This document shows, piece after piece, positions 1 through 64,000 of a stretch of DNA of 64,000 nt. The notes beneath the pieces are model-generated. The model saw nothing but the letters and a program-made list of their open reading frames with translations. It ran no database searches and had not been told where the DNA came from. This stretch comes from Escherichia phage FV3. How positions within the stretch are numbered: position 1 is the first letter of the stretch; each line of letters starts with the position of its first letter. The stretch is from the sequence record NC_019517.1; one strand, 5' to 3'. A program made the position numbers and the translations under genes.

Positions 1-396
1 GGGAGATTTAGGAGCCTTCTTGTCCGTTTCCACACATAAACTTTAACCAAACTCGCGCGGGAGTCTCTCAACCGACTCCTTACGGCGCTGGCAAGCTTTC
101 GTCGGTGGTCCACATTAGTGCTCGGCCTTTGGCCTGCGCTATCGCTTCGCTCCCACACATGTTAACAGTCCTGCATGTATGCACTCCTGTTATTGTGTGC
201 ACTATGGAGGCCCGGCATCTCGCCCCTCGTAGGCGAGTGCCAATGAGGGGCCGACACTACCCATAATAAGTAATAAATTTAAAACATGGTACTTAGGATC
301 TAGTATATTCTACATAAGTTAAGTATATGTACTTTAGTACCATAAGTACTAGATCTTTTATTTTTATTATTTAGTTATTTTAGTTATATTCTTTAT

Positions 397-482
397 GTGT
401 CCGTATTGCGGACAGTTAGTGTCCGTATTACGGGCAGATGTGCCCGCGTGACGGACAGTAGTGTCCGTATCACGGACAGTTA
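397..482. repeat. three tandem copies of an imperfect palindrome GTCCGTAT-N-ACGGAC; middle copy carries a nested CGGGCA/TGCCCG palindrome (coordinates approximate)
   Basis: read directly from the sequence; lies in non-coding DNA 3' of the minus-strand operon. Confidence 0.6.
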
Positions 483-553
483 CTATCCTCTGCTCTTGGG
501 TGGACATAAAACATACGAATCCTTATAGTACAGATATTTAAGTTTTTACTGGT

Positions 554-904
554 CTAACCAGTTGTTGACATTAGAATAACCTCTTCTGGTGGCAAAACTT
601 TGGAAAATGTGCATCTTTTACCTCTCCCTTGTGTGGATATTTCAACCACTCCTGCACATTCTAAAGTTTTAACGCACGCTGCTGCTTTTGTTTTCTTTAT
701 CCCAACATCTGCTGCAATTTTCCTTGTGCTTGGTGTGAAGCGTGAATTTCCTCCAAGCTTATACCAGTTGTGCAGGTAGCAGTATACGATCTTGTCATAT
801 AAGTCAAGAACAACAACCTCCCCGGTTGTGTCATTCAAAACTTTTGACATAGACAGTATTTCAAGGGGGACTTTAAGATATAGCAGCTTATCCCCATCTT
901 TCAT
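554..904 (-). CDS. hypothetical protein, possible winged-HTH DNA-binding protein (116 aa)
   Basis: track ORF, last gene of minus operon; basic helix-rich C-terminal half; no firm motif. Confidence 0.4.
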   Translation of the reverse strand: MKDGDKLLYLKVPLEILSMSKVLNDTTGEVVVLDLYDKIVYCYLHNWYKLGGNSRFTPSTRKIAADVGIKKTKAAACVKTLECAGVVEISTQGRGKRCTFSKVLPPEEVILMSTTG

Positions 905-951
905 ATCTCCTGATTCTCCTTGTGTGGCAATTTTCTTTAAAATAGCAGGGA

Positions 952-1506
952 TTACTCCCCGCTGTCAATAGCAAGACTCATTGCAATACGGTATGCCTCT
1001 TCTAATGGTAAGAGTCTCCCCCACACATCCCAACCGACATCAAACTGCCTGCCAAACAACTGCTGTGTGGTTCCGTGAGCATGACCGAACAGTTGGACTG
1101 ATCCGTGAGGCTTTCTGTTCCACTTTGCAAACTGGTAATGGCTCATACAGATCAAATTCTTGTTGTGGCGAAGCTCGTAATAATCTACAACCTCATGACC
1201 GAACTCTTTCATAATTCTGACAGTCGTCCTTGTGTCATGGTTACCACGAACAAGAATAATATGTCCGTTCAACATATTTAGAACATCTGGGAGCAATTTG
1301 TTGATATTCTTATCCTTAGTGCATGCAATATCGCCCAAGTGAAACACAGTGTCTTCCGGTGACACAACAGAGTTCCACTCGGCGATGATTCCTGCATTCA
1401 TACTGTCAAGATTGCGATCATACTGAGATCTGTGTTTTTGACATGAATCAAACTCCATGACTCGCTGGTGGAGAAAGTGTGTATCGCTTGTTACAAAATA
1501 TTTCAT
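952..1506 (-). CDS. calcineurin-like metallophosphoesterase (Ser/Thr or polynucleotide 3'-phosphatase)
   Basis: motifs DTHF, GDI, GNHD, GHAHG typical of the calcineurin/lambda-phosphatase superfamily. Confidence 0.8.
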   Translation of the reverse strand: MKYFVTSDTHFLHQRVMEFDSCQKHRSQYDRNLDSMNAGIIAEWNSVVSPEDTVFHLGDIACTKDKNINKLLPDVLNMLNGHIILVRGNHDTRTTVRIMKEFGHEVVDYYELRHNKNLICMSHYQFAKWNRKPHGSVQLFGHAHGTTQQLFGRQFDVGWDVWGRLLPLEEAYRIAMSLAIDSGE

Positions 1507-1513
1507 ACATCCC

Positions 1514-1924
1514 TCATTTTAGTTTAATGCAGTTTTTAAGCTCACGCTCCATACGGTCCACAACCCTATTTGGAACATCATGAATGCTCTTATTACCGTG
1601 GCGGTTTTCAACCACGATCACAGTATAACTATACCCATGACTGATTGCCATGTCAACATATTCTTGCACATGTTTTTCTTTTGTAAACGTATTACTTACC
1701 ACGACACGGTCGTATCCCATACGCATCATATCTTCTACGTTATCTTTGCACCATTTTGCTGCAAGTGTTACTTTACTTGCATCCCAGTTGTAATTTCCAT
1801 CGTCGTCGTACCAGAACATGTCGTTCTCAAAATGTGGGTACAGCCCCTCTAAAGATAGTGCATTTGCCAGTGTTGATTTGCCAGAACCTGGTAGACCACG
1901 CACGATATATAGCATTTTAGACAT
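1514..1924 (-). CDS. P-loop kinase, polynucleotide 5'-kinase-like
   Basis: Walker A GLPGSGKST at N-terminus; size and layout like the T4 Pnk kinase domain; SD GGAGG upstream. Confidence 0.6.
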   Translation of the reverse strand: MSKMLYIVRGLPGSGKSTLANALSLEGLYPHFENDMFWYDDDGNYNWDASKVTLAAKWCKDNVEDMMRMGYDRVVVSNTFTKEKHVQEYVDMAISHGYSYTVIVVENRHGNKSIHDVPNRVVDRMERELKNCIKLK

Positions 1925-1952
1925 AGTATTCCTCCGTTTTAATTTTAATGGT

Positions 1953-1981
1953 AGTATACATAACTCTTTTGTTCATTTCAA
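1953..1981 (-). promoter_or_regulatory. sigma70-like promoter for minus operon (TTGAAA-N17-TATACT on minus strand)
   Basis: hexamers read on reverse complement, about 25 nt upstream of the kinase ATG. Confidence 0.5.
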
Positions 1982-2024
1982 GTGTTGACACGAGTTTATT
2001 TGTGTGGCAAGATAGAGTGACAAA

Positions 2025-2960
2025 ATGGCAAACGAGGAATGTATGATGAAGTATTTTAATGCAGATGATTTGGTGGATAAAGGTCTTGTAACCAGTCGGT
2101 ATTATCCAGATCTTGGATTAAAGATCTATAAATATGCCAGAAAAGTATTCTACAACAATTTATGGCATTTGTCTCCGCGTTTACTAGAGTGCCGAGGAAT
2201 TGTTGTCGGTAATGAAGGAAATGTTGTGGCATGGCCCTTCACAAAAGTGTTTAACTTGGGAGAAAATTCCACCAACCTGCCTGACAATAAACTTGTGACG
2301 GCGGTAGAGAAAAAGAACGGATTCCTTGGTGTGGTATCATCTCACAAAGGTGAACTGTTGTTCTCAACAACCGGGTCTCTTGATTCTCCATATTGTAACC
2401 TTGCAAAGGAAACAATCCAGGAGCAATGTGGTAATTTAGATCTTATCAAGAAGGTTATGGGCCATGAAAACATGACATTCATGTTTGAAATTTGTCACCC
2501 TTCAGATCCGCATATTGTTCAGGAAGATCATGGCGCATATTTGATAGGTTTCAGATATAATGATTCTGGAATAATGCTACCAGAAGCAGCTTTAGATGGG
2601 ATTGCCAAATACCTTGGTGCAAAACGTCCTCACACTGTGCGTGAAATTCCGTTCAGCTATGCAAAAGAATTAGCTGCAGAAACAAGAGGTGAAGGGTATA
2701 TGATTCGTAAGCCTTACTACCCTTATGATCTGCAGCTGAAGATCAAGTCTCCATACTATTTGGCACGGAAGGCCGTAATGAGGGGTAAAGCTTGGAAGAT
2801 TTGGGATAATGATATCTTTAAACGTGTTGACGAAGAGTTTTACGGCATGGTAAACTTCATTCGTAGAAACTACACAGAAGATGTGTGGAATTGCCTCCTG
2901 GAGCAGGAACGCCGTGAGATACTTGACTGCTATTTCCACAACGAGGACTATATGCAATGA
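2025..2960 (+). CDS. RNA ligase, Rnl1-like nucleotidyltransferase
   Basis: motif I KKNG (Lys about residue 97, as in T4 Rnl1 Lys99), motif IV EGYMIRK, motif V LKIK. Confidence 0.6.
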   Translation: MANEECMMKYFNADDLVDKGLVTSRYYPDLGLKIYKYARKVFYNNLWHLSPRLLECRGIVVGNEGNVVAWPFTKVFNLGENSTNLPDNKLVTAVEKKNGFLGVVSSHKGELLFSTTGSLDSPYCNLAKETIQEQCGNLDLIKKVMGHENMTFMFEICHPSDPHIVQEDHGAYLIGFRYNDSGIMLPEAALDGIAKYLGAKRPHTVREIPFSYAKELAAETRGEGYMIRKPYYPYDLQLKIKSPYYLARKAVMRGKAWKIWDNDIFKRVDEEFYGMVNFIRRNYTEDVWNCLLEQERREILDCYFHNEDYMQ

Positions 2961-3307
2961 AGAAGTTGATTGTGTGGCTGGATGACTTGAGAGATCCGTC
3001 AAATTATGGGCTCCCAGATGCTCTTTGGCTAAAGAATTCCTCTGAGTTTATGGATTTTATTAACGATAAGGGAAAGCTCTACAGGCGCGTTTCTGAGTGG
3101 CACATGGACAACGACCTTGGAGAGGTATTTGAAGGGTACGATTGCCTATCTATGCTGGAAGAAAAATTTGTATTTGGTAAGCCTCCTGTAGTTGACAACG
3201 TGAAGATTTTCGTGCATACTTCTAACCCATCAGCCGCTCGTAAATTCATGCTTGCTGCTGACTCGTTTAAAAAGTTTGGAATAGAGATTAAACAAAACAT
3301 CTACTGA
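2957..3307 (+). CDS. hypothetical protein (116 aa)
   Basis: track ORF overlapping stop of upstream gene; no recognised motif. Confidence 0.4.
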   Translation: MKKLIVWLDDLRDPSNYGLPDALWLKNSSEFMDFINDKGKLYRRVSEWHMDNDLGEVFEGYDCLSMLEEKFVFGKPPVVDNVKIFVHTSNPSAARKFMLAADSFKKFGIEIKQNIY

Positions 3308-3315
3308 GGACACTT

Positions 3316-4077
3316 ATGCGACGACTGATCATTATCTCCGGTGCTGGTTTGAGCGCTGAATCTGGTATCCCAACTTTCCGATCTGGTGGCACTGCAATGT
3401 GGGAGAATTTCAGCATCGATGAGGTGTGTAACATCCACACCTTTGCCAAGAACTACTATAAGGTACATGACTTTTACAATGCACGGCGTGTAGCTTTGGG
3501 GAGTGTTGAGCCTAACCTTGCACATCTCCGGATCGCTGAGTGGTATTCCCGCTGGTCTGGTCGTGTGATCAACCTGACCACCAATGTAGATGATTTGCTG
3601 GAGCGTGCTGGTGTAAAACATGAAGATATTTTGCATGTCCACGGGTATTTGCCAGAAATAGTTTATGAGGATGATGAAGGGAATGACGTCATTAAAGACA
3701 TTGGATACTCTGAGGTAGATGCAAGCGAGTATACTTGGGTCAAGCCTAATGTAGTGTTCTTCGGAGAAGTAGCTCCAAAGTATGTAGACATGTATGACCT
3801 GTTGACTTCTCTGACGAGCAATGATATGGTTATCCTTGTAGGGTGCTCCAACACAGTTATCAATTTTAACTGGGAGCTATTCCCTGCCTGTAATAAGGGG
3901 ACTAAACTACTGATCGTTAACAAATACGACTCACAGCATTTAGGGGAGAATGGCATTTCACGTAGTGACATTTACCAGTATGAGGATCGCGGAATCCCAG
4001 TTTGGTTTAACGGGGCGGTTGACGCTTTCTCTGATAAAACATTCATTGACATCGTAGAAAACTTTATGGAACTGTAA
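3316..4077 (+). CDS. Sir2-family NAD-dependent deacylase / ADP-ribosyltransferase
   Basis: sirtuin motifs GAGLSAESGIPTFRS, TTNVDDL, HVHG, PNVVFFGE; no Cys4 zinc-ribbon seen. Confidence 0.85.
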   Translation: MRRLIIISGAGLSAESGIPTFRSGGTAMWENFSIDEVCNIHTFAKNYYKVHDFYNARRVALGSVEPNLAHLRIAEWYSRWSGRVINLTTNVDDLLERAGVKHEDILHVHGYLPEIVYEDDEGNDVIKDIGYSEVDASEYTWVKPNVVFFGEVAPKYVDMYDLLTSLTSNDMVILVGCSNTVINFNWELFPACNKGTKLLIVNKYDSQHLGENGISRSDIYQYEDRGIPVWFNGAVDAFSDKTFIDIVENFMEL

Positions 4078-4091
4078 GCGGAGGCCTTTTA

Positions 4092-4805
4092 ATGCTGAAT
4101 ACTAAACTGATCGACAACCTGGAAAAACTGTCTCAGCCTGAAAACTACCTTTGGTCTGCCAACTGGGTGGAAAATTGGAACCGTGTAGCAGCTAAAGTGA
4201 AAAAATCATACACACCATTCGAACTTCAGCTGAGTTTCATTGAGGAAGAGTTCAATGAAGTTTTGGAAGAGTTGGAGAAAGGTGATGGTGGGGATCATCT
4301 CCTAAAAGAGGCCTGCGATCTTCACGTTGTCACAAGTTATGCCGCTTATCTTGTTAACGATAACCATGAAAAGTGGTCAAACCTGTTTGATAATCCGCGA
4401 GGTCTTAAGTTTAAGATCGGTGAATTTTATGATACACTGATCGCTGCGAAAAATACCTCTAAGCAAAGAGCGTCTGCTTACCGCTTAGCAGAGTTGTCAA
4501 CAGCTTTGCTGTTCCAGCTTCGCGGTGATGTGTGCGGGATGATGCGGAAGGTTCTAAAATCTAATGACAGCAAGTTTGCACGCGTCAACCATCTGCGGTA
4601 TTCACACGGTGCCAGTGCAGATATGCCTGCTGAACAACTCATCGAGTTGGAGATTAAAGATCTTGAGCGACGCTTTGATGGTCGCTATGAAGGTTTTGTT
4701 GCTAAAGAAGAATTCTACAACGGAAATAAAGTTATCATATTCCTCGACAGTAAAGGTAAGATTATGAAGCCTTCGAGCTTCAAGGATGTAACAGAATATA
4801 TTTAA
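4092..4805 (+). CDS. hypothetical protein, possible MazG-like NTP pyrophosphohydrolase
   Basis: EEEFNEVLEELEKGD...KEACDLHVV resembles the EExxE...ExxD pattern of MazG/all-alpha NTP-PPases; weak. Confidence 0.4.
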   Translation: MLNTKLIDNLEKLSQPENYLWSANWVENWNRVAAKVKKSYTPFELQLSFIEEEFNEVLEELEKGDGGDHLLKEACDLHVVTSYAAYLVNDNHEKWSNLFDNPRGLKFKIGEFYDTLIAAKNTSKQRASAYRLAELSTALLFQLRGDVCGMMRKVLKSNDSKFARVNHLRYSHGASADMPAEQLIELEIKDLERRFDGRYEGFVAKEEFYNGNKVIIFLDSKGKIMKPSSFKDVTEYI

Positions 4806-4811
4806 TAACAT

Positions 4812-4840
4812 AGCCGGGGTGATCCCGGCTTTACTTGTTT
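4812..4840 (+). terminator. rho-independent terminator
   Basis: hairpin AGCCGGG-GTGA-TCCCGGCT followed by T-rich tract just after stop at 4805. Confidence 0.6.
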
Positions 4841-4869
4841 CGGAAAGTATGCAAGTGAGGTAGAAAGTT

Positions 4870-5178
4870 ATGTACAAGCACTCTAGAGATCTTGAAAACG
4901 ATGCTGTGTTTGGTGATCAGATGAAAGAATTGGTTAAACTTATAGGTAGGATAGAGGATAAGTTTGACACTAAGATCTACATCGACAGCAAAGTATTCAA
5001 CCACAAAATATGGACAAATTTGTGTGTTGGACTACATGGGGATAAAGATGTGGTAAATTTAGTTGTAATTAAGTTCATAGTGTGGCAGAATAAGACTATA
5101 AGTTATTACGATCCGCACCTGCTTGTTTACCCGATAAAAGACCTATTAGAGAAGGAGGACTGCAATGCCGTTATTTAA
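4870..5178 (+). CDS. hypothetical protein (102 aa)
   Basis: track ORF with SD; no motif. Confidence 0.35.
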   Translation: MYKHSRDLENDAVFGDQMKELVKLIGRIEDKFDTKIYIDSKVFNHKIWTNLCVGLHGDKDVVNLVVIKFIVWQNKTISYYDPHLLVYPIKDLLEKEDCNAVI

Positions 5179-5434
5179 TCTTGCTAAACCTGTAGAAGCA
5201 CACCAGTTTGACGGAAGCTCTTCATCAGTATCTGATCTGCAACGGTGGATTGATACAGGTGTGTTTACATCGTCACCTGTTCGAACCAGAGATATTCTTC
5301 GCATGTGTGAGCTTGTCGAGCCGTTTGGTAACCTGGTCTTGTACCAAGGGGATTGGTTAGTTGACTTTATGGGAGACTGGTTGGTAATGAGCAAAGAAGA
5401 GATGTTTAAAATTTTTAAGGAAGAGGCTGAGTAA
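5165..5434 (+). CDS. hypothetical protein (89 aa)
   Basis: track ORF, SD AAGGAGG upstream; no motif. Confidence 0.4.
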   Translation: MPLFNLAKPVEAHQFDGSSSSVSDLQRWIDTGVFTSSPVRTRDILRMCELVEPFGNLVLYQGDWLVDFMGDWLVMSKEEMFKIFKEEAE

Positions 5435-6717
5435 TGCATCAGATCAAAACAACACTGTACGCACTGAACAAAGATGGCAGCTACCAACAGTGGAAAGTAT
5501 TCACGGATGGTGATAAGGTTATCGTAGAGTTTGGCAAGCTTGATGGTAAACTGCAATACAAAGAGACGATCTGCACACCTAAGAACGTGGGTCGTGCCAA
5601 TGAAACTACAGCTGAGCAACAGGCTGAGCTGGAAGCGATCAGTAAGTGGGAAAAACAAGTCCGTCTGGGGTATGTTGAAAATATGGAAGATTGCGAGCAG
5701 GGCGTTGACCTTTTACCCATGCTGGTGCATGACTACCTGAAGCGTGGAAAGGCACTTAAATTACCTTGCTGGATCTTGCGTAAGTTAGATGGCCTTCGTC
5801 TACTTGTTGTTTTCCAAAATGGGGAGCCTAAATTTATTTCCCGTGGTAATAAGTCCTACCCTATTCAAGGAAAGCTTCTGGAGCAACTTCGTTCTTTCCA
5901 CTTCACCACCGGGATTAAACAGCTCGACGGAGAGATCTATATTCATGGTCTGCCTCTGCAGAAAATAGTGTCTCTTGCTAAACGGTGGCGCACACAGGAA
6001 GAGATTCAGGCCGAGATCGATAAAGACTACGAGGCAGATAAAAAACGCCGTCATGCCGCAATTAAGGCAGGCTTATCAACATACAAAAACTTCAATAAGG
6101 TAGATATCCCTGTTGATGTTGAGCCTGTTCGTGATGATTTGCGTTACGGAGGGTACTGTAGCTATGACTTAGAGTATCATATTTTCGACATCCCTAGTGA
6201 CAAGGTATGGTGGGATCCGGAAACAGAATCTGGACGATGCAAGGATCTTATGGATGCAGAAGATACCATTACCACTCTGATGCTTGACCATATCAAGGTT
6301 GTTGACGCAGAGCTTGCGTACACAGCTGATCATTGCGAAGAATCTGTTGGTGTATTCATGTCCGAAGGATATGAAGGTACTATCATGCGTAACTTCTGTG
6401 GTAAATACGAATACGGTCAGCGAACATCTGAAGCATTGAAATGGAAAAAGTTCAACGACGCAGAGGTGAAAGTTATTGACGTTGAGAAAGATAAGAATGA
6501 TGAAGGTGTTCTTATCTGTGTTGACAAGGAGGGTGTTGTTGTTAAAATGAAGATGAAAGGCACGCACGAGGAGCGTAGCTATGACAGGATGCAGGAAATG
6601 ATCGGCAAGTTTGTCACCTTCAAATATCAAGCAAGGACAGAAGACAACAACTACCAATTCCCGGTCGGTATCTGCGTCCGAAATGTTAATCCAGACACTT
6701 GGGAGGTGCTGGAATAA
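5434..6717 (+). CDS. ATP-dependent ligase (covalent nucleotidyltransferase), probably DNA ligase
   Basis: motif I KLDG, motif III LDGEIYIHG, motif IV EGTIMR, motif V LKWKK. Confidence 0.65.
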   Translation: MHQIKTTLYALNKDGSYQQWKVFTDGDKVIVEFGKLDGKLQYKETICTPKNVGRANETTAEQQAELEAISKWEKQVRLGYVENMEDCEQGVDLLPMLVHDYLKRGKALKLPCWILRKLDGLRLLVVFQNGEPKFISRGNKSYPIQGKLLEQLRSFHFTTGIKQLDGEIYIHGLPLQKIVSLAKRWRTQEEIQAEIDKDYEADKKRRHAAIKAGLSTYKNFNKVDIPVDVEPVRDDLRYGGYCSYDLEYHIFDIPSDKVWWDPETESGRCKDLMDAEDTITTLMLDHIKVVDAELAYTADHCEESVGVFMSEGYEGTIMRNFCGKYEYGQRTSEALKWKKFNDAEVKVIDVEKDKNDEGVLICVDKEGVVVKMKMKGTHEERSYDRMQEMIGKFVTFKYQARTEDNNYQFPVGICVRNVNPDTWEVLE

Positions 6718-6868
6718 TGTAGGTATGTTTAGTAGATAACGGTAGCCAATTGAATGAGTGTTTTCAATTGGCACCTGCATATGCCCTGATGTATGCACTG
6801 TGCAACATAGCCACACTATGTAGTGGTGCTGATCGGGCTCGTTATGAGTGAACTGGAGAGTATGAAAA

Positions 6869-7357
6869 ATGAAACTTGATAAAAATGTTCAACGAAAAGC
6901 TTTCTTGGATATGATCGCATATTCAGAAGGCACAGATAATGGTAGACAACCTACCAATGATCGGGGATACGATGTTATAGTCGGTGGCAAGCTGTTCAGC
7001 GATTACAGCAAGCATCCGGGTGTTTACGTTAAGCTAAATGCTAAACTTACCTCTTCTGCTGCTGGGCGTTACCAGATTTTGGAGAAGTTTGCTAAACACT
7101 ACATGAAACAGTTAGGATTACCAGATTTTGGCCCTGCCAGTCAGGACAAGATTGCGTTGCAACTGATCCGTGAGTGTAAGGCGCTCGATGATATTGATGA
7201 AGGTCGTATTCACCAAGCTATTTATAAATGCCGCAGCCGCTGGGCAAGCTTCCCACCACCGCCAGGGGCTGGAAAGCTGTACAATCAGCGAGCAGAAAGT
7301 ATAGACAAGATGCTGGATATCTTTAAGAAGTCAGGTGGAGTTGTTACGGATGAGTAA
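6869..7357 (+). CDS. endolysin, lambda R-type lytic transglycosylase
   Basis: near-identical blocks to lambda R: QRKAFLDM, SEGTDNGRQ, GYDVIVGG, GRYQ. Confidence 0.9.
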   Translation: MKLDKNVQRKAFLDMIAYSEGTDNGRQPTNDRGYDVIVGGKLFSDYSKHPGVYVKLNAKLTSSAAGRYQILEKFAKHYMKQLGLPDFGPASQDKIALQLIRECKALDDIDEGRIHQAIYKCRSRWASFPPPPGAGKLYNQRAESIDKMLDIFKKSGGVVTDE

Positions 7358-8033
7358 CGTGATTGACTGGTGGAGTGTCTTTAGATACGACACAGGCACT
7401 GGAAGGTTGTTTTGGAAGGACCCGCCAAAAAACAAACCTCAACTAGTGGGAAAGGAGGCTGGATGTACTAACATGGACGGGTACAGGGATATAGTCTATC
7501 GTGGCGTGCATTACTACAGGCATAGATTGGTGTGGGAGATGCATTATGGACCAATCCCAGAAGGGTATGAAGTTGATCACATAAAGCCACTTTTCTATTC
7601 CGATGGTGTTGCTGATGATAGGGTAGAAAACCTACAACTGTTAACACCAGAAGAAAACGCAAAAAAGGCGGCAGATGACGGATGCCTGGCACGTAAGATA
7701 CCTAAATCCAATACTGGACACTTGGGTGTATATTTTCATGCTAGGACTGGAAGGTATGCTGCTTTTGGTAAGGTAGGTCATTACTATAAGAAAGACCTAG
7801 GGGAGTACGATACCTTAGAAGAGGCCATTGCTGCTCAAAAGTCTTTTGAAAGTGGCACGTTTGTCAGGGAATATCGTGGACATCCTTTAGGGAGGGATAA
7901 ATCTAGAGGTGTCAGATTTGAAGCAGATAGAGGCAAATGGAAAGTAACTTTCAGAGGAAAAACGTTAGGTAGGTTTGACACCAAAGAGTCTGCTGAAGCG
8001 TGTTACGCAAAGGCTCTTGCTGAAAGATTGTAA
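7335..8033 (+). CDS. free-standing HNH homing endonuclease with AP2-type DNA-binding repeats
   Basis: HNH block EVDHIKP...DRVENLQLLTPEENAKK; two AP2-like repeats (GVYFHARTGRYAAFGK, GVRFEADRGKWKVTFRG). Confidence 0.8.
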   Translation: MELLRMSNVIDWWSVFRYDTGTGRLFWKDPPKNKPQLVGKEAGCTNMDGYRDIVYRGVHYYRHRLVWEMHYGPIPEGYEVDHIKPLFYSDGVADDRVENLQLLTPEENAKKAADDGCLARKIPKSNTGHLGVYFHARTGRYAAFGKVGHYYKKDLGEYDTLEEAIAAQKSFESGTFVREYRGHPLGRDKSRGVRFEADRGKWKVTFRGKTLGRFDTKESAEACYAKALAERL

Positions 8034-8041
8034 CAGTATCA

Positions 8042-8070
8042 TTGACATAACCACACGGACGTGGTATTGT
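8042..8070 (+). promoter_or_regulatory. sigma70-like promoter TTGACA-N17-TATTGT
   Basis: consensus -35 and spacing, about 30 nt upstream of ORF 8102. Confidence 0.5.
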
Positions 8071-8101
8071 TACCTCATAGAATGTTCAGGAGGATTTAAC
8101 T

Positions 8102-8308
8102 ATGAAAGATTTTCTGTTGGCAATTTTGTTCATGGCTGCATGCCTTGCCTGTGGTGTCGTGTTTGCAGGTGAGACAGCGTACCTTGTAGATGTATATCGG
8201 GACAATGGTAAACGTATTTGCATTTATGAGACAAGCCAAGGTGAGCTATATGAGCTTGTGAAGCAAGGTGAGGCAGGTTCATGCCCTCGCACCCATTTCT
8301 TTGAATGA
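8102..8308 (+). CDS. small secreted protein or lipoprotein (possible spanin-like lysis accessory)
   Basis: N-terminal signal peptide with Cys-containing LAC/AAC segment; location after endolysin. Confidence 0.45.
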   Translation: MKDFLLAILFMAACLACGVVFAGETAYLVDVYRDNGKRICIYETSQGELYELVKQGEAGSCPRTHFFE

Positions 8309-8317
8309 GGAGGATAC

Positions 8318-8782
8318 GTGGAAGACGGACGTTTAATGAAGTCTGAACGCAGACTTATTGTGCAACTAATCCCAGAAACAGCTTGGTATAATAACCTCAG
8401 AAACGCTGTGAAGAAGAGTGAGTGGGATAAGATCCGTAAGAAGTGCTACAGAGAAGCTAACTACACTTGTGAGGTGTGTGGCGGTAAAGGCAGCAAACAC
8501 CCAGTGGAGTGTCATGAACTTTACACTTTCGAAGATGGGGTGATCCGGCTTGTCGGACTGATAGCTCTGTGTCCAGATTGTCACACATCGGTGCATCCTG
8601 GGTTAGCAAATATCCGTGGGAAGTATGCTCAGGCAGTTAATCAGTTGGCTAAGGTGAATAAGATCACCAAGGGTATGGCGGAGGCGTATTACCGAGACTG
8701 CTTTGCAGAGTGGCGTGAGCTTAGTAAAGTTCCAGAATGGAGAACTGACTTTTCGTGGATAGAGGGTTACCTTGATGGCTAA
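8318..8782 (+). CDS. hypothetical Zn-binding protein, possible HNH-type nuclease
   Basis: CEVCGG...H...CPDCH cysteine/histidine cluster. Confidence 0.35.
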   Translation: MEDGRLMKSERRLIVQLIPETAWYNNLRNAVKKSEWDKIRKKCYREANYTCEVCGGKGSKHPVECHELYTFEDGVIRLVGLIALCPDCHTSVHPGLANIRGKYAQAVNQLAKVNKITKGMAEAYYRDCFAEWRELSKVPEWRTDFSWIEGYLDG

Positions 8783-9065
8783 GAAACCTGTAAAAGAGAA
8801 ATTTGATAAGACAGCTTTTGTATTCGATACACCTCTGGACGACATTATTAGGGGTATGCAATCGTTGTATCGGAAGGCTGAATCTGAGCAGTTGTCTGAA
8901 TCAGAACTTTACTGGCTTGGTTGGTGGGAGTTAAACCTGCCTAAAGCTGAAAGCTCTTGTCTGAGAACTGTTAAAACGTGCGCCCAAGAAAACGCTGCAC
9001 TTGGAATCTACCACAAACGGAAAAGATCAACAAAAAGCTCTCCAAGGAAGACTAAAAAGTCTTGA
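8772..9065 (+). CDS. hypothetical protein with basic C-terminus (97 aa)
   Basis: track ORF; no motif. Confidence 0.35.
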   Translation: MMAKKPVKEKFDKTAFVFDTPLDDIIRGMQSLYRKAESEQLSESELYWLGWWELNLPKAESSCLRTVKTCAQENAALGIYHKRKRSTKSSPRKTKKS

Positions 9066-9091
9066 CAAAAGTGTTATTAATCTGATATTAT
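9062..9091 (+). promoter_or_regulatory. sigma70-like promoter TTGACA-N17/18-TATTAT
   Basis: consensus hexamers upstream of ORF 9125 with SD CAGGAGA. Confidence 0.55.
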
Positions 9092-9124
9092 CGTTCAGAT
9101 ATTTATAAACCAGGAGAACTAGAT

Positions 9125-9433
9125 ATGCTTAAAATTTTTATTGTTGAAGATAAAGATATTGTCCAGTTGTATGCAAACGAGAATCATAAAGGTATGATCC
9201 TGAAGAAGGCAAGCAACCTTCATGAAAACACAATTCAACCTGGTGATGTAATTAAGATCTCTGGTTATCTGATACCAGACTCCTTGATGAAAATAACTCA
9301 TCATTGGGGTTCCAATCCGTTCCTTTTTGAAAAGTATTGGGATGTTGAGTCACTTATTGCAGAAAGTGATGATGCATTCCATTACAGCATCCAACCATCT
9401 TGCAGAATAACTAACAGGAGGGTCTTTGAGTAG
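9125..9433 (+). CDS. hypothetical protein (102 aa)
   Basis: track ORF with promoter and SD. Confidence 0.45.
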   Translation: MLKIFIVEDKDIVQLYANENHKGMILKKASNLHENTIQPGDVIKISGYLIPDSLMKITHHWGSNPFLFEKYWDVESLIAESDDAFHYSIQPSCRITNRRVFE

Positions 9434-10565
9434 AGAATATCCACTTATTGAGTCCATAGATTGTCTTGCCGATCTTCTTGAACCTGACGCTATAGTCTAT
9501 TATGACTTCGATCAGGTTGCATATCAAGCTGCAGCAAGTTGTGAAAAAAGGACAATTGAGGTAACACATAAAGCCTCCGGACGTAAGAAGGTGTTCAAAA
9601 CACGAACAGAGTTTTGGGGGAGGCAGAAGAACGCAGTTGGCGGTTGGTTAAAGGCCGAGAACACCAACCGTGAAGCTGCATGTAAAAAAGCTGGCAAGGA
9701 GTTTATTCCGTGGACACGTGAAGATTTCGATGTCTTGGATATCCAAACCCCTGATCCTGTAGAGAACTGCTTGCACACAATTAAGTGTAAAGCTAACGCA
9801 GTCCTTAACTATCTTGGTATTCCTGAAGATCGGTGCGTAGGAGTGCTTGGAGGCACAGGTAATTTCAGACTAGATCTTCCCATGCCGGAACGATATAAAG
9901 CCAACCGTAACAATACTCTTCGACCACTGTTGCTTGAAGATGCAAGACAGTATCTCCAAAAGCAGTATAACGCTCAGGTGATCAACGGTATTGAAGCTGA
10001 CGACTGGTTAGCTATCCAGCAATTTGAAGGTTGGAACCACTACCAGAAAACAGGTAAGTTCAACAAGTTTATTATCTCTATAGATAAGGACCAGCGAACA
10101 CTTCCTGGGCTTGTATTCGATCCGATGAGGAACGATAAAGGTGATTTTGTAAGAGAAACTCCTATGCTTATTGATAACGGTATGGGTAACATATTCATGA
10201 AACCAAACGGAGATGTTGGTGGGTATGGAATGTTGTTCTTCGGTTATCAAATGCTATGTGGTGACTCAGCTGACAATATTAAGCCTTACCAAGGTCTTAT
10301 TGGTAAAGGAAAGTTTGGAGATGCATCTGCATTCTCCTTGCTGTCTCAGTGCAGCACACCGAAGGAGATGTGGTTAGCAATCATTGATCAGTATAAAAAA
10401 TGGTTTCCGAAAGGTGCCGTTAAGTATACTGATTTCAATGGTATTGACCGTAGGATTTCCGTAGGTCAGTGGATGAGTATAATTTTCGACTGTTTGTATA
10501 TGAAGCGATCATTCAATGACCAAACAAAACTTGTTAATGTTCTTAGAAATGTTGGAGCAATTTGA
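9426..10565 (+). CDS. 5'-3' exonuclease / flap endonuclease (RNase H-like)
   Basis: FEN motifs IVYYDFDQVAY, GIEADDWLAI, LCGDSADNIKPYQGLIGKGKFGD; TTG start in track. Confidence 0.8.
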   Translation: MSREYPLIESIDCLADLLEPDAIVYYDFDQVAYQAAASCEKRTIEVTHKASGRKKVFKTRTEFWGRQKNAVGGWLKAENTNREAACKKAGKEFIPWTREDFDVLDIQTPDPVENCLHTIKCKANAVLNYLGIPEDRCVGVLGGTGNFRLDLPMPERYKANRNNTLRPLLLEDARQYLQKQYNAQVINGIEADDWLAIQQFEGWNHYQKTGKFNKFIISIDKDQRTLPGLVFDPMRNDKGDFVRETPMLIDNGMGNIFMKPNGDVGGYGMLFFGYQMLCGDSADNIKPYQGLIGKGKFGDASAFSLLSQCSTPKEMWLAIIDQYKKWFPKGAVKYTDFNGIDRRISVGQWMSIIFDCLYMKRSFNDQTKLVNVLRNVGAI

Positions 10566-10888
10566 TGACTAAAAACTCTGTAGATAATGCAATTATGGAA
10601 GCTGTTTTTGAGGATGACCATACAACAGGCACCATTAAAACAAAAAATACATTTATTGTTGCCACAGGTATGTGGCGGTTGTATGAAGATGACACTATTG
10701 CATACATCTTGTATACTGATGATTACGCAGATGATCGTGTATGGTCTGCTGTTTTAAAAGAGGACTGTGAGCTGATCGAGGGTGAGCGGTTATGCATGTT
10801 TACCAGTGTGGAAACAGATGTTAAGCTTTGCTCTCTTGTGTTGTTCAAAGACAAAGCTTATGCCCCAGATGAAGAGGAAACAGTATGA
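10562..10888 (+). CDS. hypothetical protein (108 aa)
   Basis: track ORF; no motif. Confidence 0.4.
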   Translation: MMTKNSVDNAIMEAVFEDDHTTGTIKTKNTFIVATGMWRLYEDDTIAYILYTDDYADDRVWSAVLKEDCELIEGERLCMFTSVETDVKLCSLVLFKDKAYAPDEEETV

Positions 10889-11514
10889 GAGAAAGACTGC
10901 TGTCTATAGACCAGTCTCTTACCCACACGGCCTGCGTTGTATGGGACGATGGTAGGCCTGTTCATAAGGTTGTGTTACGAACCCAAAGCTCGTCTGCAAA
11001 AGAGAAGAAACCAGGGACGGTTTCTTTTGCAACAGCTGCTGAGCGTATTGACTGGATCTGCAAACAGGTTAGATATTATATCCACACGCACCACGTTGAC
11101 ACCGTGGTCATGGAAGGGCTCTCCTTTGGATCGCGAGGAGATGCCACACGTGAACTGGCTGGGTTGTTTTACGGTCTTGAAGTTATGCTCTGGGATGCTT
11201 TAGCAGATTGTGAAAATGACGGCCTGTTTAAGGTCCACACAGTGACACCAACAACTGCCAAAAAGTTTGCTCGTAGTCATCTTCCTGAAGAACTTGCTTT
11301 TGAGGAGAAGAAAAAGCTTGACAAAAAGACGGGTAAAGAGCATACTGTGAAGAAGCCTGTTACGATGGATAAAAAGTTGATGGTTAAGGCCTGTGAAGTA
11401 TCTGAACCTGGGTTCCTAGATGGGATCAATTTGGTACAAGGTAAGGCCGATCTCGCAGATGCTTATTGGATAGGCAGGGCGCATCTGGAGGGATTATCGC
11501 AAAGCGTAAAATAA
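10885..11514 (+). CDS. hypothetical protein, possible RuvC-like (RNase H fold) nuclease
   Basis: LSIDQSLTHTACVVWDD and VVMEGLSFG resemble RuvC/YqgF motifs; weak. Confidence 0.4.
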   Translation: MRERLLSIDQSLTHTACVVWDDGRPVHKVVLRTQSSSAKEKKPGTVSFATAAERIDWICKQVRYYIHTHHVDTVVMEGLSFGSRGDATRELAGLFYGLEVMLWDALADCENDGLFKVHTVTPTTAKKFARSHLPEELAFEEKKKLDKKTGKEHTVKKPVTMDKKLMVKACEVSEPGFLDGINLVQGKADLADAYWIGRAHLEGLSQSVK

Positions 11515-12041
11515 GAAAGAAAGCTGTCAAAGCCCCCGTTCATAACGGGTGGCTAAAAGATTCTAAGGATATAGCCAACTTTCGGAAAGAATTGTCAGAA
11601 GAGCAGGATGGTCTTGATCCGATCTTGTGCGAACCACTTCGTAAGCCTTGTTTAGATCATGATCATCTGACTGGTCGTTGCAGGGGTGTTTTGTCCCAAT
11701 GCACTAATACCTTTGAGGGGTATGTGCTTAAATACTGGATGAAATACTGTAACGAGTATACAGATTGCAGTTTATCAGAGGCGTTGCGCCGGATGGCTGA
11801 CTATCTGGAGAAAGACTACAGCGACTTCCCGCTCCACAAAAACTACAGGGACGATATGACAAAGTTCTTGAGGAGATGCTCTAAAGCTACGATTATTGCA
11901 CGGGCAGAATCGGATCTCGATCTTGTCATTAATTCAGAGTACACCAAGCATGAGGCTATTGAGGCCTACATGCAGGAGTTTATAAAGAAAACTGAGGAGA
12001 GAGATTTCTATGGAGACGAAAAAGGTATTCAATCCTTGTGA
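11466..12041 (+). CDS. endonuclease VII-like Holliday junction resolvase
   Basis: CEPLRKPCLDHDH...GRCRGVLSQCTNTFEG matches T4 gp49 HLDHDH...RGLLCNLCNAAEG core; start uncertain (overlaps upstream ORF). Confidence 0.75.
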   Translation: MDRQGASGGIIAKRKIRKKAVKAPVHNGWLKDSKDIANFRKELSEEQDGLDPILCEPLRKPCLDHDHLTGRCRGVLSQCTNTFEGYVLKYWMKYCNEYTDCSLSEALRRMADYLEKDYSDFPLHKNYRDDMTKFLRRCSKATIIARAESDLDLVINSEYTKHEAIEAYMQEFIKKTEERDFYGDEKGIQSL

Positions 12042-12231
12042 TTCAGTTCTGATCAGGATGAAATACCGTAACTGGAAAGGTGTTGTTGCAGATCGCTGCG
12101 TTACTGAGCCTAGTTTATGGTTTGGCTCTACAGATTATCATAAAGAAGATCAGTGGTTGATGCATGCATTTGATGTAGACAAGGGCGAATATCGTGACTT
12201 CGCTTTAAAAGACATTCTTCAGTTTTACTAA
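12010..12231 (+). CDS. hypothetical protein (73 aa)
   Basis: track ORF; no motif. Confidence 0.35.
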   Translation: METKKVFNPCDSVLIRMKYRNWKGVVADRCVTEPSLWFGSTDYHKEDQWLMHAFDVDKGEYRDFALKDILQFY

Positions 12232-12243
12232 GGAATCTTAACG

Positions 12244-13227
12244 ATGATGACAAAGTTAACTCTTGAGCAAATTTTAACACTAAAGCAACAGGGATACACC
12301 AATAGACAAATTGCTCGTGAATTTCTAGGTCGTGAGTCACGTGAGAGCTGGATCCGGCTACAGCTTAAACGTGCACAAGAGAATATGTCAGAGATTGTAG
12401 GAGAGGCAACGGAGCGCTTCCTTGAAGAACACAAAGGTGCTAAAGTTTGGGTGTATGATACAGAGACATCCCCAACAAACGGCTGGTTCTTTGGGCATTA
12501 TAAGACCAACATTCAAACCTGCGGTATTGAAATTATGCCCTATATGCTAACTTTCGCAGGTAAATGGTTAGACAGCCCCAGTGTGGTTGACTGTGCTCTT
12601 CCTGATTACAAAATGTGGGGCGAGGATATCCACAACGATCTTGAGCTGATTCAAGATTTGTGGTATTATCTGGATAAATGTGATGTAGCAGTAGCACACA
12701 ACTCTGGTTTTGACTGTGGGTGGGCCAACCAACGATTTGCATTTCACGGTTTGCCGCCAACAAGCCCATACAAAGAGGTTGACACCCTCAAGATGATTAA
12801 AAAGGCATTCCGTTTGAATGCAAACACGTTAGAGTATGCATGTAAATACTTCCAACTGGCCCGACAGAAACTAATTGACCACACATTTGAAATGTGGATC
12901 AAGTGTGTTCATGGTGATCTTGAGGCGTTTAAACAGATGCGGGAGTATAATGTTGGGGACATCTTGTCTCTGGAAGGCCTATATTTGCTGGCGCGTCCGT
13001 TTGCTAAGCAGCACCCCAACATGTCGTTGTACTACCAAGATGAGGAGTCAAAAGTTCGTTGCCCACGTTGTGGTGGAGAACACCTTCACGAGGAAGAGGC
13101 TTTGGCGTATACTCAACTGAGTGCATTTAAAACCTACCGCTGCGAAGGTTGTGGATCTGTTGTTCGTGATCGTAACAACATCCGTACCCGAGAAGAGATG
13201 AAAAACACCCTGATTCAGATAATCTGA
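12244..13227 (+). CDS. DnaQ-like 3'-5' exonuclease with N-terminal HTH and C-terminal Cys4 cluster
   Basis: Exo I VWVYDTET, Exo III AHNSGFDCGW; N-terminal GYTNRQIAREF HTH-like; CPRCGG...CEGCG. Confidence 0.6.
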   Translation: MMTKLTLEQILTLKQQGYTNRQIAREFLGRESRESWIRLQLKRAQENMSEIVGEATERFLEEHKGAKVWVYDTETSPTNGWFFGHYKTNIQTCGIEIMPYMLTFAGKWLDSPSVVDCALPDYKMWGEDIHNDLELIQDLWYYLDKCDVAVAHNSGFDCGWANQRFAFHGLPPTSPYKEVDTLKMIKKAFRLNANTLEYACKYFQLARQKLIDHTFEMWIKCVHGDLEAFKQMREYNVGDILSLEGLYLLARPFAKQHPNMSLYYQDEESKVRCPRCGGEHLHEEEALAYTQLSAFKTYRCEGCGSVVRDRNNIRTREEMKNTLIQII

Positions 13228-13235
13228 CAAGTAGA

Positions 13236-13260
13236 GGGAGGCTTGCGCCTCCCTTTTCAT
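13236..13260 (+). terminator. rho-independent terminator
   Basis: hairpin GGGAGGC-TTGC-GCCTCCC followed by TTTTCATTTT after stop 13227. Confidence 0.6.
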
Positions 13261-13272
13261 TTTGGAGGCACC

Positions 13273-14079
13273 TTGAGCAAGAAAGAGTCCAACGACAAAT
13301 ATTACACAGACCCTGAGTATGCAGAATATCTTGTTGGTAAAGTAAAAGTTAGGTATGGGAATTGTGCATACGTTGAGCCTTCTGCTGGAAAGGGTTCTTT
13401 TTCAAAACTATTTTCAGAGATACTGTCGTACGATTTGGTACCAGATCCTGAATTTGAAGGCCCAACACCGTGTATTAAGGCAAACTTCTTAGAGGTGTAC
13501 CCTAAGGCTGATGTCTTCATAGGTAATCCTCCATTCGGCAAAAATTCGTCTTTAGCTTGCAAGTTCTTTAACCACTGTGCATCATTGCTAGAGCCTGGCG
13601 GGGCTATAGCCTTCATCTTGCCACGGACATTTGAAAAAATATTTTTTGCAAACAAGCTGGACATGTCAATGCACCTTATCTACAGCGAAAGGTGCCCCAA
13701 GAACTCGTTTTTACTTAACGACAAACCTTATGACGTGCCATGTGTTTTCCAAATTTGGGAGAAAAAGGTGTGCAATAGGGATCCTGTAGAGATTGGGGAG
13801 AATAAGTTATTTTCTTTTAGCACACCAGATGACTACGACTTCTGCATAAGACGTGTTGGGTATAATGCTGGAAAAGTATTGGGGGAGGATGACCCAAAAT
13901 CTGAAGAATCAACATATTTCATAAAATCTTTAGTTGATGGTGTTGACAGAGTGTTTGCTGAATGCTATTCTTCTTTTCAAGAAGAAGCAGGTAAGACTGC
14001 TGGAATGAAGAGTATAGGCAAGAAAGAACTACAATACATTTTGGAGACTAGGTATGATCAAAAGTATAGACTTGACTAA
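13273..14079 (+). CDS. N6-adenine DNA methyltransferase
   Basis: catalytic motif IGNPPFG; probable TTG start with SD GGAGG (track ORF begins 13243 inside the terminator). Confidence 0.65.
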   Translation: MSKKESNDKYYTDPEYAEYLVGKVKVRYGNCAYVEPSAGKGSFSKLFSEILSYDLVPDPEFEGPTPCIKANFLEVYPKADVFIGNPPFGKNSSLACKFFNHCASLLEPGGAIAFILPRTFEKIFFANKLDMSMHLIYSERCPKNSFLLNDKPYDVPCVFQIWEKKVCNRDPVEIGENKLFSFSTPDDYDFCIRRVGYNAGKVLGEDDPKSEESTYFIKSLVDGVDRVFAECYSSFQEEAGKTAGMKSIGKKELQYILETRYDQKYRLD

Positions 14080-14512
14080 AGAGCTTACTGATGCAAAGGC
14101 TTTTGGTGAGACAGCCGTGCAAAGGGGACAGGCTATGGGGCTGGCACTACCTTTTGTCTTAAAAGAGCATTTTACAGATTTTCAGCTTATCCGGGGCGAA
14201 AAGGGGATGCTTATTCTGGAACATAAGCTGAGTAAGAAACGTTATAAAGTTGTTTTTAATTCTAAAGCTCCAACAAAACTTGGATTCAGAACTTACAATC
14301 TCAACCCTTCCTATACTAAGGGTGTTGGAAGAGTTGAACAGCAGCATCTCAGTGCTAGAGCTTCTTTAGCCCCTTTGATGCTAAATTTCTCAGGTGTGGC
14401 TTTGGGATACCTGGATAAGAAAAGAGTTCTTCATGTTCGTTTTACAGACTTTGTAACGCTTTTAGCTAACAACGAAGTAGATGAAAAGGGACGTGTAAAA
14501 ACAAACTTCTAA
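14054..14512 (+). CDS. hypothetical protein (152 aa)
   Basis: track ORF; no motif. Confidence 0.4.
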   Translation: MIKSIDLTKELTDAKAFGETAVQRGQAMGLALPFVLKEHFTDFQLIRGEKGMLILEHKLSKKRYKVVFNSKAPTKLGFRTYNLNPSYTKGVGRVEQQHLSARASLAPLMLNFSGVALGYLDKKRVLHVRFTDFVTLLANNEVDEKGRVKTNF

Positions 14513-14527
14513 TAACGTGCAGTATGA

Positions 14528-14731
14528 TTGGAGACCGCAATGACACCAGAGTTAACAATTCCAGACAGCTTTTCAGAAAACTTTATCCCAGAAATGATGA
14601 ATAAGATGCGATCATTGCTTGATCAGATTGAGGAGGCTGTTTGGGAAGACGATGCCGTAGTAGCTAACGAACTGGTAGATAAGTGTAAAAGTATTATTGA
14701 TGCAGTTGAAGAATACCACGGAGGTTTTTAA
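14528..14731 (+). CDS. hypothetical acidic protein (67 aa)
   Basis: track ORF; ATGA overlap with next gene. Confidence 0.4.
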   Translation: METAMTPELTIPDSFSENFIPEMMNKMRSLLDQIEEAVWEDDAVVANELVDKCKSIIDAVEEYHGGF

Positions 14732-15333
14732 TGGATATTATTGTTCTTAATGCTCCACCAAGTTCTGGAAAAGACCATATCGCAGATCTTTTGTTGGAAG
14801 CCATTCCAAACTCGCATCACCGCGAGGTAAAGGAAATGCTATTCAGTGTGGCAATTAAGGCAGCTGGTATTTCACCACAGTTGTGGAATGCACTCTATGA
14901 TCGCCGCTACAAAGAAGAACCGTGCCCGTTCTTAATGATAGACGGCAAGCATGTTTCTCCGCGAGAATGGATGATCCATTGTAGTGAAAATCTGATCAAA
15001 CCTATCTTTGGTGAAGATGCTTTCGGTAAGGCCGCAGTCGCATCCTTGAAGAAAGATTTCCCTGAAGGTAAAGGGGTTGTTGTTTACTCCGATGGTGGCT
15101 TCAAAGAGGAGCTGGCATGCCTTGGCGAGTACGCATCCATCACAGGTGGCGATCTTCTACTGTTCCGTATCCACCGTGAAGGATATGATTGGGGAAATGA
15201 TTCCAGAACTTACCTTAGCCTAGAGAAGAACGGGATAAAAGGTATTGAGTTTGATGTTGTTAACCCAGAGGGAGCTCCTTGGGAGTGCGCATCTGAGATT
15301 GTGTGCAAGTATATTGATGCTAAAGAGGGCTGA
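14731..15333 (+). CDS. deoxynucleoside monophosphate kinase
   Basis: N-terminus IIVLNAPPSSGKDHIADLL resembles T4 gp1 LIFLSGVKRSGKDTTADFI. Confidence 0.65.
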   Translation: MDIIVLNAPPSSGKDHIADLLLEAIPNSHHREVKEMLFSVAIKAAGISPQLWNALYDRRYKEEPCPFLMIDGKHVSPREWMIHCSENLIKPIFGEDAFGKAAVASLKKDFPEGKGVVVYSDGGFKEELACLGEYASITGGDLLLFRIHREGYDWGNDSRTYLSLEKNGIKGIEFDVVNPEGAPWECASEIVCKYIDAKEG

Positions 15334-15338
15334 GAACA

Positions 15339-15932
15339 ATGCTGATCGGAATTGATGTAGATTTAACACTGGTAGACTCAGGAACAGCATGGTGGGAGTG
15401 GCTAGAGCGTTTATATGGTCCAGCCAGCAAGACAGTCGCTAAACCTTCTAACGGACTGATGTATTACGATCTGTCAAAGTATTGGCCTGATCGCCCCAAA
15501 GAAAACATCATAGGGCCTTTTGATTTCTGGAGTGACCCGTTCCTCTACGACTTTCTTAAGCCTGAAGAGGGGGCTATTGAGGTTATGAAAGATTTGGTGG
15601 CTCGTGGTCACAAGCTTGCATTTATCTCTGTATGCAAGAAAGGTCACCTTGCATCTAAATCAAGGTTCTTAAAGCGTTGGACCAGCGATTTTATGGATCT
15701 TGACGATCACACCCAGGGTCACGGCTTCTACGCCACACATTTCAAAGGTAATGTGGCTGTAGATGTTATAATTGACGACAGGCATGAATACCTGAACCAA
15801 TTCGCTTCACGCCCTGAAGTTATTAAAATCTTAAAAGACACTCCTTATGAGCAATTCGAGGAGTTGAAGGTTAGTGTTGACTATACCGCTAACAGCTGGT
15901 ATAAAATAGGGAAGTTTTTAGAAGGTATTTGA
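15339..15932 (+). CDS. HAD-family phosphatase, 5'(3')-deoxyribonucleotidase-like
   Basis: HAD motif I IGIDVDLTLVDS. Confidence 0.55.
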   Translation: MLIGIDVDLTLVDSGTAWWEWLERLYGPASKTVAKPSNGLMYYDLSKYWPDRPKENIIGPFDFWSDPFLYDFLKPEEGAIEVMKDLVARGHKLAFISVCKKGHLASKSRFLKRWTSDFMDLDDHTQGHGFYATHFKGNVAVDVIIDDRHEYLNQFASRPEVIKILKDTPYEQFEELKVSVDYTANSWYKIGKFLEGI

Positions 15933-15933
15933 A

Positions 15934-16134
15934 ATGGGCAGATGTTCTAAAGGTGGCGATCCTGTAGTCAGATACGGTGACTGGCTAGAGGTGTATGATC
16001 TGGGTGGTAAGCTGGTGTACGCCTCTAGGATCACCCAAGATATGTGCTCCGATATGTTTAACAGATACCTTGCATTTAAGGCCAACATAAACCCAGACGA
16101 AATTTCCAAAATTAAAACAAGGAGAGCTAAATAA
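15934..16134 (+). CDS. hypothetical protein (66 aa)
   Basis: track ORF; no motif. Confidence 0.35.
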   Translation: MGRCSKGGDPVVRYGDWLEVYDLGGKLVYASRITQDMCSDMFNRYLAFKANINPDEISKIKTRRAK

Positions 16135-17117
16135 TGCTAAAACTGTGCACTGCAAAGATTATTGCCGACAGCATTTCCGAGAAAGGTAAGCGTATCACTA
16201 CTTTTGAGCTAGAATATCCTCGAATTATTCACTCAGAGCTTATGACACATCGAATGTTCAGCCGAAACGCTATGTCTTCTCGTGCAGTACCTGTCAGCAA
16301 GATGCTGCAGCAAATTGTGGAGAATCCGGCAATGCCAGTTCGCTTCGGTGTAAATAAGCGAGGAATGGAAGATGGAGGGGAACACGATCAAAAGATCCGT
16401 GTAGAATACACTGACATGGAGATGACCCCTGAAGAGTTTTGGAAAGAAGCTGCAAAAAACGCCGCTTGGCATGCAGAGAAGTTCGCCCTTGCTGGTTACC
16501 ATAAGCAAGTATGTAACCGCTTAGTAGAGCCGTTTCAGCGCATGAAAACAGTTGTAACAAGCACCGAGTGGAATAATTTTTTCCACCTGCGTTGCTGGCA
16601 CGATGCGGATCCTACGATTCAGATGTTGGCTAATTGCATGCAGGATGCTATTATGAATAGCACTCCTGAAATCCTTAAACCGGGTCAATGGCACACCCCA
16701 TATGTAGAGCATGTTTATTTGGACGGAGAGTTTAACTACGCTGTACGTGACACAGAAGGAAAGCTCTGCATTCTCGATACTAAAGAAGCTCTGTCTATTA
16801 GTGCTAGTTGCTGTGCACAAGTATCTTATCGAAATATTGACAGCACGTTTGAAAAGGCAGACAGTGTTGCTAAAAAATTGATTGGTGGGGATCGTATTCA
16901 TGCAAGCCCTTACGAGCATCAGGCAACACCTATGGATCACGATAACGCAATGGAACGTTTAAACTACTACCTGTCTTCATGTGAAATCACACAGGACAGC
17001 TGTGTTTGGCAGGAAGGTGTAACCCATCAAGACCGCGACGGTAAATTCTGGTCTGCCAACTTTTGTGGGTGGGTTCAGCACAGACAGCTGCTTAATAACC
17101 ACTTCATGAAAGGTTAA
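16134..17117 (+). CDS. thyX: flavin-dependent thymidylate synthase
   Basis: ThyX signature RHSELMTHRMFSRNAMSSRAVP (RHR...SxR). Confidence 0.9.
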   Translation: MLKLCTAKIIADSISEKGKRITTFELEYPRIIHSELMTHRMFSRNAMSSRAVPVSKMLQQIVENPAMPVRFGVNKRGMEDGGEHDQKIRVEYTDMEMTPEEFWKEAAKNAAWHAEKFALAGYHKQVCNRLVEPFQRMKTVVTSTEWNNFFHLRCWHDADPTIQMLANCMQDAIMNSTPEILKPGQWHTPYVEHVYLDGEFNYAVRDTEGKLCILDTKEALSISASCCAQVSYRNIDSTFEKADSVAKKLIGGDRIHASPYEHQATPMDHDNAMERLNYYLSSCEITQDSCVWQEGVTHQDRDGKFWSANFCGWVQHRQLLNNHFMKG

Positions 17118-17118
17118 T

Positions 17119-17145
17119 CCTATCGCAGCGATAGGTAACTTTTGT
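17119..17145 (+). terminator. possible terminator hairpin
   Basis: palindrome CCTATCGC/GCGATAGG followed by T-rich run after thyX stop. Confidence 0.4.
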
Positions 17146-17146
17146 G

Positions 17147-17175
17147 TTGACTAATAGTATTAGATAATCTATAAT
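17147..17175 (+). promoter_or_regulatory. strong sigma70-like promoter TTGACT-N17-TATAAT
   Basis: near-perfect hexamers; followed by 5'-UTR hairpin GGCTCAC...GTGAGCC and SD. Confidence 0.65.
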
Positions 17176-17215
17176 AATGGCTCACTTTGTTGGTGAGCCA
17201 GAAATGGAGACAGAT

Positions 17216-17677
17216 ATGAGTAATGTTATGATTCCTAAAAAGACATTTATTTCAGTTACTTTAGATTTCCTATCTACTGTTCCCGGGTTTAACGTTCGCA
17301 CACGAAACGGTCTCCGAGCTGCACTCTTTGCTGTAGGGTTTGATTTAAAAAATATTGATGTTCTTCGTGGAAAAAACGTTAGATGCAAAAATAAGCCAAC
17401 CCATTATCGAAAGGCAGATGTATTTGCTGGTGTCATGCGTGCAGACTTTAGATACCCGCAGATGTATAACGGTGTAGATATTTTAGATGTAGATAAAGCA
17501 CCCGGTGAGGCAATGCTTGTTCAAGATCTTCCGTATGATATCCCCGTAGAAGATCGTGTTAATGTGAGAAAGTATACAAAACAATCTGAAAAGGCTGAAG
17601 ATATTCATATTGTTGATGAACCTTTCAATTTTGAAGATCTGCATCGCCTGGAAAAATTATTCGGTATTGAAAGCTAA
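17216..17677 (+). CDS. hypothetical protein (153 aa)
   Basis: in-frame ATG with SD GGAGA after the 5'-UTR hairpin; track ORF begins earlier at 17177. Confidence 0.45.
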   Translation: MSNVMIPKKTFISVTLDFLSTVPGFNVRTRNGLRAALFAVGFDLKNIDVLRGKNVRCKNKPTHYRKADVFAGVMRADFRYPQMYNGVDILDVDKAPGEAMLVQDLPYDIPVEDRVNVRKYTKQSEKAEDIHIVDEPFNFEDLHRLEKLFGIES

Positions 17678-17687
17678 GGTGGTGAAG

Positions 17688-17918
17688 ATGAGTCATAACT
17701 CCAAGTGGAAGGATCTTGGTTTTGCAAGTCGGGCAGAGTATGTTGGTTGGCTTTGGTTCAACGGTCTGACAAACGATATTAAAATGTATGATGATGTTTA
17801 TTATGATGAATATACAGGTAAAATTATAAATATCTCTGTAGAAGAGGATACTTTTATCCAACAAGACACTGATACCTGCCTTGATAAATACGTTGATGAA
17901 GTGGAGGAAGCAAATTGA
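17688..17918 (+). CDS. hypothetical protein (76 aa)
   Basis: internal ATG with SD AAGGTGG; track ORF 17610..17918. Confidence 0.4.
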   Translation: MSHNSKWKDLGFASRAEYVGWLWFNGLTNDIKMYDDVYYDEYTGKIINISVEEDTFIQQDTDTCLDKYVDEVEEAN

Positions 17919-20230
17919 TCACCAAGGTAATTAAAAGCAACGGATGTGAAGTGGCATTCGATCCAGAACGTTTAAATAAGGCAGCTATTTTCGGTGACGA
18001 CGGTAACGGCAATTGGTCACATATTGCACTTGATGCATACAAACGGCTGTATGATGGGTGTACAACCAAAGAAGTTAACCAAGCTATCATAGACTCCTGT
18101 GTTAGCCGTAAAGACGAAGCTCATTCTCGTATGGCTGGTCGTGTTCTTATCGGTCAGATTTATAAAGAGGCTTTTGGAGGATTTACAAAGATCCCTTCCT
18201 TACCCTCATTTTACAATACCATGGTTGATAAAGGGTATTGGGAGGATATGGGTTATAGCTTTACCGAGTTAAACACTTTAGACGCTGTTATTGATCACAG
18301 TAAAGATCTCGGTTATGGCTATGCAGTCCTTAAACAGTTTCGCGACAAATATGGGATCAAGGATACTCTTAAAGACACCCTGTTTGAATCTCCCCAGATG
18401 ATGTTTATGGGGATAGCAATGGCTGTCATGAAGAATATGCCGAAAGAACGTCGTATCAACGATGTTGTAAAATTATACACTTATCTGTCGGACTTGAAGA
18501 TTAATGCCCCGACACCGTACTTAAACGGTCTACGCACAGGTAAGACAGGGTATGCATCTTGTTGCGTAATAAAAGCTGACGATACAGCAAAATCTATTGG
18601 TGTGGCACGTGAAGTTGCGTACACAATGACGGTTAACCAAGCAGGTATTGGCTACTATCTATCATCAAGATCTGCAGGTGATGGTGTTCGTGGTAACACT
18701 ATTAAACATATGGGCAAGCTTCCATATTATCGAGGCATTGATGCTGGGGTTAAGGAGAATAGACAACAATCACGCGGAGGTTCGGCAACGGTATCATTCC
18801 TTGCGCTAGATCCCCAGATTGATGAACTGATCCGTTTGAGAAACCCTATGACTGTTGCTTCAAAAAGAATCAACACTATGGACTACTCTATAGGTATTAA
18901 TAGATCATTTATCAACCGTGTGGCTAAGAATTTAGATTGGATGCTTGTTTCTTATAAGCACGCACCTCAACTGCACGAGGGTATCTTCACCATGTCTATG
19001 GATGAGTTTGATGCAGAGGTTGATCGTATCGCTAAAGATGACAGCATTCCTAAAACATGGATCCGTGCTAGAGACCTTGCTGTTGAACTGATCACGCAGC
19101 GTACCGAGGTAGGCAGGCTGTATGTGTACTGGACAGATGAGATGAATAGGCATACACCTTTTAAAGATGTAATCTATTCAAGTAATCTGTGTGCAGAGAT
19201 AGCCCTTCCGACAAAAGGCTATTCAGATATGCGTAATATCTTCAAGTACGATGCTGATGATGGTGAGGTTGCATTGTGCTTCCTATCATCCCTTGTAGCT
19301 GGAAGGGTTACCCCAGAGGAGTATGAGGATGTTGCATACTACACTGTGCTTATGATTGACAATGTTATGGAAATCATGACATATCCGTATGAAAATATGG
19401 AGAGCACTGTTAAAAAACGCAGATCCATCGGGGTTGGCCTTACCAATATTGCACATTTTATTGCCAGCCACAAGGTTGCTTACGGGTCTCCTGAAAGTAA
19501 ACAGCTTGTTCACGATCTTGCAGAGCTTCACAGCTACAGCTTGCATAAGGCAAGTTTACGATTGGCAAAAGAGCGTGGTGTCTGCGAGTGGATGCATAAA
19601 ACAAAATACCCAGAGGGTTGGTTACCAATCGACACTTATAACAAAGAGGTCGATAGTGTGGTGAAAGATCCTTCTCTTAAGCAGGATTGGGAAGGGTTAC
19701 GTAAAGAAATTATTGAAAACGGTGGACTACGTAATAGCGTTCTTGAAGCATATATGCCTAATGAAAGCTCCTCGTTGGCAACAAACACAACTAACGGGGT
19801 TTATCCTGTCCGTGAGCACATTATCTTTAAAAAGTCGCCACAAGGACAGGTGCTGTTTATCGTTCCTGAATATGATGAACTGAAAGAGTATTATACCTCG
19901 GCTTGGGACGTTGATACTAACGACATGATTGATATGTATGCTGTGATTCAAAAATTCACAGGACAGGCAATCAGTGCTGACCTATATATTGATTACACCA
20001 AGTTGAAAGATGGTAAAATTTCAATGAAGGAGCAGCTTGGGTATCTTATCCGTGCTACTAAATTCGGGATGAAGACATGGTATTACTTAAACTCTCGGGT
20101 TGGTGCTGGTGACTCTTTGACAGAGGAGCTTCACGCGAAGAAACAGGCTGAAGATGAAACCAGAAAGAACTATCCTTTGATTGCAGATAGTTCAGTTGAA
20201 GATCCGTATTGCGAAAGTTGTGCACTGTAA
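17915..20230 (+). CDS. nrdA: ribonucleotide reductase class I alpha subunit
   Basis: 771 aa; N-terminal ATP cone, active-site NLCAEI block, C-terminal CESCAL. Confidence 0.95.
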   Translation: MITKVIKSNGCEVAFDPERLNKAAIFGDDGNGNWSHIALDAYKRLYDGCTTKEVNQAIIDSCVSRKDEAHSRMAGRVLIGQIYKEAFGGFTKIPSLPSFYNTMVDKGYWEDMGYSFTELNTLDAVIDHSKDLGYGYAVLKQFRDKYGIKDTLKDTLFESPQMMFMGIAMAVMKNMPKERRINDVVKLYTYLSDLKINAPTPYLNGLRTGKTGYASCCVIKADDTAKSIGVAREVAYTMTVNQAGIGYYLSSRSAGDGVRGNTIKHMGKLPYYRGIDAGVKENRQQSRGGSATVSFLALDPQIDELIRLRNPMTVASKRINTMDYSIGINRSFINRVAKNLDWMLVSYKHAPQLHEGIFTMSMDEFDAEVDRIAKDDSIPKTWIRARDLAVELITQRTEVGRLYVYWTDEMNRHTPFKDVIYSSNLCAEIALPTKGYSDMRNIFKYDADDGEVALCFLSSLVAGRVTPEEYEDVAYYTVLMIDNVMEIMTYPYENMESTVKKRRSIGVGLTNIAHFIASHKVAYGSPESKQLVHDLAELHSYSLHKASLRLAKERGVCEWMHKTKYPEGWLPIDTYNKEVDSVVKDPSLKQDWEGLRKEIIENGGLRNSVLEAYMPNESSSLATNTTNGVYPVREHIIFKKSPQGQVLFIVPEYDELKEYYTSAWDVDTNDMIDMYAVIQKFTGQAISADLYIDYTKLKDGKISMKEQLGYLIRATKFGMKTWYYLNSRVGAGDSLTEELHAKKQAEDETRKNYPLIADSSVEDPYCESCAL

Positions 20231-20237
20231 TTTAAAA

Positions 20238-20257
20238 GGGGCTTCGGCCCCATTTTA
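20238..20257 (+). terminator. rho-independent terminator
   Basis: GGGGCTTCGGCCCC hairpin followed by ATTTT. Confidence 0.65.
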
Positions 20258-20268
20258 GAGGTAGAATA

Positions 20269-21357
20269 ATGTCCGTATTTAATACTGAGAACACTGCTCA
20301 TAAAACTGGTGATTATCCGCTGTTTCTAGGACAGCAGATGGGGATGTACGACTCTATTAACAAAAAGTATCCACAGCTGTTTGAACTATACAAAAAACAA
20401 AAAGAACAAGATTGGGCAGAGGACGAAGTAGATTTGTCACAGTCTATTTCTGATTTCGTAACATGCTCAAAGTCAACTTACGATGTGATGGTGCAGACAC
20501 TGATGTGGCAATGGGAGGCAGACAGTGTTGCAGCAAGATCTATCATTTGTCTGTTTTCACCATTTATCACCAACAGTGAGCTTTTCACCTTGTTGATGAA
20601 GCAGTCTGAGATTGAGGTTCTTCATGCACTAACTTACTCAGAGATTGTTAGACAATGCCTTCCTAATGCTCGCGAGATTATAGAAGAGATTCAGGAAAAC
20701 CAGAACGTGCTGAGCAGATCTGGAATTATTGTCAAATATATGCAAGAGCTTGAGGTTATTGGTGCAAAATACCGACTGGATCCTTCCAGTGTTGAAGAAG
20801 ATGTTGTACGGAAATGTATCCTTAGAGCACTTTTTGCACTTTTAGCGCTAGAAAGTATTGAGTTTATTGCAAGTTTTGCATGTACGTTCGCAGTAGCTGA
20901 GCAAGGTATTTTTGTTCAAGTGGCACAACTTGTTCAAAAAATTATGCTTGATGAAATGCTGCATTCGAAAGGTGATTTTGCTATCATCGATATCCTGCTT
21001 GATGATCCTGCATGGGAGCAAAGCTTCCTTGAGATTAAGGGTGAGTTAAAAGAAATTCTTGACGAAGTGCGGACCAAGGAGTACGGTTGGAGTGACTATA
21101 TTTTCAGCGAAGGAAGAGCAATTATAGGTCTTAACTCACCATTACTTAAAGAATGGGTTGACTATAACTGCTCACCGATTTATGATTACTACAACATCGA
21201 CAAAGACTTTGTGCCGCCAACAAAAGACCCGCTACCGTTTATGCAGGTGTGGATGAAACCTTCACTGCAACAGACGGCTAACCAGGAAATGTCTAACACT
21301 GACTACCGCGTCAACACAACTGTTAACGACGCTGAAGAAGAAATTTGGGAGTTTTAA
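20269..21357 (+). CDS. nrdB: ribonucleotide reductase class I beta subunit
   Basis: 362 aa directly downstream of nrdA; conserved E/H-rich helices. Confidence 0.9.
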   Translation: MSVFNTENTAHKTGDYPLFLGQQMGMYDSINKKYPQLFELYKKQKEQDWAEDEVDLSQSISDFVTCSKSTYDVMVQTLMWQWEADSVAARSIICLFSPFITNSELFTLLMKQSEIEVLHALTYSEIVRQCLPNAREIIEEIQENQNVLSRSGIIVKYMQELEVIGAKYRLDPSSVEEDVVRKCILRALFALLALESIEFIASFACTFAVAEQGIFVQVAQLVQKIMLDEMLHSKGDFAIIDILLDDPAWEQSFLEIKGELKEILDEVRTKEYGWSDYIFSEGRAIIGLNSPLLKEWVDYNCSPIYDYYNIDKDFVPPTKDPLPFMQVWMKPSLQQTANQEMSNTDYRVNTTVNDAEEEIWEF

Positions 21358-21360
21358 TAT

Positions 21361-21639
21361 ATGAGCTGCGAAAAATCTTTTTTCATCATCATTTACGGTA
21401 AGGATAACTGCCCACATTGTGTAAGAGCAAAAGAATTTGCAGTCAGTAAAGGCATACCTTTCGTATACAAGACGCTAGGTGAAGGATACACAAAAGAAGA
21501 GCTTATCGAGAAGTGTAGCCCATTTGTTCCCAGAACGTTGCCTCAGATCTTCTTGGAAAGCAACCTTGACAGTATCCACATAGGTGGTGCTGACGATTTC
21601 ATCTCTTTTGTTAAGAATGGTTTTGGAGAGAAAAAGTGA
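21361..21639 (+). CDS. glutaredoxin/NrdH-like redoxin
   Basis: CPHC active site near N-terminus, 92 aa, between nrdB and nrdD. Confidence 0.75.
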   Translation: MSCEKSFFIIIYGKDNCPHCVRAKEFAVSKGIPFVYKTLGEGYTKEELIEKCSPFVPRTLPQIFLESNLDSIHIGGADDFISFVKNGFGEKK

Positions 21640-22496
21640 AAGTTGTAAAACGGGACGGTAGAGAAGAGTTTTATAACGGAATTAAGGTGATCAAGGCGGC
21701 AGAGTCCGCCTTACTTGAGTCTGGACATACTGAAGAAGAAGCTTACCGGATTGCCTGTGCGGTTAATGAAGTTGTTGCCAACAATCTGCCAACTGACCAG
21801 TGCACGATCTCTGTAAAAAATATCCATATCCTTGTTGAAGATGCTCTTATGGATATGGGTTTAAAATGTGCAGCCAGAGAATACATCCAGTATAGACAGA
21901 CAAGAGATAATAACAGAGAGGCAGGTGGAAAACTGCTTGCCGATATTAGTGGCTTCTTGGATCGTACTTGTGATGAATTTACAAAAGAAAACGCAAATAA
22001 GCCTACTAATCATGTACACACTCATCGTGACCTGCTTGCAGGAATCCTTAGCAAACATCTTGCATCAACACAGATCCTGCCAGACCGTGTCTCAGAAGAG
22101 CACAACAAAGGCTTCATCCATGTGCATGATCTTGACTACCTGATCAGTCCGTTAACAAACTGTTGTTTGGTGAATTATCCGGATATGCTGGAAAACGGAT
22201 TCAACATTGGCAACGCCCATGTCAGTAAGCCGAAGTCAATAGGGGTTGCAACAACAATCCTTAGCCAAATCTCTAGTGCAGTAGCTAGTGCTCAATATGG
22301 CGGTCAGACCATGAGTCATATTGATCATTATTTGGCACAGTATGCTGAAGCAACTTATGAGAAGAACCTTAAATTTTGTCAGGAACATTGGTTGCCAGAT
22401 GCTGAGACTGTTGCAATGCAAATGACAGATAAAGACGTGTTTGATAGTATGCAAACTTTGCTCTACCAAATCAATACGTTAACTTCTGTCAACGGT
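21636..22496 (+). CDS. nrdD: anaerobic ribonucleotide reductase NrdD, exon 1
   Basis: ATP cone VVKRDGREEFY; ends ...INTLTSVNG; track stop TAA is the first three intron nucleotides. Confidence 0.8.
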
Positions 22497-23294
22497 TAAC
22501 AAACTGGCCGTTGTAAAACTCTCCTAACCTCATAAGAGGGGTCGGTAAATCCGGCTAACGGGGAACGCTAAGGCGAAAGCTATGCCAATCCCGTGACTAG
22601 TTCTTACAGGAGTTGGAACGGTTGTAACGACTAACGAAAGGCAGAGATGCTTGACAAACATTTCTGAACCGAGTAGTGTAGGGGTTAGTTGAAATACTAA
22701 CTTCGAAAGGGAGAGACTCTATGAAAAAGATCATTCTTAATGGTGAAGAATCGAACTACGTGATTGATGAGGTGGGAAACGTATACGGAAAACGTGGAAT
22801 GCTGCACCCCATATTGTGGGGAGGTTATGGAAAAGGTAACAAGCATGTTAAACGCCGCTATATGTATTCTTTCAACCACAAAGGTAAGAAGATTCGAATC
22901 CAAACTTCAAGGGTTGTTGCCTTGTATTGTTTGCCAGATGTCCCAGAAGACCCTGAAAACTGGGAAGTGAATCATAAAGATGGCAATACATTGAATGATC
23001 ATCCGTCTAACCTAGAGTGGGTTTTGCCGGAAGATAATAAGAGACATGCTTTCCGAACAGGGCTTTGTCCAGGCAAGTGCTACAGGAAAGTGCAGGCATA
23101 CCAAGGGAAAACCTTGGTGGGTGAATATCCTTCACTCTATGCCTGTGCAAAAGCCTTAAATTTGAACGTAGGGAACGTCCATAGGGCTATCGAAGGAAAT
23201 GCCGAAGGTAAGCATCTCACAATAAAGGGTTATTATCTTATTGAAGTAGAGTAAGAGATAGTCTGGCCCTGTGGAAACACAGGGGTGGAGACAG
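22497..23294 (+). mobile_element. group I intron in nrdD carrying an HNH homing endonuclease ORF
   Basis: P1 pairing CAACGGT with GGCCGTTG, R-like GACTA and S-like GAGATAGTC elements, P9 hairpin with GAAA loop, terminal G; boundaries inferred. Confidence 0.65.
22721..23254 (+). CDS. intron-encoded HNH homing endonuclease
   Basis: HNH block EVNHKDGNTLNDHPSNLEW; C-terminal DNA-binding module; SD GGGAGAG. Confidence 0.85.
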   Translation: MKKIILNGEESNYVIDEVGNVYGKRGMLHPILWGGYGKGNKHVKRRYMYSFNHKGKKIRIQTSRVVALYCLPDVPEDPENWEVNHKDGNTLNDHPSNLEWVLPEDNKRHAFRTGLCPGKCYRKVQAYQGKTLVGEYPSLYACAKALNLNVGNVHRAIEGNAEGKHLTIKGYYLIEVE

Positions 23295-24554
23295 CAGACT
23301 CCATTCATCACATTAAGTTTAGGGCTGGATACTTCGGTCTTTGGTAGAATGATTACCAAAAACTACTTGAAAGTTCACAAAATGGGTCTTGGTGAAGAAC
23401 GGATCACACCTGTGTTCCCTAAAGTGCTGTTCTTCTTAGAGGAGGGTGTCAACATGAACCCTGGGGATCCTAACTACAATTTGAAACGATTGGCCCTAGA
23501 ATGCTCTGCAGAGCGGATTTATCCTGACTTTGTTTCTGTTCCGCTAAATCGTAAAGTGACAGGTTCAACAGACGGCAAAGTAACAAGCATGGGATGTAGG
23601 TCGTTCCTTGGCAAATACGTTACCCCGGAGGGTGATGAAAAATACCTTGGCAGATTCAACTTGGGTGTTGTTAGCCTTAACCTACCAATGATTGCGGCAA
23701 AAGCTAAGACGGAAGGTATTGATTTCTTTGCAGTTCTTGACGAATACTTGGATCTTGCATACGAGGCTCACCTTGTAAGGGTTAACCGTCTAAAAGGAAC
23801 AAAGGCAGGGCAGAACCCTATCATGTGGTGTGAAGGAGCTCTTGCTCGCCTGGATCCTGAAGAGAGTATCGATAAACTCTTCTATGACGGGTACGCTTCC
23901 ATCAGTATTGGGTATATTGGTGTGTATGAAACCTGTCAGATTTTGGGCAGAGAGGGTGACAAGGCTTTAGCTCTTGGAATCCTTCAGCACATGAAAGATG
24001 CTTGTGATCGATATAAGAAGGAAAGTGGACTAGCATTTAGCTTGTACGGCACACCTTCTGAGAGTTTATGCTATAAAGCTGCAACCTGTCTGGATCGTGA
24101 ATACCCAGAAGTGTTGAAGCACGAGCATGAATACCTCACCAACAGTTTCCATCAGCCGGTATGGATCAATAGCTCGCCTTTTGATAAGTGGAAGTATGAG
24201 GAAGGTTTTGCTATGATCTCCTCTGGTGGCAACATTGGGGACATAGAGACACCGAATCTGAAAAACAACTTAGATGCTTTAGAAGCTCTTGTTGATTTCG
24301 GATATAAACATATTATGTATTTTGGTATTAACCAGCCTGTGGATAAATGTCTTAAGTGTGGATTCTCTGGCGAGTTCAGTGCAACAGCTAAAGGCTTTGT
24401 ATGCCCAGAGTGTGGAAACCATGAAGAAGGAACGATCAGTGTGATCAGACGCGTATCCGGGTATCTGTCCAGTCCAAACTCCCGCCCTTACAATAAGGGT
24501 AAGCAAGCTGAGGTTATAGAACGGGTTAAGCACTACGGAAGTTGTGGTTGCTGA
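23295..24554 (+). CDS. nrdD: anaerobic ribonucleotide reductase NrdD, exon 2
   Basis: QTPFITLSLGLDTS aligns with E. coli NrdD QVPFSSLNFGTDTS; Zn ribbon CLKCG...CPECG; glycyl radical motif RVSGYL. Confidence 0.8.
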   Translation, partial: QTPFITLSLGLDTSVFGRMITKNYLKVHKMGLGEERITPVFPKVLFFLEEGVNMNPGDPNYNLKRLALECSAERIYPDFVSVPLNRKVTGSTDGKVTSMGCRSFLGKYVTPEGDEKYLGRFNLGVVSLNLPMIAAKAKTEGIDFFAVLDEYLDLAYEAHLVRVNRLKGTKAGQNPIMWCEGALARLDPEESIDKLFYDGYASISIGYIGVYETCQILGREGDKALALGILQHMKDACDRYKKESGLAFSLYGTPSESLCYKAATCLDREYPEVLKHEHEYLTNSFHQPVWINSSPFDKWKYEEGFAMISSGGNIGDIETPNLKNNLDALEALVDFGYKHIMYFGINQPVDKCLKCGFSGEFSATAKGFVCPECGNHEEGTISVIRRVSGYLSSPNSRPYNKGKQAEVIERVKHYGSCGC

Positions 24555-24557
24555 TAC

Positions 24558-24586
24558 TTGACAAAAGCCACAAGGATGTGGCATAT
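24558..24586 (+). promoter_or_regulatory. possible sigma70 promoter TTGACA-N18-CATATT
   Basis: consensus -35, weaker -10, upstream of micro-ORF and nrdG. Confidence 0.4.
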
Positions 24587-24617
24587 TGTTGTCACACAGT
24601 AAACTAGGAGGTGCAGT

Positions 24618-24734
24618 ATGTCTACAGGTATTTATAAAATTTGCAAGTGTGGTTGTCATTGCAATCTTCGTTGGTGTAAGGCACTGGACGATTTTATTTG
24701 GCATTGTCCTAAATGCGACGCGGAGTATGTATGA
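24618..24734 (+). CDS. Cys-rich micro-protein (38 aa)
   Basis: SD GGAGGTG, then MSTGIYKICKCGCHCNLRWCKALDDFIWHCPKCDAEYV; TGA overlaps nrdG ATG. Confidence 0.4.
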   Translation: MSTGIYKICKCGCHCNLRWCKALDDFIWHCPKCDAEYV

Positions 24735-25204
24735 ATATTGCCGGGTATACAGAGATATCTTACACCGAGGGACCAGGTATTAGGACAGCTTTGTGGGTAT
24801 CTGGGTGCCCACACGCTTGTCCTGGTTGCTTTAATCAAGCATTTTGGTCAAAAGATAAAGGAAGAGTGTTCACCGAAGAAGATTTGCAGAAAATTTTGTC
24901 GGATTTAGACAATGAATCTGTATGCGGTATTTCTTTACTAGGTGGAGAGCCTTTGGCTACTTATAATGAGCCAGGTATTATTGACCTTATGAGGAGAATT
25001 AAGGAAAAGTTTGGTGACAAGAAAACTATTCTTGTGTATACTGGGTTCACATTTGAGCATATCTCTAGTGATGTTCTTAAACTGGCTGATATCGTCATTG
25101 ATGGAAAGTATGTAAAAGATTTACCAACCAAGAAACCATTCCGAGGCAGCGATAACCAAAGAATGTTTAAAAAGGTAGCAGGAGGTTGGGTTCAGGTTGA
25201 CTAA
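24731..25204 (+). CDS. nrdG: anaerobic RNR activating enzyme (radical SAM)
   Basis: CPHACPGC (CxxxCxxC) cluster; follows nrdD. Confidence 0.85.
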   Translation: MNIAGYTEISYTEGPGIRTALWVSGCPHACPGCFNQAFWSKDKGRVFTEEDLQKILSDLDNESVCGISLLGGEPLATYNEPGIIDLMRRIKEKFGDKKTILVYTGFTFEHISSDVLKLADIVIDGKYVKDLPTKKPFRGSDNQRMFKKVAGGWVQVD

Positions 25205-25207
25205 TTG

Positions 25208-25237
25208 TTGACAAAGTCTTGTTAAGTTGGTTATAAT
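25208..25237 (+). promoter_or_regulatory. sigma70-like promoter TTGACA-N18-TATAAT
   Basis: perfect hexamers. Confidence 0.55.
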
Positions 25238-25266
25238 TAGCGTAATGAAAGCAGAGGAGGTGCCAA

Positions 25267-25380
25267 ATGGCTAAAAAGGCCTTGAAGAAGGCGTACAAAA
25301 AAGAGATTGCGCTTGAGCTTAAGAAAAAACACAAGCGTGAAAAGAAACATCATGAGGATGAAGAGGGGGTGCAACAGTGA
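25267..25380 (+). CDS. highly basic micro-protein (37 aa)
   Basis: SD GAGGAGG, then MAKKALKKAYKKEIALELKKKHKREKKHHEDEEGVQQ. Confidence 0.35.
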   Translation: MAKKALKKAYKKEIALELKKKHKREKKHHEDEEGVQQ

Positions 25381-25727
25381 CACAAGAACGTATCGATTTG
25401 GCTAATAAGTTTGTAGATCTCATTTTGCCACGGTTAGTTACTCAACATGCGGACGCTATTTCTACTAATCTTGATGGCTTACGCCTGATGCTAAATCGCA
25501 CAGATGACCCTCGTATCCGGGCTGATTTAGAAGCCTCTGCCAACAAACTGGAAAAGTTCTTGCAAGTAGACACGCAAGAAGCCTTACACAAGATTATGGT
25601 GGAAGGTTTCTCTAAAGAATTTACCATTAAAGAGCTTAAGGAGCTGATCCACCAAGAAGAGATGAATATCCGAGTTCAGGCTGTTGCAAGCAGCATGGAA
25701 GCGGCTATTGAAAAACTATTGCAGTAA
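25377..25727 (+). CDS. hypothetical protein (116 aa)
   Basis: track ORF, GTG start; no motif. Confidence 0.4.
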   Translation: MTQERIDLANKFVDLILPRLVTQHADAISTNLDGLRLMLNRTDDPRIRADLEASANKLEKFLQVDTQEALHKIMVEGFSKEFTIKELKELIHQEEMNIRVQAVASSMEAAIEKLLQ

Positions 25728-25765
25728 AAGTACTTGGCACATCTCAATCTGAAAGGAGTCCCAAC

Positions 25766-26554
25766 ATGGGTCGAGCTAAAGAAACAAAACGCATGCGTGA
25801 TGAAGCTAGAGAGGCTCGCAAATCTGATCGCCTGCGTAAGGCTGCTGAAAAATTTGCTGACGAACGAGAGCACACCGCTCCAGCTCTCCGACCAATGAAT
25901 AAAAAGCAGCAAAAGTATCTTGATTATCTAGGGTCGCGTAAGATTATCATTGTAAACGGTGTGTTTGGATCCGGTAAGACATTCATGGCATCTGCATATG
26001 CAGGTGATCTTCTGCGCAAGAACGAGATTGATAAGATCATTGTTGCACGTCCTTACGTTCAGACAGGAAAGACTTCAGGATTTAAACCTGGAAATGCAAT
26101 GCAGAAACTGTGGCCCTATCTTCGAAGCATGATGGACACTATTTGTCGTCGTGTTGGCAAAGGTGCTTTTGCAGCAATGCTTGGGGACGGTCAGAACAGC
26201 CGTATCGAGATTTGTGAGGTTGAAAGCATTCGTGGTCGTAGTTTTGATGAACGATGCTTTGTCCTTATTGATGAAGCACAGCAAACTAACCCTGAAGAAA
26301 TGTTGTCAATTATCACAAGGATCTCTGATCAGGCCACCCTTGTAATTATGGGCGATAACAGCCAACGTGACATCCCTGGTAAATCTGGCCTTGCATGGGT
26401 GACAGATTTCTTTACTCGTCATCCAGATCCTGAGGTTGGAATGATTAGCTTTGATAGTCCAGACGATGTCGTTCGTTCCGGGCTGGGTCGTCAGATTGCA
26501 CTCAATCTTATTGAGGATCGTGCAAATCATATTTGGACTCCTGTTTCCGAGTAA
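25766..26554 (+). CDS. phoH: PhoH-like ATPase
   Basis: Walker A VNGVFGSGKTFMA and downstream PhoH blocks. Confidence 0.9.
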   Translation: MGRAKETKRMRDEAREARKSDRLRKAAEKFADEREHTAPALRPMNKKQQKYLDYLGSRKIIIVNGVFGSGKTFMASAYAGDLLRKNEIDKIIVARPYVQTGKTSGFKPGNAMQKLWPYLRSMMDTICRRVGKGAFAAMLGDGQNSRIEICEVESIRGRSFDERCFVLIDEAQQTNPEEMLSIITRISDQATLVIMGDNSQRDIPGKSGLAWVTDFFTRHPDPEVGMISFDSPDDVVRSGLGRQIALNLIEDRANHIWTPVSE

Positions 26555-26558
26555 TACA

Positions 26559-26586
26559 GAAGGGTGGTTATTCCACCCTTAAATAT
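26559..26586 (+). terminator. rho-independent terminator
   Basis: AGGGTGG-TTATT-CCACCCT hairpin after phoH stop. Confidence 0.6.
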
Positions 26587-26598
26587 CTAAAACAGTTG

Positions 26599-26627
26599 TT
26601 GACAAACAGGTGAGCTTTAGATATTAT
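26599..26627 (+). promoter_or_regulatory. sigma70-like promoter TTGACA-N17-TATTAT
   Basis: consensus hexamers. Confidence 0.6.
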
Positions 26628-26657
26628 TATTGGACAAAACAAGGAGAAGGACACAGT

Positions 26658-26969
26658 ATGGCTACAATACAAGAGAGACTGAATAAAATATACTGCCTGT
26701 TTGTCTATAACGGTGAGACAATTTTGGCAAATAAGGGATCCAAGAGTGTGTGGACCAAGGACAGTGGTGGTAACATAATCAACTTAGCGTTGCTACGTGA
26801 GCGCAGACACAGATTCTTTATCGAGTCTCGGATTATTGAAAGCAGCACCTGCTACAGAACAGGCGATAAAGTAATTGTTGACAATGATACGTGGTATGTG
26901 GTAGACTGGCAATCATTGAGCTGTGATGCTTCTGACAATCGTAAGTATTCTATAGTGATTGCTAAATAA
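26658..26969 (+). CDS. hypothetical protein (103 aa)
   Basis: ATG with SD AAGGAGAAGG; track ORF begins inside the promoter. Confidence 0.45.
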   Translation: MATIQERLNKIYCLFVYNGETILANKGSKSVWTKDSGGNIINLALLRERRHRFFIESRIIESSTCYRTGDKVIVDNDTWYVVDWQSLSCDASDNRKYSIVIAK

Positions 26970-27029
26970 AGGTAAATGTGAATCAGGTTTAAATAAATAG
27001 CTTTCAACTTCCAATATTAAGGATTTCTC

Positions 27030-28079
27030 ATGAATTTAACACCTCGCAGCACCATGGTACACGGCATGAAAGAAAAACAGAACGGTTTCGAACCTATGAG
27101 TAACAAAATGTTTGGTATGCCTGGTGGTATTATGGAAACATACAGCTACCCAACACCTGTTGTTGACCACGTTCTTTATATCGACGATTTGGACGACCTA
27201 CAAGATCATATGTCTCGTCTACAGACGATCCGTATGGCTCAGCCAGAAGAAAGTATCCGTGTAATCATTAACAGCCCTGGTGGTTGCGTTCACATTGCTA
27301 TGGCGTATTTGCAGGCATTCCGCGAGTCTCAGGCAAGCGTTGTTGTACACGCTGAAGGGATGTGCTGTTCAGCAGGAACAATCTTATGGCTAGGTTGCAA
27401 AGAACGAACTGTGGCTCCGGACACAGAATTTATGTTCCACTATTATCAAGGTGGCACTTATGGTAACGGCGTGAACATGAATACCCAGGTCAACTACTGG
27501 AAGAAACGTTTTGAACGCCTGATCGAAAAATACTACGGTGGGGTGTTAACAGAAGATGAGATCGCATCCATCACAGCTGGCGGTGAAGTGTGGTTAGATG
27601 GAGAAGAGCTGGCATCTAGAACTGGTGCTATCATTCTGGACGATGAAAACATTCAGCGCATTCAGAATGGACAGAAACCGAAAAAGCTTTTGGCAAAAAG
27701 TGATGAAGAAGGTGTGCTAGGCGAAGCAGGCCTGCCAGAGATTCACCAATGCACATCTTTGGACGAGCTGGTTCATGCTGTTGAGTCTGCAAAAGAAAAT
27801 GGTATGAAAGGTGATGTTCACACTGTGTTCCTGAATCTGCAGATGGAGAGTGGTGAGACCGTTAAGATTGCACTGGGTGAGATTACCTCGGAAGATCTGC
27901 AGCGATTCTCTGTGGTAGAGCTTCAGGACATTTTGTCCCAATTGAAAACTACCCTGAACGGAGGTGAAGAAGTTCAGGTGAAAGATAAGACTCGCAAGCG
28001 TCTGGTGGACAATATTATTAAAACAGCAAAAGAGCTCAATGAAAAAATCCTGGGCGCAGGAATTGTCGAAGAAGCTTAA
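27030..28079 (+). CDS. ClpP-like serine protease with C-terminal extension
   Basis: INSPGGCV, catalytic-Ser context MCCSAG, His context FMFHYYQGG; about 150 extra C-terminal residues. Confidence 0.7.
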   Translation: MNLTPRSTMVHGMKEKQNGFEPMSNKMFGMPGGIMETYSYPTPVVDHVLYIDDLDDLQDHMSRLQTIRMAQPEESIRVIINSPGGCVHIAMAYLQAFRESQASVVVHAEGMCCSAGTILWLGCKERTVAPDTEFMFHYYQGGTYGNGVNMNTQVNYWKKRFERLIEKYYGGVLTEDEIASITAGGEVWLDGEELASRTGAIILDDENIQRIQNGQKPKKLLAKSDEEGVLGEAGLPEIHQCTSLDELVHAVESAKENGMKGDVHTVFLNLQMESGETVKIALGEITSEDLQRFSVVELQDILSQLKTTLNGGEEVQVKDKTRKRLVDNIIKTAKELNEKILGAGIVEEA

Positions 28080-28090
28080 ACATTAATTCT

Positions 28091-28116
28091 AAAGCCCTCT
28101 TCGGAGGGCTTTTATG
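28091..28116 (+). terminator. rho-independent terminator
   Basis: AAAGCCCTC-TTCG-GAGGGCTTT followed by TAT. Confidence 0.7.
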
Positions 28117-28130
28117 ATCTGGAGATTTGC

Positions 28131-28664
28131 ATGACTTGTGCTAGAAAACCTGATGAACAACGTAACGCTTACGACGAGTATGTGACACCGGAGTGGTGTG
28201 CAGAAGGGCTGTATGACCTTATTCCGTTCCCAGAAGACTGGACCTACTTAGAGCCTTGCAGGAATAGCGCTTCAGGTGTGTTCTACTCCCGTATGCCGTT
28301 AGGATCTGCATGGGGAGAAATTCAAGAAGGTGTTGACTATCTGAATACAGAATACAACCATGTTGACTGTATTATCACCAACCCGCCGTACAGCCTGGCT
28401 CGTGAGTTTGTGGACAAGGCGTTGAAAGATGCCGACGTAGTTATTATGCTTTTGCGTCTTAATTTTCTGGAAAGCAAGACCAGATTTGAATGGTGGCTTG
28501 ATAATGCACCTACCACTGTGATCACAATATCTAAGCGTCCGTCATTCCAATCCAATGGTAGAACGGATGGGCAGGCATATGCCTATTTTGTATGGGACAA
28601 GAAAAACCGTCTAGGCTTGCCGCCATTTATGTGGTTGGCACCACCAGAGGCAGACTTGAAATGA
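28131..28664 (+). CDS. small N6-adenine DNA methyltransferase
   Basis: motif IV DCIITNPPY. Confidence 0.7.
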   Translation: MTCARKPDEQRNAYDEYVTPEWCAEGLYDLIPFPEDWTYLEPCRNSASGVFYSRMPLGSAWGEIQEGVDYLNTEYNHVDCIITNPPYSLAREFVDKALKDADVVIMLLRLNFLESKTRFEWWLDNAPTTVITISKRPSFQSNGRTDGQAYAYFVWDKKNRLGLPPFMWLAPPEADLK

Positions 28665-28945
28665 AAATAAGTGCTAAGGACAAGTTGCACCAGTTAGCGC
28701 TAAAACGTCCTGTAACGCTTCCTGACGAGCTTAACTCTATTTATGATGCGATTGTAGGGGAGATACAAAATAAAGCGTTAGCAGGCTTTCTGGGATGCGG
28801 ATTTTCGATAAATCTTCCATCGCACCTCTCAGACTACTTCCCACACATCGTTGGGGATTTGAGGGCAGGAGGTCTGCAGGTGGATGTTGTTGGCATCTCT
28901 CCGGAGAAAAATAACACGGTTGCCTACTTGACAGTAACCTGGTAG
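28661..28945 (+). CDS. hypothetical protein (94 aa)
   Basis: internal ATG overlapping upstream stop; track ORF 28592..28945. Confidence 0.4.
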   Translation: MKISAKDKLHQLALKRPVTLPDELNSIYDAIVGEIQNKALAGFLGCGFSINLPSHLSDYFPHIVGDLRAGGLQVDVVGISPEKNNTVAYLTVTW

Positions 28946-28982
28946 TGGTGTATTTTGTTTTCAACAAGAGGGGGTGTCATCT

Positions 28983-29222
28983 ATGTACAAGTCATTTTCA
29001 ATCTACTCAAGACAGGCAAAACACTACACGGAGATTCTGATCACTCAGAAAAAGTCTGTAGAAGGTGAGTGGGAATATCATCATAAAATGTTGCGTCCAG
29101 ACTGGGTTTTTGATAGACTTATTGCTATGATTCCTCTTGGAGAAGTATACCCTCTGACAGGTCATAGGGATGCTTGGGATTTAATTGATTACATAGATTC
29201 ATTTAAGGAGCCTGGTGTATGA
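28983..29222 (+). CDS. hypothetical protein (79 aa)
   Basis: track ORF 28974..29222, ATG start preferred. Confidence 0.4.
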   Translation: MYKSFSIYSRQAKHYTEILITQKKSVEGEWEYHHKMLRPDWVFDRLIAMIPLGEVYPLTGHRDAWDLIDYIDSFKEPGV

Positions 29223-29617
29223 AGATTGAGATCACTAAAGAAGGTAAGAAAGTGTCTGGCGATTATGCAACAGTAATTCGGGATGTAATGTTTGAAGTAA
29301 CCCAGATTGGTACGTCTAAGGTTGGTCAAACGGTAAGTGTGCAAGGTAATATTGCCACAGGTGAAAAGATAATCATTGTGATCAAAGGACAAGACCCTGT
29401 GGAAGGAACAGTGGGCCGAGGAGGCTACCTGTGCATTTCTGAAGAACCGCGTATGCTGGTTGCTGATGACTCCACAGGTAAAAAGCGGGTATGTAACACG
29501 GACGAGGTGATGATTATCTATCCAGTCAACCCAGATGATCCGGCAACATGGATTGTGGGAAATGAAATCTTCTCTTTAGAAGAGTTATCCTTCCCAGCTC
29601 CGCGCTCTGTTCAGTAA
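29219..29617 (+). CDS. hypothetical protein (132 aa), N-terminus MKIEIT
   Basis: track ORF. Confidence 0.45.
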   Translation: MKIEITKEGKKVSGDYATVIRDVMFEVTQIGTSKVGQTVSVQGNIATGEKIIIVIKGQDPVEGTVGRGGYLCISEEPRMLVADDSTGKKRVCNTDEVMIIYPVNPDDPATWIVGNEIFSLEELSFPAPRSVQ

Positions 29618-29656
29618 TAATTTATCTTACCAGGGACGGTAGAAGTAGGAGGTAGC

Positions 29657-29890
29657 ATGAAAGTTAAATTTCTTACAGATTTAGGGTACCCTTCCTTGGT
29701 TGACTGCGTTGGTAAAATTGTGGAAGCAAAACGACTATCTGCAAACGATAATGTTGTCATGGTTAAGGGAAAAGATTTACTATCTGCAGGTGCAGAGTCT
29801 GGCAGGATCTCTCCTGACTATACGTATTACCTGTCTTTAAGTAATCTACCAGAACGAGGCGGCAAAGGCCTTGAAGTTGTGGAGGAGTGA
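29657..29890 (+). CDS. small acidic protein, paralog family A
   Basis: MKVKFL...KGKDLLSAGA...LEVVEE; SD GGAGG. Confidence 0.5.
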   Translation: MKVKFLTDLGYPSLVDCVGKIVEAKRLSANDNVVMVKGKDLLSAGAESGRISPDYTYYLSLSNLPERGGKGLEVVEE

Positions 29891-30414
29891 CAGGTATGCT
29901 GCTAGTTGATTGGAAAGATTTTTATGGCGATAAAGACCCGAAAGCCTTTATATATAAACCTTGGAGATACTCAGAGAGTCAAATTGCTGCAATAAACCTT
30001 ACAGCAAAGCGCCGAAAAATTATCGAAAGTAAATACAGGTACGCTCAGCTAGTGGCTGGTGTTTCTCCACAGGTAGAGAGTTTTGTGCTTAAACTGTACG
30101 AAAAGTTTATGAGTTACGATCTGTCATTCGTGAAGGTGGGTGAGGATTTATCCCCTGGTAACAACGTAACACGTTGGAAAGTTTCATGCGACAAAAAACT
30201 TCCGGTAAGTATTGAGGTGTGTCGATACTGGGGGTATCATGAGTGTGGCTTTTATGACTACCATGATGTAGAAATAAAGCCACGCAATCATCTAAGCGAC
30301 CCAGAAAAAGATTACTTGAAGCATGTGATTCTTTCCATGTTTGGAGGGTATATCACAGAGAAAAATAGCGAAGACAGAATATCCTTTCTTAACAGTTTGA
30401 ACCGGGAGATGTAG
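29887..30414 (+). CDS. hypothetical protein (175 aa)
   Basis: track ORF. Confidence 0.45.
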   Translation: MTGMLLVDWKDFYGDKDPKAFIYKPWRYSESQIAAINLTAKRRKIIESKYRYAQLVAGVSPQVESFVLKLYEKFMSYDLSFVKVGEDLSPGNNVTRWKVSCDKKLPVSIEVCRYWGYHECGFYDYHDVEIKPRNHLSDPEKDYLKHVILSMFGGYITEKNSEDRISFLNSLNREM

Positions 30415-30415
30415 T

Positions 30416-30652
30416 ATGACTATAGACACTGTGCTGGTTTGGTATTGCGCATTGACCTTTCTGACAATGGTTGTTTTAGCAACTCTTTGCATCATATCTT
30501 GTAGAAAAATTAAGTTTGACGACTTTATAACTATAATCACTGCCGCACCTTTTTGGCCTGTTGTTCTCTTCATTGCGGTTATGTGCTTGGTGGATCACTG
30601 TAAAACCGTCAGGAAAATGAAGGAGGCAGATAAGAATGGTAACAGTGACTGA
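30416..30652 (+). CDS. small membrane protein (78 aa)
   Basis: two hydrophobic helices. Confidence 0.45.
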   Translation: MTIDTVLVWYCALTFLTMVVLATLCIISCRKIKFDDFITIITAAPFWPVVLFIAVMCLVDHCKTVRKMKEADKNGNSD

Positions 30653-30854
30653 AACTGTTTATACTGTTCTTAGGGAGATTGCATTCTATACAGACCTTAG
30701 TTCAGTATCTTCATGGGAAAAGAGTGTGTATTTAAAATGGTGCGTGAAATTAGAGGGGACCTTCTAATGTTTCAAGCCATGTTTATTGAAATGCTCTCCG
30801 GAGTATTACTGCTGGTAGCCATTTTGGGTGGTGCGGCGCTAATGTATAATTATC

Positions 30855-31058
30855 TTGAAAAAGGGGACAGTAATGACAAAAAATAAATCCTTAGAACAGG
30901 CTGAAAACCTTCTCCACGAGCTGGTAAAGGAGTGGAAAGTTGAATACTCAGATTTTAATGCAAGAGAGGGGGAAGATTATTGGCCTACGGAGCGCTCAGA
31001 GGGAGAGTGGTATCAAGATTTCATAGAATGGTTATATCAGACGTGCGATGAGGGGTGA
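30855..31058 (+). CDS. hypothetical protein (67 aa)
   Basis: track ORF. Confidence 0.4.
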   Translation: MKKGTVMTKNKSLEQAENLLHELVKEWKVEYSDFNAREGEDYWPTERSEGEWYQDFIEWLYQTCDEG

Positions 31059-31516
31059 CGATGTTTGTTAAATATGTAAAAACGTGCCTCAACAACCTTG
31101 GTAGAGAGCATTGGTACACCTTGCTTGAAAAAGGAGAAATTTTAACAAAATCTGGAAAGATAACTCTGATACCTTTGGATGATAAAGACCCGTCACTACT
31201 TGTCATAGATGATTACGTTACAGGTGTGTCGTACGAGGTCTCTGTGGAGAGGTTAATACGCAGATCTGGAGGGCCTTATGACCGAAGAGAGTATGTTTTC
31301 GATTCTGTTACAGAGAAGGAGGATCCGTCTCTAATGTTTAGGATGGTAATCAGGGATATGAAATCATCTATAAATAGGATTGTAAAGGACATTAAGGAGC
31401 CTTTTAGGGTAAAAGTTAAGAAGTTTTTTGATTCTAAGATTAACATACTCGCCGTTGTGCTAGGCGTAATTCAACTTCTGTTAATTTTGCACTATCTTGA
31501 ACTGTTGTTCAAGTAG
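31055..31516 (+). CDS. hypothetical protein with C-terminal TM helix (153 aa)
   Basis: track ORF. Confidence 0.45.
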   Translation: MTMFVKYVKTCLNNLGREHWYTLLEKGEILTKSGKITLIPLDDKDPSLLVIDDYVTGVSYEVSVERLIRRSGGPYDRREYVFDSVTEKEDPSLMFRMVIRDMKSSINRIVKDIKEPFRVKVKKFFDSKINILAVVLGVIQLLLILHYLELLFK

Positions 31517-31576
31517 TGTGCAACAAGGCACAAAGGATGTGCCATGATTAAATAAACTAAGAAAGAGGTAGAGAGA

Positions 31577-31924
31577 ATGCCAAAGATTAAGTCGATATTA
31601 ATGTGGGCAGCTGTTGTGGCTTTTGTAGGATACTGGACTTGGGAAACTGAATTAAAAGATATCGGGTATACCAGTCTTGAGAGCAAGGCATGCATTGGCA
31701 TAACCGATGCATTCAGGCAAAATGCTATGGATCACGAATGTGTCGATGCAGATATAGATGAGAAACTGTCTAAGGACAAGGATTTTTACCATGGTCATGC
31801 CTTGCTTGATAGTGGTGACACTGTAGAATTCTGGTCGTGGTTCCGTGAAGATGGAACAATAAAGACAGCAGTAAAGATTTCCAACAAAGAGTTAATGCTG
31901 TTGCAGCAGAAGGAGGTGCAATGA
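31577..31924 (+). CDS. hypothetical membrane-anchored protein (115 aa)
   Basis: N-terminal hydrophobic segment. Confidence 0.45.
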   Translation: MPKIKSILMWAAVVAFVGYWTWETELKDIGYTSLESKACIGITDAFRQNAMDHECVDADIDEKLSKDKDFYHGHALLDSGDTVEFWSWFREDGTIKTAVKISNKELMLLQQKEVQ

Positions 31925-32208
31925 TCTGGATATCCTACACTGATGGCACCATGCTGTATACTGCAGGTACTAGGTATGAAGTTCAGGAGGACGATAAAAA
32001 ATTTATCGTAAAAACATTTGACAAGGACGAAAACCTTTTGTTAGAATTGACTTACAAGGTTGGGGAGGTATCTAGCATCCAATTGGATTGCGGTCATAAA
32101 GATAACCCACTCAAGAAACCTGGGGTAGGTAAAGCTTCAGAAGAACGCCTGTCTCGTATTGCAGAAAGCGTTTCTGCACAAAAATCTAAGAAGGGGACTA
32201 GAAAATGA
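31921..32208 (+). CDS. hypothetical protein (95 aa)
   Basis: track ORF. Confidence 0.4.
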   Translation: MIWISYTDGTMLYTAGTRYEVQEDDKKFIVKTFDKDENLLLELTYKVGEVSSIQLDCGHKDNPLKKPGVGKASEERLSRIAESVSAQKSKKGTRK

Positions 32209-32399
32209 AAAACTTACGTTTTAACACTTATTACTACAACACTTTGAATGATTTGTATTATATTATTCGAAGTAAAAGTCCTGAAACAGTCCTATTCTGC
32301 CGCGAACCTTTCAAAGGGGAGGAAGTAGAGTCTGAGATGAATGTTAGCCATATTACCTCTTTGTTGCTCTCAGGTGCAATGGAAGAAGCAATATTCTAA
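32205..32399 (+). CDS. hypothetical protein (64 aa)
   Basis: track ORF. Confidence 0.35.
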   Translation: MKNLRFNTYYYNTLNDLYYIIRSKSPETVLFCREPFKGEEVESEMNVSHITSLLLSGAMEEAIF

Positions 32400-32417
32400 A
32401 CCAGGCGGGAGGGTTTT

Positions 32418-32603
32418 ATGAAGCACTATTGCCTGTTTGGTAGGATGGGTGTAGAGTGTGATTGGGTTTTCTTAAAACTTGTCAGCATCCGAGAGTCAAT
32501 CCCAGAGGAAGAGCAAGAAAGTGAGCTGATGTCATGGATCAGCTATTACGGCAACACTTTCCGGTATGTCAAAATGGAAGGGCTGCCAAGCGAGGATGAT
32601 TGA
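32418..32603 (+). CDS. hypothetical protein (61 aa)
   Basis: track ORF. Confidence 0.35.
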   Translation: MKHYCLFGRMGVECDWVFLKLVSIRESIPEEEQESELMSWISYYGNTFRYVKMEGLPSEDD

Positions 32604-32698
32604 TTATGATTGCATCAATATTAACGTTTATGGGTGGCGTGGCGGTCGGATTCATTATTTGCCTGTTTATAGTGATTATGTCTATGCGAGGCTGACTT

Positions 32699-32983
32699 AT
32701 GAAACTGTTCGAGTGGTTTAAAAAGTTTAAATACCGGGCCGTTGCTGTATCGAAATGGACTGTCCGCTGGGTGGACAATGATGGAACACAAATTCCAGGT
32801 GATCAGGATACCGGATACTGGGTTATGATGGAGAACGGATTTGGGAAAAGGAAGTTTAAATGTGTTGGTGCTCCTACCCTTTTAAATGTTAGAAGTGTGC
32901 CAGGGTACAGCACTCTGGTTGTTTGGGAGCTATCCGGTGTTCCTCCTGCCAATGTGCAATACTTGCCAAATTCAGAAAAATAA
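32699..32983 (+). CDS. hypothetical protein (94 aa)
   Basis: track ORF. Confidence 0.4.
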   Translation: MKLFEWFKKFKYRAVAVSKWTVRWVDNDGTQIPGDQDTGYWVMMENGFGKRKFKCVGAPTLLNVRSVPGYSTLVVWELSGVPPANVQYLPNSEK

Positions 32984-32995
32984 AAGGAGAAAATA

Positions 32996-33280
32996 ATGAG
33001 CAATGGTATTAGCAACAATGCTGCAGAGTTTAAAGTGATCTGTAAAGGCACTTATTGGATAGTGAAACAGAAGGTGTACCTATTCGGTTTCATACCGTTT
33101 TGGCAGAGATTTTGCTGGGGAGCTAACGAGCTTAAGAGATACGCCACCAAGGCTATGGCACTTATTGGTATAGCTGAATACATTGCTGCCAGGGACAGAG
33201 AGGGGAAAACTTGTTACTACACTGCTGACGAGATTCGTAACAGTGTTTACGTTCCACAACCGCCCGATGGAGACCGCTGA
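32996..33280 (+). CDS. hypothetical protein (94 aa)
   Basis: track ORF. Confidence 0.4.
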   Translation: MSNGISNNAAEFKVICKGTYWIVKQKVYLFGFIPFWQRFCWGANELKRYATKAMALIGIAEYIAARDREGKTCYYTADEIRNSVYVPQPPDGDR

Positions 33281-33504
33281 TGAAAGTGAAAGTTTTAGAT
33301 TCAAACTTCTATATTGGTCAAGAGCCTTTAGTTGGAAAAGTGTTTACCGCTATCCCTAACGAAGATTATCCTGACCTTTTAAAAATAAAAGGGGAAGATC
33401 TTATTGCCGCTGGCGCGTCTCAGGAATGCTTTGACAGTCAGTGGGCCTACAACTTTGCCCTAGGGGAGGATGTGGAGATAGTGGAGGACGATTATGAAGG
33501 TTAA
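33280..33504 (+). CDS. small acidic protein, paralog family A
   Basis: MKVKVLDSN...GEDLIAAGA...VEIVEDDYEG; net charge about -11 in 74 aa. Confidence 0.5.
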   Translation: MKVKVLDSNFYIGQEPLVGKVFTAIPNEDYPDLLKIKGEDLIAAGASQECFDSQWAYNFALGEDVEIVEDDYEG

Positions 33505-33748
33505 AATTCTTGACTCTAACGTCTACTTGGGACAATCATTCCTGAAGGGAAAGGTAGTACCTGCTGTATACTTCGAAGGGTTGCCGTGGGATGATCCTGT
33601 GCGGCAAAATCACAGCTATGTAGGCCACAATGTGGTGTTCATTTTGGGATCAGACCTGATCGCGGCTGGTGCTCCGGAATATTATTTCGGAGAGGACTCG
33701 TATTATGCCTTTGGGGTAGGGTCAGATGCAGATATTTTAGAGCCGTGA
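33494..33748 (+). CDS. small acidic protein, paralog family A
   Basis: MKVKILDSN...GSDLIAAGA; adjacent tandem paralog. Confidence 0.5.
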   Translation: MKVKILDSNVYLGQSFLKGKVVPAVYFEGLPWDDPVRQNHSYVGHNVVFILGSDLIAAGAPEYYFGEDSYYAFGVGSDADILEP

Positions 33749-34159
33749 TTGGGGACTGTTGTGAAAAATAAACTGTTCAAAGTTACAATGAAAATTCGCG
33801 GAGCTTGGAGCGTAAAGCAAGGGCGTATCCCGGAATTTGAGAAAGACTTCTACGTAGTCTCCACCTCTGAAGAGGCTGCATGCTGGCAGGCTGGCTATGC
33901 CTATGCAAGAACTTGGTACGAAGGGTACCAAACTGGGGGCTATGACGGAGAAATTGTCAGTAAGGGTGTGGAAGAAATTAATGTGTTGACAAGTGAAAAA
34001 GTTTTTGTTATAGTGCATCCTGATTCCAGAGTGAAGCATTACTGGAATGCCAGAACAAAAACCTGGACACCATTTGCAGATTCTGCTACACCACTTTTAA
34101 ACCAGAAAGCTCTTGACTCTGCCCCGAGCTACGGGGTTGTTGAAGAAAAAATAAGCTGA
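33749..34159 (+). CDS. hypothetical protein, paralog family B
   Basis: shares VHPDSRVKHYWNARTKTWTP-like block with ORF 35963. Confidence 0.45.
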   Translation: MGTVVKNKLFKVTMKIRGAWSVKQGRIPEFEKDFYVVSTSEEAACWQAGYAYARTWYEGYQTGGYDGEIVSKGVEEINVLTSEKVFVIVHPDSRVKHYWNARTKTWTPFADSATPLLNQKALDSAPSYGVVEEKIS

Positions 34160-34176
34160 AATAGTGGGGTACTTAC

Positions 34177-34467
34177 ATGATGGATTTAGTTTTGGATACT
34201 GATAACACCGAATCGTTTAAAAAAGATGGTGTAATAAGCATGGACCAATCCTGCCATGCCAAGATTGACTCAAAATGGACCTACAAGTTTGACGGTGAGA
34301 TCTTCGCAAATGATGAGAAGGTTGTGGATGCTGTAGCCATTTTAAACGCTTTAGGGTATGACCCTGTGAACTCATTGATCAAGGATCCTGTTGAGTTTGC
34401 AGAGTATGTTCGTAAAATGGCAGATCTTGCAGTAGATATTTTAAAAACTATCGACGACAAGCTGTAA
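34177..34467 (+). CDS. hypothetical protein (96 aa)
   Basis: track ORF. Confidence 0.4.
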   Translation: MMDLVLDTDNTESFKKDGVISMDQSCHAKIDSKWTYKFDGEIFANDEKVVDAVAILNALGYDPVNSLIKDPVEFAEYVRKMADLAVDILKTIDDKL

Positions 34468-34473
34468 AAACTG

Positions 34474-34502
34474 TTGACACAACATTTGATCTTTAGTATC
34501 AT
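34474..34502 (+). promoter_or_regulatory. sigma70-like promoter TTGACA-N17-TATCAT
   Basis: consensus hexamers upstream of the HPF homolog. Confidence 0.55.
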
Positions 34503-34549
34503 TATTTCCAAAGAGGGTTTGGTTCCCTCTTCTTTAAAAGGAGCACGTT

Positions 34550-34867
34550 ATGCAGATTGAAATTACTGGCAACGTAGAGATCACTGAAGGTATGGTGTCT
34601 TTCATTTCCCACAAAATGTCCAAACTGGAGCGTTTGCACCCATCTGCCAACTATGCACGTGTGAGTGTAAAAGTTGAAAATGATCACCAGGAAGTTATGG
34701 CTTTTATTTTTGACAATTCTGGGAAAGAAGTTATCGCCAAAGCTAAAGGTAGCGATGCTTACGAGGCAACTGACCGTATGGTGGATGTTGCAGCACGCCA
34801 GTTGGCTAAATGCGGTGGAAAGAAAGGTAAGGGAAAAGGTAAAGTAAAGATTGACTTTTGGGATTGA
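34550..34867 (+). CDS. hpf: ribosome hibernation promoting factor / RaiA-family homolog
   Basis: MQIEITGNVEIT...KLE...VKVE...AKAKGSDAYEATDRMVDVAARQLAK aligns block-by-block with E. coli HPF; Lys/Gly-rich tail. Confidence 0.8.
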   Translation: MQIEITGNVEITEGMVSFISHKMSKLERLHPSANYARVSVKVENDHQEVMAFIFDNSGKEVIAKAKGSDAYEATDRMVDVAARQLAKCGGKKGKGKGKVKIDFWD

Positions 34868-35004
34868 GGTGCTACAATGAGTATGATTAAGAAATTAGTC
34901 CCAAATGTAGAGATTGCATGCTTTGAAATTATGTTTGCAATCGCAGTTGTAGTTAATGTGTTAGGTTACGACTATTAATATCAAATAATTGAGGAGACCT
35001 CTAA

Positions 35005-35274
35005 ATGAAAATTAAATTATTCAAAACTGAGCTGGCAGACAAAAACTGCGGACTGGTTGAAGGCATGATCGTTGAAGCACAACCAGTGGACTACATGAAG
35101 GTGGTTCGTGATGCTCTGGGTGAAGGTTTTGATCTGATGGAGCCAGCTCTGCGAGAAGATGTCATCGAGATGGCTAAAAAGCACACACCTGAAGGCTTGG
35201 TAGTGTTTGTTGCTCCAGGTAACGGAGAAGAGTTGATTGTAACTCCGGATGTGTATGAGGTTGTAGAGGAGTAA
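35005..35274 (+). CDS. small acidic protein, paralog family A-like
   Basis: MKIKLF...YEVVEE. Confidence 0.45.
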   Translation: MKIKLFKTELADKNCGLVEGMIVEAQPVDYMKVVRDALGEGFDLMEPALREDVIEMAKKHTPEGLVVFVAPGNGEELIVTPDVYEVVEE

Positions 35275-35362
35275 TCTTGGGTTAGCCATACTTCCTCGAC
35301 AAGAAAGGTTTGTAATTATTTGTGGGAAAGGAATCCCCATCTCTTACCAGAGGTGATACTGT

Positions 35363-35626
35363 ATGATTGTTTATTTTAAAACTTCAGGTGGATACCCTGA
35401 TTCTCAAAGCTTGATTGGAAAAACGTGCACAGCATACTCGCCTCTTGATGATGAGGTAAGTGATACCCTACGAAATATGTATCGGATTGATCCACAAGAA
35501 GCTTTTGATCAGAACCTTGTATTTGTCAAGGGCTCAGACATGAAGTCTTTGGGGGCATTTCCTGAAGCAGATGATAATGCTGTTTATTCGTTTATGACCC
35601 CTTTTGAAGCTATGGTTGTTGGGTGA
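35363..35626 (+). CDS. small acidic protein, paralog family A-like
   Basis: VFVKGSDMKSLGA block. Confidence 0.45.
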   Translation: MIVYFKTSGGYPDSQSLIGKTCTAYSPLDDEVSDTLRNMYRIDPQEAFDQNLVFVKGSDMKSLGAFPEADDNAVYSFMTPFEAMVVG

Positions 35627-35963
35627 GAATATGAAAGTACGCTTTATTGGTGAAACAATTCCTGTGCATCTCCGGTCGCCTGAGGATTCTGCAGATCTTG
35701 CATCTCAAAAGGCCAGAGGGTATGATAAGAAAGTAATCTCAACCGATGTAGAGCTTGAGGCTACCAGTCTGCCTGACCCTGCTGCATTCTTTAATCATTA
35801 TGGATACTATTTCAGCAATCTGATGAATATCGGTGAGCTTGTGTTTATTAGTGGTGGAGAAATAGTTAGCAAGCTTGGCGGCGATCCGGATGTCTTTCAT
35901 GAAACCTGCCCTTTTGCATTTGTGGTAGGTTCAGATGTGGAAGTTATTGAGGAGGTGCGGTAA
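35604..35963 (+). CDS. small acidic protein, paralog family A-like
   Basis: MKVRFIG...VEVIEEVR. Confidence 0.45.
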   Translation: MKLWLLGENMKVRFIGETIPVHLRSPEDSADLASQKARGYDKKVISTDVELEATSLPDPAAFFNHYGYYFSNLMNIGELVFISGGEIVSKLGGDPDVFHETCPFAFVVGSDVEVIEEVR

Positions 35964-36358
35964 TGGTAAGTCTATACCGTGTTGAGTATAGCTCAGATAC
36001 TGTATACAACGTAAGAAGCAAAGATCGTAGCGACAGAGTGCAAGAAATGTATGTTCTTGCCGACAGTCCGTTATCTGCAGCGTTTAAGGCAGGAGCTCTT
36101 GCATCTCGTTGGAAATTCGAGGGTGGATCTTTCTATGAAGAAACTCTTGAAGATTCTGTTGTTATTTCTTCTGTAGAGGTTTCAACTGACTACGAAGGGA
36201 AAAAGTTCGTAATGCGGCACCCACACAGCAACATTGCGTACTACTGGGATGTTCTGAACAACGAGTGGACTCCAGATCTTCAGAAGGCCACTGTTCTGAC
36301 TCCGTTCTTGGCAGATAAGTTCCCACCAGAAGGTAATTTATCTGCACTGTTTCAGTAA
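35963..36358 (+). CDS. hypothetical protein, paralog family B
   Basis: VMRHPHSNIAYYWDVLNNEWTP block shared with ORF 33749. Confidence 0.45.
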   Translation: MVSLYRVEYSSDTVYNVRSKDRSDRVQEMYVLADSPLSAAFKAGALASRWKFEGGSFYEETLEDSVVISSVEVSTDYEGKKFVMRHPHSNIAYYWDVLNNEWTPDLQKATVLTPFLADKFPPEGNLSALFQ

Positions 36359-36376
36359 TTTTATTCTACACAGGTG

Positions 36377-36405
36377 TTGACAACACCAACCCTGTGTGCA
36401 ATAAT
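36377..36405 (+). promoter_or_regulatory. sigma70-like promoter TTGACA-N17-AATAAT
   Basis: consensus hexamers. Confidence 0.5.
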
Positions 36406-36434
36406 ACCTTCATCTTAACAAGACAGGAGACTGA

Positions 36435-36695
36435 TTGATGAAGATTAAATTGAAAAACCTTGAAATGGCAGAGGTTCAGGAAGGTGTTGATTTCCGCTCT
36501 AAAGATGGCGACATCTTAGAGGCGAATATCCCGACCTATAAGTTGATTAAAGGTTTTGGCAACGTTCCTGAAGAGGATATTACAGACATTCTTATGATGT
36601 TGATCCTTGACGGGACCGTGTTTGTAGGTGAAGGTGAGAACGCTATTGCAATCCCAGGCCATTTTTATGAAGTAGTTGACGAAGAGGTGCTGTAA
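36435..36695 (+). CDS. small acidic protein, paralog family A-like
   Basis: MMKIKLKN...FYEVVDEEVL. Confidence 0.45.
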   Translation: MMKIKLKNLEMAEVQEGVDFRSKDGDILEANIPTYKLIKGFGNVPEEDITDILMMLILDGTVFVGEGENAIAIPGHFYEVVDEEVL

Positions 36696-37046
36696 ATGAA
36701 AGTAGAGATCACAGGTTTTGATATGAATGTGGTTCCGGAAGATATTTTAGCTAAACTTCCGGAAGGTTTTGGTAACGGTGTTGTGGTGGATGCTGTCCCT
36801 CCTACCAAAGACATTCTGCTGCAGTATGGTGTAGCAGAGGAAGATGTCGATAAAGTTCTTACAATGATGGCAATAGACCGTGTTGTCGTTGTTAAAGGTC
36901 TTGAAGGTTTTGATGACGATCCTCTGATTATTCGTGGTGATGACTATCGCATCATCGACAACGAAGGCCAAGAGTTCTACGAACCTTCTGCTGAAGATGT
37001 TCTTAACTTACTACTGGAAGCAGGCACCGAAGAGGAGGAAGAATAA
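36696..37046 (+). CDS. small acidic protein, paralog family A-like
   Basis: MKVEITG...poly-Glu C-terminus. Confidence 0.45.
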   Translation: MKVEITGFDMNVVPEDILAKLPEGFGNGVVVDAVPPTKDILLQYGVAEEDVDKVLTMMAIDRVVVVKGLEGFDDDPLIIRGDDYRIIDNEGQEFYEPSAEDVLNLLLEAGTEEEEE

Positions 37047-37375
37047 TGAAAATTGATCCGTTACTAAAGGCTCGTGCAGAAAAAGCATACACTATCAAGC
37101 TGACCTCTCTGGTCCCTACTTGTCATCCGGATGTAGGTTGGCCTGAAGGCCTGGTAGAGGGGACTGTAACAGCTGCATACCTTCCTAACATCAAATACCT
37201 CATGGAGATCTTGGAGATGGATGAGGAAACGGCAGAACAGTTCCAGTTAGACATGAAGCAAAGTGGGACTCTGGTTATTCACGGGTGGTATAATACTAAA
37301 GATGCAGAAGATCCCCTGGTAACTTCTAATCTGGCATATGAAATCTTAGGACCTTTGAACTTGGGGGAAGACTAA
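37046..37375 (+). CDS. small acidic protein (109 aa)
   Basis: track ORF; ATGA overlaps. Confidence 0.4.
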   Translation: MKIDPLLKARAEKAYTIKLTSLVPTCHPDVGWPEGLVEGTVTAAYLPNIKYLMEILEMDEETAEQFQLDMKQSGTLVIHGWYNTKDAEDPLVTSNLAYEILGPLNLGED

Positions 37376-37662
37376 TGAAAGGTTTGGTTAAGATCAAGAT
37401 TAAAGACACCAAGGGAGAACTCAGCCATTTTGGAATTAACGATGGTGACGAGCTGATCGCCCACCTGCCTACCAAGGAAGTTGTAAGCAAAGCTGTTGCC
37501 GGAGAAGAAGATGCAATGCAGGCTGCAGGTGTGGATGAAAACTATGTAGCAATGTGTATGTGCCGAGATCAGGTTGTTCTGTATAAAGCGTATCGACCAA
37601 ATGGAGCACCTGAGTGGCTTGTTTTCCGACCCGAAGGGTATGAAATTTTAGAGACGCTATGA
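37375..37662 (+). CDS. small acidic protein (95 aa)
   Basis: track ORF. Confidence 0.4.
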   Translation: MKGLVKIKIKDTKGELSHFGINDGDELIAHLPTKEVVSKAVAGEEDAMQAAGVDENYVAMCMCRDQVVLYKAYRPNGAPEWLVFRPEGYEILETL

Positions 37663-37751
37663 TAAATCTTGCCAAGGTTGCAACGGCACTGTTAATTATT
37701 TGCTGGATAGTGACCTTGGCACTATGTCTTGTATTTCATTAAGGGGGCTGT

Positions 37752-38015
37752 ATGAACATCCTGATGTGGGTTGTGGCAGTGGCGTTTGTTGCGTGCCTCT
37801 CTTGTTGGGTTGCTGTGAGGATTTCTATAGCCACTCTTCGGAAATTAGGGTTCTCAGAGTGGGATATTAATATCCTCTCTTTTCGCAATGAGACGATCTC
37901 AGCTGCCTTACTGTGCAAGAAGTTCAAGTGGAAACCTTGGGAGGTCATGAGCTATCTAAGAACAGGGGATATTCCTGAGAGATTTAAAAAAGTTCTTGAC
38001 GGCGAAGATAAATGA
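37752..38015 (+). CDS. small membrane protein (87 aa)
   Basis: N-terminal TM helix. Confidence 0.4.
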   Translation: MNILMWVVAVAFVACLSCWVAVRISIATLRKLGFSEWDINILSFRNETISAALLCKKFKWKPWEVMSYLRTGDIPERFKKVLDGEDK

Positions 38016-38170
38016 TAGTATAGTTACTAACAAGAGGTGAGGAATGACTGATTTTACTGAAGCTTTAATGATGGCCTTATCCGTTTTAGCGCTATCTGTG
38101 TGTTTTGGGGCGTTATTCACATCTCTGGTTAAAGTTTTACATACCATATTATCACCCAAGGAGCACAGTA

Positions 38171-38422
38171 ATGACGAAGATTGACTTAAATGCTGGAGAC
38201 CATGTTGTTGTCAAATGCATCGGAGATTATCTTGGATTCACAATCGGCAATACTTACGAGGCGGTAGTGGCGAAGGTTTACCATGATAAAGTCCTCAGCC
38301 TTGTATTTGACTGTGATGATGACGGAGATGACCGCTACGTCTGTGAGGTGCTGGCTCGTGACGATAGTGAAGACCAGAAATTCCTGGTTACCGAACTGAA
38401 CGGTATTTTTGTAGAACGTTAA
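38171..38422 (+). CDS. hypothetical acidic protein (83 aa)
   Basis: internal ATG of track ORF 38105..38422. Confidence 0.4.
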   Translation: MTKIDLNAGDHVVVKCIGDYLGFTIGNTYEAVVAKVYHDKVLSLVFDCDDDGDDRYVCEVLARDDSEDQKFLVTELNGIFVER

Positions 38423-38450
38423 TTTAAAACAATATAAGGAGACTCTTACT

Positions 38451-38756
38451 ATGGCTAAATCTAAAGTTGAACTGTTCACCTCTCTTCCTTCTGACACTGC
38501 AGAGCGTGATCGCCTCCGTAAAACAATTGAAGAGCTGGTAGAACTTCAGCTTCAGATTAAAGATCTGAAAGACGCTATCAAGGATATTATTCTTGTCGAG
38601 AAACAGGATCACCTGTATTCTCCTAAGTTTATCAAGTCCTTGGTGGCTACCGAATTCGATATCCGCTACGAGGCTGAAAAACGTCGAGCTAAAATCGAAG
38701 AAGAGGTTGAGCACATGTCTGAAGCAGACATTCTGTTCAAACGCTCTGCAGAATAA
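38451..38756 (+). CDS. hypothetical coiled-coil protein (101 aa)
   Basis: SD AAGGAGA; terminator follows. Confidence 0.45.
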   Translation: MAKSKVELFTSLPSDTAERDRLRKTIEELVELQLQIKDLKDAIKDIILVEKQDHLYSPKFIKSLVATEFDIRYEAEKRRAKIEEEVEHMSEADILFKRSAE

Positions 38757-38761
38757 CGACA

Positions 38762-38788
38762 AAGAGGGGTCTTGGCCCCTCTTTTTAC
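38762..38788 (+). terminator. rho-independent terminator
   Basis: GAGGGGTCTTGGCCCCTC hairpin followed by TTTTTACT. Confidence 0.65.
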
Positions 38789-38809
38789 TATCTATGAAGG
38801 AGATCAGAA

Positions 38810-39136
38810 ATGCTAATGCCGATTACTGTAAAAGAGCTAAATGAACGTGATGCAGGGGGCCTATGGCCTGCGCGGAAAATACGCTGCGTTTATATGAAAG
38901 AGAATCTTGAGCACCTTGATCAACAGATTGCGGTGGGGGATATTTTCGAAGTTTTCTATTCTAATCGCCGCAACTGGGAAACCATTCAACCTTCAGGTTT
39001 TGTTCTTGCCAAACTTGATACCGGAGAAGTGATTATCCCTGGGCTGGATATTGTCTTCGAAATTATCCAGGAGTGGGATCCTGATAAGATTAAATATGAA
39101 GAGTTATTCGGTGAAGGTATTATCAAGCCTGTGTGA
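38810..39136 (+). CDS. hypothetical protein (108 aa)
   Basis: track ORF. Confidence 0.4.
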   Translation: MLMPITVKELNERDAGGLWPARKIRCVYMKENLEHLDQQIAVGDIFEVFYSNRRNWETIQPSGFVLAKLDTGEVIIPGLDIVFEIIQEWDPDKIKYEELFGEGIIKPV

Positions 39137-39444
39137 GGTGGATTATGTCTACAACGACAGCTAAATACTCCTATATGCCAGCAACCTCCGCAGAAATAGA
39201 CTTCAGTTTCGATGTGTTTCCATTGTTTGAGATAGTCCTGGCATACCCAACAACTATATCTACTCCTGAATCACTTGTGCCTATTAAGTTGCAGAACGCT
39301 ATGCATTCCATGCACTACAACAATAAATGCAGGCACAGATGGTGTCAGGACGAGGAAAAAGATCTAGATAGTTTGAAAGATTTTGACAATCACCTTTTGA
39401 CCCCTTTCAGCTACTCTAACCTGGACAAGCCCTCATGGGTATAG
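39133..39444 (+). CDS. hypothetical protein (103 aa)
   Basis: track ORF. Confidence 0.4.
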   Translation: MRWIMSTTTAKYSYMPATSAEIDFSFDVFPLFEIVLAYPTTISTPESLVPIKLQNAMHSMHYNNKCRHRWCQDEEKDLDSLKDFDNHLLTPFSYSNLDKPSWV

Positions 39445-39468
39445 CAAAATATCAAATTTAAGGCACCT

Positions 39469-39497
39469 AGGACGCTCTGTGGCGTCCTTTTCTTTAT
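39469..39497 (+). terminator. rho-independent terminator
   Basis: AGGACGC-TCTGT-GGCGTCC followed by TTTTCTTT. Confidence 0.65.
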
Positions 39498-39657
39498 CTG
39501 GTGCACGATTGCATACCTTGGGTAGTTAATCTCATTACAGAGCGTTTAATAGCGGCCTGTAAACAGATCTCTATTTCGAGCGTAGCGAGAACGCACGTCC
39601 GTTTTGACCCAAATCACCATACGCTCGGATTTTAACCAAACCCTCGCGGCGTTTCTG

Positions 39658-39686
39658 TTGACACATTACCGCTCCTGTGATAGTAT
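39658..39686 (+). promoter_or_regulatory. sigma70-like promoter TTGACA-N17-TAGTAT
   Basis: consensus hexamers. Confidence 0.5.
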
Positions 39687-39706
39687 CCTCACATAGTTTG
39701 TAGAAT

Positions 39707-39808
39707 ATGAAATACGCAATGAAAACATTATCTGAGGTTTTAGTGGTGATCCTGATGATCATTACGTCCATAGCAGTTGTTGCCGGAATACTCACGGGTG
39801 GAACATGA
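39707..39808 (+). CDS. hydrophobic micro-protein (33 aa)
   Basis: MKYAMKTLSEVLVVILMIITSIAVVAGILTGGT; ATGA overlap with next ORF. Confidence 0.35.
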   Translation: MKYAMKTLSEVLVVILMIITSIAVVAGILTGGT

Positions 39809-39993
39809 CCAACACACATGCACCTAAAGAGACATCTGAAGAAGCGACTATAGAGAAAAACTTCAATTCTGAGGATTCTTTATCTCCGTCTCAGGTAGAT
39901 CCTGAGGCTGATGACCTGACGTGGGAAGACATCGTAGACATCTGGTTCTCTATCATGCCTGAGCACGAAGAGTTCAGAGGTGGGAGACTATGA
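39805..39993 (+). CDS. hypothetical acidic protein (62 aa)
   Basis: track ORF. Confidence 0.4.
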   Translation: MTNTHAPKETSEEATIEKNFNSEDSLSPSQVDPEADDLTWEDIVDIWFSIMPEHEEFRGGRL

Positions 39994-40112
39994 AGCACCG
40001 AGCCCACATAAGTTTATCATGCTAAAGCATGGCCTGAAGAGGCAAACGTGCATAATTCCAGTGCATTGGAACGTATAACCCTGTTCACACTCTCATTTCC
40101 AGAGGAGATTTT

Positions 40113-40328
40113 ATGAAGATAGAAATATTTGGTGGAGCTGACAACACTCGTGGCCTGATTTACCTTGAATTCGATGAATCATACCTGCCAGAGGTGTTAA
40201 ATATAGACTCTGTTGCTGAGGCTTTGGGAGTAAACCCTAAAGAACTCCACTCTTGTGCTGAGATCGATGGTTGGGAAGAGACCATGAACATTGATTTCAG
40301 TGAAGTAGAGGATGAACCGCTGGACTGA
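40113..40328 (+). CDS. small acidic protein, paralog family A-like
   Basis: MKIEIFGG...acidic C-terminus. Confidence 0.45.
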   Translation: MKIEIFGGADNTRGLIYLEFDESYLPEVLNIDSVAEALGVNPKELHSCAEIDGWEETMNIDFSEVEDEPLD

Positions 40329-40508
40329 CACACAATTAGCTGCCCGGCTAAAGTGCTGGAAGCACCTATAACACATCTTTCAACTAAATTTCCTACCACC
40401 ACAATCACTTACCTCCCACACATGACTGTTTGCTTGTTTAGTGAGCAGTCATTCCTTGACATTCTTGCCTATCCTGATAAAATTAAGTTCTTCTCTTTTC
40501 TTTTACCG

Positions 40509-40535
40509 AGTAATTCGGGTTTTCTGTTCTCTTCG
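40509..40535 (+). terminator. possible terminator closing the plus-strand block
   Basis: hairpin CCGAGTAATTCGG followed by T-rich tract (approximate). Confidence 0.35.
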
Positions 40536-42559
40536 GTTTGAAGGGGTATGGAGATACACCTGAGTGAACAGGGTGAACAACCGAACCTTTAGCTATGGCA
40601 TTAGCATGGCGAAGCGGACGGGTGACGAAAGAGGGGCCGGAGGACACCAGTCACTGCCATATGGTATATGGGTGATAACCTGAAGAGTCTGAATAAGTGT
40701 TTAAGTACCAGTCAGAGGAAAAGGTGAATGGTAGCCGAAGGGGGAGGGGGGTTTCTTGTATCTTTAATTTGTATACTTTATATACACTTGTAAACCAATT
40801 CAATTAGAATATGGATACCACACAAAGTGGATAGAGGCAAATATTCCCTATTAAACTTGAATTATTTATAGAAAATACCACAACACTGCTTAAGTCTTTG
40901 ATTTTACACACAAATATTACAAATATCCTGCCTCTATATTTAACATACCTGTAACATATTCCATACTCTCCCTGATTGATCAATTCCCCAACTACATCCC
41001 CATATTTTCCCTTCCTGTACTACCCCTGCCCCGCCGGGAGTCCCGTCATATCTGGCTTTCCAGCAAATATCACACCCACAAATATCATTGCCTGAAGAGG
41101 GTTTCATCCCATAATACCTGCCTTACCCGAAGAGCGCTTCATACACCACGTAAATTTTTTAATTGACCTGCAATTTTCCTGCAGACCCACCCCCTGCCCA
41201 GCCGGAGAGGTTGGCTTTTCCCACACAGGCCTGAAGAGTCAGCCAGAAATATCTGAAGGGGGTCCAGTTCTACCACGATTTTGACCTGACCTACAGGAGC
41301 GCTGCCAGGCGGACGAAATGGGAATACTTCTCATTCTTATAACAATTCTCAAATATCGGGGCAGTGAGGCAAATTAATAGGCGAGGCCGTTCACACAGTG
41401 GCACAACATTTGCAAGCTATTTTGCGGGGGTGAATGAGAATACCTATCATTGTGAGAATAGTTATCATTACGGGCAATTTAACATAATACCCATTATGCG
41501 CACCACTGGCGATACATACAGGGATTGATAACATGGGTTACTGTTTACGCATATAACAATTGTATTTCTTATTATTTGTGGGGGATATAGTTAGCAACCA
41601 ATAGATTAGTTATTAACCTGCGGACTTCTGACCGTCTAGACGTCCAAACGCCCACACCACAAGGATTATACATACACTCCTGCATGTAAACAGGGCCGCA
41701 AAAATGCTACCATACCAGTTTGTAAATTTTCCATGCAGCACTTGACAAAGAGGAGAAAAACTTGTCTGACACACTGGACACCTTATACACCTTATACACT
41801 TTCGATACAATAACGATTGTTATTATTTCATGTTTCACTGTTCACGTATAGATTGTTCCTGCATAGACTGTTTACGCCTGGATAGTTTACACCTTGACAG
41901 TTTACGCAGATATGATAAGCCATGACATTCGTTTGCATAGTTGCCTTATTGTTACAGGTAAAACAATTACATTGTTAACTATTTCTTATCTTTCTCTTAG
42001 TCATCTAATGATTCCAGTCAGTATAGTTATGTACAGTAAACATTAGACGACTAAATATTTCTCTGATTATAGTAACCTATCGTGACAATTTCTAACTGTT
42101 TACGAAAAATGTTGACACCTGGGCAGGTTTATGTTATGCAGTTTGTACGAATAATTATTTTGTACAGGTATTGACTATTCCGTTATTCTGTGGTTGGAAT
42201 AAATACTTTGCAGGCTATAGAATGGTGATCGTACGTGGATTCTGAGATCTGTCGGCTATAGTTACACCCGATTTTTCACGTAGGACACGCTTTTTGGTTT
42301 GTGTAAGTGTATGACTTATAAGGGTTTTTAATTGTTGACAGTATACTGAAGATGTGCATCAGGTTAAATTTTGTGCAATAGCTGCATTACGTGCAATTTT
42401 GGGAGAGAAAACGGGTAAAAATAGCACCGCTACCACACAATGAAAGGTTATGCAATAGCTATTTTACATGTATATTTGTACAGTGTGCGGGATTGATGGC
42501 TCGTCAATTATTCCACTTGTCAGGTAGGGCCGTTTATGGTAGGAAAAGAGCAGACAAAA
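40536..42559. other. gene-free repeat-rich region between convergent blocks; candidate origin, regulatory or ncRNA locus
   Basis: no credible ORF over 2 kb; motif CTGTTTACG in at least 5 copies (41540-42100), CCTGAAGAG x3, GAGAAYRNTTATCATT x2. Confidence 0.5.
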
Positions 42560-42590
42560 AGAAAGGGGCCTAAGCCCCCTTGATAATGTT
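42560..42590 (-). terminator. rho-independent terminator closing the minus-strand block
   Basis: on minus strand AAGGGGGCTTAGGCCCCTT hairpin followed by TCTTTTTGTC. Confidence 0.6.
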
Positions 42591-42593
42591 GTA

Positions 42594-42857
42594 TTATTTG
42601 TTGCTCATCCAGTTTTCCCAAGCTGCCTGATAATCTGCCTCACTGCGGCGGATCTCTTCTTGTTCTTCAAGCCGGATCTCTTCTTCCAGGTACCCAAGGA
42701 TATCGGATTTTTTGGTCTGGCGTAACATCCAATCATCTTTTTTACGAGTAAAGATCTTGTACGCTTTCTCGCAAACCTCTTTTTTACTACCTTTTTGGAC
42801 TTCAAGAACTTTGTAGGCCATGTACTGAACTAGTTTGAGCTGATCAAGACGTTTCAT
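42594..42857 (-). CDS. hypothetical protein (87 aa)
   Basis: track ORF. Confidence 0.45.
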   Translation of the reverse strand: MKRLDQLKLVQYMAYKVLEVQKGSKKEVCEKAYKIFTRKKDDWMLRQTKKSDILGYLEEEIRLEEQEEIRRSEADYQAAWENWMSNK

Positions 42858-42920
42858 GATGTTTACCTCTTTATGGGGTTCTGGTTTGGTGTGGGCCTTT
42901 TGGCCCGTGTCATTATCTTA

Positions 42921-43193
42921 TTACTTGCGGCGGCAAAATTCAAGCGTTTTTAATTGATAATCTTCCTCAGCCTGGAGTACAACCGCCTCGATCATTTCGT
43001 TGGCATTGGTGAAGCCATACCCTTTAGCGAACTCATCCGCGCCACCTTCGTGATCATGTTCTGCGTTCATCGCTTCCACAAAATGGAATTCCAGGTTATT
43101 GAGATAAGGGCTTGATGTTCCGTCCTCTTTTTCGATGAGATCCCAAATAGCATTAAAACGTGATTCGACTTCTTGGTTAATCCAGCTTGACAC
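42921..43193 (-). CDS. hypothetical acidic protein (90 aa)
   Basis: track ORF. Confidence 0.45.
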   Translation of the reverse strand: MSSWINQEVESRFNAIWDLIEKEDGTSSPYLNNLEFHFVEAMNAEHDHEGGADEFAKGYGFTNANEMIEAVVLQAEEDYQLKTLEFCRRK

Positions 43194-43533
43194 GGCGTTT
43201 TCCTCTCTTCTGGTTGTTGTGTGGGCACTTTTGCCCCTTCAAGGTAAATGCTACCCCACCACCCGGCAGATGTCAACGGTTTTTATAGTTTTTTATATAA
43301 CGGGCACCCCTGGTGATTGTCTCCCCCCGTCGCCAGGTGCCGCCCGTGAAACAAGTATAACAAAAAACAGGACCATTGCAAGCCCTGTTTATTATCTTAA
43401 AACCAGGTGCCAACCGTTTCCAATAGATCACTGACTATCAGGACAATACTGATCAGCACATACCTAACCATAAAGGGAAAGATCGCCAACATTGCCGCCA
43501 CGATCCCCATGGTGATAATTATCTTTCTCATGA

Positions 43534-43818
43534 TTAACGGGTCACGTAAGTTTTCCCGTTTACTGTTATCGGCAGATCCTCCAGGTCTGGATCTTCTTTA
43601 AGGTCGCGAGCAAGCTCACCGCACCGGATGCCCTCGAATCCGTAGTACTCTGTTGTGCCGTCCTGGAAAGTTTTTGCGGCAAGGCATAACCGATAAGTAA
43701 CACCGATTTGATTGACGGCATGGATATCAGTTAGATCTACCTCTTTTGCCAGCTCTTTAGCCATTACAGGCGCATTAAGTCCAATAACCAGGGCAACCAC
43801 TGCGATCATCTTTTTCAT
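43534..43818 (-). CDS. small secreted protein with signal peptide (94 aa)
   Basis: N-terminal MKKMIAVVALVIGLNAPVMA signal. Confidence 0.5.
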   Translation of the reverse strand: MKKMIAVVALVIGLNAPVMAKELAKEVDLTDIHAVNQIGVTYRLCLAAKTFQDGTTEYYGFEGIRCGELARDLKEDPDLEDLPITVNGKTYVTR

Positions 43819-43907
43819 GTTGTCTATCCTCTTTCTGCTGCGTTTAAGGCGGTTACCGCCGCCTGTTTATGCTTTGTTAGTTAATGGGGCGTACGGTATA
43901 GATTAAA

Positions 43908-44132
43908 CTATGCTGTACGCTCAACTATAACAACGGCTTGAGGGATCTCACCTTCCACCACTATCAAGGCTTTTTTCTGCGTGATAGATATCTTTACCCG
44001 CTTCAGCGTGGCGGTAAAATCTTTCATTTCGTCACGTGGTGTTTTAGTGCAATACCAGATCTCAGGCTTACCTATTTGCAAGCCGCGTAAAAATTCCGTT
44101 TTGCCTGTTTTGTTCGTGATCATTTGTTTCAC
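43908..44132 (-). CDS. hypothetical protein (74 aa)
   Basis: track ORF. Confidence 0.4.
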   Translation of the reverse strand: MKQMITNKTGKTEFLRGLQIGKPEIWYCTKTPRDEMKDFTATLKRVKISITQKKALIVVEGEIPQAVVIVERTA

Positions 44133-44310
44133 CTTACCCGATACCGTGGGAAGATAGGATCATGTTAGCCATAGTTGCAACCACTCCAACCGATAATGCC
44201 ATGCCAACTACTACAACCGTGAAAATTTTTTCTAACATGATTCCACCCTCATTAATGGGCGTTGCCTTATTGCCCCGCCCTATGTCGTACACTTTTCTTC
44301 TGATCCTCTG

Positions 44311-44574
44311 TTAGCATACGATAGCGATCACGCCGCCACAAATAAAAGGTAAATCAAAACTGTCTAACTTGCAAGCTATTTTTAAACGAAAGGCAACATA
44401 AAAGAAAAGTTGCAAACAATCGATCATTGTGTTAGCTGTTGAAACGCTGCCAGCATTAAACACCACCCCGCCCACGGCGTTAAACGTTGCGTTACTCACG
44501 AAAGTGAAAAGGCAAGCGATCACGGTGGCGATCATAATGTTGCGTTTTGTCAATCTGTAAATGATGTTTTTCAT
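44311..44574 (-). CDS. small membrane protein (87 aa)
   Basis: hydrophobic helices. Confidence 0.4.
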   Translation of the reverse strand: MKNIIYRLTKRNIMIATVIACLFTFVSNATFNAVGGVVFNAGSVSTANTMIDCLQLFFYVAFRLKIACKLDSFDLPFICGGVIAIVC

Positions 44575-44643
44575 TCTGTCATGTTGGCGGCATCATTGCC
44601 GCCCTACGAAATACATTCTACCCGATTTGTAATTGTTGTCAAA

Positions 44644-44868
44644 CTAATTTTTACAAGGGATCAGTAAACTTCTTGCTACTGCTTCGCGTAGTCCTTGACT
44701 TTTTATCAGATCTATTGTTGCAGGATGGCAAGTAAAAGCCTTTGACCATTTTTGATCCCCTGGTTTACGGGCAAAAATGTAAACTTCCCCGTCGATTTCA
44801 TCCCAACGAGTATTGCTTGTTAGTTTTTTAAGCGCCATGATGATTTCCCTTTTAGTTGTGAGCGGCAC
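44644..44868 (-). CDS. hypothetical protein (74 aa)
   Basis: track ORF. Confidence 0.4.
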   Translation of the reverse strand: MPLTTKREIIMALKKLTSNTRWDEIDGEVYIFARKPGDQKWSKAFTCHPATIDLIKSQGLREAVARSLLIPCKN

Positions 44869-44913
44869 TATTGCCGCCCTATGTGATACATCTTAAACTA
44901 ATTTAAAACGTTG

Positions 44914-45147
44914 TCAACACTTTTCAAAAAATTTTTCTGCCGTGATATTCTTCCCGGTAGGGTTCGCTACTTTCAAAATTTTATCATGCACTGGACGCCC
45001 AAAAGAATAAGCGCCGTACACAGTGCACCAATAATCGCCGTCAGGCTGTACTATTACCGCCGCATAGGGTACGCCTTTTTCGTTTTTGCTGACAAAATAG
45101 ATCACATTGCCATTAATAGCCTCAGCGCGTTTAATTTGTTCCATCAT
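44914..45147 (-). CDS. hypothetical protein (77 aa)
   Basis: track ORF. Confidence 0.4.
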   Translation of the reverse strand: MMEQIKRAEAINGNVIYFVSKNEKGVPYAAVIVQPDGDYWCTVYGAYSFGRPVHDKILKVANPTGKNITAEKFFEKC

Positions 45148-45213
45148 GATGATTCACCTATCTTTATTTTTTTTTCATAGTTTCAGGAGGGGCCTTTTTC
45201 GGCCCCGCCAGGC

Positions 45214-45513
45214 TTATTTATTGATGGCGTGCAGCGGGAAAGGTACGCCAGGTTGATAGATAACTTTTACAACCTCATCGGGGCAAAAGAAATTACAAAA
45301 TTCACCCCGATAAGCTTCATCTTCTTTTAATTCTTCATCAACATACTTAAAAAAGTAGTCGATGCTTGGATAATCCTGGCCGGGATTATAGTCGACCATT
45401 GTCAGGACTAGTTCAAGATCGTTGCGCAGGATATGCATACCCGCTTTTAAGTATTTTGCTTCCATTTCTACTACATCGCCAACGGTAACAATAGCCATGA
45501 TTTTAACTCCCAT
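45214..45513 (-). CDS. hypothetical protein (99 aa)
   Basis: track ORF. Confidence 0.4.
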   Translation of the reverse strand: MGVKIMAIVTVGDVVEMEAKYLKAGMHILRNDLELVLTMVDYNPGQDYPSIDYFFKYVDEELKEDEAYRGEFCNFFCPDEVVKVIYQPGVPFPLHAINK

Positions 45514-45724
45514 CTATCCGGTTAATGATTGGGGGGCCGCCCCCCCTGGCACGTCCTATTATCCATATTGTAGGGCTTGATGCAAGTACTTCTTTAAAAA
45601 TTTTTAAGCGCCTTGGGGGCCGCTGTAGCGCTAAAATAACAAAGGCCATGCAACCGCATAGACTTTATGTGATTATGTCGCTGCAGGCCCCGCCACGGGC
45701 CTTATTTTGCATCATTTGCCGGAA

Positions 45725-46045
45725 TTATCTGGAGAAAACATCGTTCACAATAGCGATCACAATGCCGCCCACCTTGTCACGGTCAACAATGCACAAATCA
45801 CCATAGATCATGTGGTAGTCTGGATGATCTTTCACGGAATAGTCAATGAGTGTCTTCTTATCGTCCAGCTTTTTGACTTCCATGGTCATTGTAATGAATT
45901 GATCGTTAAAGGCACTATTGCGGAAGACCATTACCTGGCCGCCTTGACATCCAGTGATCTCAACTTCCACGCCGTCTACGATCTGACCATCAAAGAAATA
46001 AAGATTATTGGCGGGTATAAACATGATCATTGCTCCTTTTTGCAC
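45725..46045 (-). CDS. hypothetical protein (106 aa)
   Basis: track ORF. Confidence 0.4.
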   Translation of the reverse strand: MQKGAMIMFIPANNLYFFDGQIVDGVEVEITGCQGGQVMVFRNSAFNDQFITMTMEVKKLDDKKTLIDYSVKDHPDYHMIYGDLCIVDRDKVGGIVIAIVNDVFSR

Positions 46046-46068
46046 TGATTATTTTAACAGGGTTTAAA

Positions 46069-46113
46069 TTTACTTTATTGATGGCCCTGGAGTCAAGGCC
46101 ATCTAAAAATAAA
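46069..46113. repeat. 45-bp conserved intergenic element, copy 1
   Basis: TTTACTTTATTGATGGCCCTGGAGTCAAGGCCATCTAAAAATAAA with GATGGCC/GGCCATC inverted repeat. Confidence 0.7.
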
Positions 46114-46115
46114 CT

Positions 46116-46316
46116 TTACAGGCCTACAATATCTTTAATTCGTTTTACTGCTGCCTCAGCGCCTTGAGGGTAAAAATTATGGTAACCAATCACGCGGGTA
46201 ATACTGATCGCCGCCTGATGATCTTCATAATACCCCTTGAATATTTCTTGACCATCAACCAGCACAGCAATTTTTTCTTCTTTTTTGAAGTTAATAACGC
46301 GGATATTGTTGCTCAT
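46116..46316 (-). CDS. hypothetical protein (66 aa)
   Basis: track ORF. Confidence 0.4.
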   Translation of the reverse strand: MSNNIRVINFKKEEKIAVLVDGQEIFKGYYEDHQAAISITRVIGYHNFYPQGAEAAVKRIKDIVGL

Positions 46317-46461
46317 TTTGTTTCTCCTTTTGGAACTTTGTCTGTGTGGTGGGGAGTGTCTCCCCGTTGATTGTTATTATCCATATTTTTGACCGGGTTG
46401 CAACACCCCGGAAGAAAAATTTTTTGAAAAAAGTTAGGCCCCCAGGGATCGGGGGCCGTTA

Positions 46462-46581
46462 TCAGTTACTTACAGCGATAAAATACATCCCTACGCCTAA
46501 CAATATTTCAAGGGCGATGATCTCAAGCCATACCATAACACGGCGCGCCTTATCGGTGCGGGGCTTATCCTTGGGTGTCAT
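46462..46581 (-). CDS. hydrophobic micro-protein (about 39 aa)
   Basis: minus-strand ATG after SD GGAGG; MTPKDKPRTDKARRVMVWLEIIALEILLGVGMYFIAVSN. Confidence 0.3.
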   Translation of the reverse strand: MTPKDKPRTDKARRVMVWLEIIALEILLGVGMYFIAVSN

Positions 46582-46800
46582 CGTCTCCCCCTTTCCTCCT
46601 GTTAGTAGTGACGTGGTTTACAATGGTCCCCAGGAGTACTATCGCCACGCACATTACGAGAAAAATTATTTCTTCCGTTGTTCGGTCCATTATTATAAAA
46701 GTCCTCAAGATCAGGCCTAAAAGTAAATCCTTCGTTATTGAATCCATCCCGCCAGGCGGCTGGCCTCAAATCTTCACTAAATGGATTAATTAACGTGGCA

Positions 46801-47205
46801 TTATTTAAACGGCTGGCCCACATATTTTCTATTCCTCTCAAATAGGCGATCCGCCTCAGTTAAACAAATCTCATGGGCGTGATCTCTGGTTTTAGCTTCA
46901 TCGAAAACCTGTTGTGCAAGGCTGCAACGTAGGGAGACTGGAAGATCGCTATAATAGGCGTTAACAAACGTTTGAGCGTCGTACAGGTCTGAAAATACTT
47001 TACCCTTTCTATTATTCCCCTTGTCAACAATTGCAAGGATAACCAATACAATAGTTGCAACCACCCCCAGGAAAATAGATATAATAAACCATAAAAAGGC
47101 GGATCTCCCCATCTTGCCAGCGATCCAGGCGTTAAACAAGGCAACCAATATAGCCAAAATAATAAATTCCATTCTATGTACCTCTTTTACAGTTCTGATC
47201 AACAA
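46801..47205 (-). CDS. membrane protein (134 aa)
   Basis: two N-terminal TM helices. Confidence 0.45.
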   Translation of the reverse strand: MLIRTVKEVHRMEFIILAILVALFNAWIAGKMGRSAFLWFIISIFLGVVATIVLVILAIVDKGNNRKGKVFSDLYDAQTFVNAYYSDLPVSLRCSLAQQVFDEAKTRDHAHEICLTEADRLFERNRKYVGQPFK

Positions 47206-47236
47206 TAAGGCGGCAAATATGCCGCCTGTTACCTGA

Positions 47237-47617
47237 TTAAAAATTATCGCCGTAAATCTTTCCGCTTTCTACCCATACCACCACGCGAGGCATACTATCC
47301 CACACGTCTTGTTTTAGATTGAGCGCGTGCAATTCTTCGGTGGTGCTCATACCGGGCACGGGCTGATTGTATACTGCAAAACGACCACCCGCATAATCAT
47401 AGGCCAGGGTTAAATCACACTGGATCATCTTTTTGATCATGGCATTAAGCATGGCGTTAGCCGCATACTGATCACGTTTTAAAGGCAACTCTTTGATTAG
47501 TTTGCGATAGTTTTCGATATGGTCGCACACTGTTTCACGCGGAAGATCTTTCATATCTTCACGGAATGTAACCAGGTTAAACATAACGGTGTCAATAGCC
47601 TTGGTAGTGTTTTTCAT
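47237..47617 (-). CDS. hypothetical protein (126 aa)
   Basis: preceded by promoter TTGCAA-N16-TATATT and 5'-UTR hairpin. Confidence 0.45.
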   Translation of the reverse strand: MKNTTKAIDTVMFNLVTFREDMKDLPRETVCDHIENYRKLIKELPLKRDQYAANAMLNAMIKKMIQCDLTLAYDYAGGRFAVYNQPVPGMSTTEELHALNLKQDVWDSMPRVVVWVESGKIYGDNF

Positions 47618-47705
47618 GATTTTATCCTCTTTGTTTTGTGTGGGGCAAGACGTTTGCCCCTTGAGTTTTAATATAGCAGGTTTTTAGATTATTGCAACAC
47701 TTTAT

Positions 47706-48329
47706 TTATGAAAAACTCATCTCCCCATATTCATCCACATCAAACCTCCAATCATTGGCCTCAATAAGGCCGATCAGGTTTTCGGTAGTGAACTGTTCTA
47801 GATAGGCCTCCTCCAGGTCTACGTAAACCTTGCGGGATAGCTCCCGTACCGTCTCGGTGATCAGCTCTTCCAGGTCTTCCACTTTGTTTTCTTGTTTAGC
47901 GGTCAGATCTAGCCATGTGGTATCAATGTACCCGCTTACAGTGTTTTCATGGCTGTAATGGCTGTACTTGTCGCGTTCAATACTGGCGGATAGTTCGCCA
48001 TCGTGCATTGTGCCGAACAAGTGACGAATTGATCTGAACTTGGTCAGGGCCTTGACTTTACGCAAGAATTTTTCTAAGTCTACATTTTCAGCACTGATCG
48101 ATGCGCCATCGCCTTGACACCAAAAGCCGGACCAATGTACTTCGGTATCTTCAAGGCCGTACTCTGGAAAAACTTGTTCTTTATAGTATTCAATTACATT
48201 TTCTGCGAAAAAATCATCCCCGCTGCGTTCTTCTCTTTCGCGGACCATTTCAATGGCTTTTTCTTTTTGTTCGTCGGTCAGCACGTCGAAAGATAAATTG
48301 TAACCTGTGGTAATGTTAACGGTGGTCAT
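47706..48329 (-). CDS. hypothetical acidic protein (207 aa)
   Basis: preceded by promoter TTGACA-N16-TATAAT (minus strand, about 48376-48404) and 5'-UTR hairpin. Confidence 0.5.
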   Translation of the reverse strand: MTTVNITTGYNLSFDVLTDEQKEKAIEMVREREERSGDDFFAENVIEYYKEQVFPEYGLEDTEVHWSGFWCQGDGASISAENVDLEKFLRKVKALTKFRSIRHLFGTMHDGELSASIERDKYSHYSHENTVSGYIDTTWLDLTAKQENKVEDLEELITETVRELSRKVYVDLEEAYLEQFTTENLIGLIEANDWRFDVDEYGEMSFS

Positions 48330-48403
48330 GATATTTTCTCCTGTTTTCTTTGTTAGTGGCGGGAAGTTTTCCCGCCTATGTTTTTAATTATACTTATTGA
48401 GAT

Positions 48404-48664
48404 CTACTTGTCAACACTATTTTTTAAATTATTGTGGCGCAAAATGTTTAAAATCTCCTCAACGTCATCAACACGGCGGCAATTTTTAAACGCTACCAAT
48501 TGCCCCATGATTTTAATCACTGGGCGGCCTTGCCAGTGCCCCTGAAGAAAGCGCGCCTTGACTTTATCGGTGGAACTATCACGCCACCAAATAGCCTTGT
48601 TGTTGCAGTAGTAAAAATTATTCAGGATAACATCAACTTTATCAAAATTTTTTAATTTACGCAT
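48404..48664 (-). CDS. hypothetical protein (86 aa)
   Basis: track ORF. Confidence 0.4.
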   Translation of the reverse strand: MRKLKNFDKVDVILNNFYYCNNKAIWWRDSSTDKVKARFLQGHWQGRPVIKIMGQLVAFKNCRRVDDVEEILNILRHNNLKNSVDK

Positions 48665-48883
48665 GGCGTTTACTCCTTTCTCTCTTTGATGTGGTTAGTA
48701 TAGCTAACCTGTTGACGATGTCAATGATATTTTTAACGCCATAAAACGGCCCTAGGCGATGCTTTCAGGTTAAAGGGGGGCGATTGCATAGGTGGGGGCC
48801 TTTTTGGCGCTTACAGGGCCAACCAGGGGCGCTATTCGTAGGATAGAAATAAAAAGCCCCGCACAATGGCGGGGCGTTGGTTG

Positions 48884-49081
48884 TTATTTGTCTTTATGGC
48901 GGTATCGTTCTGCCTGTCGTTCACGTTCCAAAAGTAGGCCGGGCAATTTACGATCATAATGATTCCGCCAGATCTTCCCAAACCTTTTTGGCTTATTCAG
49001 TTTATTGTTGCGCTGTCGGCGTTCTGGCAGCTCTTCGGAATCATGAGGGCGCTTTACAATTTTCTCGAAATTAATTTTCAT
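48884..49081 (-). CDS. highly basic small protein (65 aa)
   Basis: internal ATG with SD AAGGGGGG; track ORF 48884..49105. Confidence 0.4.
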   Translation of the reverse strand: MKINFEKIVKRPHDSEELPERRQRNNKLNKPKRFGKIWRNHYDRKLPGLLLERERQAERYRHKDK

Positions 49082-49424
49082 ATATTCCCCCCTTGCTAAC
49101 TTCAATATTGGCCTGAATAGCCCGGATACGGCGCTTTATAACTTCCTGATCTGTGTGGTCGTATCCCCAAAAGTCTACAATTTTTGCGCCCCCCGCCTCC
49201 AGGCGGTATAGTGTTTCCTGCATTTTGTAAGCCGGGATCGGTCGCGGTGTTACTTGGTCGCCTTCTTTATTTTTATACTTTATAATATAATCTTCGTTAT
49301 CGTTGAATGTCCAAAATGGATATTCTGCAAGGGCGGTACTTCCTCTTTCCTTTTTATCCTGGATCTTGTTTACAATTAAAGCCGTAGCAATAGCGCCAAT
49401 AATAAAACTAGCCCCGCTGATCAT
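49071..49424 (-). CDS. membrane-anchored protein (117 aa)
   Basis: N-terminal TM helix. Confidence 0.45.
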   Translation of the reverse strand: MISGASFIIGAIATALIVNKIQDKKERGSTALAEYPFWTFNDNEDYIIKYKNKEGDQVTPRPIPAYKMQETLYRLEAGGAKIVDFWGYDHTDQEVIKRRIRAIQANIEVSKGGIYEN

Positions 49425-49500
49425 GTGTACTTTCTCCTTTCATGGTGTTAATAAATTATCTTTATAGATGGCCCTGCAACCAGGACCACCGAAAAAATAA

Positions 49501-49746
49501 CTATTTCACAATGCCTACAAAACAGATCCCGCCTTCACCTATGTAAGCAATATCGGTAACTTTATAATTTGTCAAGATCTGCTTATTTAGTTCATTAATA
49601 AAATCGGTCATTGCGTTGGTGTAGTTGTCTTCCATGTCTAGGGAATAATCCCAGGCGTAGACCTTTTTACGCCCGAAGCCTTTTACCATGATACGGGCGC
49701 TTTTGGTGTTGGTGGGCGCATAATATTTTGTGATTAGTGCTGCCAT
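49501..49746 (-). CDS. hypothetical protein (81 aa)
   Basis: track ORF. Confidence 0.4.
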   Translation of the reverse strand: MAALITKYYAPTNTKSARIMVKGFGRKKVYAWDYSLDMEDNYTNAMTDFINELNKQILTNYKVTDIAYIGEGGICFVGIVK

Positions 49747-49787
49747 GGGTTTTAACTCCTCATTAGTTCAGTGTTAACAGTGTAAAG

Positions 49788-49832
49788 TTTACTTTATTGA
49801 TGGCCCTGGAGTCAAGGCCATCTAAAAATAAA
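49788..49832. repeat. 45-bp conserved intergenic element, copy 2
   Basis: identical core to copy 1. Confidence 0.7.
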
Positions 49833-49834
49833 TT

Positions 49835-50176
49835 TTACTCGTTTTCTTCCAGCTCTGAAAGCTCTTCTTTCACTTCTTCCAGCTCTGTCTGCAATTCCTG
49901 GTATTCTTCATCGTCCTCAATATCCAGGCTGTCGATGTAGTCGCTAAATCCGCAGCGGTAAGCGATAGGATCTAACTCCTTGAGGATACGCGACGGAAGA
50001 AAAGAAATGTTTCCGATCATAATTTCGCCGTAGATCTCGTCTAGCCATTCATCATAGTTTTCGTCGTACTTGTCCTCGTCGATTTCAAAGTTATCGATCT
50101 TGTTCTCAAGGTCTGCGATCTGTTTTTTCAGCGCGGCGATCTGCATAGCTTTTTCTGCGGCGGTCATAGTAGTCAT
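49835..50176 (-). CDS. hypothetical acidic coiled-coil protein (113 aa)
   Basis: track ORF. Confidence 0.45.
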   Translation of the reverse strand: MTTMTAAEKAMQIAALKKQIADLENKIDNFEIDEDKYDENYDEWLDEIYGEIMIGNISFLPSRILKELDPIAYRCGFSDYIDSLDIEDDEEYQELQTELEEVKEELSELEENE

Positions 50177-50409
50177 GGTGTTTTCTCCTTTTTTGTGTTT
50201 TGGGAAGTTTTCCCGTTTACGTGTTTAAGTATACCGATTTAGGTTAGCTTGTCAATTAAAAATTTAAGAAAAATTTTGCAAAACTGTTGGCGCTACTCAT
50301 TAACATTTGCGCCAGGATGTAACCGACAACGCAAACGATAATAGTTACCTTTGTGTATTGGCGTGTAGTGCTCATCTTAAAGCCCCCTTTTTCGCTTAGT
50401 TGAGACTAG

Positions 50410-50454
50410 TTTACTTTATTGATGGCCCTGGAGTCAAGGCCATCTAAAAATAAA
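50410..50454. repeat. 45-bp conserved intergenic element, copy 3
   Basis: identical core to copy 1. Confidence 0.7.
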
Positions 50455-50455
50455 C

Positions 50456-50860
50456 TTAATAAGTTTTCAGTACTTTCCCGTCCAACCTGTCAAGCTGGAT
50501 CTCGATAGCTGCAGAAAATCTATTGTACACCACGTCGCCCATAGAATCCAACCAATCTATGACGTTATATACCTGCTCTTTATTCTTACAGGTCCGGATC
50601 CGTTTCATGATGTAAGCCGGATCAATATTGGTACTCTCGTTGGTGTTCCCCTGTACCTGGTTTGCCGTATTAGTTACATCTTTAATGGCCTTTACCACCA
50701 CCTGGAATGGCTTTAAGGTGCCTTTTGCGTTCATCTCACGCGCTTTTGCGGCGCGGTTGTTGTATGTTACACAACGGCGGCAAATGTTGATCAAATGCAT
50801 GTCAATAATTTTTTCATCGTTTGCCAGCTCGTTCATGATGCGGCGTACGTTCTTATTCAT
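50456..50860 (-). CDS. hypothetical protein (134 aa)
   Basis: preceded by promoter-like TTGACA and 5'-UTR hairpin GGCGGGAA...TTCCCGCC. Confidence 0.45.
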   Translation of the reverse strand: MNKNVRRIMNELANDEKIIDMHLINICRRCVTYNNRAAKAREMNAKGTLKPFQVVVKAIKDVTNTANQVQGNTNESTNIDPAYIMKRIRTCKNKEQVYNVIDWLDSMGDVVYNRFSAAIEIQLDRLDGKVLKTY

Positions 50861-50942
50861 GATCTTTTTCCTTTATGTTGGCGGGAAACATTCCCGCCTT
50901 TTGTGCCCAGTTTACTTGAATTTTGCAGCGTGTCAACAATTT

Positions 50943-51341
50943 TTATTCGTGGGCGCATGTTACAATGTGCTTTTTATAGCCCAGGCGGTCAGCAAGTGCC
51001 GCCAAAAACTCTTCTTCGTAGATCCAGCCGTCGGCAGTGATCCCCATAGCATTTAATGCGCTCTCAAGTGCTGCGTTGGCTTTATCATAACCGTGACCGC
51101 TCGCCTTGCCGCCAGTATAGCCGTACTTATTGTTCTTGTTGTCGTGTATCCAAAAAACGCAGTAGTAAGTGTTCCCGCTGGCGGCGGCATAATACCGGAT
51201 CTCAGCTACTTCGTGCAAATTATTGTCATCGTCCAGGCCCACCAGATTATAGGCCTTGTAAAATCCACGATCACGGCGGCAGTTCTTGACATCAGAAAAA
51301 GAAAAGTCCGCATTATCAAAATTAAAGGTGGTGGTTTTCAT
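50943..51341 (-). CDS. hypothetical protein (132 aa)
   Basis: track ORF. Confidence 0.45.
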   Translation of the reverse strand: MKTTTFNFDNADFSFSDVKNCRRDRGFYKAYNLVGLDDDNNLHEVAEIRYYAAASGNTYYCVFWIHDNKNNKYGYTGGKASGHGYDKANAALESALNAMGITADGWIYEEEFLAALADRLGYKKHIVTCAHE

Positions 51342-51405
51342 GATTTTATCCTCTCAGTGTCTTTTGTGCTTTTAGTGTATTTGGTGTCGGCCTATATGTC
51401 AATAC

Positions 51406-51603
51406 TTATTTTTTATTAAACCAGTGGTTGATCTGGCCTTTTGTCAGGGCGCAACGATTAAGCTGTTGCCGGGTATAGCTCTGACCGCGACGGAATTTAT
51501 AAAGGCCTTGCCCGTTGTTGATGGTCACATCCACCTGGCAAATCATTTGATCGGTGACCACCTGGCGAGTGCTGCGACGTACTTTAATTCCGTAGGCGTT
51601 CAT
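51406..51603 (-). CDS. hypothetical basic protein (65 aa)
   Basis: track ORF. Confidence 0.4.
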   Translation of the reverse strand: MNAYGIKVRRSTRQVVTDQMICQVDVTINNGQGLYKFRRGQSYTRQQLNRCALTKGQINHWFNKK

Positions 51604-51899
51604 GATTTTTTATCCTCTCTGTTAATTAGTGTGGTGTTGTTCACCTTGCGAGGATAAGAATAACAAAAACTGTCCGAGCTGTCAACCACTAGTTAAAATT
51701 ATTTTTTGGGTAGAATTCTCCAGCCGCCGCCCCTGCCAGGTTGACCATCATTTTTTCGTACTCTTCTTTATGTTCCAACGCTTCCGCCATAGCCTTTTCA
51801 ACCAGGGCGATAGCCTCAGCGTTATTAATAGCTACATTTTCCAGGGGGATCCTATTACCTTTCATTTTTGTACCTCCTCTTCAATTGTTACCTATCCTA

Positions 51900-52838
51900 T
51901 AACATAGGCCCACCAGGCTGGCCCCGCCAGGTTGCAGCGGTTAGCGCATCAGGTTAGAATTTTTTTTTTTTTGAAAAGTGTTGACAGCGGCCCCGCCAGG
52001 TGGCACAATATACATATCGAAAGGACGGCAGGCACCGGTGACGGGGGAGACAACCACCGGGGATGGGCGCTGCATGAAATGAGAACGATTATCATTATCG
52101 TCTAAAAATTTATGCAAAAACTTCTTGCTTTCTTTGTCCTGTGTGATACTATAATAACAAGCCGGGGCAGTAGGGGCCGGGAGACAATCACCGGGGGTGC
52201 CCGTTATTCTGCAAACGAGAATGATTATCATTCAAAATTCTAAATGAGAACTTTTCGCATTTCATAAATTTAGTTAGCATGCTAATTACCTACCGTGACA
52301 ATTCTATATAAAATAATACCTCATAAAATATTCCCATATAGAAATTTTAAAAATCCATTTCTGAAAACGAAAAATCGCTTTCGTTCCCAAAAATTTTAGA
52401 TCTGGTGCTGGACCAATTTCAAGAAAATCCGATTCAGAAAACGAAAAACAGATCGAGTACCGAAAAATTTATCGAGAAAAATTTTCAGAAAATCCAATCT
52501 TTGAAATGAAAAACAGATCGAGTACTGAGAGAGATGTATCAAAACTTACTGATAATAATTAACTTATTGTCATAAAAGGCCGAAAGTAAGTTGGGAAAGT
52601 TCTGGTAGAAGGGTGAGAGTGTGTGCGGAAAATCTGGAACGGTGATTTGAAGTACGGTGCGAACGATAGGATGATCAGCACAGCTTATCGTGCCTGTCTT
52701 GAAAAAATCCATTTTAGTTTTCGATCCATTTTCTGATTTTCTAAGAATTTTAAAATATCCGGCCAGGTAAAATATCAAAAGGAGGAAATCCATTTTAGAA
52801 ATCCTCCTTATGTTTGATGTGCCAGGGATTTTCAAGTA
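51900..52838. other. second gene-free repeat-rich region; candidate regulatory, origin or ncRNA locus
   Basis: 14-T run, plus-strand promoter-like TTGACA-N17-CACAAT at about 51981, duplicated 70-bp unit, AAATCC(A/G)(T/A)T repeats, 22-bp direct repeat GAAAAACAGATCGAGTAC. Confidence 0.5.
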
Positions 52839-53168
52839 TCAACTATCTTTGTTTTTAGGCTTGTACATGCGTAGAGGTATAGTTTTTATAACATTCCATC
52901 TCCCCAACCCTTCCCAGTTCCAGTTGTGGGCGTGATACCCAGTTATGCATGCACTGCTGGAGTGATCATAGGCATAGGAGAACGCTATGCGTAACAGATG
53001 AGGCCAGTCTTTCCACGGCTGTGGTCCGTAAGCCTTTCTCCAACACCGACACAAACTAAATGTCTCAAGAATAGGCAGGATAACAAATCCATACACCACC
53101 ACCAAGATGATCAGCGCAATGATTGTCAGGAATACATACCCTGCAGTTGAAATGATGATCTCTGTCAT
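52839..53168 (-). CDS. membrane protein (109 aa)
   Basis: N-terminal TM helix. Confidence 0.45.
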   Translation of the reverse strand: MTEIIISTAGYVFLTIIALIILVVVYGFVILPILETFSLCRCWRKAYGPQPWKDWPHLLRIAFSYAYDHSSSACITGYHAHNWNWEGLGRWNVIKTIPLRMYKPKNKDS

Positions 53169-53368
53169 TTGTCATCCCCTTTACGAATATAGATGTGTGA
53201 GCCTGCCTGTATATAAATTTCTCGACCATCTTCTGCAAAAATATGGAATACACGGTCACCTTCGTATTCAATACGGGATATCTTCATAACGGTCTTCCCA
53301 CCCGGAATGCGGATCTCATCGCCTACAGCAATGTTCCATGCAGATTTAAGCTTAAACATCAGCACCAT
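53165..53368 (-). CDS. hypothetical protein (67 aa)
   Basis: track ORF. Confidence 0.4.
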   Translation of the reverse strand: MVLMFKLKSAWNIAVGDEIRIPGGKTVMKISRIEYEGDRVFHIFAEDGREIYIQAGSHIYIRKGDDK

Positions 53369-53597
53369 CCTTTGGTAGCTTGAACTCTGGCATAGCCATA
53401 TACGCTACAACAGGGTTGTGATCAAAGTAGAACTGACCATTAATTACCCCAGTTTTGTGCACATAGCCACCAGATCCTGCAAGAACAATCTCGCAAGCTC
53501 CGAAATCTACATTGCCATTCTTGTCAGCCATGGCTACGATATACTTTCCGAGAGGCATGTTTTCAACGCCGTCTACGAATGTCCACCCTTTGTTCAT
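53352..53597 (-). CDS. hypothetical protein (81 aa)
   Basis: track ORF. Confidence 0.4.
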   Translation of the reverse strand: MNKGWTFVDGVENMPLGKYIVAMADKNGNVDFGACEIVLAGSGGYVHKTGVINGQFYFDHNPVVAYMAMPEFKLPKDGADV

Positions 53598-53617
53598 ACT
53601 TTATCTCCTGCACTTTC

Positions 53618-53950
53618 TTAAGGTAACCAGTAAACAATCTCGCCTTTCAGCTTCATGTCGTTTCCAACATAAATTTCCCAGCCATCCATCTTAGCAACTG
53701 CAGGCCCAAAGTCATCAGCACCCCTTACTTCTTTCCAGGTACCGTAGTCAGGCTGCCAGATATAAAAACCGCCTTCCTTATCCCATGCACCTGCAACTAC
53801 GCCCAGTAGACTGCCCATTGCAACAATGGTGGGCCGTGGGAATAATACATCTACAGATGCGCCGCAATATCGGGTATCTTTTAAATTACAATCCCAAAAG
53901 ATGTCTGCCAGTGTAGCGGCAATAGCTTTACGTCTTTCTAATGTTACCAT
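53618..53950 (-). CDS. hypothetical protein (110 aa)
   Basis: track ORF. Confidence 0.4.
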   Translation of the reverse strand: MVTLERRKAIAATLADIFWDCNLKDTRYCGASVDVLFPRPTIVAMGSLLGVVAGAWDKEGGFYIWQPDYGTWKEVRGADDFGPAVAKMDGWEIYVGNDMKLKGEIVYWLP

Positions 53951-53957
53951 ATCATAC

Positions 53958-54149
53958 TCACTTGTTGTTAATAAGTTCTAAAACTTTCTGTCTTACTTTG
54001 TCAAGGTCTGTTGATTCAAAAACTGTGCGATATCCCCAACTTTGCCCATAGGAGTGACTGCAATCCCCGTAGCACCATTGCTCAATTTGATAGTATTCAA
54101 GGAACGGGTGCTGTCTAACTATGATACCATCCCGGTTAAAAATTACCAT
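53958..54149 (-). CDS. hypothetical protein (63 aa)
   Basis: track ORF. Confidence 0.35.
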   Translation of the reverse strand: MVIFNRDGIIVRQHPFLEYYQIEQWCYGDCSHSYGQSWGYRTVFESTDLDKVRQKVLELINNK

Positions 54150-54212
54150 AATACATCGCTCTCTGTTAGTTTATGAGTATATTATACACTGCAGTTTTCA
54201 GATGTCAACCTC

Positions 54213-54464
54213 TTACAGATTGCTCCAGTACAATCGGCATTTACATTTTGGGCAATGAGGTTCTTTTATGTAATAACCGTCAGTCTTTGGAACACTTTTT
54301 GGTGCAGTTTTAATATTGTACCTGGTAAAACATCGGAAGCAGGTTACCTCTCCGATCTGCTGATCGTTGATCCACTCGCCAGAGTAAAGCTCTTTCTTGT
54401 TTCTCATAATTCTCTCCCAAATCCTCTGCAATCTTATACCAAAATCTCCAGCCAGAAAGCACAC
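54213..54464 (-). CDS. small Zn-ribbon protein (83 aa)
   Basis: CFRCF...CPKCKC cysteine pairs. Confidence 0.4.
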   Translation of the reverse strand: MCFLAGDFGIRLQRIWERIMRNKKELYSGEWINDQQIGEVTCFRCFTRYNIKTAPKSVPKTDGYYIKEPHCPKCKCRLYWSNL

Positions 54465-54658
54465 GGGAACACTTTGAGGATTGAATCTTTACTTGGCTCG
54501 GAAGTTCTTTTTCCGTATGGTAGGTAGAAATACCCTCCTGCAGATTCGAATATAGCTCCTTCGGTTGTATCTACCACAGCAAGAATTAAGATTTTAGTCT
54601 CCACAGTGCTCTCCTCTCTTAGTTGTTGTGGAAACTATATCACCTCAGAAGATGGTCG

Positions 54659-55117
54659 TCAACACTTTTTGTACTCCACCACAATCACATCAATGTCTGT
54701 GGTGGCAAGATTAATGACGTCTTCCACGTGTTCCCACTTTAGACCACCAATACCGCATCCGATTTTAGGAATGTAGAACGGTAATGACATACCTTTGAAT
54801 ACCTCGTTGACTCGCTCAAAGCCTTTCATGATTGAGAAGTATTCAGCATTGGGCCCTGGGTAGAACTGGGTATACAGGTTGATTCCATATACGACCCTGT
54901 TCTTGGCAAAATGCTCCCAACAAGAAAACATGCCCAGCTTGTCTAGATTACCATAAGCAGTCTCTTTGTCGGCTGCCAGTGCTTGAGGGAACTCACGGGC
55001 AATATCTTTCGCTATACCTGCACCCATTGTGTGAAAGCAGTTACAACCGTGGATCATGTGGCCTGACCCTTTCTTGAAAATGGAGATTAGATCTCCACCT
55101 ATAGTATCAATAATCAC
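54659..55117 (-). CDS. TARG1/DarG-type macro domain protein (ADP-ribosyl hydrolase candidate)
   Basis: GDLI, HGCNCFHTMGAGIA and PKIGCGIGGLKWEHV align with human TARG1 GDLF, HCISEDCRMGAGIA, PRIGCGLDRLQWENV; likely GTG start with SD GAGGAG (track ORF runs to 55216). Confidence 0.8.
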   Translation of the reverse strand: MIIDTIGGDLISIFKKGSGHMIHGCNCFHTMGAGIAKDIAREFPQALAADKETAYGNLDKLGMFSCWEHFAKNRVVYGINLYTQFYPGPNAEYFSIMKGFERVNEVFKGMSLPFYIPKIGCGIGGLKWEHVEDVINLATTDIDVIVVEYKKC

Positions 55118-55532
55118 GGTATGCCAGCTCCTCTTCCGCAATTTCAAAAAACTCAGTCCAGCACTGTGGCATATTGGAGTTACCGAAGTGGCTTTCATAG
55201 TAAAGGTTCTCACCACTCGGAAGATAGAAATCTGTTACCTCGTAGAATCCACAATCGTCGCACTCACCTTCTTCAAACTTGGCCTCAACCTTGATACCGA
55301 GGAAGGTGAAAAGTTTATGGATATCTTCAGTTTCGAACTCCCAGTGAATGTTGTTTTCCGCATCGGTGTAGAACTGGATCAGCAGACCATTGTCCAGTTT
55401 ACCAAAATACTCTGTGAAGTAACTTCCTTCCCAGAAATCTTTATGACAAATAATATCCATGCGTTTGCCCATAATAATGGTGTGAGCGTTTTGGGCATCG
55501 TCACGAATCAGTTTTGGCATTTCATAGGTCAT
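55107..55532 (-). CDS. hypothetical acidic protein (141 aa)
   Basis: track ORF. Confidence 0.45.
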   Translation of the reverse strand: MTYEMPKLIRDDAQNAHTIIMGKRMDIICHKDFWEGSYFTEYFGKLDNGLLIQFYTDAENNIHWEFETEDIHKLFTFLGIKVEAKFEEGECDDCGFYEVTDFYLPSGENLYYESHFGNSNMPQCWTEFFEIAEEELAYRDY

Positions 55533-55600
55533 CTTAGTTCTCCGGGTTCAACAGGTGGTGGCGCTATAGGAAGATCATAAAACATGGCTATCACATCCTC

Positions 55601-55798
55601 TTACACAGGAATTGCTTCAAATAGACCGTTATCTATACCGTCCTTCAGATAGAGATTATATTCTATGTCGGTATCTGTATAAAGGGCAGCATCCAGCATT
55701 CTATCTGTGAGTCCATCCATCGGGTGGAGAAACCACCACCCACGCCAGTCAAAGTAACAGCCTGGTGCATCTTCTCTTACACGTATTCGATAAATCAT
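55601..55798 (-). CDS. hypothetical protein (65 aa)
   Basis: track ORF. Confidence 0.4.
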   Translation of the reverse strand: MIYRIRVREDAPGCYFDWRGWWFLHPMDGLTDRMLDAALYTDTDIEYNLYLKDGIDNGLFEAIPV

Positions 55799-55894
55799 GG
55801 GCAGTGGCCTCCTGTTAGTTATACATCCCAGTTTTCTTCGTTCATCACGTCCTCCCGTTCTATGAAGTTATAATTGCACACCTTTCAATCTGTG

Positions 55895-56311
55895 TCAACA
55901 GAAAACTTCAACAAATTCTTCCACAGTTTTAATGTCGTGGGAAAAAGGTTTACGGCTATAACGGGCAATAGCACTATCAACCATCGCCCGGTACTCCAAA
56001 TCTTCAGAATATTTCATGAAGCATTGTAGCGTCTCTGGACAGATAGCTAAATAGCTCCACCACCCCTCTTCAGATTGGTAGTCGAATCCCATACTCTCCA
56101 ACCATGAAGCATATACGCCTGCACCCTCAAGCCAGTGAGTATTTTCATCCAGAAACTTGTTAATAGACATGTGAGCTTCTAAGCATTTATCCAGCTCTTT
56201 CCCGTTAACCAGCCACGCACTGACAGTGGCGCATCCAAGGTCCACAGATTGAGTTGATAGATTGTATTGGTCATAGTTCTCAGGTTTAACAATGATATCT
56301 TCTAATGTCAT
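55895..56311 (-). CDS. hypothetical protein (138 aa)
   Basis: track ORF. Confidence 0.45.
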   Translation of the reverse strand: MTLEDIIVKPENYDQYNLSTQSVDLGCATVSAWLVNGKELDKCLEAHMSINKFLDENTHWLEGAGVYASWLESMGFDYQSEEGWWSYLAICPETLQCFMKYSEDLEYRAMVDSAIARYSRKPFSHDIKTVEEFVEVFC

Positions 56312-56373
56312 TTTTCAGATCTCCTTATACAAAAATGCCCCACCCTTTCGGGCAGGGCTATGTTAACTAGATG

Positions 56374-57600
56374 TTAAAAAGGAATGTCATCATCAAAGGC
56401 GTATTGTGCCGGATTCTGATCCATCGGGTCATCTCCGTCATCATCTACAGGAGGGGCGTCTACAGTGTTTTGCTGTGGAGTGGCTTCCTGTTTGGCAGCT
56501 TGAGGTTCTTGATGCTCAGTAGTCCCCGCACCATTCTTGATCCAATCGTACAACGGTTCAGCAAGATTAGTCAAGACATCTTTTGCCTCTGCAGTAATTG
56601 CTGCTGCAAAATCATCAACTTTCGTTTTCTTGTCAATACGGCGACAAGCGTTCAATACCGCGTTACCAACACTGGCACCTACTTCATCTTCAGTCCGGTT
56701 GGTGGCTTGAGCGTACTCTTTCTTAAGCTCGATGGTGACCACGTGCAATGTTTTAGCCACATCTAAAGGGCTGTCAATCTTAAACCCGCGATCCAGAATG
56801 ATCTGCAACGCATTGATACTGTGCCCTGTCTCTACACCAATGGGGTCGTAAGAGGATTTACGCTTACCACCAGAACCTTGTGTACCGTTCTCTGCTTTAG
56901 GCGGGTAGGCCTTGAAGCCGCTGATAATATTCCCGGTGTCTTTGTCAACAATAGCTGCAACACGACCGCCAACCACCAGGTCTTTAAGCTGCTCATCGGA
57001 GACAACCATAGCACCTTCGCCAATCTTGTGGTCATTGACAGTAACCACGTTACCAACAATCTGAGTCACATCACCATAGATGCGTAAAACGTCCTGATTG
57101 GCATTCTGCTGAGGTTTCTGCTTTTGGCCTTGTGATTGTGTGCCTTGTTGCTGTTTTTGTTGCTGTGGAGCTGCTGGAGCCTCTCCTGCCCCCAGCTTAA
57201 CCATTTTAGCCAATGAGCCTTTGTAGTAGGTCTTACCGTTATGCTCATTTGCCTTTAAAGGGATATTTACGATCCATCCTGGCGTTACTGTTTCCCACTT
57301 GTCATCAATTTTAACAGAGACGGAATCTTGATGACCAGGTTTGAGCAATTTATCACCCATGCTGATCCAAACTTCTTCACCACCTTGAAGTAGGTTATCA
57401 GAAGAATCCAGTTCAGAAATCAGTAAAGAGATGGTGTGACTGGACTCGATTTTCTTACCTTGCCACACAGTGGTTTTAATACCTGTTGTAGGATCAGCAC
57501 CTTTGATAGGTTTGATGCTGACACGTTTAATCATGCCGTGAGCCAGTAAAACAGTTTCACGCGGATTCATCGGGTTGGCAAATTGTTGAATAACGCTCAT
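56374..57600 (-). CDS. putative ssDNA-binding protein with host-SSB-like C-terminal tail
   Basis: ends ...DDDGDDPMDQNPAQYAFDDDIPF (E. coli SSB tip is DDDIPF); Gln-rich linker; start chosen at ATG overlapping upstream stop (TAATG). Confidence 0.45.
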   Translation of the reverse strand: MSVIQQFANPMNPRETVLLAHGMIKRVSIKPIKGADPTTGIKTTVWQGKKIESSHTISLLISELDSSDNLLQGGEEVWISMGDKLLKPGHQDSVSVKIDDKWETVTPGWIVNIPLKANEHNGKTYYKGSLAKMVKLGAGEAPAAPQQQKQQQGTQSQGQKQKPQQNANQDVLRIYGDVTQIVGNVVTVNDHKIGEGAMVVSDEQLKDLVVGGRVAAIVDKDTGNIISGFKAYPPKAENGTQGSGGKRKSSYDPIGVETGHSINALQIILDRGFKIDSPLDVAKTLHVVTIELKKEYAQATNRTEDEVGASVGNAVLNACRRIDKKTKVDDFAAAITAEAKDVLTNLAEPLYDWIKNGAGTTEHQEPQAAKQEATPQQNTVDAPPVDDDGDDPMDQNPAQYAFDDDIPF

Positions 57601-57965
57601 TATTTGTCTCCTTGTTCTTCGTTGGTGTTTGCTGTGTGTGCAAACCCTGCTTGAATTAATTTGTCCTGCACTTGAGCCAACAGGCCCATTGCAAAACTTG
57701 TCGTCCCAGAAAGGGCCATTAGCATATCTCGTTGCTGAGCTACCCAACCTAAGGCATAATCCAAACGACGATATTTTTCTTCTTCGCGCAGAGCCTGAAA
57801 TAATTGTTCAGCCTCTGGTTGTTGTGTGAGCTCCTGAAGTCTCCCCATGAAAGAAGAGAGCACTAGCAGGAGAGACACCTGATCTTTGCTTAACCCTAAG
57901 AAAAATTCTTGAGGTTGTTCTTGCTCGTTCATCGCAACCGACGCTTGATCGTTCATTTGTTCCAT
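57600..57965 (-). CDS. hypothetical protein (121 aa)
   Basis: internal ATG with SD GGAGA; track ORF to 58010. Confidence 0.4.
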   Translation of the reverse strand: MEQMNDQASVAMNEQEQPQEFFLGLSKDQVSLLLVLSSFMGRLQELTQQPEAEQLFQALREEEKYRRLDYALGWVAQQRDMLMALSGTTSFAMGLLAQVQDKLIQAGFAHTANTNEEQGDK

Positions 57966-58047
57966 TATGGAATCTCCGATTTTATTTGAACAACATAAAG
58001 GAGACACCATTTTAGCATCTCCTTCTGTAAATTACAACAGATATTTG

Positions 58048-58293
58048 TTAGCCAATTACTTCGAAAGTACCCCAACTCCCGTTCAGCAGGCAGGTGATCG
58101 GATCACCATCATCATCAATTATTTCAAAGTTTTCAACATCCAGAATATGGTCATCGAACACAATACTTTCGTCACCACCGCCAGAAACAACAGTGTATTC
58201 CTTACCTTGAGTCAAGTTTTGACACCCTTTGCCACCAAAACCCACTTCAACACAACGCACTTTCTGTCCTGCACGAGCAACTACTTCAGCCAT
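58048..58293 (-). CDS. hypothetical protein (81 aa)
   Basis: track ORF. Confidence 0.4.
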   Translation of the reverse strand: MAEVVARAGQKVRCVEVGFGGKGCQNLTQGKEYTVVSGGGDESIVFDDHILDVENFEIIDDDGDPITCLLNGSWGTFEVIG

Positions 58294-58310
58294 CTTAAGG
58301 TCTCCTGATA

Positions 58311-58631
58311 TTAATCGTCAAGTTCAAAATAGATTTTAACAGCTTCATCAAAGATTGGAATCCCGATGTTGTTGATAAGCTGCCAAACTACCATATCTTT
58401 ACCGGGATCTGGGAGAATGTCAACCTTTCTCCATGCACTGTAGACCCAGTTTGGACCACCTTCTGCGCTAATTGGAAGATTTTCACCAGCTTCCTGCAGA
58501 TACTTATACAGCAAAAGATATTCTGGGTACTCTAGAACACTATCCTCTGTGGTATACAATAGTTCACGGTATACTTTCAGGAATCCTTCTGGTGTAATGT
58601 TTTCAGTCTTCATTTGCTGCTTCTCCTGCAT
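58311..58631 (-). CDS. hypothetical protein (106 aa)
   Basis: track ORF. Confidence 0.4.
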   Translation of the reverse strand: MQEKQQMKTENITPEGFLKVYRELLYTTEDSVLEYPEYLLLYKYLQEAGENLPISAEGGPNWVYSAWRKVDILPDPGKDMVVWQLINNIGIPIFDEAVKIYFELDD

Positions 58632-59007
58632 TCATCAGATCTGCCATAGCGTCACCCACGAATAGGACAACCACGTCGTTGACAGCGTCAGCATCATCTT
58701 TATTAATGTTGCTGAATTTGGGGCACACTGCAATGACCATATATACCCCGTTGCCCAACTGAACAGTGCGTGTAGTGCACATCAGTGTGGTGTTTGTGCC
58801 TTCTTTAAAGGCAAATCCTTGCAGACGTTCTTCCAGAGAGTCGCCTGTTGATTTCAACAAGGCAAGATCGCCCAATGCGTAGGTAGTGTCCTCATAGGTC
58901 AGTCCAGAGGTCAGTGTTGCCTTTCCATCAGAAACTATAATAACCCCATCGGCACCGTCAAGCTCAGAGGCTTCAAAGATATTGATATCCCAAATGTTTT
59001 TCATCAC
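58603..59007 (-). CDS. hypothetical protein (134 aa)
   Basis: track ORF. Confidence 0.4.
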   Translation of the reverse strand: MMKNIWDINIFEASELDGADGVIIVSDGKATLTSGLTYEDTTYALGDLALLKSTGDSLEERLQGFAFKEGTNTTLMCTTRTVQLGNGVYMVIAVCPKFSNINKDDADAVNDVVVLFVGDAMADLMNAGEAANED

Positions 59008-59336
59008 TCTGCCTCATCATCTAAGTAATCATCAAGAGAGGTGAAGATTTCACCGAAGTATTCTAAGATTTCTAGCTCGCGTGTGGTGCAGCAAACATAA
59101 TCTCCCTGGTCGTCCTTGATAGTAGCCTCTTTACCCAGCACATCCACTTCAAATTCGTCGTTCAACAGGACGGCCCCTGTGTAAACTTTGTCAGCTGTGC
59201 AGTCCCGAAAAGCAGAGTCCTTTTCCAGATAGTCTGGCTTAACCTTGGCTTTAATTCGTTGATATTGTTTGGTCATTGCTGTGGTCCCCTTTCGTTTTGA
59301 TAGGGCCATTATATTAGGCCCCATCACTGTTGTCAA
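59004..59336 (-). CDS. hypothetical protein, KDDxG paralog group
   Basis: AFRDCT...KDDQGDYVCCT shared with ORF 59340. Confidence 0.45.
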   Translation of the reverse strand: MTTVMGPNIMALSKRKGTTAMTKQYQRIKAKVKPDYLEKDSAFRDCTADKVYTGAVLLNDEFEVDVLGKEATIKDDQGDYVCCTTRELEILEYFGEIFTSLDDYLDDEAE

Positions 59337-59339
59337 GTA

Positions 59340-59594
59340 TTAATGTTCAGGTTTTACAAAAACTACTTCATTAACAGTGCACCAGACAGAGTCTCCTTCA
59401 TCATCTTTAAAGGTAAGGCACTGGGCTGAGTTTTCCAGCTCATCAATCTCTTCTTGTGATAAAGGGGCCCCTTCTTCCAGAAGGGCTTTTACCAGAGGGT
59501 TCTCACAAAACTCTGCTTCATAAATTGCACCGACTGTGCAATCCTTAAAAGCTCGGTCATTTGCAACGCATTCTGGCTTCAAAGTAATTTTCAT
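59340..59594 (-). CDS. hypothetical protein, KDDxG paralog group
   Basis: AFKDCT...KDDEGDSVWCT. Confidence 0.45.
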   Translation of the reverse strand: MKITLKPECVANDRAFKDCTVGAIYEAEFCENPLVKALLEEGAPLSQEEIDELENSAQCLTFKDDEGDSVWCTVNEVVFVKPEH

Positions 59595-59670
59595 CTTGGC
59601 AGTCTCCTTAGTTATTTAAAAATCAACGCTCTGTTTGTGTGAAGCATCTTATATCCAATCTTACTTCTTG

Positions 59671-60042
59671 TCAATGGCTATTTTCAATCATCCACACAGG
59701 GTCGAGGTAAATTTGTTGGCGTTTTGCCCAATGACAAACTTCATTGTACATCTGAATCTCTTTATCTGTCAATTCACGAATAGGCTCATCTATGCCCTCA
59801 TTTTTGTGGTAATCCCAGTCGGCATCGATTTCCCACAACCATGACTTATGATCTTCACGCTTACGCACACAGAAGTCCCCAGGACGGCCTGCCAGTGCAT
59901 TTAAGAACTCGTTCTCCGCTCGCTCCTGGAGAATACTGAGGAGCAAAACGTTGGAGCACGACCGTAAGATATGCTTCAGCTCACAATCATCAATCTCAAC
60001 TTCAATACGTTGCTTGACTGTGTGGGTACCTTTTACTAACAT
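59671..60042 (-). CDS. hypothetical protein (about 123 aa)
   Basis: internal ATG of track ORF 59671..60069 avoids overlap. Confidence 0.4.
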   Translation of the reverse strand: MLVKGTHTVKQRIEVEIDDCELKHILRSCSNVLLLSILQERAENEFLNALAGRPGDFCVRKREDHKSWLWEIDADWDYHKNEGIDEPIRELTDKEIQMYNEVCHWAKRQQIYLDPVWMIENSH

Positions 60043-60052
60043 TCTGCCTCCT

Positions 60053-60247
60053 CTAGACAAACTCTGCAAGGGTTGTGTTGTTCACTGCACCGCAGTAGAT
60101 GGAATACCCCAACCCATTATGGTGCAGAAACCACGGCACACCTTGGTCATCCTTCACGTATACATCTCCATTTTCCGTAAAGGGCCAATACTCCTCTCCG
60201 ATGGTAAAATACCTACTCATACCTTCAGCCAGATACTTTACTTTCAT
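60053..60247 (-). CDS. hypothetical protein, KDDxG paralog group
   Basis: VKDDQGVPWFLHH. Confidence 0.4.
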   Translation of the reverse strand: MKVKYLAEGMSRYFTIGEEYWPFTENGDVYVKDDQGVPWFLHHNGLGYSIYCGAVNNTTLAEFV

Positions 60248-60471
60248 AGATCCTCTTCAACAGCTACAAACTTGGCAAGTAGGGTGGTTCCATAGATATG
60301 ATACTCACCATTTGCCAGATGGGAGATAAACCAGGCAACACCTTCCTCGTCTTCGATCATATTGTTCCTGCGATCCTTATCGTAGTAAACCTTGTAGACC
60401 TTACCTTCTTCAAAGAATGACAGGTCTGTCATCTTTTCTTCTACAAACGTCGCTTTAACCAAAGTTGTCAT
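60244..60471 (-). CDS. hypothetical protein, KDDxG paralog group
   Basis: EDEEGVAWFISHL. Confidence 0.4.
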   Translation of the reverse strand: MTTLVKATFVEEKMTDLSFFEEGKVYKVYYDKDRRNNMIEDEEGVAWFISHLANGEYHIYGTTLLAKFVAVEEDL

Positions 60472-60752
60472 TGATCTGCCTCCTTCTTGTTGAGCCGGAA
60501 CACTGCAATAATAGCATTTCCAAGATGCAGTGTCAAATCATTTCCCAGATACCATAACATTCCACGGTCATCTTTAATGAAAGGGTAACAATCCGGTGCC
60601 TTCCAGACATTATACACTTTGCCGACCTGAAAGAAATCAGGCCCTGTTGGAATTTTAGTACCTGGCCACACTTGAGACACCTGAACGCACTCTACCTGCA
60701 TAATAACAGGAATAGTCATGGAGGTAAATGTTTTTGTCGGTTCTACTACCAT
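60468..60752 (-). CDS. hypothetical protein, KDDxG paralog group
   Basis: IKDDRGMLWYLGN; start uncertain (track ORF to 60842 would overlap the polymerase exon). Confidence 0.35.
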   Translation of the reverse strand: MVVEPTKTFTSMTIPVIMQVECVQVSQVWPGTKIPTGPDFFQVGKVYNVWKAPDCYPFIKDDRGMLWYLGNDLTLHLGNAIIAVFRLNKKEADQ

Positions 60753-60801
60753 AAAAGTCTCCTCTCTATCTAACAACACTTCCGTGTGTTGATAGTTTAC
60801 A

Positions 60802-61155
60802 TTAGTGACAATCGCCCCAGTTACGACCACACAAGTATTCACCTGTGATCTGGAACGGAACGCCCATCATTTTAGAAGCTTGCCAGAAGCAATGCACCAC
60901 CATTTCGCCCACAGGGCTCCAGATAAGTTCAAGCTTTCCGTCCTCGTTCAAGATAGGATCGTATACCGTATTTCCATCCTTGTCAACCACTTCGTTTCCG
61001 TCCTCATCCTTGCGTGCCTTTTTGTACTTATGACCGTCGAACACATGAAGTTTGGCCTCCTGCTCTGCCTTAAATGCTTCCAGTTCTTCGATTGTGTCGA
61101 AGGTGTACACAGTCTTATACTTCGGTGTGTCAGGTACTTGAAGTTGGTACTCATC
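60802..61155 (-). CDS. DNA polymerase family A, exon 2 (C-terminal)
   Basis: begins DEYQLQ, completing motif C HDE; ends ...QITGEYLCGRNWGDCH like T7 gene 5 ...LDTEGKMGPNWAICH. Confidence 0.7.
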   Translation of the reverse strand, partial: DEYQLQVPDTPKYKTVYTFDTIEELEAFKAEQEAKLHVFDGHKYKKARKDEDGNEVVDKDGNTVYDPILNEDGKLELIWSPVGEMVVHCFWQASKMMGVPFQITGEYLCGRNWGDCH

Positions 61156-61997
61156 CAACAGTTCAGGTAGGTCGTTAAGCTACCCCGCACCATTACGTGC
61201 ATAGCCATACAGTTTCCCGTATGGATCGGACTATCTCACTGCCTTGTTACCAAGGCACCTCTCATTTCGACCGCACTTGCTGGCCTACTCTACTCGCTTC
61301 TTCACACCAAACTATGTTGGAGCTATGCTTTCGATAGTCTCTGAACGTTACTACCAGGTGTAGTTTTTAGAGATATGTTTCCACTGTCTTCTTTGCTTTA
61401 TGGCCCTGACCGTTTCATAAGGATACCCAAGATCCCTAATCTCACATTGTCGTAGACCGCTCTGTAACAGTTCGCAAATCTCAATTACCTCATCCTCGGT
61501 CAGCACAGCATTGGCATTATACTCGCCGACTGGCCTTACTCTGAGGTCATTATCGTAGGCGTGTTTGATATTTCCACCAGGGGTGGTCCACTCCAGGTTC
61601 CAGTATGCATTGTTGTACTTATTTCCATCCTTATGGTTCACCCATGTGAGCCTTTCAGGATCAGGGTTTGATACAAAGCATTCGGCAACTAAGTGGTGGA
61701 CACCTTTTGTGTACTGCTTCCCCTCTATGAACATGGTCACGCAAAGGTAACCTCGACCATTATCAAAACAAAACATTGTTGTATGATCACGTTTCGATAA
61801 AGGTATTGTTCCATCATCAAACACGGTATACCCGTGATAATCAGCTGATCTAGCCATTTTAACTACACCCCTTTAGTCTTCGCTGCGGATTAGCATATTG
61901 AGCTTTTACCATGTTTAGGTGTAAAAGTCAACTTAGCCTTCCCGTCAATTAAAGAGGTTTTCGACGTGCATCACTGCACGAAGCCACAATGTTATTT
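61156..61997 (-). mobile_element. group I intron in DNA polymerase gene carrying an HNH homing endonuclease
   Basis: on minus strand: P-like AATTGACGGGAAGG, Q AATCCGCAGC, R GTTCAGAGACTA, S GAGATAGTCC; P1 exon CCAT with GTGG; terminal G before exon 2. Confidence 0.7.
61351..61857 (-). CDS. intron-encoded HNH homing endonuclease
   Basis: HNH block WVNHKDGNKYNNAYWNLEW; paralogous to the nrdD intron endonuclease. Confidence 0.85.
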   Translation of the reverse strand: MARSADYHGYTVFDDGTIPLSKRDHTTMFCFDNGRGYLCVTMFIEGKQYTKGVHHLVAECFVSNPDPERLTWVNHKDGNKYNNAYWNLEWTTPGGNIKHAYDNDLRVRPVGEYNANAVLTEDEVIEICELLQSGLRQCEIRDLGYPYETVRAIKQRRQWKHISKNYTW

Positions 61998-64000
61998 ATG
62001 GTAATAAATAATACGACGAACACCTTCATCGTACCACCCACGCTTCACCATTTGGTGGTGCATGAGTATCCCAACTAAATCACACAACGATGCACCGCCA
62101 TTTTGTTGGTATGCATTAAGTAAAGAGTGTTTAGATCGGGTCCAGATGGCATGACCATCAAAAGAGTAGATAAACTTCTTACCAGTTGCTTCCCAGAATT
62201 TCTCCAGATCCTCTTTACGCCCCTTAAGACCGGGGTTGGCATCCCAAAGCGCATCGATTACCCTTTGCCCCAACTCTGGAGAGATATCCAGCATGTCTGC
62301 AACTTTATCTTTTTGTGCCCCGTACATAACCCCATACGTGATAGGTTTACCGTCGTTACGAGACACCTCTCTGCCTGCTACTTTTGTATATGCCTCAGCA
62401 TTGTTTTGGTGTGCGTCCCCGTTACTTACAACATCATAATACAGGCCGTTGTCAAACTCAAAGGCACCCCAAGCCCCGATAAGCTGCTCTAAGTTAGACC
62501 CGTCAATACCGATCTCAAAGTATCCTGGAGGAACACCCCACAGACTACGCATCTCTTTACCCATAACCACTTTAGGAGATGGTTTAGGCATGTTTGCACA
62601 AATACTGTGTTTCTGTCTGGAAGTGTTTGTTAATCCAGAACTTTTAGCAGGAAGCTTATGGTCAATCTTCAAACGTGGGTGATTAAGAAGACCAGTATCA
62701 ACCTTATCCTCCTTGATTGGATCAAGTACCGATCTACGGTTTCGCAATGATAACCACAAAACGATATCTTTAGCCATCTCTCCGTTCAATTTTTCAAGAT
62801 TAGGGCATAGGTGCCCAAACGTGTCTTTCAGTTGTGGAGAGGTAATAAGTGCTCTGGCCTTTCTACGTATCTTCCCAAACACTTCCTTTTTAACCCTTTC
62901 TGAGTTAGGGAAGCTTCGGAACTTATGCACAGTTGTCTGAAACTTGGCATCAGTTTTGTTCCAGAAGTTGATAATTAGGTCACAATACTCTGACTCCAAA
63001 AGCTCGTCCATATATGCATATACTCGTGCATCAACATCTGCATCAGGTAAAGCTTTCTTCTTGCTGTCTTTAGTTACATCCTTAGTTCTCCACATTGTTG
63101 GGAGCCAACCAGCACTGATCAGGTATCTCTTAATATCGTCCTGGTTGCTGATCTTCATAGGTATCTTGCAGTCAGGCATCCGCTTCTGCTGTAGATCACT
63201 TATTGCCTGGTCCATTAGCTCTTTAGGTAAAGGATGTGGTGTAGAGGTCCCTTTAATATACCCCCTTAAGAAATCAGCCATCTTATCGGGATCTTTGCAG
63301 CCCATCTCTTCACACCATTTTATCCCCATTTTGCTGACATCCCCTGTGGAGGTAAATGCTCGCTTAGGAGGAGCTTTGAACTCTAAAGCGCTCATGTCCA
63401 CAGGATAGCCAAGCTTGTCTTTTAACCATTTCCAACCATTATTGGAGATTGTCCCATCCTGGTTAAACGGCTTTTCAGGGAACTTAGGCCGCTGAGACAT
63501 TGATAACTCTTTTAAAGGAAGTTGTGGTTCAACACGATCAGCGATCTCTTTCATCCACGCATCGCAGCGGTCACGTAAAGCAATAGCCCCATCTATGTCG
63601 AAATACACACCCTGTCGAGCCTGCAGCTCCATCAGGAAATGCTGCAGCATGCCTCGGCGTAATGCATTCTTCCAGGTAATCTTCTTGAATCCTTTAGGCT
63701 TCTCTTTGGCAGGGTCATACATAAAGTTCTGCATGTCAGATTTGCCGTAGAATACACCTTTTGATTCCGCTACCAACTCTTTCCAGAGCAACTCCTGGAT
63801 GATAACGTCCTCGAACACACGATCCACATATTTCCACAGCGGAAGCTCACGCCAGTCATCGATTTGAACTTTCTGGTTACCAAGGGCGTAGCCCCATGCC
63901 ATAAGGCCATGAGGCCCAACAGGCTGCATTTTCTTGGTAACTGGATTAAATACTGCGTCCGGACAACCTTTTGGCAAAGGTCGGTCAGGCCACAAGATTC
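61998..64000 (-). CDS. DNA polymerase family A, exon 1 (partial; continues beyond window)
   Basis: motif B GKPITYGVMYGAQKDKVADML; FDGHAIWTRSKHSLLNAYQQNGGASLCD aligns with T7 DNAP LDGRKVHVRSPHAALNTLLQSAGALICK; ends ...RRIIYYH at motif C. Confidence 0.7.

Follow-up and report, generated by a model that had tools for sequence, protein, structure and literature searches.

The small single-pass regulators of the E. coli inner membrane include AcrZ, MgrB, MgtS, PmrR, KdpF, and CydX, and single-stranded RNA phages encode single-gene lysis peptides, e.g., the 37-aa LysM. Gp11 of the S. aureus phage PhiNM1 provides a precedent for the regulation of larger membrane proteins by small single-TM proteins (PMC11237401), and hydrophobic microproteins dominate the smORFs of enterobacteria (PMC11188072). 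The closest described genes are those of phage rV5, where ORF131, 145, 156, 181, and 193 (rv5_gp126, gp140, gp151, gp176, and gp188) are listed as "membrane protein, 1 TMD" in Table S3 of Kropinski et al. 2013 (PMC3606486). Their TM helices were predicted with TMHMM and Phobius, and mass spectrometry in that work was restricted to virions (PMC3606486).

The DNA analyzed here (the window) is a 64,000-nt stretch of Escherichia phage FV3 (NC_019517.1), matched at 80-97.5% by 120 records of Vequintavirus, the rV5-like E. coli myophages. A sequence-only reading of the window had proposed eight unannotated micro-ORFs, with Shine-Dalgarno (SD) sites and ATG starts, that encode 27-48-aa peptides dominated by one hydrophobic helix. 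All eight are present in the DNA, six on the plus strand and two on the minus strand. Four had been placed exactly and the remainder were off by 1-7 nt; the actual size range is 27-46 aa. With the stop codon included, and with PHROG matches where found, they are:

c1, 30767..30886, plus strand: 39 aa, MFQAMFIEMLSGVLLLVAILGGAALMYNYLEKGDSNDKK; one TM helix, short charged tail; rV5 ORF131 ortholog; phrog_15251, 39/39
c2, 32606..32695, plus strand: 29 aa, MIASILTFMGGVAVGFIICLFIVIMSMRG; mobile cassette
c3, 34877..34978, plus strand: 33 aa, MSMIKKLVPNVEIACFEIMFAIAVVVNVLGYDY; rV5 ORF145 ortholog; phrog_15151, 33/33
c4, 37659..37742, plus strand: 27 aa, MINLAKVATALLIICWIVTLALCLVFH
c5, 38044..38184, plus strand: 46 aa, MTDFTEALMMALSVLALSVCFGALFTSLVKVLHTILSPKEHSNDED; one TM helix, acidic tail; rV5 ORF156 ortholog; phrog_16755, 46/46
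c6, 39707..39808, plus strand: 33 aa, MKYAMKTLSEVLVVILMIITSIAVVAGILTGGT; 29 aa if the ATG at 39719 is used; phrog_34195, residues 5-33
c7, 46462..46581, minus strand: 39 aa, MTPKDKPRTDKARRVMVWLEIIALEILLGVGMYFIAVSN; basic N-terminus, TM helix; rV5 ORF181 ortholog; phrog_13629, 39/39
c8, 50256..50375, minus strand: 39 aa, MSTTRQYTKVTIIVCVVGYILAQMLMSSANSFAKFFLNF; rV5 ORF193 ortholog; phrog_16391, 39/39

The five rV5 orthologs are like c1, c3, c5, c7, and c8 in length and position and near-identical in sequence, and nothing else sets these five genes apart from their rV5/FV3 counterparts. Each of the eight peptides contains one hydrophobic stretch, with a Kyte-Doolittle 19-residue maximum (KD19) of 2.0-3.1 (the classical threshold is 1.6), and AlphaFold2 models of c5 (residues 2-36, pLDDT 86) and c7 (residues 3-38) consist of a single helix, as the sequence-only reading had proposed. 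An ATG start is found in all eight. Good SD sites are found upstream of c1, c2, c3, c5, c7, and c8; in the window, the site of c4 is weak and c6 has none.

The frames had been called unannotated because the ORF track behind that reading had a 60-aa cutoff; public records carry CDS annotations for seven, all but c4. Exact copies of window peptides carry FV3 locus tags (FV3_00137 for c3, FV3_00147 for c5), c2 and c6 are annotated solely in later genomes (BASEL phages, with c2 as bas50_0160 and bas53_0158; c6 also in JES2013 and Murica), and c8 is labelled "putative membrane protein" in phage A51.2. The PHROG families matched by six of the eight have no assigned function, and searches of Pfam and PHROGs returned no match of the candidates to a holin, toxin, or other characterised family. 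A search of 1.84 billion cluster representatives with c5 returned its own cluster only. Judged by database comparison, the peptides tested are orphans confined to the genus, with the exceptions of c2 (shared with mEpimmI coliphages) and of a further peptide, c10 (shared with phi92-like phages), described below.

Conservation and coding signal

Conservation in related phages had been named as a way of checking the frames. Across 19 relatives (82-97% identity), the c1-c8 frames were open wherever the locus was present and its score carried no indel flag. Pooled pN/pS was 0.23 in frame, whereas the two shifted frames gave 0.87 and 1.14; variable columns were distributed 49/27/90 over codon positions 1/2/3 (chi-square ~37, p ~1e-8). 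Individual pN/pS values were 0.06 for c1, 0.22 for c5, 0.30 for c6, 0.25 for c7, and 0.20 for c8; long genes of the same region had a median pN of 0.021 and a median pS of 0.23. The spurious controls were 84 small ORFs (25-59 aa), most of them contained in conserved long genes. Candidate-like hydrophobicity was found in just nine, and only c5 itself combined it with at least 90% intactness among the relatives. The hydrophobicity and conservation of the candidates exceed chance. We conclude that c1-c8 are conserved, hydrophobic, helical, and under in-frame purifying selection.

An alternative explanation is that chance has produced some, or even all, of these frames as intergenic ORFs, hydrophobic through base composition and conserved because of non-coding functions (translation-initiation regions, promoters, or 5' leaders). 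Hydrophobic peptides arise easily from T-rich frames, and composition is a documented driver of intergenic smORF hydrophobicity (PMC11188072). The absence of SD upstream of c6 in the window, and the marginal codon-position bias of c4 taken alone (16/9/22), are also in line with it. However, neither the selection nor the codon-position pattern seen in frame appears in the shifted frames, no frame-breaking indels were found in the 19 relatives, the controls yielded no hydrophobic and conserved ORF besides c5, and the homology of c2 to prophage sequences stops at the ORF ends. We consider this explanation distinctly improbable. It is most plausible for c3, which is nearly invariant at all codon positions. 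This frame begins 9 nt past a phage hpf/raiA gene, with GAGGTG 5 nt upstream, and is open in 19/19 relatives, though the first codon is ATA in one (L013; next ATG at codon 3). Synonymous variation in c3 is almost absent (pS 0.04, lower than in 225/225 null windows), so its pN/pS of 0.93 is uninformative; since c3 hardly varies, its codon-position variation (5/3/6) has no third-position bias, and its coding status is therefore supported by its SD site, open frame, and hydrophobicity. A conserved promoter-like element (34851..34878, TTGACT-16-TACAAT with TG), which becomes TATAAT in the divergent relative L009, overlaps the c3 start; RNA folds of the region are, however, unremarkable (z -0.86 and -1.69).

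A further case against chance is c4. Its start overlaps the stop of the upstream gene (ATGA), the next gene lies 9 nt beyond, and the weak SD of the window (GAGA) is GAGG in relatives. The frame is intact in 19/19 relatives, including L009, where 40/84 nt differ (48% divergence) and the frame nevertheless retains its length, its hydrophobicity, and a stop-start overlap (TGATG); the simulated chance of surviving this divergence so intact is 0.004. No annotation of c4 was found in the eight annotated genomes inspected, PHROGs gave no match, and neither the window peptide nor the variants of three relatives were found in a 15-billion-protein collection. c4 is the only candidate missing from every annotation and database checked, and it too is conserved.

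The c1 ATG overlaps the preceding stop (TAATG), GAGGGG lies 8 nt upstream, and the 3' end runs 14 nt into the next gene. The c1 locus is covered in 18 relatives, 16 of them scored intact; the other two (L010 and L014) are indel-flagged yet have open 39-codon frames. The c1 start is ambiguous: most relatives have GTG, and BASEL phages start at an ATG four codons downstream. A strong SD (AGAGGTGAGGA) precedes c5, with a promoter-like site at 37996..38024 just upstream, and the frame is intact in 19/19. A promoter-like site (39658..39686), preceded by a terminator-like hairpin (39469..39488), is found at c6, which overlaps the next gene (ATGA) at its 3' end; GGAG is present in most relatives, and the frame is intact in 18/19, the L009 version being shorter (30 aa) through an in-frame 3-nt deletion. 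The minus-strand genes c7 (SD AGGAGG...GGGGGAG) and c8 (SD AAGGGGG, 7 nt upstream) are intact in 13/13 and 8/8 relatives, respectively. In the L022 homolog of c7, one residue is inserted in the N-tail and the TM segment is unchanged; several relatives have other sequence at the c8 locus. Conserved ORFs, in-frame purifying selection, and translational coupling together support the core proposal of real small genes, each for a hydrophobic peptide with a single helix. A literature search found no published ribosome profiling, transcriptome, or peptide mass spectrometry data for any Vequintavirus.

Two further micro-genes had been missed:

c9, 43397..43531, minus strand: 44 aa, MRKIIITMGIVAAMLAIFPFMVRYVLISIVLIVSDLLETVGTWF; hydrophobic, KD19 2.56; phrog_16005, 44/44; FV3_00157
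c10, 44134..44238, minus strand: 34 aa, MLEKIFTVVVVGMALSVGVVATMANMILSSHGIG; SD GAGGG; phrog_14631, 34/34; FV3_00160

The c9 frame is intact in the four relatives that cover the locus, with a pN/pS of only 0.62, and has homologs in L021 and L022. It probably corresponds, by size and label, to rV5 ORF170, a 44-aa "membrane protein, 1 TMD" in Table S3 (PMC3606486). c10 lies within a stretch (43.3-45.2 kb) that the window shares with phi92-like phages. Its 90%-identity cluster includes the phi92-like phages VEcB, JohannJBalmer, and PaulScherrer, and a recognisable homolog is present in a distant contig (L024, 8816..8938).

Mobility of the c2 cassette

Hyperplastic regions of phage genomes shuffle genes at short conserved boundaries, as in T4-type PeSL cassettes and lambdoid boundary sequences. 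c2 behaves similarly. It is intact in 11/11 carriers; the locus is missing in seven other relatives and not covered in one. Direct repeats of 10 nt border the gene (GCGAGGCTGA in relatives; GCGAGGATGA...GCGAGGCTGA in the window), and the five genomes without c2 for which the junction was examined (L002, L005, L010, L016, and L017) each have exactly one repeat copy. The c2 gene has thus been gained or lost precisely between gene-junction repeats. Approximately 100 nt of c2 alone match E. coli prophages (10/5426 genomes, 80-91% identity), and this unit is common to Vequintavirus and the temperate mEpimmI coliphages. In the latter, the c2-like ORF stands at the head of a variable array comprising 4-11 similar micro-ORFs, which are present or absent as whole units. 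In contrast to PeSL cassettes, the c2 unit is a single ~100-nt gene and its repeat consists of an SD and a stop codon rather than a promoter stem-loop; the exchange, moreover, spans the virulent/temperate divide. We conclude that c2 is mobile. Recombination at the SD-stop junction repeat would carry the cassette between the virulent Vequintaviruses and the temperate mEpimmI phages.

Lysis, toxicity, or membrane modulation

To our knowledge, a holin has never been identified in rV5-like phages. At least one of the peptides might be a lysis component, i.e., a holin, a pinholin-like protein, an antiholin, or a holin partner. Like lambda S105/S107, phage 21 S68, and T4 T/RI, the candidates are membrane peptides of a lytic phage, and two of them lie near proteins that published work has guessed to be the holin: a 78-aa 2-TMD protein (30416..30652) two genes upstream of c1, and a 123-aa protein (46804..47172, minus strand) two genes upstream of c7. 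The c2-like ORF of mEpimmI prophages sits after the holin-lysozyme-Rz cassette, with one gene between. The label "putative holin" is borne by rV5 ORF129 (PMC3606486) and by BASEL bas50_0114. Against a lysis role, neither the candidates nor the two putative holins match a holin family in Pfam or PHROGs, and a lambda-type endolysin gene (6869..7357) is 23 kb from c1, the nearest candidate. Characterised holins are larger than these one-TMD peptides of 27-46 aa, which are almost without a soluble domain and much smaller than the lambda, phage 21, and T4 proteins. Many viable relatives lack c2 or c8, which is at odds with an essential role in lysis. A lysis function is, in our opinion, improbable, and holin is the least favoured of the functions that had been listed, all of them generic options (the others being superinfection exclusion and modulation of host membrane proteins).

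Type I toxins resemble the candidates in size, in their single hydrophobic helix, and in their basic N-termini. The peptides might thus be membrane poisons of this type (Hok, TisB, Ibs, Ldr) under overlapping antisense RNAs, which would also account for the unusual synonymous conservation of c3, c2, and c7 (pS no higher than the 3rd percentile of the null windows). Weak antisense-strand -35/-10-like matches (9/12) do occur inside c2, c3, c4, and c5, but the scan as a whole gave 36 matches against 26.3 +/- 4.9 in shuffles, which is not clearly above expectation. An Rfam scan of both strands of the whole window gave no match, and c3 has an ordinary antisense fold (z -1.69). Unlike Hok, TisB, IbsC, LdrD, and ShoB, which the candidates match in size and single helix, most are translationally coupled within operons rather than carried on stand-alone mRNAs with long structured leaders, and the search gave no sign of an antisense RNA partner. 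Recent spread of the cassette accounts equally well for the low diversity of c2. We regard this possibility as highly improbable.

The searches gave no homolog of known function, so the mode of action is argued only by analogy; a role as accessory inner-membrane modulators is the most likely one. AcrZ, MgrB, MgtS, PmrR, KdpF, and CydX share with the candidates a length of 25-50 aa, one TM helix, few flanking charges, and the lack of an enzymatic domain, and are expected to act, as we propose here, by binding a larger membrane protein. They are unrelated in sequence, and the candidates differ in being phage-encoded and in polycistronic arrays. PhiNM1 Gp11 (PMC11237401) and LysM are likewise small, phage-encoded, and membrane-anchored, as is predicted for the candidates; these examples inhibit envelope or cell-division machinery. 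They too lack homology to the candidates, several of which are dispensable, as their absence from viable relatives shows.

The micro-genes lie within dense, convergent arrays of small non-structural genes, with a non-coding spacer where the arrays meet. Promoters of the sigma-70 type have been annotated for rV5, similar sites are also seen in the window, and the transcription units of the micro-genes also carry DNA-metabolism genes; a late-type promoter motif is found upstream of genes 27-66, outside the micro-gene units. We infer that the peptides are translated from polycistronic, sigma-70-type array transcripts, through their own SD or through stop-start coupling (TAATG, ATGA). Each would be essentially one alpha-helical TM segment with a few flanking charged residues and would insert into the E. 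coli inner membrane, with c3, c4, c6, c7, and c8 predicted by the positive-inside rule to be N-in/C-out and the other three (c1, c2, and c5) to have the opposite orientation. Most likely, the inserted peptides would attach to a larger membrane protein of host or phage and either inhibit or re-tune it, or would have a mild disturbing effect on the membrane itself, serving host take-over, exclusion of competing phages, or evasion of defence. It is thus quite probable that these micro-genes are genuine accessory genes of Vequintavirus, encoding single-TM micro-proteins that likely modulate the inner membrane, and that they are gained, lost, and exchanged one by one, with c2 as a mobile member.

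Micro-ORFs and their coding signal

Eight short frames, described as having a Shine-Dalgarno (SD) sequence and as encoding peptides dominated by one hydrophobic helix, had been listed in a sequence-only reading of this DNA. All eight (c1 to c8) were found in the window, with corrected coordinates; two more of the same kind (c9 and c10) had been overlooked, and the list was to that extent incomplete.

Micro-ORFs in the window (coordinates, strand, product)
30767..30886, plus strand: c1, 39 aa
32606..32695, plus strand: c2, 29 aa
34877..34978, plus strand: c3, 33 aa
37659..37742, plus strand: c4, 27 aa
38044..38184, plus strand: c5, 46 aa
39707..39808, plus strand: c6, 33 aa
43397..43531, minus strand: c9, 44 aa, single-helix peptide; phrog_16005; FV3_00157
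44134..44238, minus strand: c10, 34 aa, single-helix peptide; phrog_14631; FV3_00160
46462..46581, minus strand: c7, 39 aa
50256..50375, minus strand: c8, 39 aa

Clear SD motifs were seen in front of c1, c2, c3, c5, c7, and c8, but not in front of c4 and c6. Initiation at c4 depends on an ATGA stop-start overlap, with GAGG upstream in relatives, while the SD of c6, missing in the window, is present as GGAG in most relatives. The proposed single helix was borne out: each peptide contains one hydrophobic stretch (Kyte-Doolittle maximum over 19 residues, 2.0-3.1; summed biological-scale values of the best 19-mer, -4.1 to +2.1), and AlphaFold2 predicted one long helix both for c5 (residues 2-36, pLDDT 86) and for c7 (residues 3-38, pLDDT 87). 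Judged from flanking charges by the positive-inside rule, c3, c4, c6, c7, and c8 would be oriented N-in and c1, c2, and c5 C-in. A short charged tail is found, among the candidates, in c1 and c5 only. A common origin of the ten peptides was considered and rejected, the links between them being weak and at the level of composition (z 4.6-4.9 for the pairs c3/c6 and c5/c7).

To follow the frames in relatives, BLAST alignments of 19 related genomes or contigs (82-97% identity) were projected onto window coordinates. Window positions 30000-40500 were matched by 120 phage records, with identities of 80-97.5%; every one is a Vequintavirus (rV5-like E. coli myophages), some of them under a mistaken "Campylobacter" label. 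Each of the eight frames was open wherever its locus was present and scored without an indel flag. Intact frames were observed for c2 (11/11), c4 (19/19), c5 (19/19), c7 (13/13), and c8 (8/8). For c1, 16 of the 18 covering relatives were scored as intact, and the two indel-flagged copies are likewise open 39-codon frames. The c3 frame is open in 19/19, with one relative (L013) lacking the first ATG and having the next at codon 3; c6 is intact in 18/19, the remaining relative carrying a shorter in-frame version.

Substitutions in these alignments follow the proposed reading frame. Pooled over the eight frames, pN/pS was 0.23 in the proposed frame versus 0.87 and 1.14 in the shifted frames, and variable alignment columns at codon positions 1, 2, and 3 numbered 49, 27, and 90, respectively (chi-square ca. 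37, p ca. 1e-8). Individual pN/pS values were 0.06 (c1), 0.35 (c2), 0.38 (c4), 0.22 (c5), 0.30 (c6), 0.25 (c7), and 0.20 (c8); c3 is treated separately below. For long genes in this region, the median pS is 0.23 and the median pN 0.021. The control set comprised 84 small ORFs (25-59 aa) located within conserved long genes; nine were comparably hydrophobic, and among these only c5 itself was also at least 90% intact. Over four relatives, c9 gives a weaker coding signal (pN/pS 0.62). Judged by its size and its "1 TMD" (transmembrane domain) label, c9 is probably ORF170 of the related phage rV5. The other addition, c10, is shared with phi92-like phages at 90% identity or more, and a distant contig contains a homolog that can still be recognised. 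The surrounding segment, 43312-45155, is 85-90% identical to phi92-like (Justusliebigvirus-type) and other ca. 150-kb coliphages, whereas its flanks do not match them, which indicates a module exchanged between phage subfamilies.

These comparisons add quantitative evidence that all eight frames, together with c9 and c10, are under selection as coding sequence. We are fairly confident that the frames are genuine membrane micro-protein genes; a specific target for any of the peptides could be named with far less confidence.

Phage accessory regions often contain small hydrophobic ORFs, and the majority of those considered here had already been recorded, so that the earlier description of them as unannotated applies to c4 alone, which is absent from the annotations and databases checked. 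Table S3 of the rV5 paper (Kropinski et al. 2013, PMC3606486) lists ORF131, 145, 156, 181, and 193 as "membrane protein, 1 TMD", of 39, 33, 46, 39, and 39 aa, and the rV5 slots gp126, gp140, gp151, gp176, and gp188 are syntenic with c1, c3, c5, c7, and c8. Matches to PHROGs (15251, 15151, 16755, 34195, 13629, and 16391, all of "unknown function") extend over the full profile for c1, c3, c5, c7, and c8 and over residues 5-33 for c6 (E 1e-19 to 1e-35), and a weak partial match was obtained with c2 (E = 5e-4). Phages of the BASEL collection and others have c2 and c6 as annotated CDS, c3 in phage I29 and c8 in phage A51.2 bear the label "putative membrane protein", and exact peptide look-ups return the vB_EcoM-FV3 tags FV3_00137, FV3_00147, FV3_00157, and FV3_00160, which makes the window FV3 or a near-identical phage.

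More distant searches returned little. Pfam gave nothing significant for any candidate peptide. The eight peptides, submitted as one concatenated query to a word-indexed protein search, gave no match, which is uninformative, since exact look-ups find peptides there. A tblastn search of the phage collection with the concatenated peptides matched Vequintavirus records only (124 records, 779 places); cross-genus homologs are therefore not apparent at that sensitivity. A phmmer search with c5 against 1.84 billion representatives recovered, besides its own cluster, just one partial match, to an 843-aa protein, which was judged spurious. In the literature, no Vequintavirus transcriptome, Ribo-seq, infection mass spectrometry, fractionation, or toxicity screen was found. 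We conclude that what was observed is correct, though ordinary, and that its new elements are modest.

The two weakest cases, c4 and c3

The c4 frame evolves fast (pN 0.10; 57% of columns variable). The copy in L009, the relative that diverges most, differs at 40 of 84 nt; length, hydrophobicity, and K6 are retained, and the upstream stop is still overlapped, by TGATG in place of ATGA. When 40 random substitutions were simulated, an intact hydrophobic frame was left in 0.4% of trials. The frame is annotated in none of eight annotated genomes inspected, the peptide and three variants of it were absent from a collection of 15 billion proteins, and no PHROG matched. Thus, c4 is a conserved 27-aa gene overlooked by gene callers and by the databases checked.

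The body of c3 (34890-34978) is almost invariant at every codon position in the 19 relatives, including L009 at 82% identity, and this unusual conservation at the nucleotide level is a new element. Its pS (0.04) is lower than that of all 225 equal-length windows taken within long genes, and its pN/pS of 0.93 is uninformative for that reason. The coding case for c3 would instead be made by a conserved GAGGTG SD at 5 nt, an always-open frame, and a predicted hydrophobic helix. RNA folds of the region were unremarkable on both strands (antisense fold, z = -1.69). The start of c3 is overlapped by a conserved promoter-like site (34851..34878) whose -10 element is extended, and the c3 body could therefore double as a 5' leader.

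A ribosome hibernation factor, HPF/RaiA (PF02482, E = 1.8e-12), is encoded at 34550-34867 on the plus strand. In the phage collection, hpf was found in Vequintavirus records only, apart from one Salmonella chromosomal record included there, which matched at 42% identity. A transmembrane micro-ORF behind hpf was sought in other phage genera, but phage hpf is itself restricted to Vequintavirus, and a scan of viral contigs with it gave two loci only.

Gene arrays and possible functions

The candidates lie in operon-like arrays with σ70-type promoters; translational coupling is seen for several, and each can be dispensed with individually. In rV5, a stretch with "no observable ORFs" lies where two gene arrays converge (PMC3606486). 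Within this "non-coding" box, positions 40492-40742, which closely follow a strong promoter-like site (40456..40483), vary less than any other part of the region from 29.5 to 51.5 kb (1.3% of columns variable versus a mean of 26%). No tRNA, Rfam match, or conserved ORF was found in this segment, and its fold is unremarkable (z -1.27); the segment may correspond to an uncharacterised RNA or to a DNA site. A tRNA search gave none.

Several other features of the arrays were observed. The 16-nt motif ACAGTAATGACRAARA occurs twice in the window (30867-30882 and 38165-38180; 0.01 copies expected), at precisely the points of overlap between c1 or c5 and the start of the respective downstream gene; the products of both downstream genes start with MTK. 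The arrangement points to a junction or translation-initiation module common to both, or else to an old duplication. Several plus-strand proteins of 70-120 aa start with MK(V/I)K(V/I/L/F) (29657-29890, 33280-33748, and 35005-35274, with further loci at 35631-35963, 36435-37046, and 40113-40328); from their translations, they look like a tandemly expanded paralogous family. Upstream of c7, two ORFs overlap on the minus strand, one at 46565-46747, encoding a hydrophobic 60-aa product, and one at 46602-46841, the rV5 ORF182 frame. The former is intact in 12/13 relatives versus 5/13 for the latter, and substitution patterns favour neither; the public annotation may be in the wrong frame here.

Characterised holins are larger than one-TMD peptides of 27-46 aa. 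A typical holin has ca. 60-150 aa, with two to four TMDs and a charged C-terminal domain, or with one TMD and a large periplasmic domain, an architecture that the candidates do not have. A role in lysis is possible but unlikely, because no candidate matches a holin family in Pfam or PHROGs, the peptides are small, c2 and c8 are absent from many viable relatives, and the endolysin, a homolog of lambda lysozyme (1AM7, E = 1.5e-48; 6869..7357), lies 23 kb from the nearest candidate, c1, so that none of them stands next to endolysin or spanin genes as in a lysis cassette. Published guesses at a holin are rV5 ORF129 (30416..30652 here) and BASEL bas50_0114 (46804..47172, minus strand), two genes away from c1 and c7, respectively; neither product fits a holin family.

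The candidates share with type I toxins the form of a small hydrophobic ORF (27-46 aa, a single hydrophobic helix). An antitoxin RNA, the other mark of such systems, was not detected, as no Rfam match was obtained on either strand of the window, though a novel antisense RNA may exist. Antisense promoter-like sites were weak (9 of 12), and over the whole scan promoter-like matches did not clearly exceed the shuffle expectation. For superinfection exclusion, no homology to exclusion proteins of the T4 Imm/Sp type, and no match to any annotated family, was found for the candidates.

By analogy with small membrane proteins of bacteria and phages, including those of published work (PMC11237401; PMC11188072), the peptides would insert into the inner membrane, where they may bind or perturb larger membrane proteins; the purpose could be host take-over, exclusion, or defence evasion. 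The ten peptides are well-defined candidates for Vequintavirus host-takeover and anti-defence screens, from which 60-aa cutoffs would drop them.

The c2 cassette and the mEpimmI array

In relatives that contain c2, a 10-nt direct repeat, GCGAGGCTGA, stands on either side of the gene in perfect copies; in the window, the upstream copy has one mismatch. The repeat consists of the last codons of c2 and its stop, and the SD of the next gene lies inside it. All five c2-lacking genomes whose junction was read (L002, L005, L010, L016, and L017) have exactly one copy, and two of them, L002 and L005, are the closest relatives of the window. In Vequintaviruses, c2 may thus be gained and lost by recombination at this SD-stop junction repeat.

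In E. coli chromosomes, only ca. 100 nt of c2 match, in 10 of 5426 complete genomes and at 80-91% identity; none of the other candidates matches E. coli genomes. The matches lie in prophages of the mEpimmI (mEp021) group, in which the c2-like ORF is located right after the holin-lysozyme-Rz genes and a gene for a 180-aa HExxH protein, and right before the small terminase gene. Presence or absence of a repeat-flanked unit, together with homology confined to ca. 100 nt, shows c2 to be a selected and mobile gene.

In some mEpimmI genomes, the c2-like ORF is the first unit of an array of tandem, tightly packed single-helix ORFs of 20-47 aa. Arrays of 4-11 units were seen in seven genomes of temperate mEpimmI coliphages or related E. 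coli prophages, in each case placed between the lysis cassette with the HExxH-protein gene and the small terminase gene.

Spans of the mEpimmI arrays (locus, coordinates)
L026: 6006-6957
L027: 5006-5745
L028: 2120-2944
L029: 705-1771
L030: 747-1484
L031: 747-1066
L032: 1183-1832

Grouped by eye, the units fall into about 12 partly paralogous families, and from genome to genome among the seven they are present or absent whole, at ORF boundaries. Public annotation has mostly missed these ORFs or has replaced them with longer frames that the micro-ORF reading contradicts, and the paper describing the mEpimmI group does not mention them.

These findings also hint that c2 belongs to a wider pool of micro-genes open to exchange. 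That c2 is one unit of an undescribed mobile pool of micro-gene cassettes, and the one that crossed into virulent Vequintaviruses, is a speculative proposal that we hold to be rather improbable. The movement of c2 as a ca. 100-nt cassette between virulent and temperate coliphages nevertheless points to the poorly annotated micro-gene array of the mEpimmI group. If that array serves as a diversifying library of peptides that act on membranes, for example to exclude rival phages or to interfere with host defences, it would represent a new type of accessory locus in phages, and the micro-genes scattered through the window would be its counterpart in a virulent phage.

What the first reader, a model, noticed from the sequence alone, without database searches (positions are those of the whole stretch)
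34474..34867. Phage-encoded ribosome hibernation factor (HPF/RaiA) homolog with its own promoter
The 105-aa product aligns along its whole length with E. coli HPF (MQIEITGNVEIT vs MQLNITGNNVEIT, then KLE, VKVE, A.A.G.D.Y.A.D...RQL.K) and adds a Lys/Gly-rich tail. It has a consensus TTGACA-N17-TATCAT promoter and sits inside the acidic small-gene array. A phage copy of a ribosome-silencing factor suggests translational takeover or shutoff of host ribosomes. The N-terminus MQIEITGN also resembles the MKIEIT/MKVEITG starts of neighbouring paralogs, which may be coincidence.
Basis: partly seen in the sequence, partly recalled or inferred. Interest (0 to 1): 0.7.

Follow-up and report, generated by a model that had tools for sequence, protein, structure and literature searches.

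The report
Known phage ribosome-hibernation-factor (HPF) gene
This is a real, well-conserved copy of the bacterial ribosome hibernation factor HPF carried by rV5-like E. coli phages, but it has been annotated since the rV5 genome record and was published and tested in 2019, so only its function during infection is still open.

Summary
Window 34550..34867 (+) encodes a 105-aa protein that passes the Pfam S30AE/HPF model (48.3 bits against a cut-off of 23.7). [quoted passage not shown] A TTGACA-N17-TATCAT promoter lies in the 82-nt gap upstream and belongs to a strongly enriched early-promoter family.

The window comes from a Vequintavirus (rV5-like) coliphage, and 117 phage records carry the gene. 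In rV5 it is ORF144, "sigma 54 modulation factor", with promoter P144. Mizuno et al. 2019 (Nat Commun 10:752) described it as a viral HPF and expressed it in E. coli. They did not find it in ribosomes washed with 0.5 M NH4Cl and saw no change in 100S.

New here:
- Very strong purifying selection (dN/dS about 0.02).
- A second, 64%-identical syntenic lineage.
- Loss of K80 (K in all 124 enterobacterial HPF/RaiA compared), T53, H55 and K89, with R83, K87 and K26 retained.
- A basic tail longer than that of HPF.

The most likely function is salt-labile binding at the 30S decoding channel of idle ribosomes. This is not proven. The resemblance to the N-termini of neighbouring genes is coincidence. 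Novelty: already known.

The parts
34469..34502 (+). Sigma-70-type early promoter: extended -35 AACTGTTGACA (TTGACA 34474-34479), 17-nt spacer, -10 TATCAT (34497-34502)
   Evidence: Scores 11/12 to consensus. Annotated as P144 in rV5. The -35 block AACTGTTGACACA is invariant in the 64%-divergent L004 lineage. The family TGTTGACA-N16-18-TANNNT occurs 12 times in the window against 0.19 expected. The transcription start has not been mapped.
34511..34531 (+). 7-bp hairpin (AAGAGGG / CCCTCTT, 7-nt loop) at the predicted 5' end of the mRNA, followed by CTTT
   Evidence: Predicted fold -11.3 kcal/mol but z = -0.34 against shuffles, so not significant by energy. Conserved in rV5 and absent from the L004 lineage, which lacks 26 nt here. 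Its role (5' stabiliser or weak terminator of the upstream genes) is not established.
34538..34543 (+). Shine-Dalgarno AAGGAG, 6 nt before the ATG
   Evidence: Read directly from the sequence.
34550..34816 (+). HPF/RaiA (S30AE) domain, codons 1-89
   Evidence: Pfam PF02482 covers residues 3-88. AF2 gives pLDDT above 89 over residues 1-80, with elements E2-7 H13-29 E33-42 E47-55 E60-67 H70-89. Foldseek: V. cholerae HPF 4hei TM 0.79/0.90, rmsd 1.0; E. coli HPF in the 100S ribosome 6h4n TM 0.79/0.87.
34817..34864 (+). Disordered basic Lys/Gly tail, codons 90-105 (GKKGKGKGKVKIDFWD)
   Evidence: pLDDT below 50 for residues 90-105. Residues 88-105 have net charge +4, against +2 for the E. coli HPF tail and -3 for the RaiA tail. 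The end K-[IW]-D-[FY] is shared with the divergent lineage (KWDY). Three of 117 records match only residues 1-88; the two of these that I read (Murica, APCEc02) have frameshifted tails.
34865..34867 (+). Stop codon TGA
34851..34878 (+). Promoter-like site (TTGACT-16-TACAAT, TG-extended) overlapping the 3' end of the gene, ahead of the 33-aa hydrophobic ORF 34878..34979
   Evidence: A promoter is predicted at the same place in phage Gotham. Not tested.

Best explanation
The gene encodes a diverged short-HPF-type ribosome hibernation factor of a Vequintavirus (rV5-like) coliphage.

Shown: it is a full-length S30AE-domain protein with the predicted HPF fold. It is under very strong purifying selection, sits at a fixed syntenic position in two phage lineages, and is preceded by a consensus early-type sigma-70 promoter and a strong SD.

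Inferred:
- Host RNA polymerase transcribes it immediately after infection.
- The protein binds vacant host 30S/70S ribosomes in the A/P-site channel of the 30S subunit. Binding would use the retained contacts (K25, R28, D75, R83, K87, K91), supplemented by its Lys-rich tail.
- Binding is weaker and more salt-labile than for the host factors, because K80, K89, T53 and H55 are lost.
- The net effect is to hold idle ribosomes as protected, quickly re-usable 70S particles rather than as RMF-dependent 100S dimers. The tail is 10 residues longer than that of HPF. If it follows the path of the YfiA tail, it would reach the RMF site.
For: - Homology: Pfam 48.3 bits; TIGR00741 above cut-off, and the HPF model scores 55.8 bits against 17.6 for RaiA; 43% identity to E. 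coli HPF against 25% to RaiA.
[quoted passage not shown] The top 36 PDB matches are all HPF/YfiA/pY chains, many of them ribosome-bound.
- Retained contacts: R83 (the single arginine contacting m4C1402), K87, K91, K26 and D75, as listed in bioRxiv 10.1101/2025.10.07.680626 and mapped.
- Selection: window against rV5 shows 19 synonymous and 2 non-synonymous differences, dN/dS 0.02, with none of the non-synonymous changes in codons 1-88.
- Ancestry: the 64%-identical ortholog sits in the same position in contigs L004-L007.
- Expression signals.
- The rV5 protein accumulates stably in E. coli, and its C-terminal peptide VKIDFGE was detected.
- Expression did not raise 100S, which fits a non-dimerising factor.
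Against: - Mizuno et al. 2019 found no rV5 HPF peptides in purified 70S/100S. The ribosomes had been pelleted through 0.5 M NH4Cl and the cells were harvested at OD 1. From my own knowledge, host RMF/HPF/YfiA are also stripped by high-salt washes.
- K80 is replaced by V (T in the sister lineage), although it is K in 124/124 enterobacterial HPF+RaiA compared. T53 is F/R, H55 is F and K89 is G/S.
- By my own tally from the alignment, contact positions are no better conserved between the two phage lineages (about 9/16) than the protein as a whole (64%).
- The NCBIfam HPF equivalog cut-off is not reached (55.8 against 125).
- There are no infection-time expression data, and the path of the tail on the ribosome is pure analogy.
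Confidence: 0.5

Rival explanations
1. Anti-hibernation competitor. The phage protein occupies the HPF/YfiA site, or blocks RMF with its basic tail, only loosely. Host RMF/HPF then cannot lock ribosomes into 100S dimers, so ribosomes of slow-growing or starving hosts stay available for phage mRNAs. Mizuno et al. proposed this.
For: The proposal is (their section 9). Weakened canonical contacts together with a longer basic tail would suit a displaceable placeholder. Expression caused no rise in 100S.
Against: No decrease in 100S was reported either. An early sigma-70 promoter means expression in all infections, not only of starved cells. No binding has been shown at all.
Confidence: 0.2
2. Host-translation shutoff. 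High early expression floods free 30S/70S ribosomes and blocks initiation on host mRNAs.
For: Consensus promoter plus strong SD. HPF/YfiA-family proteins sit in the A/P sites and block tRNA and mRNA binding.
Against: A decoding-site blocker cannot by itself tell phage from host mRNAs. Arabinose-induced expression through growth to OD 1 was tolerated, with normal 70S profiles. Contact residues are weakened.
Confidence: 0.12
3. Exapted RNA-binding protein. The HPF fold has been kept, but the protein no longer targets the ribosomal decoding channel. Instead it binds another RNA or protein, for example phage mRNA, tRNA or a defence factor, using the Lys/Gly tail and the conserved K-[IW]-D-[FY] end.
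For: Absent from purified ribosomes. K80, T53, H55 and K89 are lost in both phage lineages. Strong purifying selection shows that some function is maintained. The clade is isolated: the nearest cellular homologue is at most 45% identical in an exhaustive search.
Against: R83, K87, K26 and D75 and the whole fold are retained. A few cellular homologues also lack K80. No alternative partner is indicated by any result.
Confidence: 0.15
4. Decaying hitch-hiker gene captured from a host, with no function.
For: None beyond the negative ribosome-binding result.
Against: dN/dS is about 0.02-0.06 across Vequintavirus. 114 of 117 records match at full or near-full length. The gene is conserved in synteny in a lineage whose synonymous sites are saturated.
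Confidence: 0.02

Closest known systems
rV5 ORF144 (ABI79209), 'sigma 54 modulation factor' / viral HPF of Mizuno et al. 2019
   Same: The same gene. It is 98% identical in protein, differing only in the last two residues (FGE against FWD), with the same promoter (P144) and the same neighbours.
   Different: Nothing of substance. 19 synonymous differences.
E. coli short HPF (YhbH, 95 aa; PDB 2rql, 6h4n)
   Same: 43% identity over 88 residues and the same fold (TM 0.76-0.87). The N-terminal MQ[IL]xITGN(N)VEITE, R83, K87, K91, K26 and D75 are shared.
   Different: K80V, K89G, T53F, H55F, D51M and M70A. The tail is 10 residues longer and more basic. The equivalog cut-off is not reached. Transcription is from a phage early promoter rather than the rpoN operon. 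100S promotion was not seen.
E. coli RaiA / YfiA (pY, 113 aa)
   Same: Same domain and fold, and a C-terminal extension beyond helix alpha-2.
   Different: Only 25% identity, with the RaiA model at 17.6 bits against a cut-off of 158. The RaiA tail is acidic at its end (net -3), whereas the phage tail is basic (+4). GenBank records that call the phage protein 'RaiA' use the family name, not an orthology call.
Long HPF of Firmicutes, Thermus and others
   Same: Homologous N-terminal S30AE domain.
   Different: There is no C-terminal dimerisation domain. The protein is 105 aa with a single Pfam hit.
Other virus-encoded translation proteins (Cronobacter phage GAP32 HPF, pelagiphage bS21, phage bL12)
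   Same: The same class of 'viral ribosomal-protein' auxiliary genes catalogued in Mizuno et al. 2019.
   Different: The GAP32 protein is a separate, more divergent acquisition and was not found by tblastn at E 1e-3. bS21 and bL12 were shown to enter ribosomes, while the rV5 HPF was not.

Membership tests
HPF/RaiA family (Pfam PF02482 Ribosomal_S30AE; TIGR00741) | Sequence match to the family model above the curated cut-off | tested here: met
   PF02482 48.3 bits against 23.7, residues 3-88 on profile 1-83/88. TIGR00741 45.9 against 40.9.
HPF/RaiA family (Pfam PF02482 Ribosomal_S30AE; TIGR00741) | [quoted passage not shown] | tested here: met
   The AF2 model has E2-7 H13-29 E33-42 E47-55 E60-67 H70-89, pLDDT 84.7. 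Foldseek gives TM 0.76-0.93 and rmsd 1.0-1.4 to V. cholerae and E. coli HPF. This is a prediction, not a solved structure.
HPF/RaiA family (Pfam PF02482 Ribosomal_S30AE; TIGR00741) | Basic track on helix alpha-2 (K80, R83, K87, K89, K91, K93) and the beta-sheet patch (T53, H/V62) that contact 16S rRNA | tested here: inconclusive
   R83, K87 and K91 are kept and I62 is acceptable. K80 is V (T in the sister lineage), K89 is G/S, position 93 is G and T53 is F/R. K80 is K in 124/124 enterobacterial HPF+RaiA compared.
HPF/RaiA family (Pfam PF02482 Ribosomal_S30AE; TIGR00741) | Binds the 30S subunit in the tRNA/mRNA channel of vacant ribosomes | not testable with these tools
   The published test was negative after a 0.5 M NH4Cl wash of ribosomes from cells at OD 1. 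No low-salt test exists.
Gammaproteobacterial short HPF (NCBIfam NF007780 equivalog) | Score above the equivalog cut-off | tested here: not met
   55.8 bits against a cut-off of 125. It is still the best-scoring subfamily model.
Gammaproteobacterial short HPF (NCBIfam NF007780 equivalog) | Converts RMF-induced 90S into 100S dimers | not testable with these tools
   The published profile shows no discernible effect on 100S. No RMF homologue is present in the window.
RaiA / YfiA (NCBIfam NF007654) | Score above the equivalog cut-off, and a long C-terminal tail with an acidic end | tested here: not met
   17.6 bits against 158. 25% identity. The tail is basic (+4), not acidic.
Long HPF | C-terminal dimerisation domain | tested here: not met
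   The protein is 105 aa, Pfam finds only the N-terminal domain, and residues 90-105 are predicted to be disordered.
Sigma-70 early promoters of rV5-like phages | -35 and -10 hexamers with a 16-18 nt spacer, an intergenic position and conservation | tested here: met
   Scores 11/12 with a 17-nt spacer. The extended motif occurs 12 times against 0.19 expected. The -35 is invariant in the divergent lineage. Annotated as P144. Activity and the transcription start site were not tested.

The most novel reading that the evidence does not exclude
The phage protein is not a plain copy of HPF but a re-tuned one. Loss of the otherwise invariant K80, T53, H55 and K89 contacts, together with gain of a long Lys/Gly tail ending in a conserved K-[IW]-D-[FY] motif, would make it a weak, rapidly exchangeable occupant of the decoding channel. 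In that role it would act against the host. It could prevent RMF/HPF-driven 100S hibernation. It could also shield the decoding centre from ribosome-targeting abortive-infection toxins, while being easily displaced by phage mRNA initiation complexes.
Probability: 0.2. Interest if true: 0.6.

Novelty: already known. Interest (0 to 1): 0.3.

Why it matters
Phage genes that touch the ribosome directly are rare. This one is fixed in a very common group of coliphages (117 records in the phage collection), some of which are used in phage-therapy and biocontrol collections. Its presence shows that the hibernation state of host ribosomes matters to a lytic phage. That bears on how phages infect the slow-growing or stationary bacteria that dominate in nature. 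The gene itself, its annotation and a first biochemical test are already in the literature. The open question is functional: does it bind ribosomes under physiological salt, and does it silence, protect or re-awaken them? The residue differences and the tail described here give concrete mutants to test.

Tried and rejected
1. Paralogy between the HPF gene and neighbouring genes with MK[IV]x[IV] starts is rejected. BLASTP gives E 2.7 and 0.16 with no N-terminal alignment, the neighbours have no Pfam S30AE hit, and an all-against-all BLAST links neighbours to each other but never to HPF.
2. The second 'sigma 54 modulation factor' in some GenBank records (window 35005..35274) is rejected as a propagated misannotation.
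3. The 5'-UTR hairpin as a significant RNA element is not supported: z = -0.34, absent from the sister lineage, and no Rfam hit in the window.
4. A companion RMF gene was not found in the window. There are no tRNAs either.
5. Recent capture from the host is rejected. An exhaustive phmmer search of 1.84 billion representatives gives only 22 hits at E <= 1e-3. The nearest outside the rV5 cluster (itself represented at 50% identity by P0004) is the sister phage lineage at 65%, and cellular proteins are at most 45% identical.
6. A scan of IMG/VR for further phage lineages returned only two near-identical contigs.
7. Literature searches for any later functional work on phage HPF found only Mizuno 2019 and a citing survey. 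The TayeBlu phage 'hibernation factor' is a Balon homologue, which is a different family.
8. Polikanov 2012 could not be read, so statements about the YfiA tail and RMF rest and on my own knowledge.

Full report
**1. What is in the sequence**

Window 34550..34867 (+) is an ATG-initiated ORF of 105 codons. An AAGGAG Shine-Dalgarno sequence (34538-34543) lies 6 nt before the ATG. In the 82-nt gap after the upstream gene (which ends at 34467) lies TTGACA (34474-34479), a 17-nt spacer and TATCAT (34497-34502). This scores 11 of 12 against the sigma-70 consensus.

**2. Is it an HPF homologue?**

Yes, by sequence and by predicted fold.

- Pfam PF02482 (Ribosomal_S30AE) scores 48.3 bits, E 1.8e-12, against a gathering score of 23.7, and covers residues 3-88.
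- NCBIfam TIGR00741 (HPF/YfiA family) scores 45.9 against 40.9.
- The enterobacterial HPF equivalog is the best subfamily model at 55.8 bits but is below its cut-off of 125. The RaiA model scores only 17.6.
- The best solved relative is E. coli HPF (2rql, E 5.5e-12).
- BLASTP gives 43% identity over 88 residues to E. coli K-12 HPF (E 5e-18) and 25% to RaiA.
- An AlphaFold2 model built on 66 aligned sequences has mean pLDDT 84.7 and the topology beta1(2-7)-alpha1(13-29)-beta2(33-42)-beta3(47-55)-beta4(60-67)-alpha2(70-89). Residues 90-105 are disordered.
- Foldseek against the PDB returns only HPF/YfiA/pY chains in its top 36. V. cholerae HPF gives TM 0.79/0.90 at rmsd 1.0 Å, and E. coli HPF from the 100S ribosome (6h4n) gives TM 0.79/0.87.

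**3. Where the window comes from, and what is already known**

The 2.5 kb around the gene is 93-98.5% identical to 117 phage records. Almost all are Escherichia phages of the genus Vequintavirus (rV5-like myoviruses of about 137 kb). tblastn finds the protein in 117 phage records at 94-100% identity.

In the rV5 record (DQ832317) the gene is ORF 144, [quoted passage not shown]. The promoter is annotated as "Sigma70-type promoter; P144". Other records call it hpf, ribosome hibernation factor or RaiA.

Mizuno et al. 2019 (Nat Commun 10:752, PMC6375957) list rV5 ABI79209 and its relatives as virus-encoded HPF. They placed them among gammaproteobacterial sequences in their phylogeny. They proposed that viral HPF might compete with the cellular factor and prevent ribosome dimerisation.

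They also expressed the rV5 gene from pBAD24 in E. coli NM522. Peptides, including the C-terminal VKIDFGE, were found in crude extract but none in purified 70S or 100S. 100S abundance did not change. Their ribosomes came from cells harvested at OD600 = 1 and were pelleted through 0.5 M NH4Cl. The authors themselves list growth phase and salt stripping as possible reasons.

A later coliphage survey repeats the annotation. I found no later functional study. Both the observation and its interpretation are therefore already in the public record.

**4. What I could add**

(a) Selection.
- Between the window and rV5 the gene has 19 synonymous and 2 non-synonymous differences (dS 0.36, dN 0.008, dN/dS 0.02). 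Both replacements fall in the last two codons.
- Other pairs give dN/dS of 0.03-0.06.
- The gene is clearly maintained by selection.

(b) A second lineage.
- An exhaustive phmmer search of 1.84 billion representative proteins finds only 22 hits at E <= 1e-3.
- The nearest outside the rV5 cluster itself is a 103-aa protein (P0004), 64-65% identical. All cellular homologues are at most 45% identical.
- P0004 lies on uncultured rV5-like contigs of about 125-137 kb, at the same position in the same gene order. Neighbouring genes are 28-84% identical between the two lineages.
- The gene therefore predates the split of these lineages and is not a recent capture.

(c) Ribosome-contact residues.
- A cryo-EM comparison of HPF- and YfiA-bound ribosomes (bioRxiv 10.1101/2025.10.07.680626) names the conserved contacts. 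K80, R83, K87 and K91 are identical in HPF and YfiA and all touch the ribosome.
- The same study lists K89 and K93; T53 and H/V62, which contact m2G966; H55 and E60, which contact the uS9 C-terminus; and K26, Q29 and D75.
- I compared these positions in an alignment of 48 enterobacterial HPFs, 76 RaiAs and 13 diverse homologues.
- The phage protein keeps K26 (its K25), D75, R83, K87 and K91, and has R for Q29.
- It has V for K80 (T in the sister lineage; K in 124/124 enterobacterial sequences), G/S for K89, F/R for T53, F for H55 and M/S for D51.
- A few diverse cellular homologues also lack K80.
- The canonical interface is therefore only partly retained.

(d) The tail.
- Residues 88-105 (CGGKKGKGKGKVKIDFWD) have net charge +4 and are 10 residues longer than the E. 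coli HPF tail (+2). The RaiA tail is longer still but acidic (-3).
- The sister lineage has a different basic tail that ends KWDY, so a K-[IW]-D-[FY] terminus is shared.
- Three of the 117 records match only residues 1-88. The two of these that I read, Murica and APCEc02, have frameshifts in the GGGGAAAGG run that give shorter tails. I cannot tell whether these are real or sequencing errors.

(e) The promoter.
- The block AACTGTTGACACA is invariant between the window, rV5 and the divergent lineage, while the surrounding DNA has diverged.
- The extended motif TGTTGACA-N16-18-TANNNT occurs 12 times in the window against 0.19 expected.
- P144 is therefore one member of a real family of early-type promoters. 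Its activity and start site remain untested.

**5. Mechanism**

Shown:
- A selected, HPF-fold protein with strong host-type expression signals in the early small-gene region.
- A protein product that is stable in E. coli.

Inferred:
- Immediate-early expression.
- Binding to vacant 30S/70S ribosomes in the A/P-site channel, through R83, K87, K91 and K25 plus the Lys-rich tail.
- Affinity lower than that of the host factors.

I consider the most likely outcome to be a YfiA-like, non-dimerising parking or protection of idle ribosomes (confidence about 0.5). Three points support this:
- The tail is long enough, by analogy with YfiA, to run towards the RMF site. This rests and on my own knowledge of Polikanov et al. 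2012.
- 100S did not increase on expression.
- The phage carries no RMF in this window.

The rivals are:
- A true anti-hibernation competitor (0.2).
- An exapted RNA-binding protein that no longer uses the ribosome (0.15).
This is weakened because the protein was tolerated through growth to OD 1 with normal 70S profiles, and because a decoding-site blocker cannot tell host from phage mRNA.
- A functionless hitch-hiker, which one search excludes.

**6. Side claims**

The similarity of MQIEITGN to the MKIEIT/MKVEITG starts of neighbouring genes is coincidence. BLASTP finds nothing at the N-termini. The neighbours have no S30AE signal. All-against-all BLAST links some neighbours to each other but none to HPF.

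The label "sigma 54 modulation factor" on the next-but-one gene (window 35005..35274) in several GenBank records is a misannotation. In APCEc02 the label sits on that gene while the real HPF gene is called hypothetical.

The 7-bp hairpin at 34511-34531 would sit at the predicted 5' end of the transcript, but it is not energetically distinctive (z = -0.34). It is missing from the sister lineage, where the same GAGGG serves directly as the SD.

**7. Verdict**

The identification is correct but already known: it is annotated in the rV5 record and was published and tested in 2019. The functional interpretation remains open, and the single experiment leans weakly against stable ribosome binding. 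Interest is modest (0.3). The useful residue is a set of concrete, testable differences from host HPF.

Noticed in passing
window 35005..35274 (+): This 89-aa acidic protein is labelled 'sigma 54 modulation factor' in several GenBank vequintavirus records, for example PQ014731 and MN850630. In KR698074 the label is on this gene and the real HPF gene is 'hypothetical'. It has no S30AE similarity, so this looks like a propagated off-by-one misannotation. Other records call the HPF gene 'ATP-dependent protease La' (MT884008-11, OR062525/30).
   Followed up: yes
window 33280..33748, 35631..35963; 33788..34159 and 35963..36358: The small acidic genes around HPF include true paralogs. 33280 and 33494 match at E 6e-15, and both match 35631 at E 6e-4. 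The two genes of about 125 aa (33788, 35963) are also paralogs at E 1.5e-7. The rV5 ortholog of the 33788 gene (ORF 142) is annotated as similar to a Listeria phage A118 hypothetical protein. None has a Pfam match, and their functions are unknown.
   Followed up: partly
window-wide, e.g. 25206, 26597, 26876, 33984, 34472, 39656 (+); 1658, 44919, 48416, 50938 (-): The extended early-promoter motif TGTTGACA-N16-18-TANNNT occurs 12 times against 0.19 expected by chance. AANTGTTGACA with at most 1 mismatch occurs 15 times against 2.1 expected. The strand of the motif changes along the window.
   Followed up: partly
window 34503..34549 compared with L004 3960..4000: There is a 26-nt indel in the HPF 5' UTR between the window/rV5 lineage and the sister lineage. 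The extra DNA pairs with the ancestral GAGGG Shine-Dalgarno to form a 7-bp hairpin and brings a new AAGGAG Shine-Dalgarno.
   Followed up: partly
window 34878..34979 (+): A 33-aa hydrophobic ORF (MSMIKKLVPNVEIACFEIMFAIAVVVNVLGYDY) lies directly after HPF, with a promoter-like site (34851-34878) overlapping the HPF stop. It is annotated in rV5 as ORF145 and has no counterpart in the sister lineage L004.
   Followed up: no
phage records MG065644-MG065684: Eighteen records named 'Campylobacter phage' with host C. jejuni are about 95% identical to this coliphage region and carry the same HPF gene. This is surprising for the stated host and suggests mislabelling or carry-over of coliphages.
   Followed up: no
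protein P0006: A 1160-aa metagenomic protein has eight partial matches to residues 35-81 of the phage HPF (E 3e-9). It may be a tandem array of S30AE-like beta-sheet segments.
   Followed up: no
L010 (Murica) and L012 (APCEc02), tail codons: Single-base length changes in the GGGGAAAGG run of the Lys/Gly-tail coding DNA give truncated or altered tails (…GKGKAK*, …GKGERQSKD*). The V18/Murica group also has NN at residues 8-9, as in E. coli HPF, where the window has a single N.
   Followed up: partly

Follow-up and report, generated by a model that had tools for sequence, protein, structure and literature searches.

The locus examined here raises the question of what is served by a gene-free region, dense in short repeats, onto which two early gene blocks converge in the 64-kb window of phage DNA that was analyzed (the whole stretch of 64,000 nucleotides). 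The DNA is that of a Vequintavirus, an rV5-like myovirus. In the ORF list the last plus-strand gene stops at 40328 and the last minus-strand gene at 42594, which agrees with the gene-free interval between converging blocks described in the initial annotation. The absence of a credible ORF also held, as no ORF survived comparison with 15 relatives. For all ORFs of at least 36 aa, coding potential was judged from whether the frame stayed intact and free of stops in relatives and from the pattern of substitutions. ORFs of 36–65 aa outside 40420–40750 were interrupted by a frameshift or stop in most of the 15 relatives. Three ORFs within a nearly invariant block near the plus-strand genes possess GTG starts, have no Shine-Dalgarno sequence, and were rejected as coding: they stay open only because the block does not vary. 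When the 54-aa minus-strand ORF of this block was inspected at individual sites, all substitutions proved to alter an amino acid, and the other two ORFs exist as multiple protein variants as well. The 44-aa 'structural protein' annotated in phage APCEc02 was rejected on the same two grounds of frame/stop integrity and substitution pattern.

Other gene content was sparse. ARAGORN detected neither tRNA nor tmRNA. Ten flanking proteins compared with Pfam and PHROG comprised one generic transcriptional regulator (phrog_639; 38451–38753) and members of families of unknown function; this regulator aside, no Rep, initiator, terminase or DNA-binding partner was found among the ten. Terminators had been proposed on both flanks: a strong one is present on the minus side, but the sole candidate on the plus side, at 40506–40518 and downstream of a promoter, is a weak hairpin of 5 bp followed by a U-run. 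The region is 88–95% identical across ~120 Vequintavirus records, most of which are without annotation there, and its synteny between converging early gene blocks is shared with these relatives. Gotham, EdH4 and HdK5 and the rV5 'non-coding' box represent the same locus, with the same range of identity and with identical repeat length and edges. The box is the one drawn in grey in Figure 2 of the 2013 rV5 paper (PMC3606486). The literature search recovered only this 'non-coding' label and the lengths of terminal repeats as descriptions of the region, and no transcriptomics. The region and its terminal repeat are already known from related phages.

The possibilities listed in the initial annotation missed what is very probably the main identity of the region, namely the physical genome ends with their 459-bp repeat. 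The 459 bp that are identical at both ends of the Gotham record align to 41308–41766 of the window with 94.6% identity and without gaps, and gaps were absent from the 459-bp alignments across the sampled records. The block is positioned exactly at the record end in eight GenBank records (Gotham, HdK5, EdH4, Pr121LW, ECP2303, EcoIv14a_Aya, bov10K2 and bov22_2), and in HdK5 and EdH4 it occupies positions 1–459 plus a second place in each record. Terminal repeats of 459 bp with a fixed packaging start are published for Gotham (PMC7471380), as is a 458-bp redundancy with a fixed packaging start for EdH4 and HdK5 (PMC6563267). Fixed termini or twofold repeat coverage are already documented for these phages and also for KPP-1, a member of another genus in the same subfamily whose 514-bp terminal repeat was classed as T7-type by PhageTerm. 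The window carries a single copy of the repeat, as expected for a collapsed or circularized assembly, and the ends of this phage therefore are assigned by homology. Together, the repeat match and the eight record-end placements indicate that this phage very likely has fixed ends and T7-type packaging, the region being its genome-end (concatemer) junction. The predicted start of the virion DNA is 41308, between GCTGCCA and GGCGGACG, and its predicted end is 41766, between AAAAACTTGTC and T.

The junction would comprise a right-end unique arm (40329–41307), one copy of the repeat, and a left-end unique arm (41767–42593), which is the form that is anticipated in replicating concatemers or in a circularized assembly. 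By homology to the experimentally defined termini of relatives, packaged DNA would begin at 41308 and finish at 41766 with the repeat at both ends of each virion molecule. Established knowledge of T7-type packaging suggests that terminase would recognize the junction and cut at both fixed edges, and that the repeat would be duplicated via repair synthesis. Two parts of the repeat are particularly well conserved. The segment at 41477–41512 is 80% identical over 35–36 bp to a gene-poor region in phages A5-4 and LTH01 (E = 3e-4 to 8e-4), and is the only stretch that is alignable by BLAST with another genus. The right edge coincides exactly at 41766 with the end of the Gotham repeat and with the ends of the 459-bp blocks at other record ends, and its invariant sequence is a candidate cleavage or recognition sequence. 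In A5-4 and LTH01, which belong to a more distant genus, the gene-poor convergent region is syntenic and shares the left-edge context GCTGCCAGGC, the 35-bp internal block, and a G5AG5 tract. Either CCTGAAGAG or CCTAAAGAG also is present there, together with an array of three CCTCTTTGTGT repeats that is particular to these phages. The features of the region are compiled in Table 1.

Table 1. Coordinates of features in and around the putative genome-end junction.
Feature	Position	Strand	Basis or remark
Whole gene-free region, putative genome-end (concatemer-junction) region	40329–42593		Between converging plus- and minus-strand early gene blocks; ORF list and sequence
Palindrome ATGACTG-N17-CAGTCAT, invariant	40422–40452		Directly upstream of the -35 hexamer; read from sequence
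Near-consensus sigma-70 promoter	40456–40483	+	TTGACA, 16-nt spacer, TG-n-TAAAAT; 11/12 plus extended -10
Nearly invariant non-coding block, ~260 nt	40490–40752	+	Downstream of promoter
GGGGGAGGGGGG tract (G5AG6), non-template strand	40740–40751	+	End of conserved block
AT-rich spacer (26–30% GC), poorly conserved, with indels	40753–40950		Diversity 0.10–0.25
C-rich repeat units CCCCTGCCCNGCCGG (41023, 41191), with CCTGAAGAG after each (41091, 41230)	41023–41262	+	
Homologue of 459-bp direct terminal repeat	41308–41766		Ungapped alignment to Gotham repeat
18-bp tandem TGAGAATACCTATCATTG / TGAGAATAGTTATCATT inside terminal repeat	41435–41469	+	TRF, motif search
Most conserved block within terminal repeat	41477–41512		Diversity 0.008 at 41470–41500
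Invariant right edge of terminal repeat, TTGACAAAGAGGAGAAAAACTTGTC	41742–41766		Diversity 0.008 at 41740–41770
GACAC (two copies) and TTATACAC (two copies)	41767–41800	+	Copy number hypervariable
Array of five TGTTYACR-type 9-mers, 15-bp period	41837–41912	+	TRF, motif search
22-bp sequence GCCATGACATTCGTTTGCATAG	41919–41940		Direct repeat flanking 213–339-bp element in relatives
Conserved island in left-end unique arm	42130–42190		Diversity 0.016–0.028 versus ~0.09 around
Intrinsic terminator closing minus-strand gene block	42562–42581	-	AAGGGGGCTTAGGCCCCTTT then CTTTTTGTCT

The initial annotation was correct that the region is non-coding and cis-acting and that its repeat families are real. 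The CTGTTTACG motif, reported as at least five copies in a cluster with outliers, was located in a cluster at 41838–41898 and at 41541 and 42096. Only three copies in 64 kb are exact (41541, 41868 and 42096), and copies with one mismatch lie at 41838 and 41898 on the plus strand and at 41685 on the minus strand. When up to one mismatch was permitted there were 22 matches compared to 11.75 expected, a number reached in none of 100 shuffles. TRF assigned a 15-bp period to the cluster with copies at 41838, 41853 (degenerate), 41868, 41883 and 41898; exact outlying copies of ACTGTTTACG are found at 41540, inside the terminal repeat, and at 42095. Strict TGTTYACR copies vary from one to seven in relatives, and the interval 41767–41940, with a diversity of 0.26 and many indels, is the least conserved part of the region. 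The double TTATACAC motif was verified at 41783 and 41792. The two tandem copies are not conserved in relatives, in which GACAY is present in 2–7 copies by pattern count at ~10-bp spacing. In every relative the arrays begin no more than 1 base from the right edge of the repeat, and their copy numbers vary.

The three CCTGAAGAG copies noted initially were recovered at 40679, 41091 and 41230, and a further copy resides at 40033. The 64-kb window contains eight copies, all on the plus strand, compared to 0.42 expected. The motif was rejected as a genome-wide signal as genes contain at least four of the eight, and in frame the sequence there would specify Pro-Glu-Glu (CCT GAA GAG). Non-coding copies are confined to a cluster at 40679–41253 that includes degenerate versions at 41126 (CCCGAAGAG, which is CCTGAAGAG in 12 of 15 relatives) and at 41253. 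The units have a single orientation and are upstream of the terminal repeat, with the copy at 40679 inside the conserved block. The GAGAAYRNTTATCATT motif was confirmed both as a pair in the region (41436 and 41454) and in its recurrence in a second gene-free region (52081 and 52217), the coordinates given originally being displaced by a few bases. Its five matches compare with 0.99 expected, and none of 100 shuffles reached five. From coordinate offsets, 34 bp of the 18-bp tandem appear to be the 'repeat_region' annotated in phages pangalan and nomo. The family was scored against the 19-bp E. coli Fur box consensus (GATAATGATAATCATTATC). The sites in the second gene-free region matched at 17 of 19 positions (52081–52099) and 15 of 19 positions (52217), whereas inside the junction region the matches were weak, with 14 of 19 positions for the copy at 41454 and a poorer score for that at 41436; no Fur matches with three or fewer mismatches are expected by chance. 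The tandem may be related, weakly, to the Fur-box-like palindromes of the second gene-free region (52081 and 52217).

The anatomy of the locus suggests that the short repeats would be cis-acting DNA sites that are arranged asymmetrically about the terminal repeat: CCTGAAGAG units upstream, the tandem palindromic pair and the cross-genus block inside, and the GACAY and TGTTYACR arrays downstream. Proteins that serve packaging, end-processing or replication are their probable ligands, and it is by analogy that the arrays are assigned to packaging in preference to replication or regulation. Given the free drift of copy number among phages, what counts is the motif and the array and not the exact layout, and the copy numbers described here are this phage's own compared to those of other Vequintavirus phages. 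A further difference concerns a 213–339-bp element rich in long inverted repeats which was present in all 15 relatives examined and is absent from this window. As GCCATGACATTCGTTTGCATAG flanks the element in each of the 15 phages, its occurrence here marks a deletion scar. Either this element near the left end is dispensable or the genome is atypical. The 420-nt ORF164 gene that most relatives possess also is missing, as it is from several others, among them pangalan, nomo, APCEc02 and SYGMH1.

The right arm includes a promoter that faces the terminal repeat and that, in promoter scans, is the last in a strand-consistent series of plus-strand promoters. Relatives all retain it and differ only by single changes in the spacer. 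The palindrome that precedes it, a possible operator or upstream hairpin, has one singleton substitution (40424) in a 19-sequence alignment. The nearly invariant block comprises a CU-rich 5′ end, a small hairpin with a U-run (40506–40528), a GC-rich core and the G5AG6 tract at the 3′ end. The GC content of 40550–40700 is 52–56% compared to ~41% nearby. Attention had been drawn initially to 40560–40760, and justifiably so as this interval, which directly follows the near-consensus promoter, belongs to the 330 nt of highest conservation in the region. Diversity across 40383–40775 is 0.019 compared to 0.10–0.16 at the third codon positions of flanking genes and 0.085–0.105 in other non-coding parts of the region, and the block is 97–99% identical in ~117 records. 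The G tract is the only one of its form on the plus strand of the window; all relatives keep it, with slight shifts, and G5AG5AG5 is present in the syntenic region of A5-4 and LTH01. Near-identical blocks were detected in one IMG/VR contig and in four contigs from JGI/ENA metagenomes. Homologues were not found in E. coli genomes, relaxed BLAST of phage records returned no record outside the genus, and no paralogue was found within the window.

These elements would form one transcription unit that lacks an ORF, in which ~260 nearly invariant nucleotides are transcribed from the 40456 promoter toward the junction. The product may be an ncRNA, a primer transcript or a transcript linked to packaging. 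The segment 40416–40752 is described nowhere in the literature searched, and contains the most constrained non-coding sequence found in the region. It is proposed tentatively, as a possibility that falls short of probable, that the segment is an undescribed functional RNA element specific to Vequintavirus, either a primer or R-loop transcript or a counterpart of T7 phiOR/pacB. If so, replication might be fired beside the genome end by a primer or R-loop transcript, or transcription into the junction by the host polymerase might license end cleavage as the equivalent of phiOR/pacB. The G5AG6 tract and the hypervariable arrays that flank the repeat then would be parts of one end-processing machinery.

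The suggestion in the initial annotation of an iteron origin, a regulator array or a structured ncRNA was supported in part, and weakly for the iteron origin. It is rather doubtful that the conserved block specifies a stable, structured ncRNA of ~260 nt that would regulate host or phage targets in trans and have no relation to the ends. The block sits in a gene-like position behind a typical early promoter, is about as constrained as the first and second codon positions in flanking genes and under stronger constraint than first positions, and has tetraloop-like hairpins in its GC-rich core. Shine-Dalgarno sequences or the G-rich 3′ end could be pairing partners of its CU-rich 5′ end. However, the Rfam scan (Rfam 15) that had been recommended yielded nothing at the gathering threshold across the whole window, and even at E up to 10 there was no family match, only chance-level hits in 40000–43000 and in the rV5 homologue. 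Moreover, the predicted folds of 40488–40775 are no more stable than shuffled sequence (z = -0.86 on the plus strand and -0.41 on the minus strand), four of nine substitutions in predicted pairs disrupt pairing, and no homologues of the block were found outside the genus. None of the ~20 variable sites in the block is compensatory, in a 19-sequence alignment in which there is little variation. It is quite unlikely that the TGTTYACR array and its outliers constitute a classical iteron origin or phage-regulator array which binds an initiator or repressor independently of packaging. Iterons are expected as three or more phased repeats beside AT-rich DNA, and the five enriched 9-mers at 41838–41906, phased at 15 bp, are followed by DNA with 29–31% GC (41950–42050); arrays of the same motif also recur in every relative. 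Nevertheless, conservation of the array together with an adjacent cognate initiator gene was not observed: the array shows the weakest conservation in the region, as noted above, no initiator or Rep gene is adjacent, and the flanking proteins fall into unknown-function PHROG families. The lack of an exact DnaA box and the coincidence of skew and transcription switches, both described below, also tell against an iteron origin. The second gene-free region possesses longer repeats (three of 49 nt; 52341–52528) that look more iteron-like. The array abuts the edge of the terminal repeat in every phage, which indicates instead a role related to the ends.

Transcript-primed logic underlies ColE1 RNA II, T4 oriF and oriG, the T7 primary origin, and mitochondrial CSB II. 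An origin of this type, in which RNA from the 40456 promoter would be held in a stable RNA–DNA hybrid at the G5AG6 tract and serve as primer while the spacer at 40753–40950 acted as unwinding element, is unlikely here; it is a reading compatible with the genome-end identity of the region. The locus shares with ColE1 RNA II, T4 oriF/oriG and LSP-CSB II a promoter, a constrained transcript, a non-template G-run and AT-rich DNA, although the parallel is one of architecture only; the G5AG6 tract is close to the G-run of mitochondrial CSB II. The order of a strong invariant promoter, ~260 invariant nucleotides, the tract and then 200 bp of 26–30% GC fits the proposal, as do the variation of the latter in sequence but not in composition and the retention of the G tract in all relatives and in another genus. 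DnaA-box-like matches at 8/9 positions are enriched ~4-fold in 40688–42361 (11 of the 94 in the window), but the DNA is AT-rich and the two tandem TTATACAC copies are not conserved in relatives. By contrast, no exact DnaA box (TTATNCACA) was found in the region and no comparable promoter was found ahead of the G tract in A5-4 and LTH01. Cumulative GC skew peaks at the region, but the skew switches where transcription changes direction, a correspondence already remarked on by the rV5 authors (PMC3606486).

The preferred reading of the region as a terminal-repeat junction has practical consequences. Most GenBank records are opened at an arbitrary position and leave the region blank or filled with spurious small ORFs; one record places 16 'hypothetical proteins' there. 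Junction identity would fix the true start and end of the genome and cautions against gene calls in the interval. In addition, the region supplies concrete cis-elements for studies of packaging and replication and for engineering, including placement of payloads or packaging signals. Typing sets, phage-therapy cocktails and the BASEL collection all make wide use of phages of the rV5 type.

The concatemer junction of T7 and T3 is an architectural counterpart. In the studies of Dunn and Studier (1983) and Chung and Hinkle (1990), this junction reportedly includes a 160-bp terminal repeat that is adjoined by the short-repeat arrays SRL and SRR, and is said to be transcribed into from the phiOR promoter/pacB. 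The present phage differs in being a myovirus of ~137 kb whose promoter is of the sigma-70 type instead of being read by a phage polymerase and is located ~850 bp from the repeat. Furthermore, its flanking genes run toward the ends and not away from the left end, and there is no sequence similarity between the systems. The likeness resides instead in a short direct terminal repeat with fixed ends, here by homology, in arrays of short imperfect repeats immediately beside that repeat, and in a right-arm promoter directed into the junction.

The main identity of the gene-free stretch at 40330–42593, as judged by comparison with related records, is that of the direct-terminal-repeat junction of a Vequintavirus. 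Approximately 120 phage records match it at 88–95% identity, nearly all from Escherichia Vequintavirus (rV5-like myoviruses, ~137 kb); records titled 'Campylobacter phage' have identical taxonomy where checked (A147). Several GenBank records start or stop within the region. The Gotham record carries an annotated 459-bp repeat_region at each end, the two copies being identical, and this repeat aligns gaplessly with window positions 41308–41766 at 94.6% identity. In HdK5, EdH4, Pr121LW, ECP2303, EcoIv14a_Aya, bov10K2 and bov22_2, too, these 459 bp lie precisely at an end of the record. 'Short terminal redundancies of 458 bp' were described for EdH4 and HdK5 by Korf et al. (PMC6563267), and KPP-1, from another genus of the same subfamily, has a 514-bp terminal repeat that is T7-type by PhageTerm (PMC9862379). 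By homology, the virion DNA of FV3 would start at 41308, between GCTGCCA and GGCGGACG, and end at 41766, between AAAAACTTGTC and T. The window shows the junction form, with one repeat copy between the two unique arms; transcription of both early gene blocks is therefore directed toward the ends of the chromosome. Such a junction is already documented for close relatives, to which FV3 adds another case; what the invariant promoter block and the arrays beside the repeat do is still modestly interesting.

The region is a genuine, functional non-coding stretch. Its initial annotation as a gene-free stretch at the convergence of two blocks holds, the last genes ending at 40328 (+ strand) and 42594 (− strand). 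Most records bear no annotation under the match, and in the original rV5 record the region is the gap from ORF163 to ORF164. In the rV5 paper the region is the grey 'non-coding' box, said to have 'contained no ORFs', and the skew change at this place is ascribed to the switch of transcription direction (PMC3606486). The judgement that no credible ORF is present was borne out in a 19-sequence alignment comprising the window, 15 full-length relatives and three partial contigs. Outside 40420–40750, all ORFs of 36–65 aa are frameshifted, stopped or startless in most relatives. The three ORFs within that interval have GTG starts without a ribosome-binding site and stay open because the sequence there hardly varies; site by site, all substitutions in the 54-aa minus-strand ORF are amino-acid-changing, and the remaining two also have multiple protein variants among relatives. 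Terminators had been proposed on both flanks: that of the − strand (42562–42581) is good, but on the + side nothing stronger than a weak hairpin plus U-run (40506–40518) is present, located 3′ of a promoter.

Certain records, for example those of NHEP1, Mangalyan, MiataMamis and PMBT16, place 12–16 tiny 'hypothetical protein' CDSs in the non-coding junction, and a 44-aa ORF there is labelled 'structural protein' in APCEc02. These CDSs are probably over-annotation, because none is conserved across relatives. The 420-nt rV5 ORF164 (4104–4523 of that sequence) lies between the − strand terminator and an 87-aa gene in most relatives, and is described in the Murica record as 'contains Rel homology domain'. 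It is missing from the window (about 42575–42593), SYGMH1, pangalan, nomo and APCEc02, and is a variable accessory gene at the junction edge.

Features of the junction and nucleotide diversity over the 19 aligned sequences
Feature	Position	Diversity or remark
Right unique arm	40329–41307	junction form
Terminal repeat, one copy	41308–41766	0.0525; junction form
Left unique arm	41767–42593	junction form
Stretch containing the promoter block	40383–40775	0.019
Stretch right of the repeat	41767–41940	0.26, many indels
Other non-coding parts		0.085–0.105
Two flanking genes, third codon positions		0.10–0.16
Flanking genes, first and second codon positions		0.01–0.03
Conserved islands	40420–40750; 41020–41110; 41470–41500; 41740–41770; 41920–41950; 42130–42190	41740–41770 is the right edge of the repeat
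GGGGGAGGGGGG	40740–40751	3′ end of invariant stretch
18-bp tandem	41435–41469	within repeat
Exact ACTGTTTACG	41540	within repeat
GAGAAYRNTTATCATT	41436, 41454, 52081, 52217	
TGTTYACR 9-mers	41838, 41853, 41868, 41883, 41898	

The invariant block contains the best sigma-70 match of the region, a promoter at 40456–40483 (TTGACA, 16 nt, TG-a-TAAAAT), just 5′ of which is an invariant palindrome, ATGACTG-N17-CAGTCAT (40422–40452). The ~260 nt 3′ of the promoter are 97–99% identical in ~117 records. Their 5′ end is CU-rich, their core has 52–56% GC, and they include a small U-run hairpin; after the terminal GGGGGAGGGGGG follow 200 bp of freely varying DNA with 26–30% GC. No other sigma-70 match of ≥10/12 was found in 40484–42593. 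Strong matches across the window track gene orientation, + in the + block and − in the − block, and the 40456 promoter is the final one of the + series, at a gene's place. The whole window has ~30 near-consensus promoters (≥10/12 with TG, or ≥11/12), on the + strand up to 40456 and on the − strand from 44642 onward; the single exception is a + strand match at 51981 in a second gene-free region. Because these matches are co-oriented with the blocks, the predicted promoters indicate that small early genes are densely transcribed by the host polymerase toward both chromosome ends.

The short repeat families reported initially are real, with counts above expectation for CTGTTTACG and CCTGAAGAG and a 15-bp period by TRF. 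The three exact copies of CTGTTTACG in 64 kb all lie inside 556 bp; with one mismatch allowed, the window has 22 matches versus 11.75 expected, six of them in the region. CCTGAAGAG occurs eight times in the window (0.42 expected), always on the + strand. As at least four copies are within genes, reading Pro-Glu-Glu (CCT GAA GAG) if in frame, and that at 40033 precedes the last gene by ~75 nt, only the 40679–41253 cluster is clearly non-coding. An exact extra copy is present at 41126 in 12 of the 15 relatives, where the window has CCCGAAGAG. C-rich units, each followed by CCTGAAGAG and all in a single orientation, precede the left edge of the repeat. One base past the right edge, a GACAY run begins in every relative (2–7 copies by pattern count, spaced roughly 10 bp), followed by TGTTYACR 9-mers with a 15-bp period (1–7 strict copies plus degenerate ones across relatives). 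The motifs are kept across relatives while copy number and spacing drift, the pattern expected of putative protein-binding-site arrays. The G5AG6 tract at the end of the invariant block approximates the reverse complement of a C-rich motif 280 and 450 nt downstream (41023–41037, 41191–41205; CCCCTGCCCCGCC, in relatives CCCCCTCCCCGCC), and this long-range G/C inverted repeat adjoins the terminal repeat at its left edge.

All 15 relatives (e.g., rV5, SYGMH1) carry, at the position of 41919–41940, a 213–339-bp element lying between direct repeats of 22 bp (GCCATGMCATTCGTTTGCATAG) and containing many long inverted repeats (ATGACATAATATAAAAGCAG...CTGCTTTTATATTATGTC) plus GC hairpins. As this element is wholly absent from the window, both at 41919–41940 and elsewhere in the 64 kb, FV3 appears to have lost, by natural deletion, a left-end element that is otherwise conserved. 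The flanking 87-aa protein of the unclassified Vequintavirinae A5-4 and LTH01 shares 67% identity with its counterpart in the window, and these phages possess a syntenic, convergent, gene-poor region of 1.7–2.1 kb. The sole block alignable by BLAST spans 35–36 bp (window 41477–41512) within the repeat. Reading of the sequences located the window's left cut-site context (GCTGCCAGGC in A5-4, GTTGCCAGGC in LTH01) with a G5AG5AG5 tract directly 3′, upstream copies of CCTGAAGAG or CCTAAAGAG, a purine-rich stretch ~460–520 bp downstream, followed in LTH01 by three copies of CCTCTTTGTGT, and further in, at the position equivalent to the element, a long inverted repeat of analogous kind (GACACTATAAAACGAG...CTCGTTTTATAGTGTC). 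C-rich motifs (CCCTCCCGCC) are also paired with the G5AG5AG5 tract in both phages, in reversed order. The shared features predict the position of the A5-4 and LTH01 genome ends and suggest that architecture, not sequence, is ancestral.

The second gene-free region (51866–52838) is 85–97% conserved in 120 records and, as first noted, has GAGAAYRNTTATCATT in common with the junction. It has two tandem + strand units; in each, a promoter is accompanied by a GC-rich hairpin (GGGAGACAAYCACCGGGG) and by a palindrome resembling a Fur box. The linking 16-mer resembles the E. coli Fur box: matches to its consensus are 17/19 at 52081–52099, 15/19 at 52217 and just 14/19 inside the terminal repeat, and none with ≤3 mismatches is expected by chance. 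GAATGATTATCATTC (52219–52233) is a perfect palindrome, and a 54-bp piece overlapping this second palindrome (52198–52251) has a counterpart of 92.6% identity in Serratia phage Kashira.

The initial proposal of a replication origin with iterons is not well supported. DnaA-box matches of 8/9 are enriched locally, in AT-rich DNA, but no exact DnaA box was found in the region, the arrays are its least conserved part and the tandem TTATACAC is missing in several relatives. Moreover, the ten nearest proteins belong to PHROG families of unknown function, save one generic transcriptional regulator, and longer, more iteron-like repeats are located in the second gene-free region, where three 49-nt direct repeats (52341–52528) are embedded in AT-rich DNA.

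For the invariant block, whose function is shown solely by constraint, a trans-acting ncRNA is a tentative reading. The block has no match in Rfam, no relative in E. coli genomes, none beyond near-identical copies in IMG/VR and metagenomes, and no paralogue within the window; its predicted fold is not stabler than shuffles, no compensatory pairs occur among its ~20 variable sites, and four of nine substitutions in predicted pairs are pair-breaking. Ranked below the ncRNA, and rather improbable, is a transcript that serves as primer or forms an R-loop, with unwinding at the AT-rich stretch. Transcription into the junction could alternatively assist end cleavage in the manner of T7 phiOR/pacB, where transcription into the junction has this effect. 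In T7, short imperfect repeat arrays (SRL and SRR) also lie on both sides of the terminal repeat, and the arrays beside the predicted FV3 terminal repeat would be arranged likewise.
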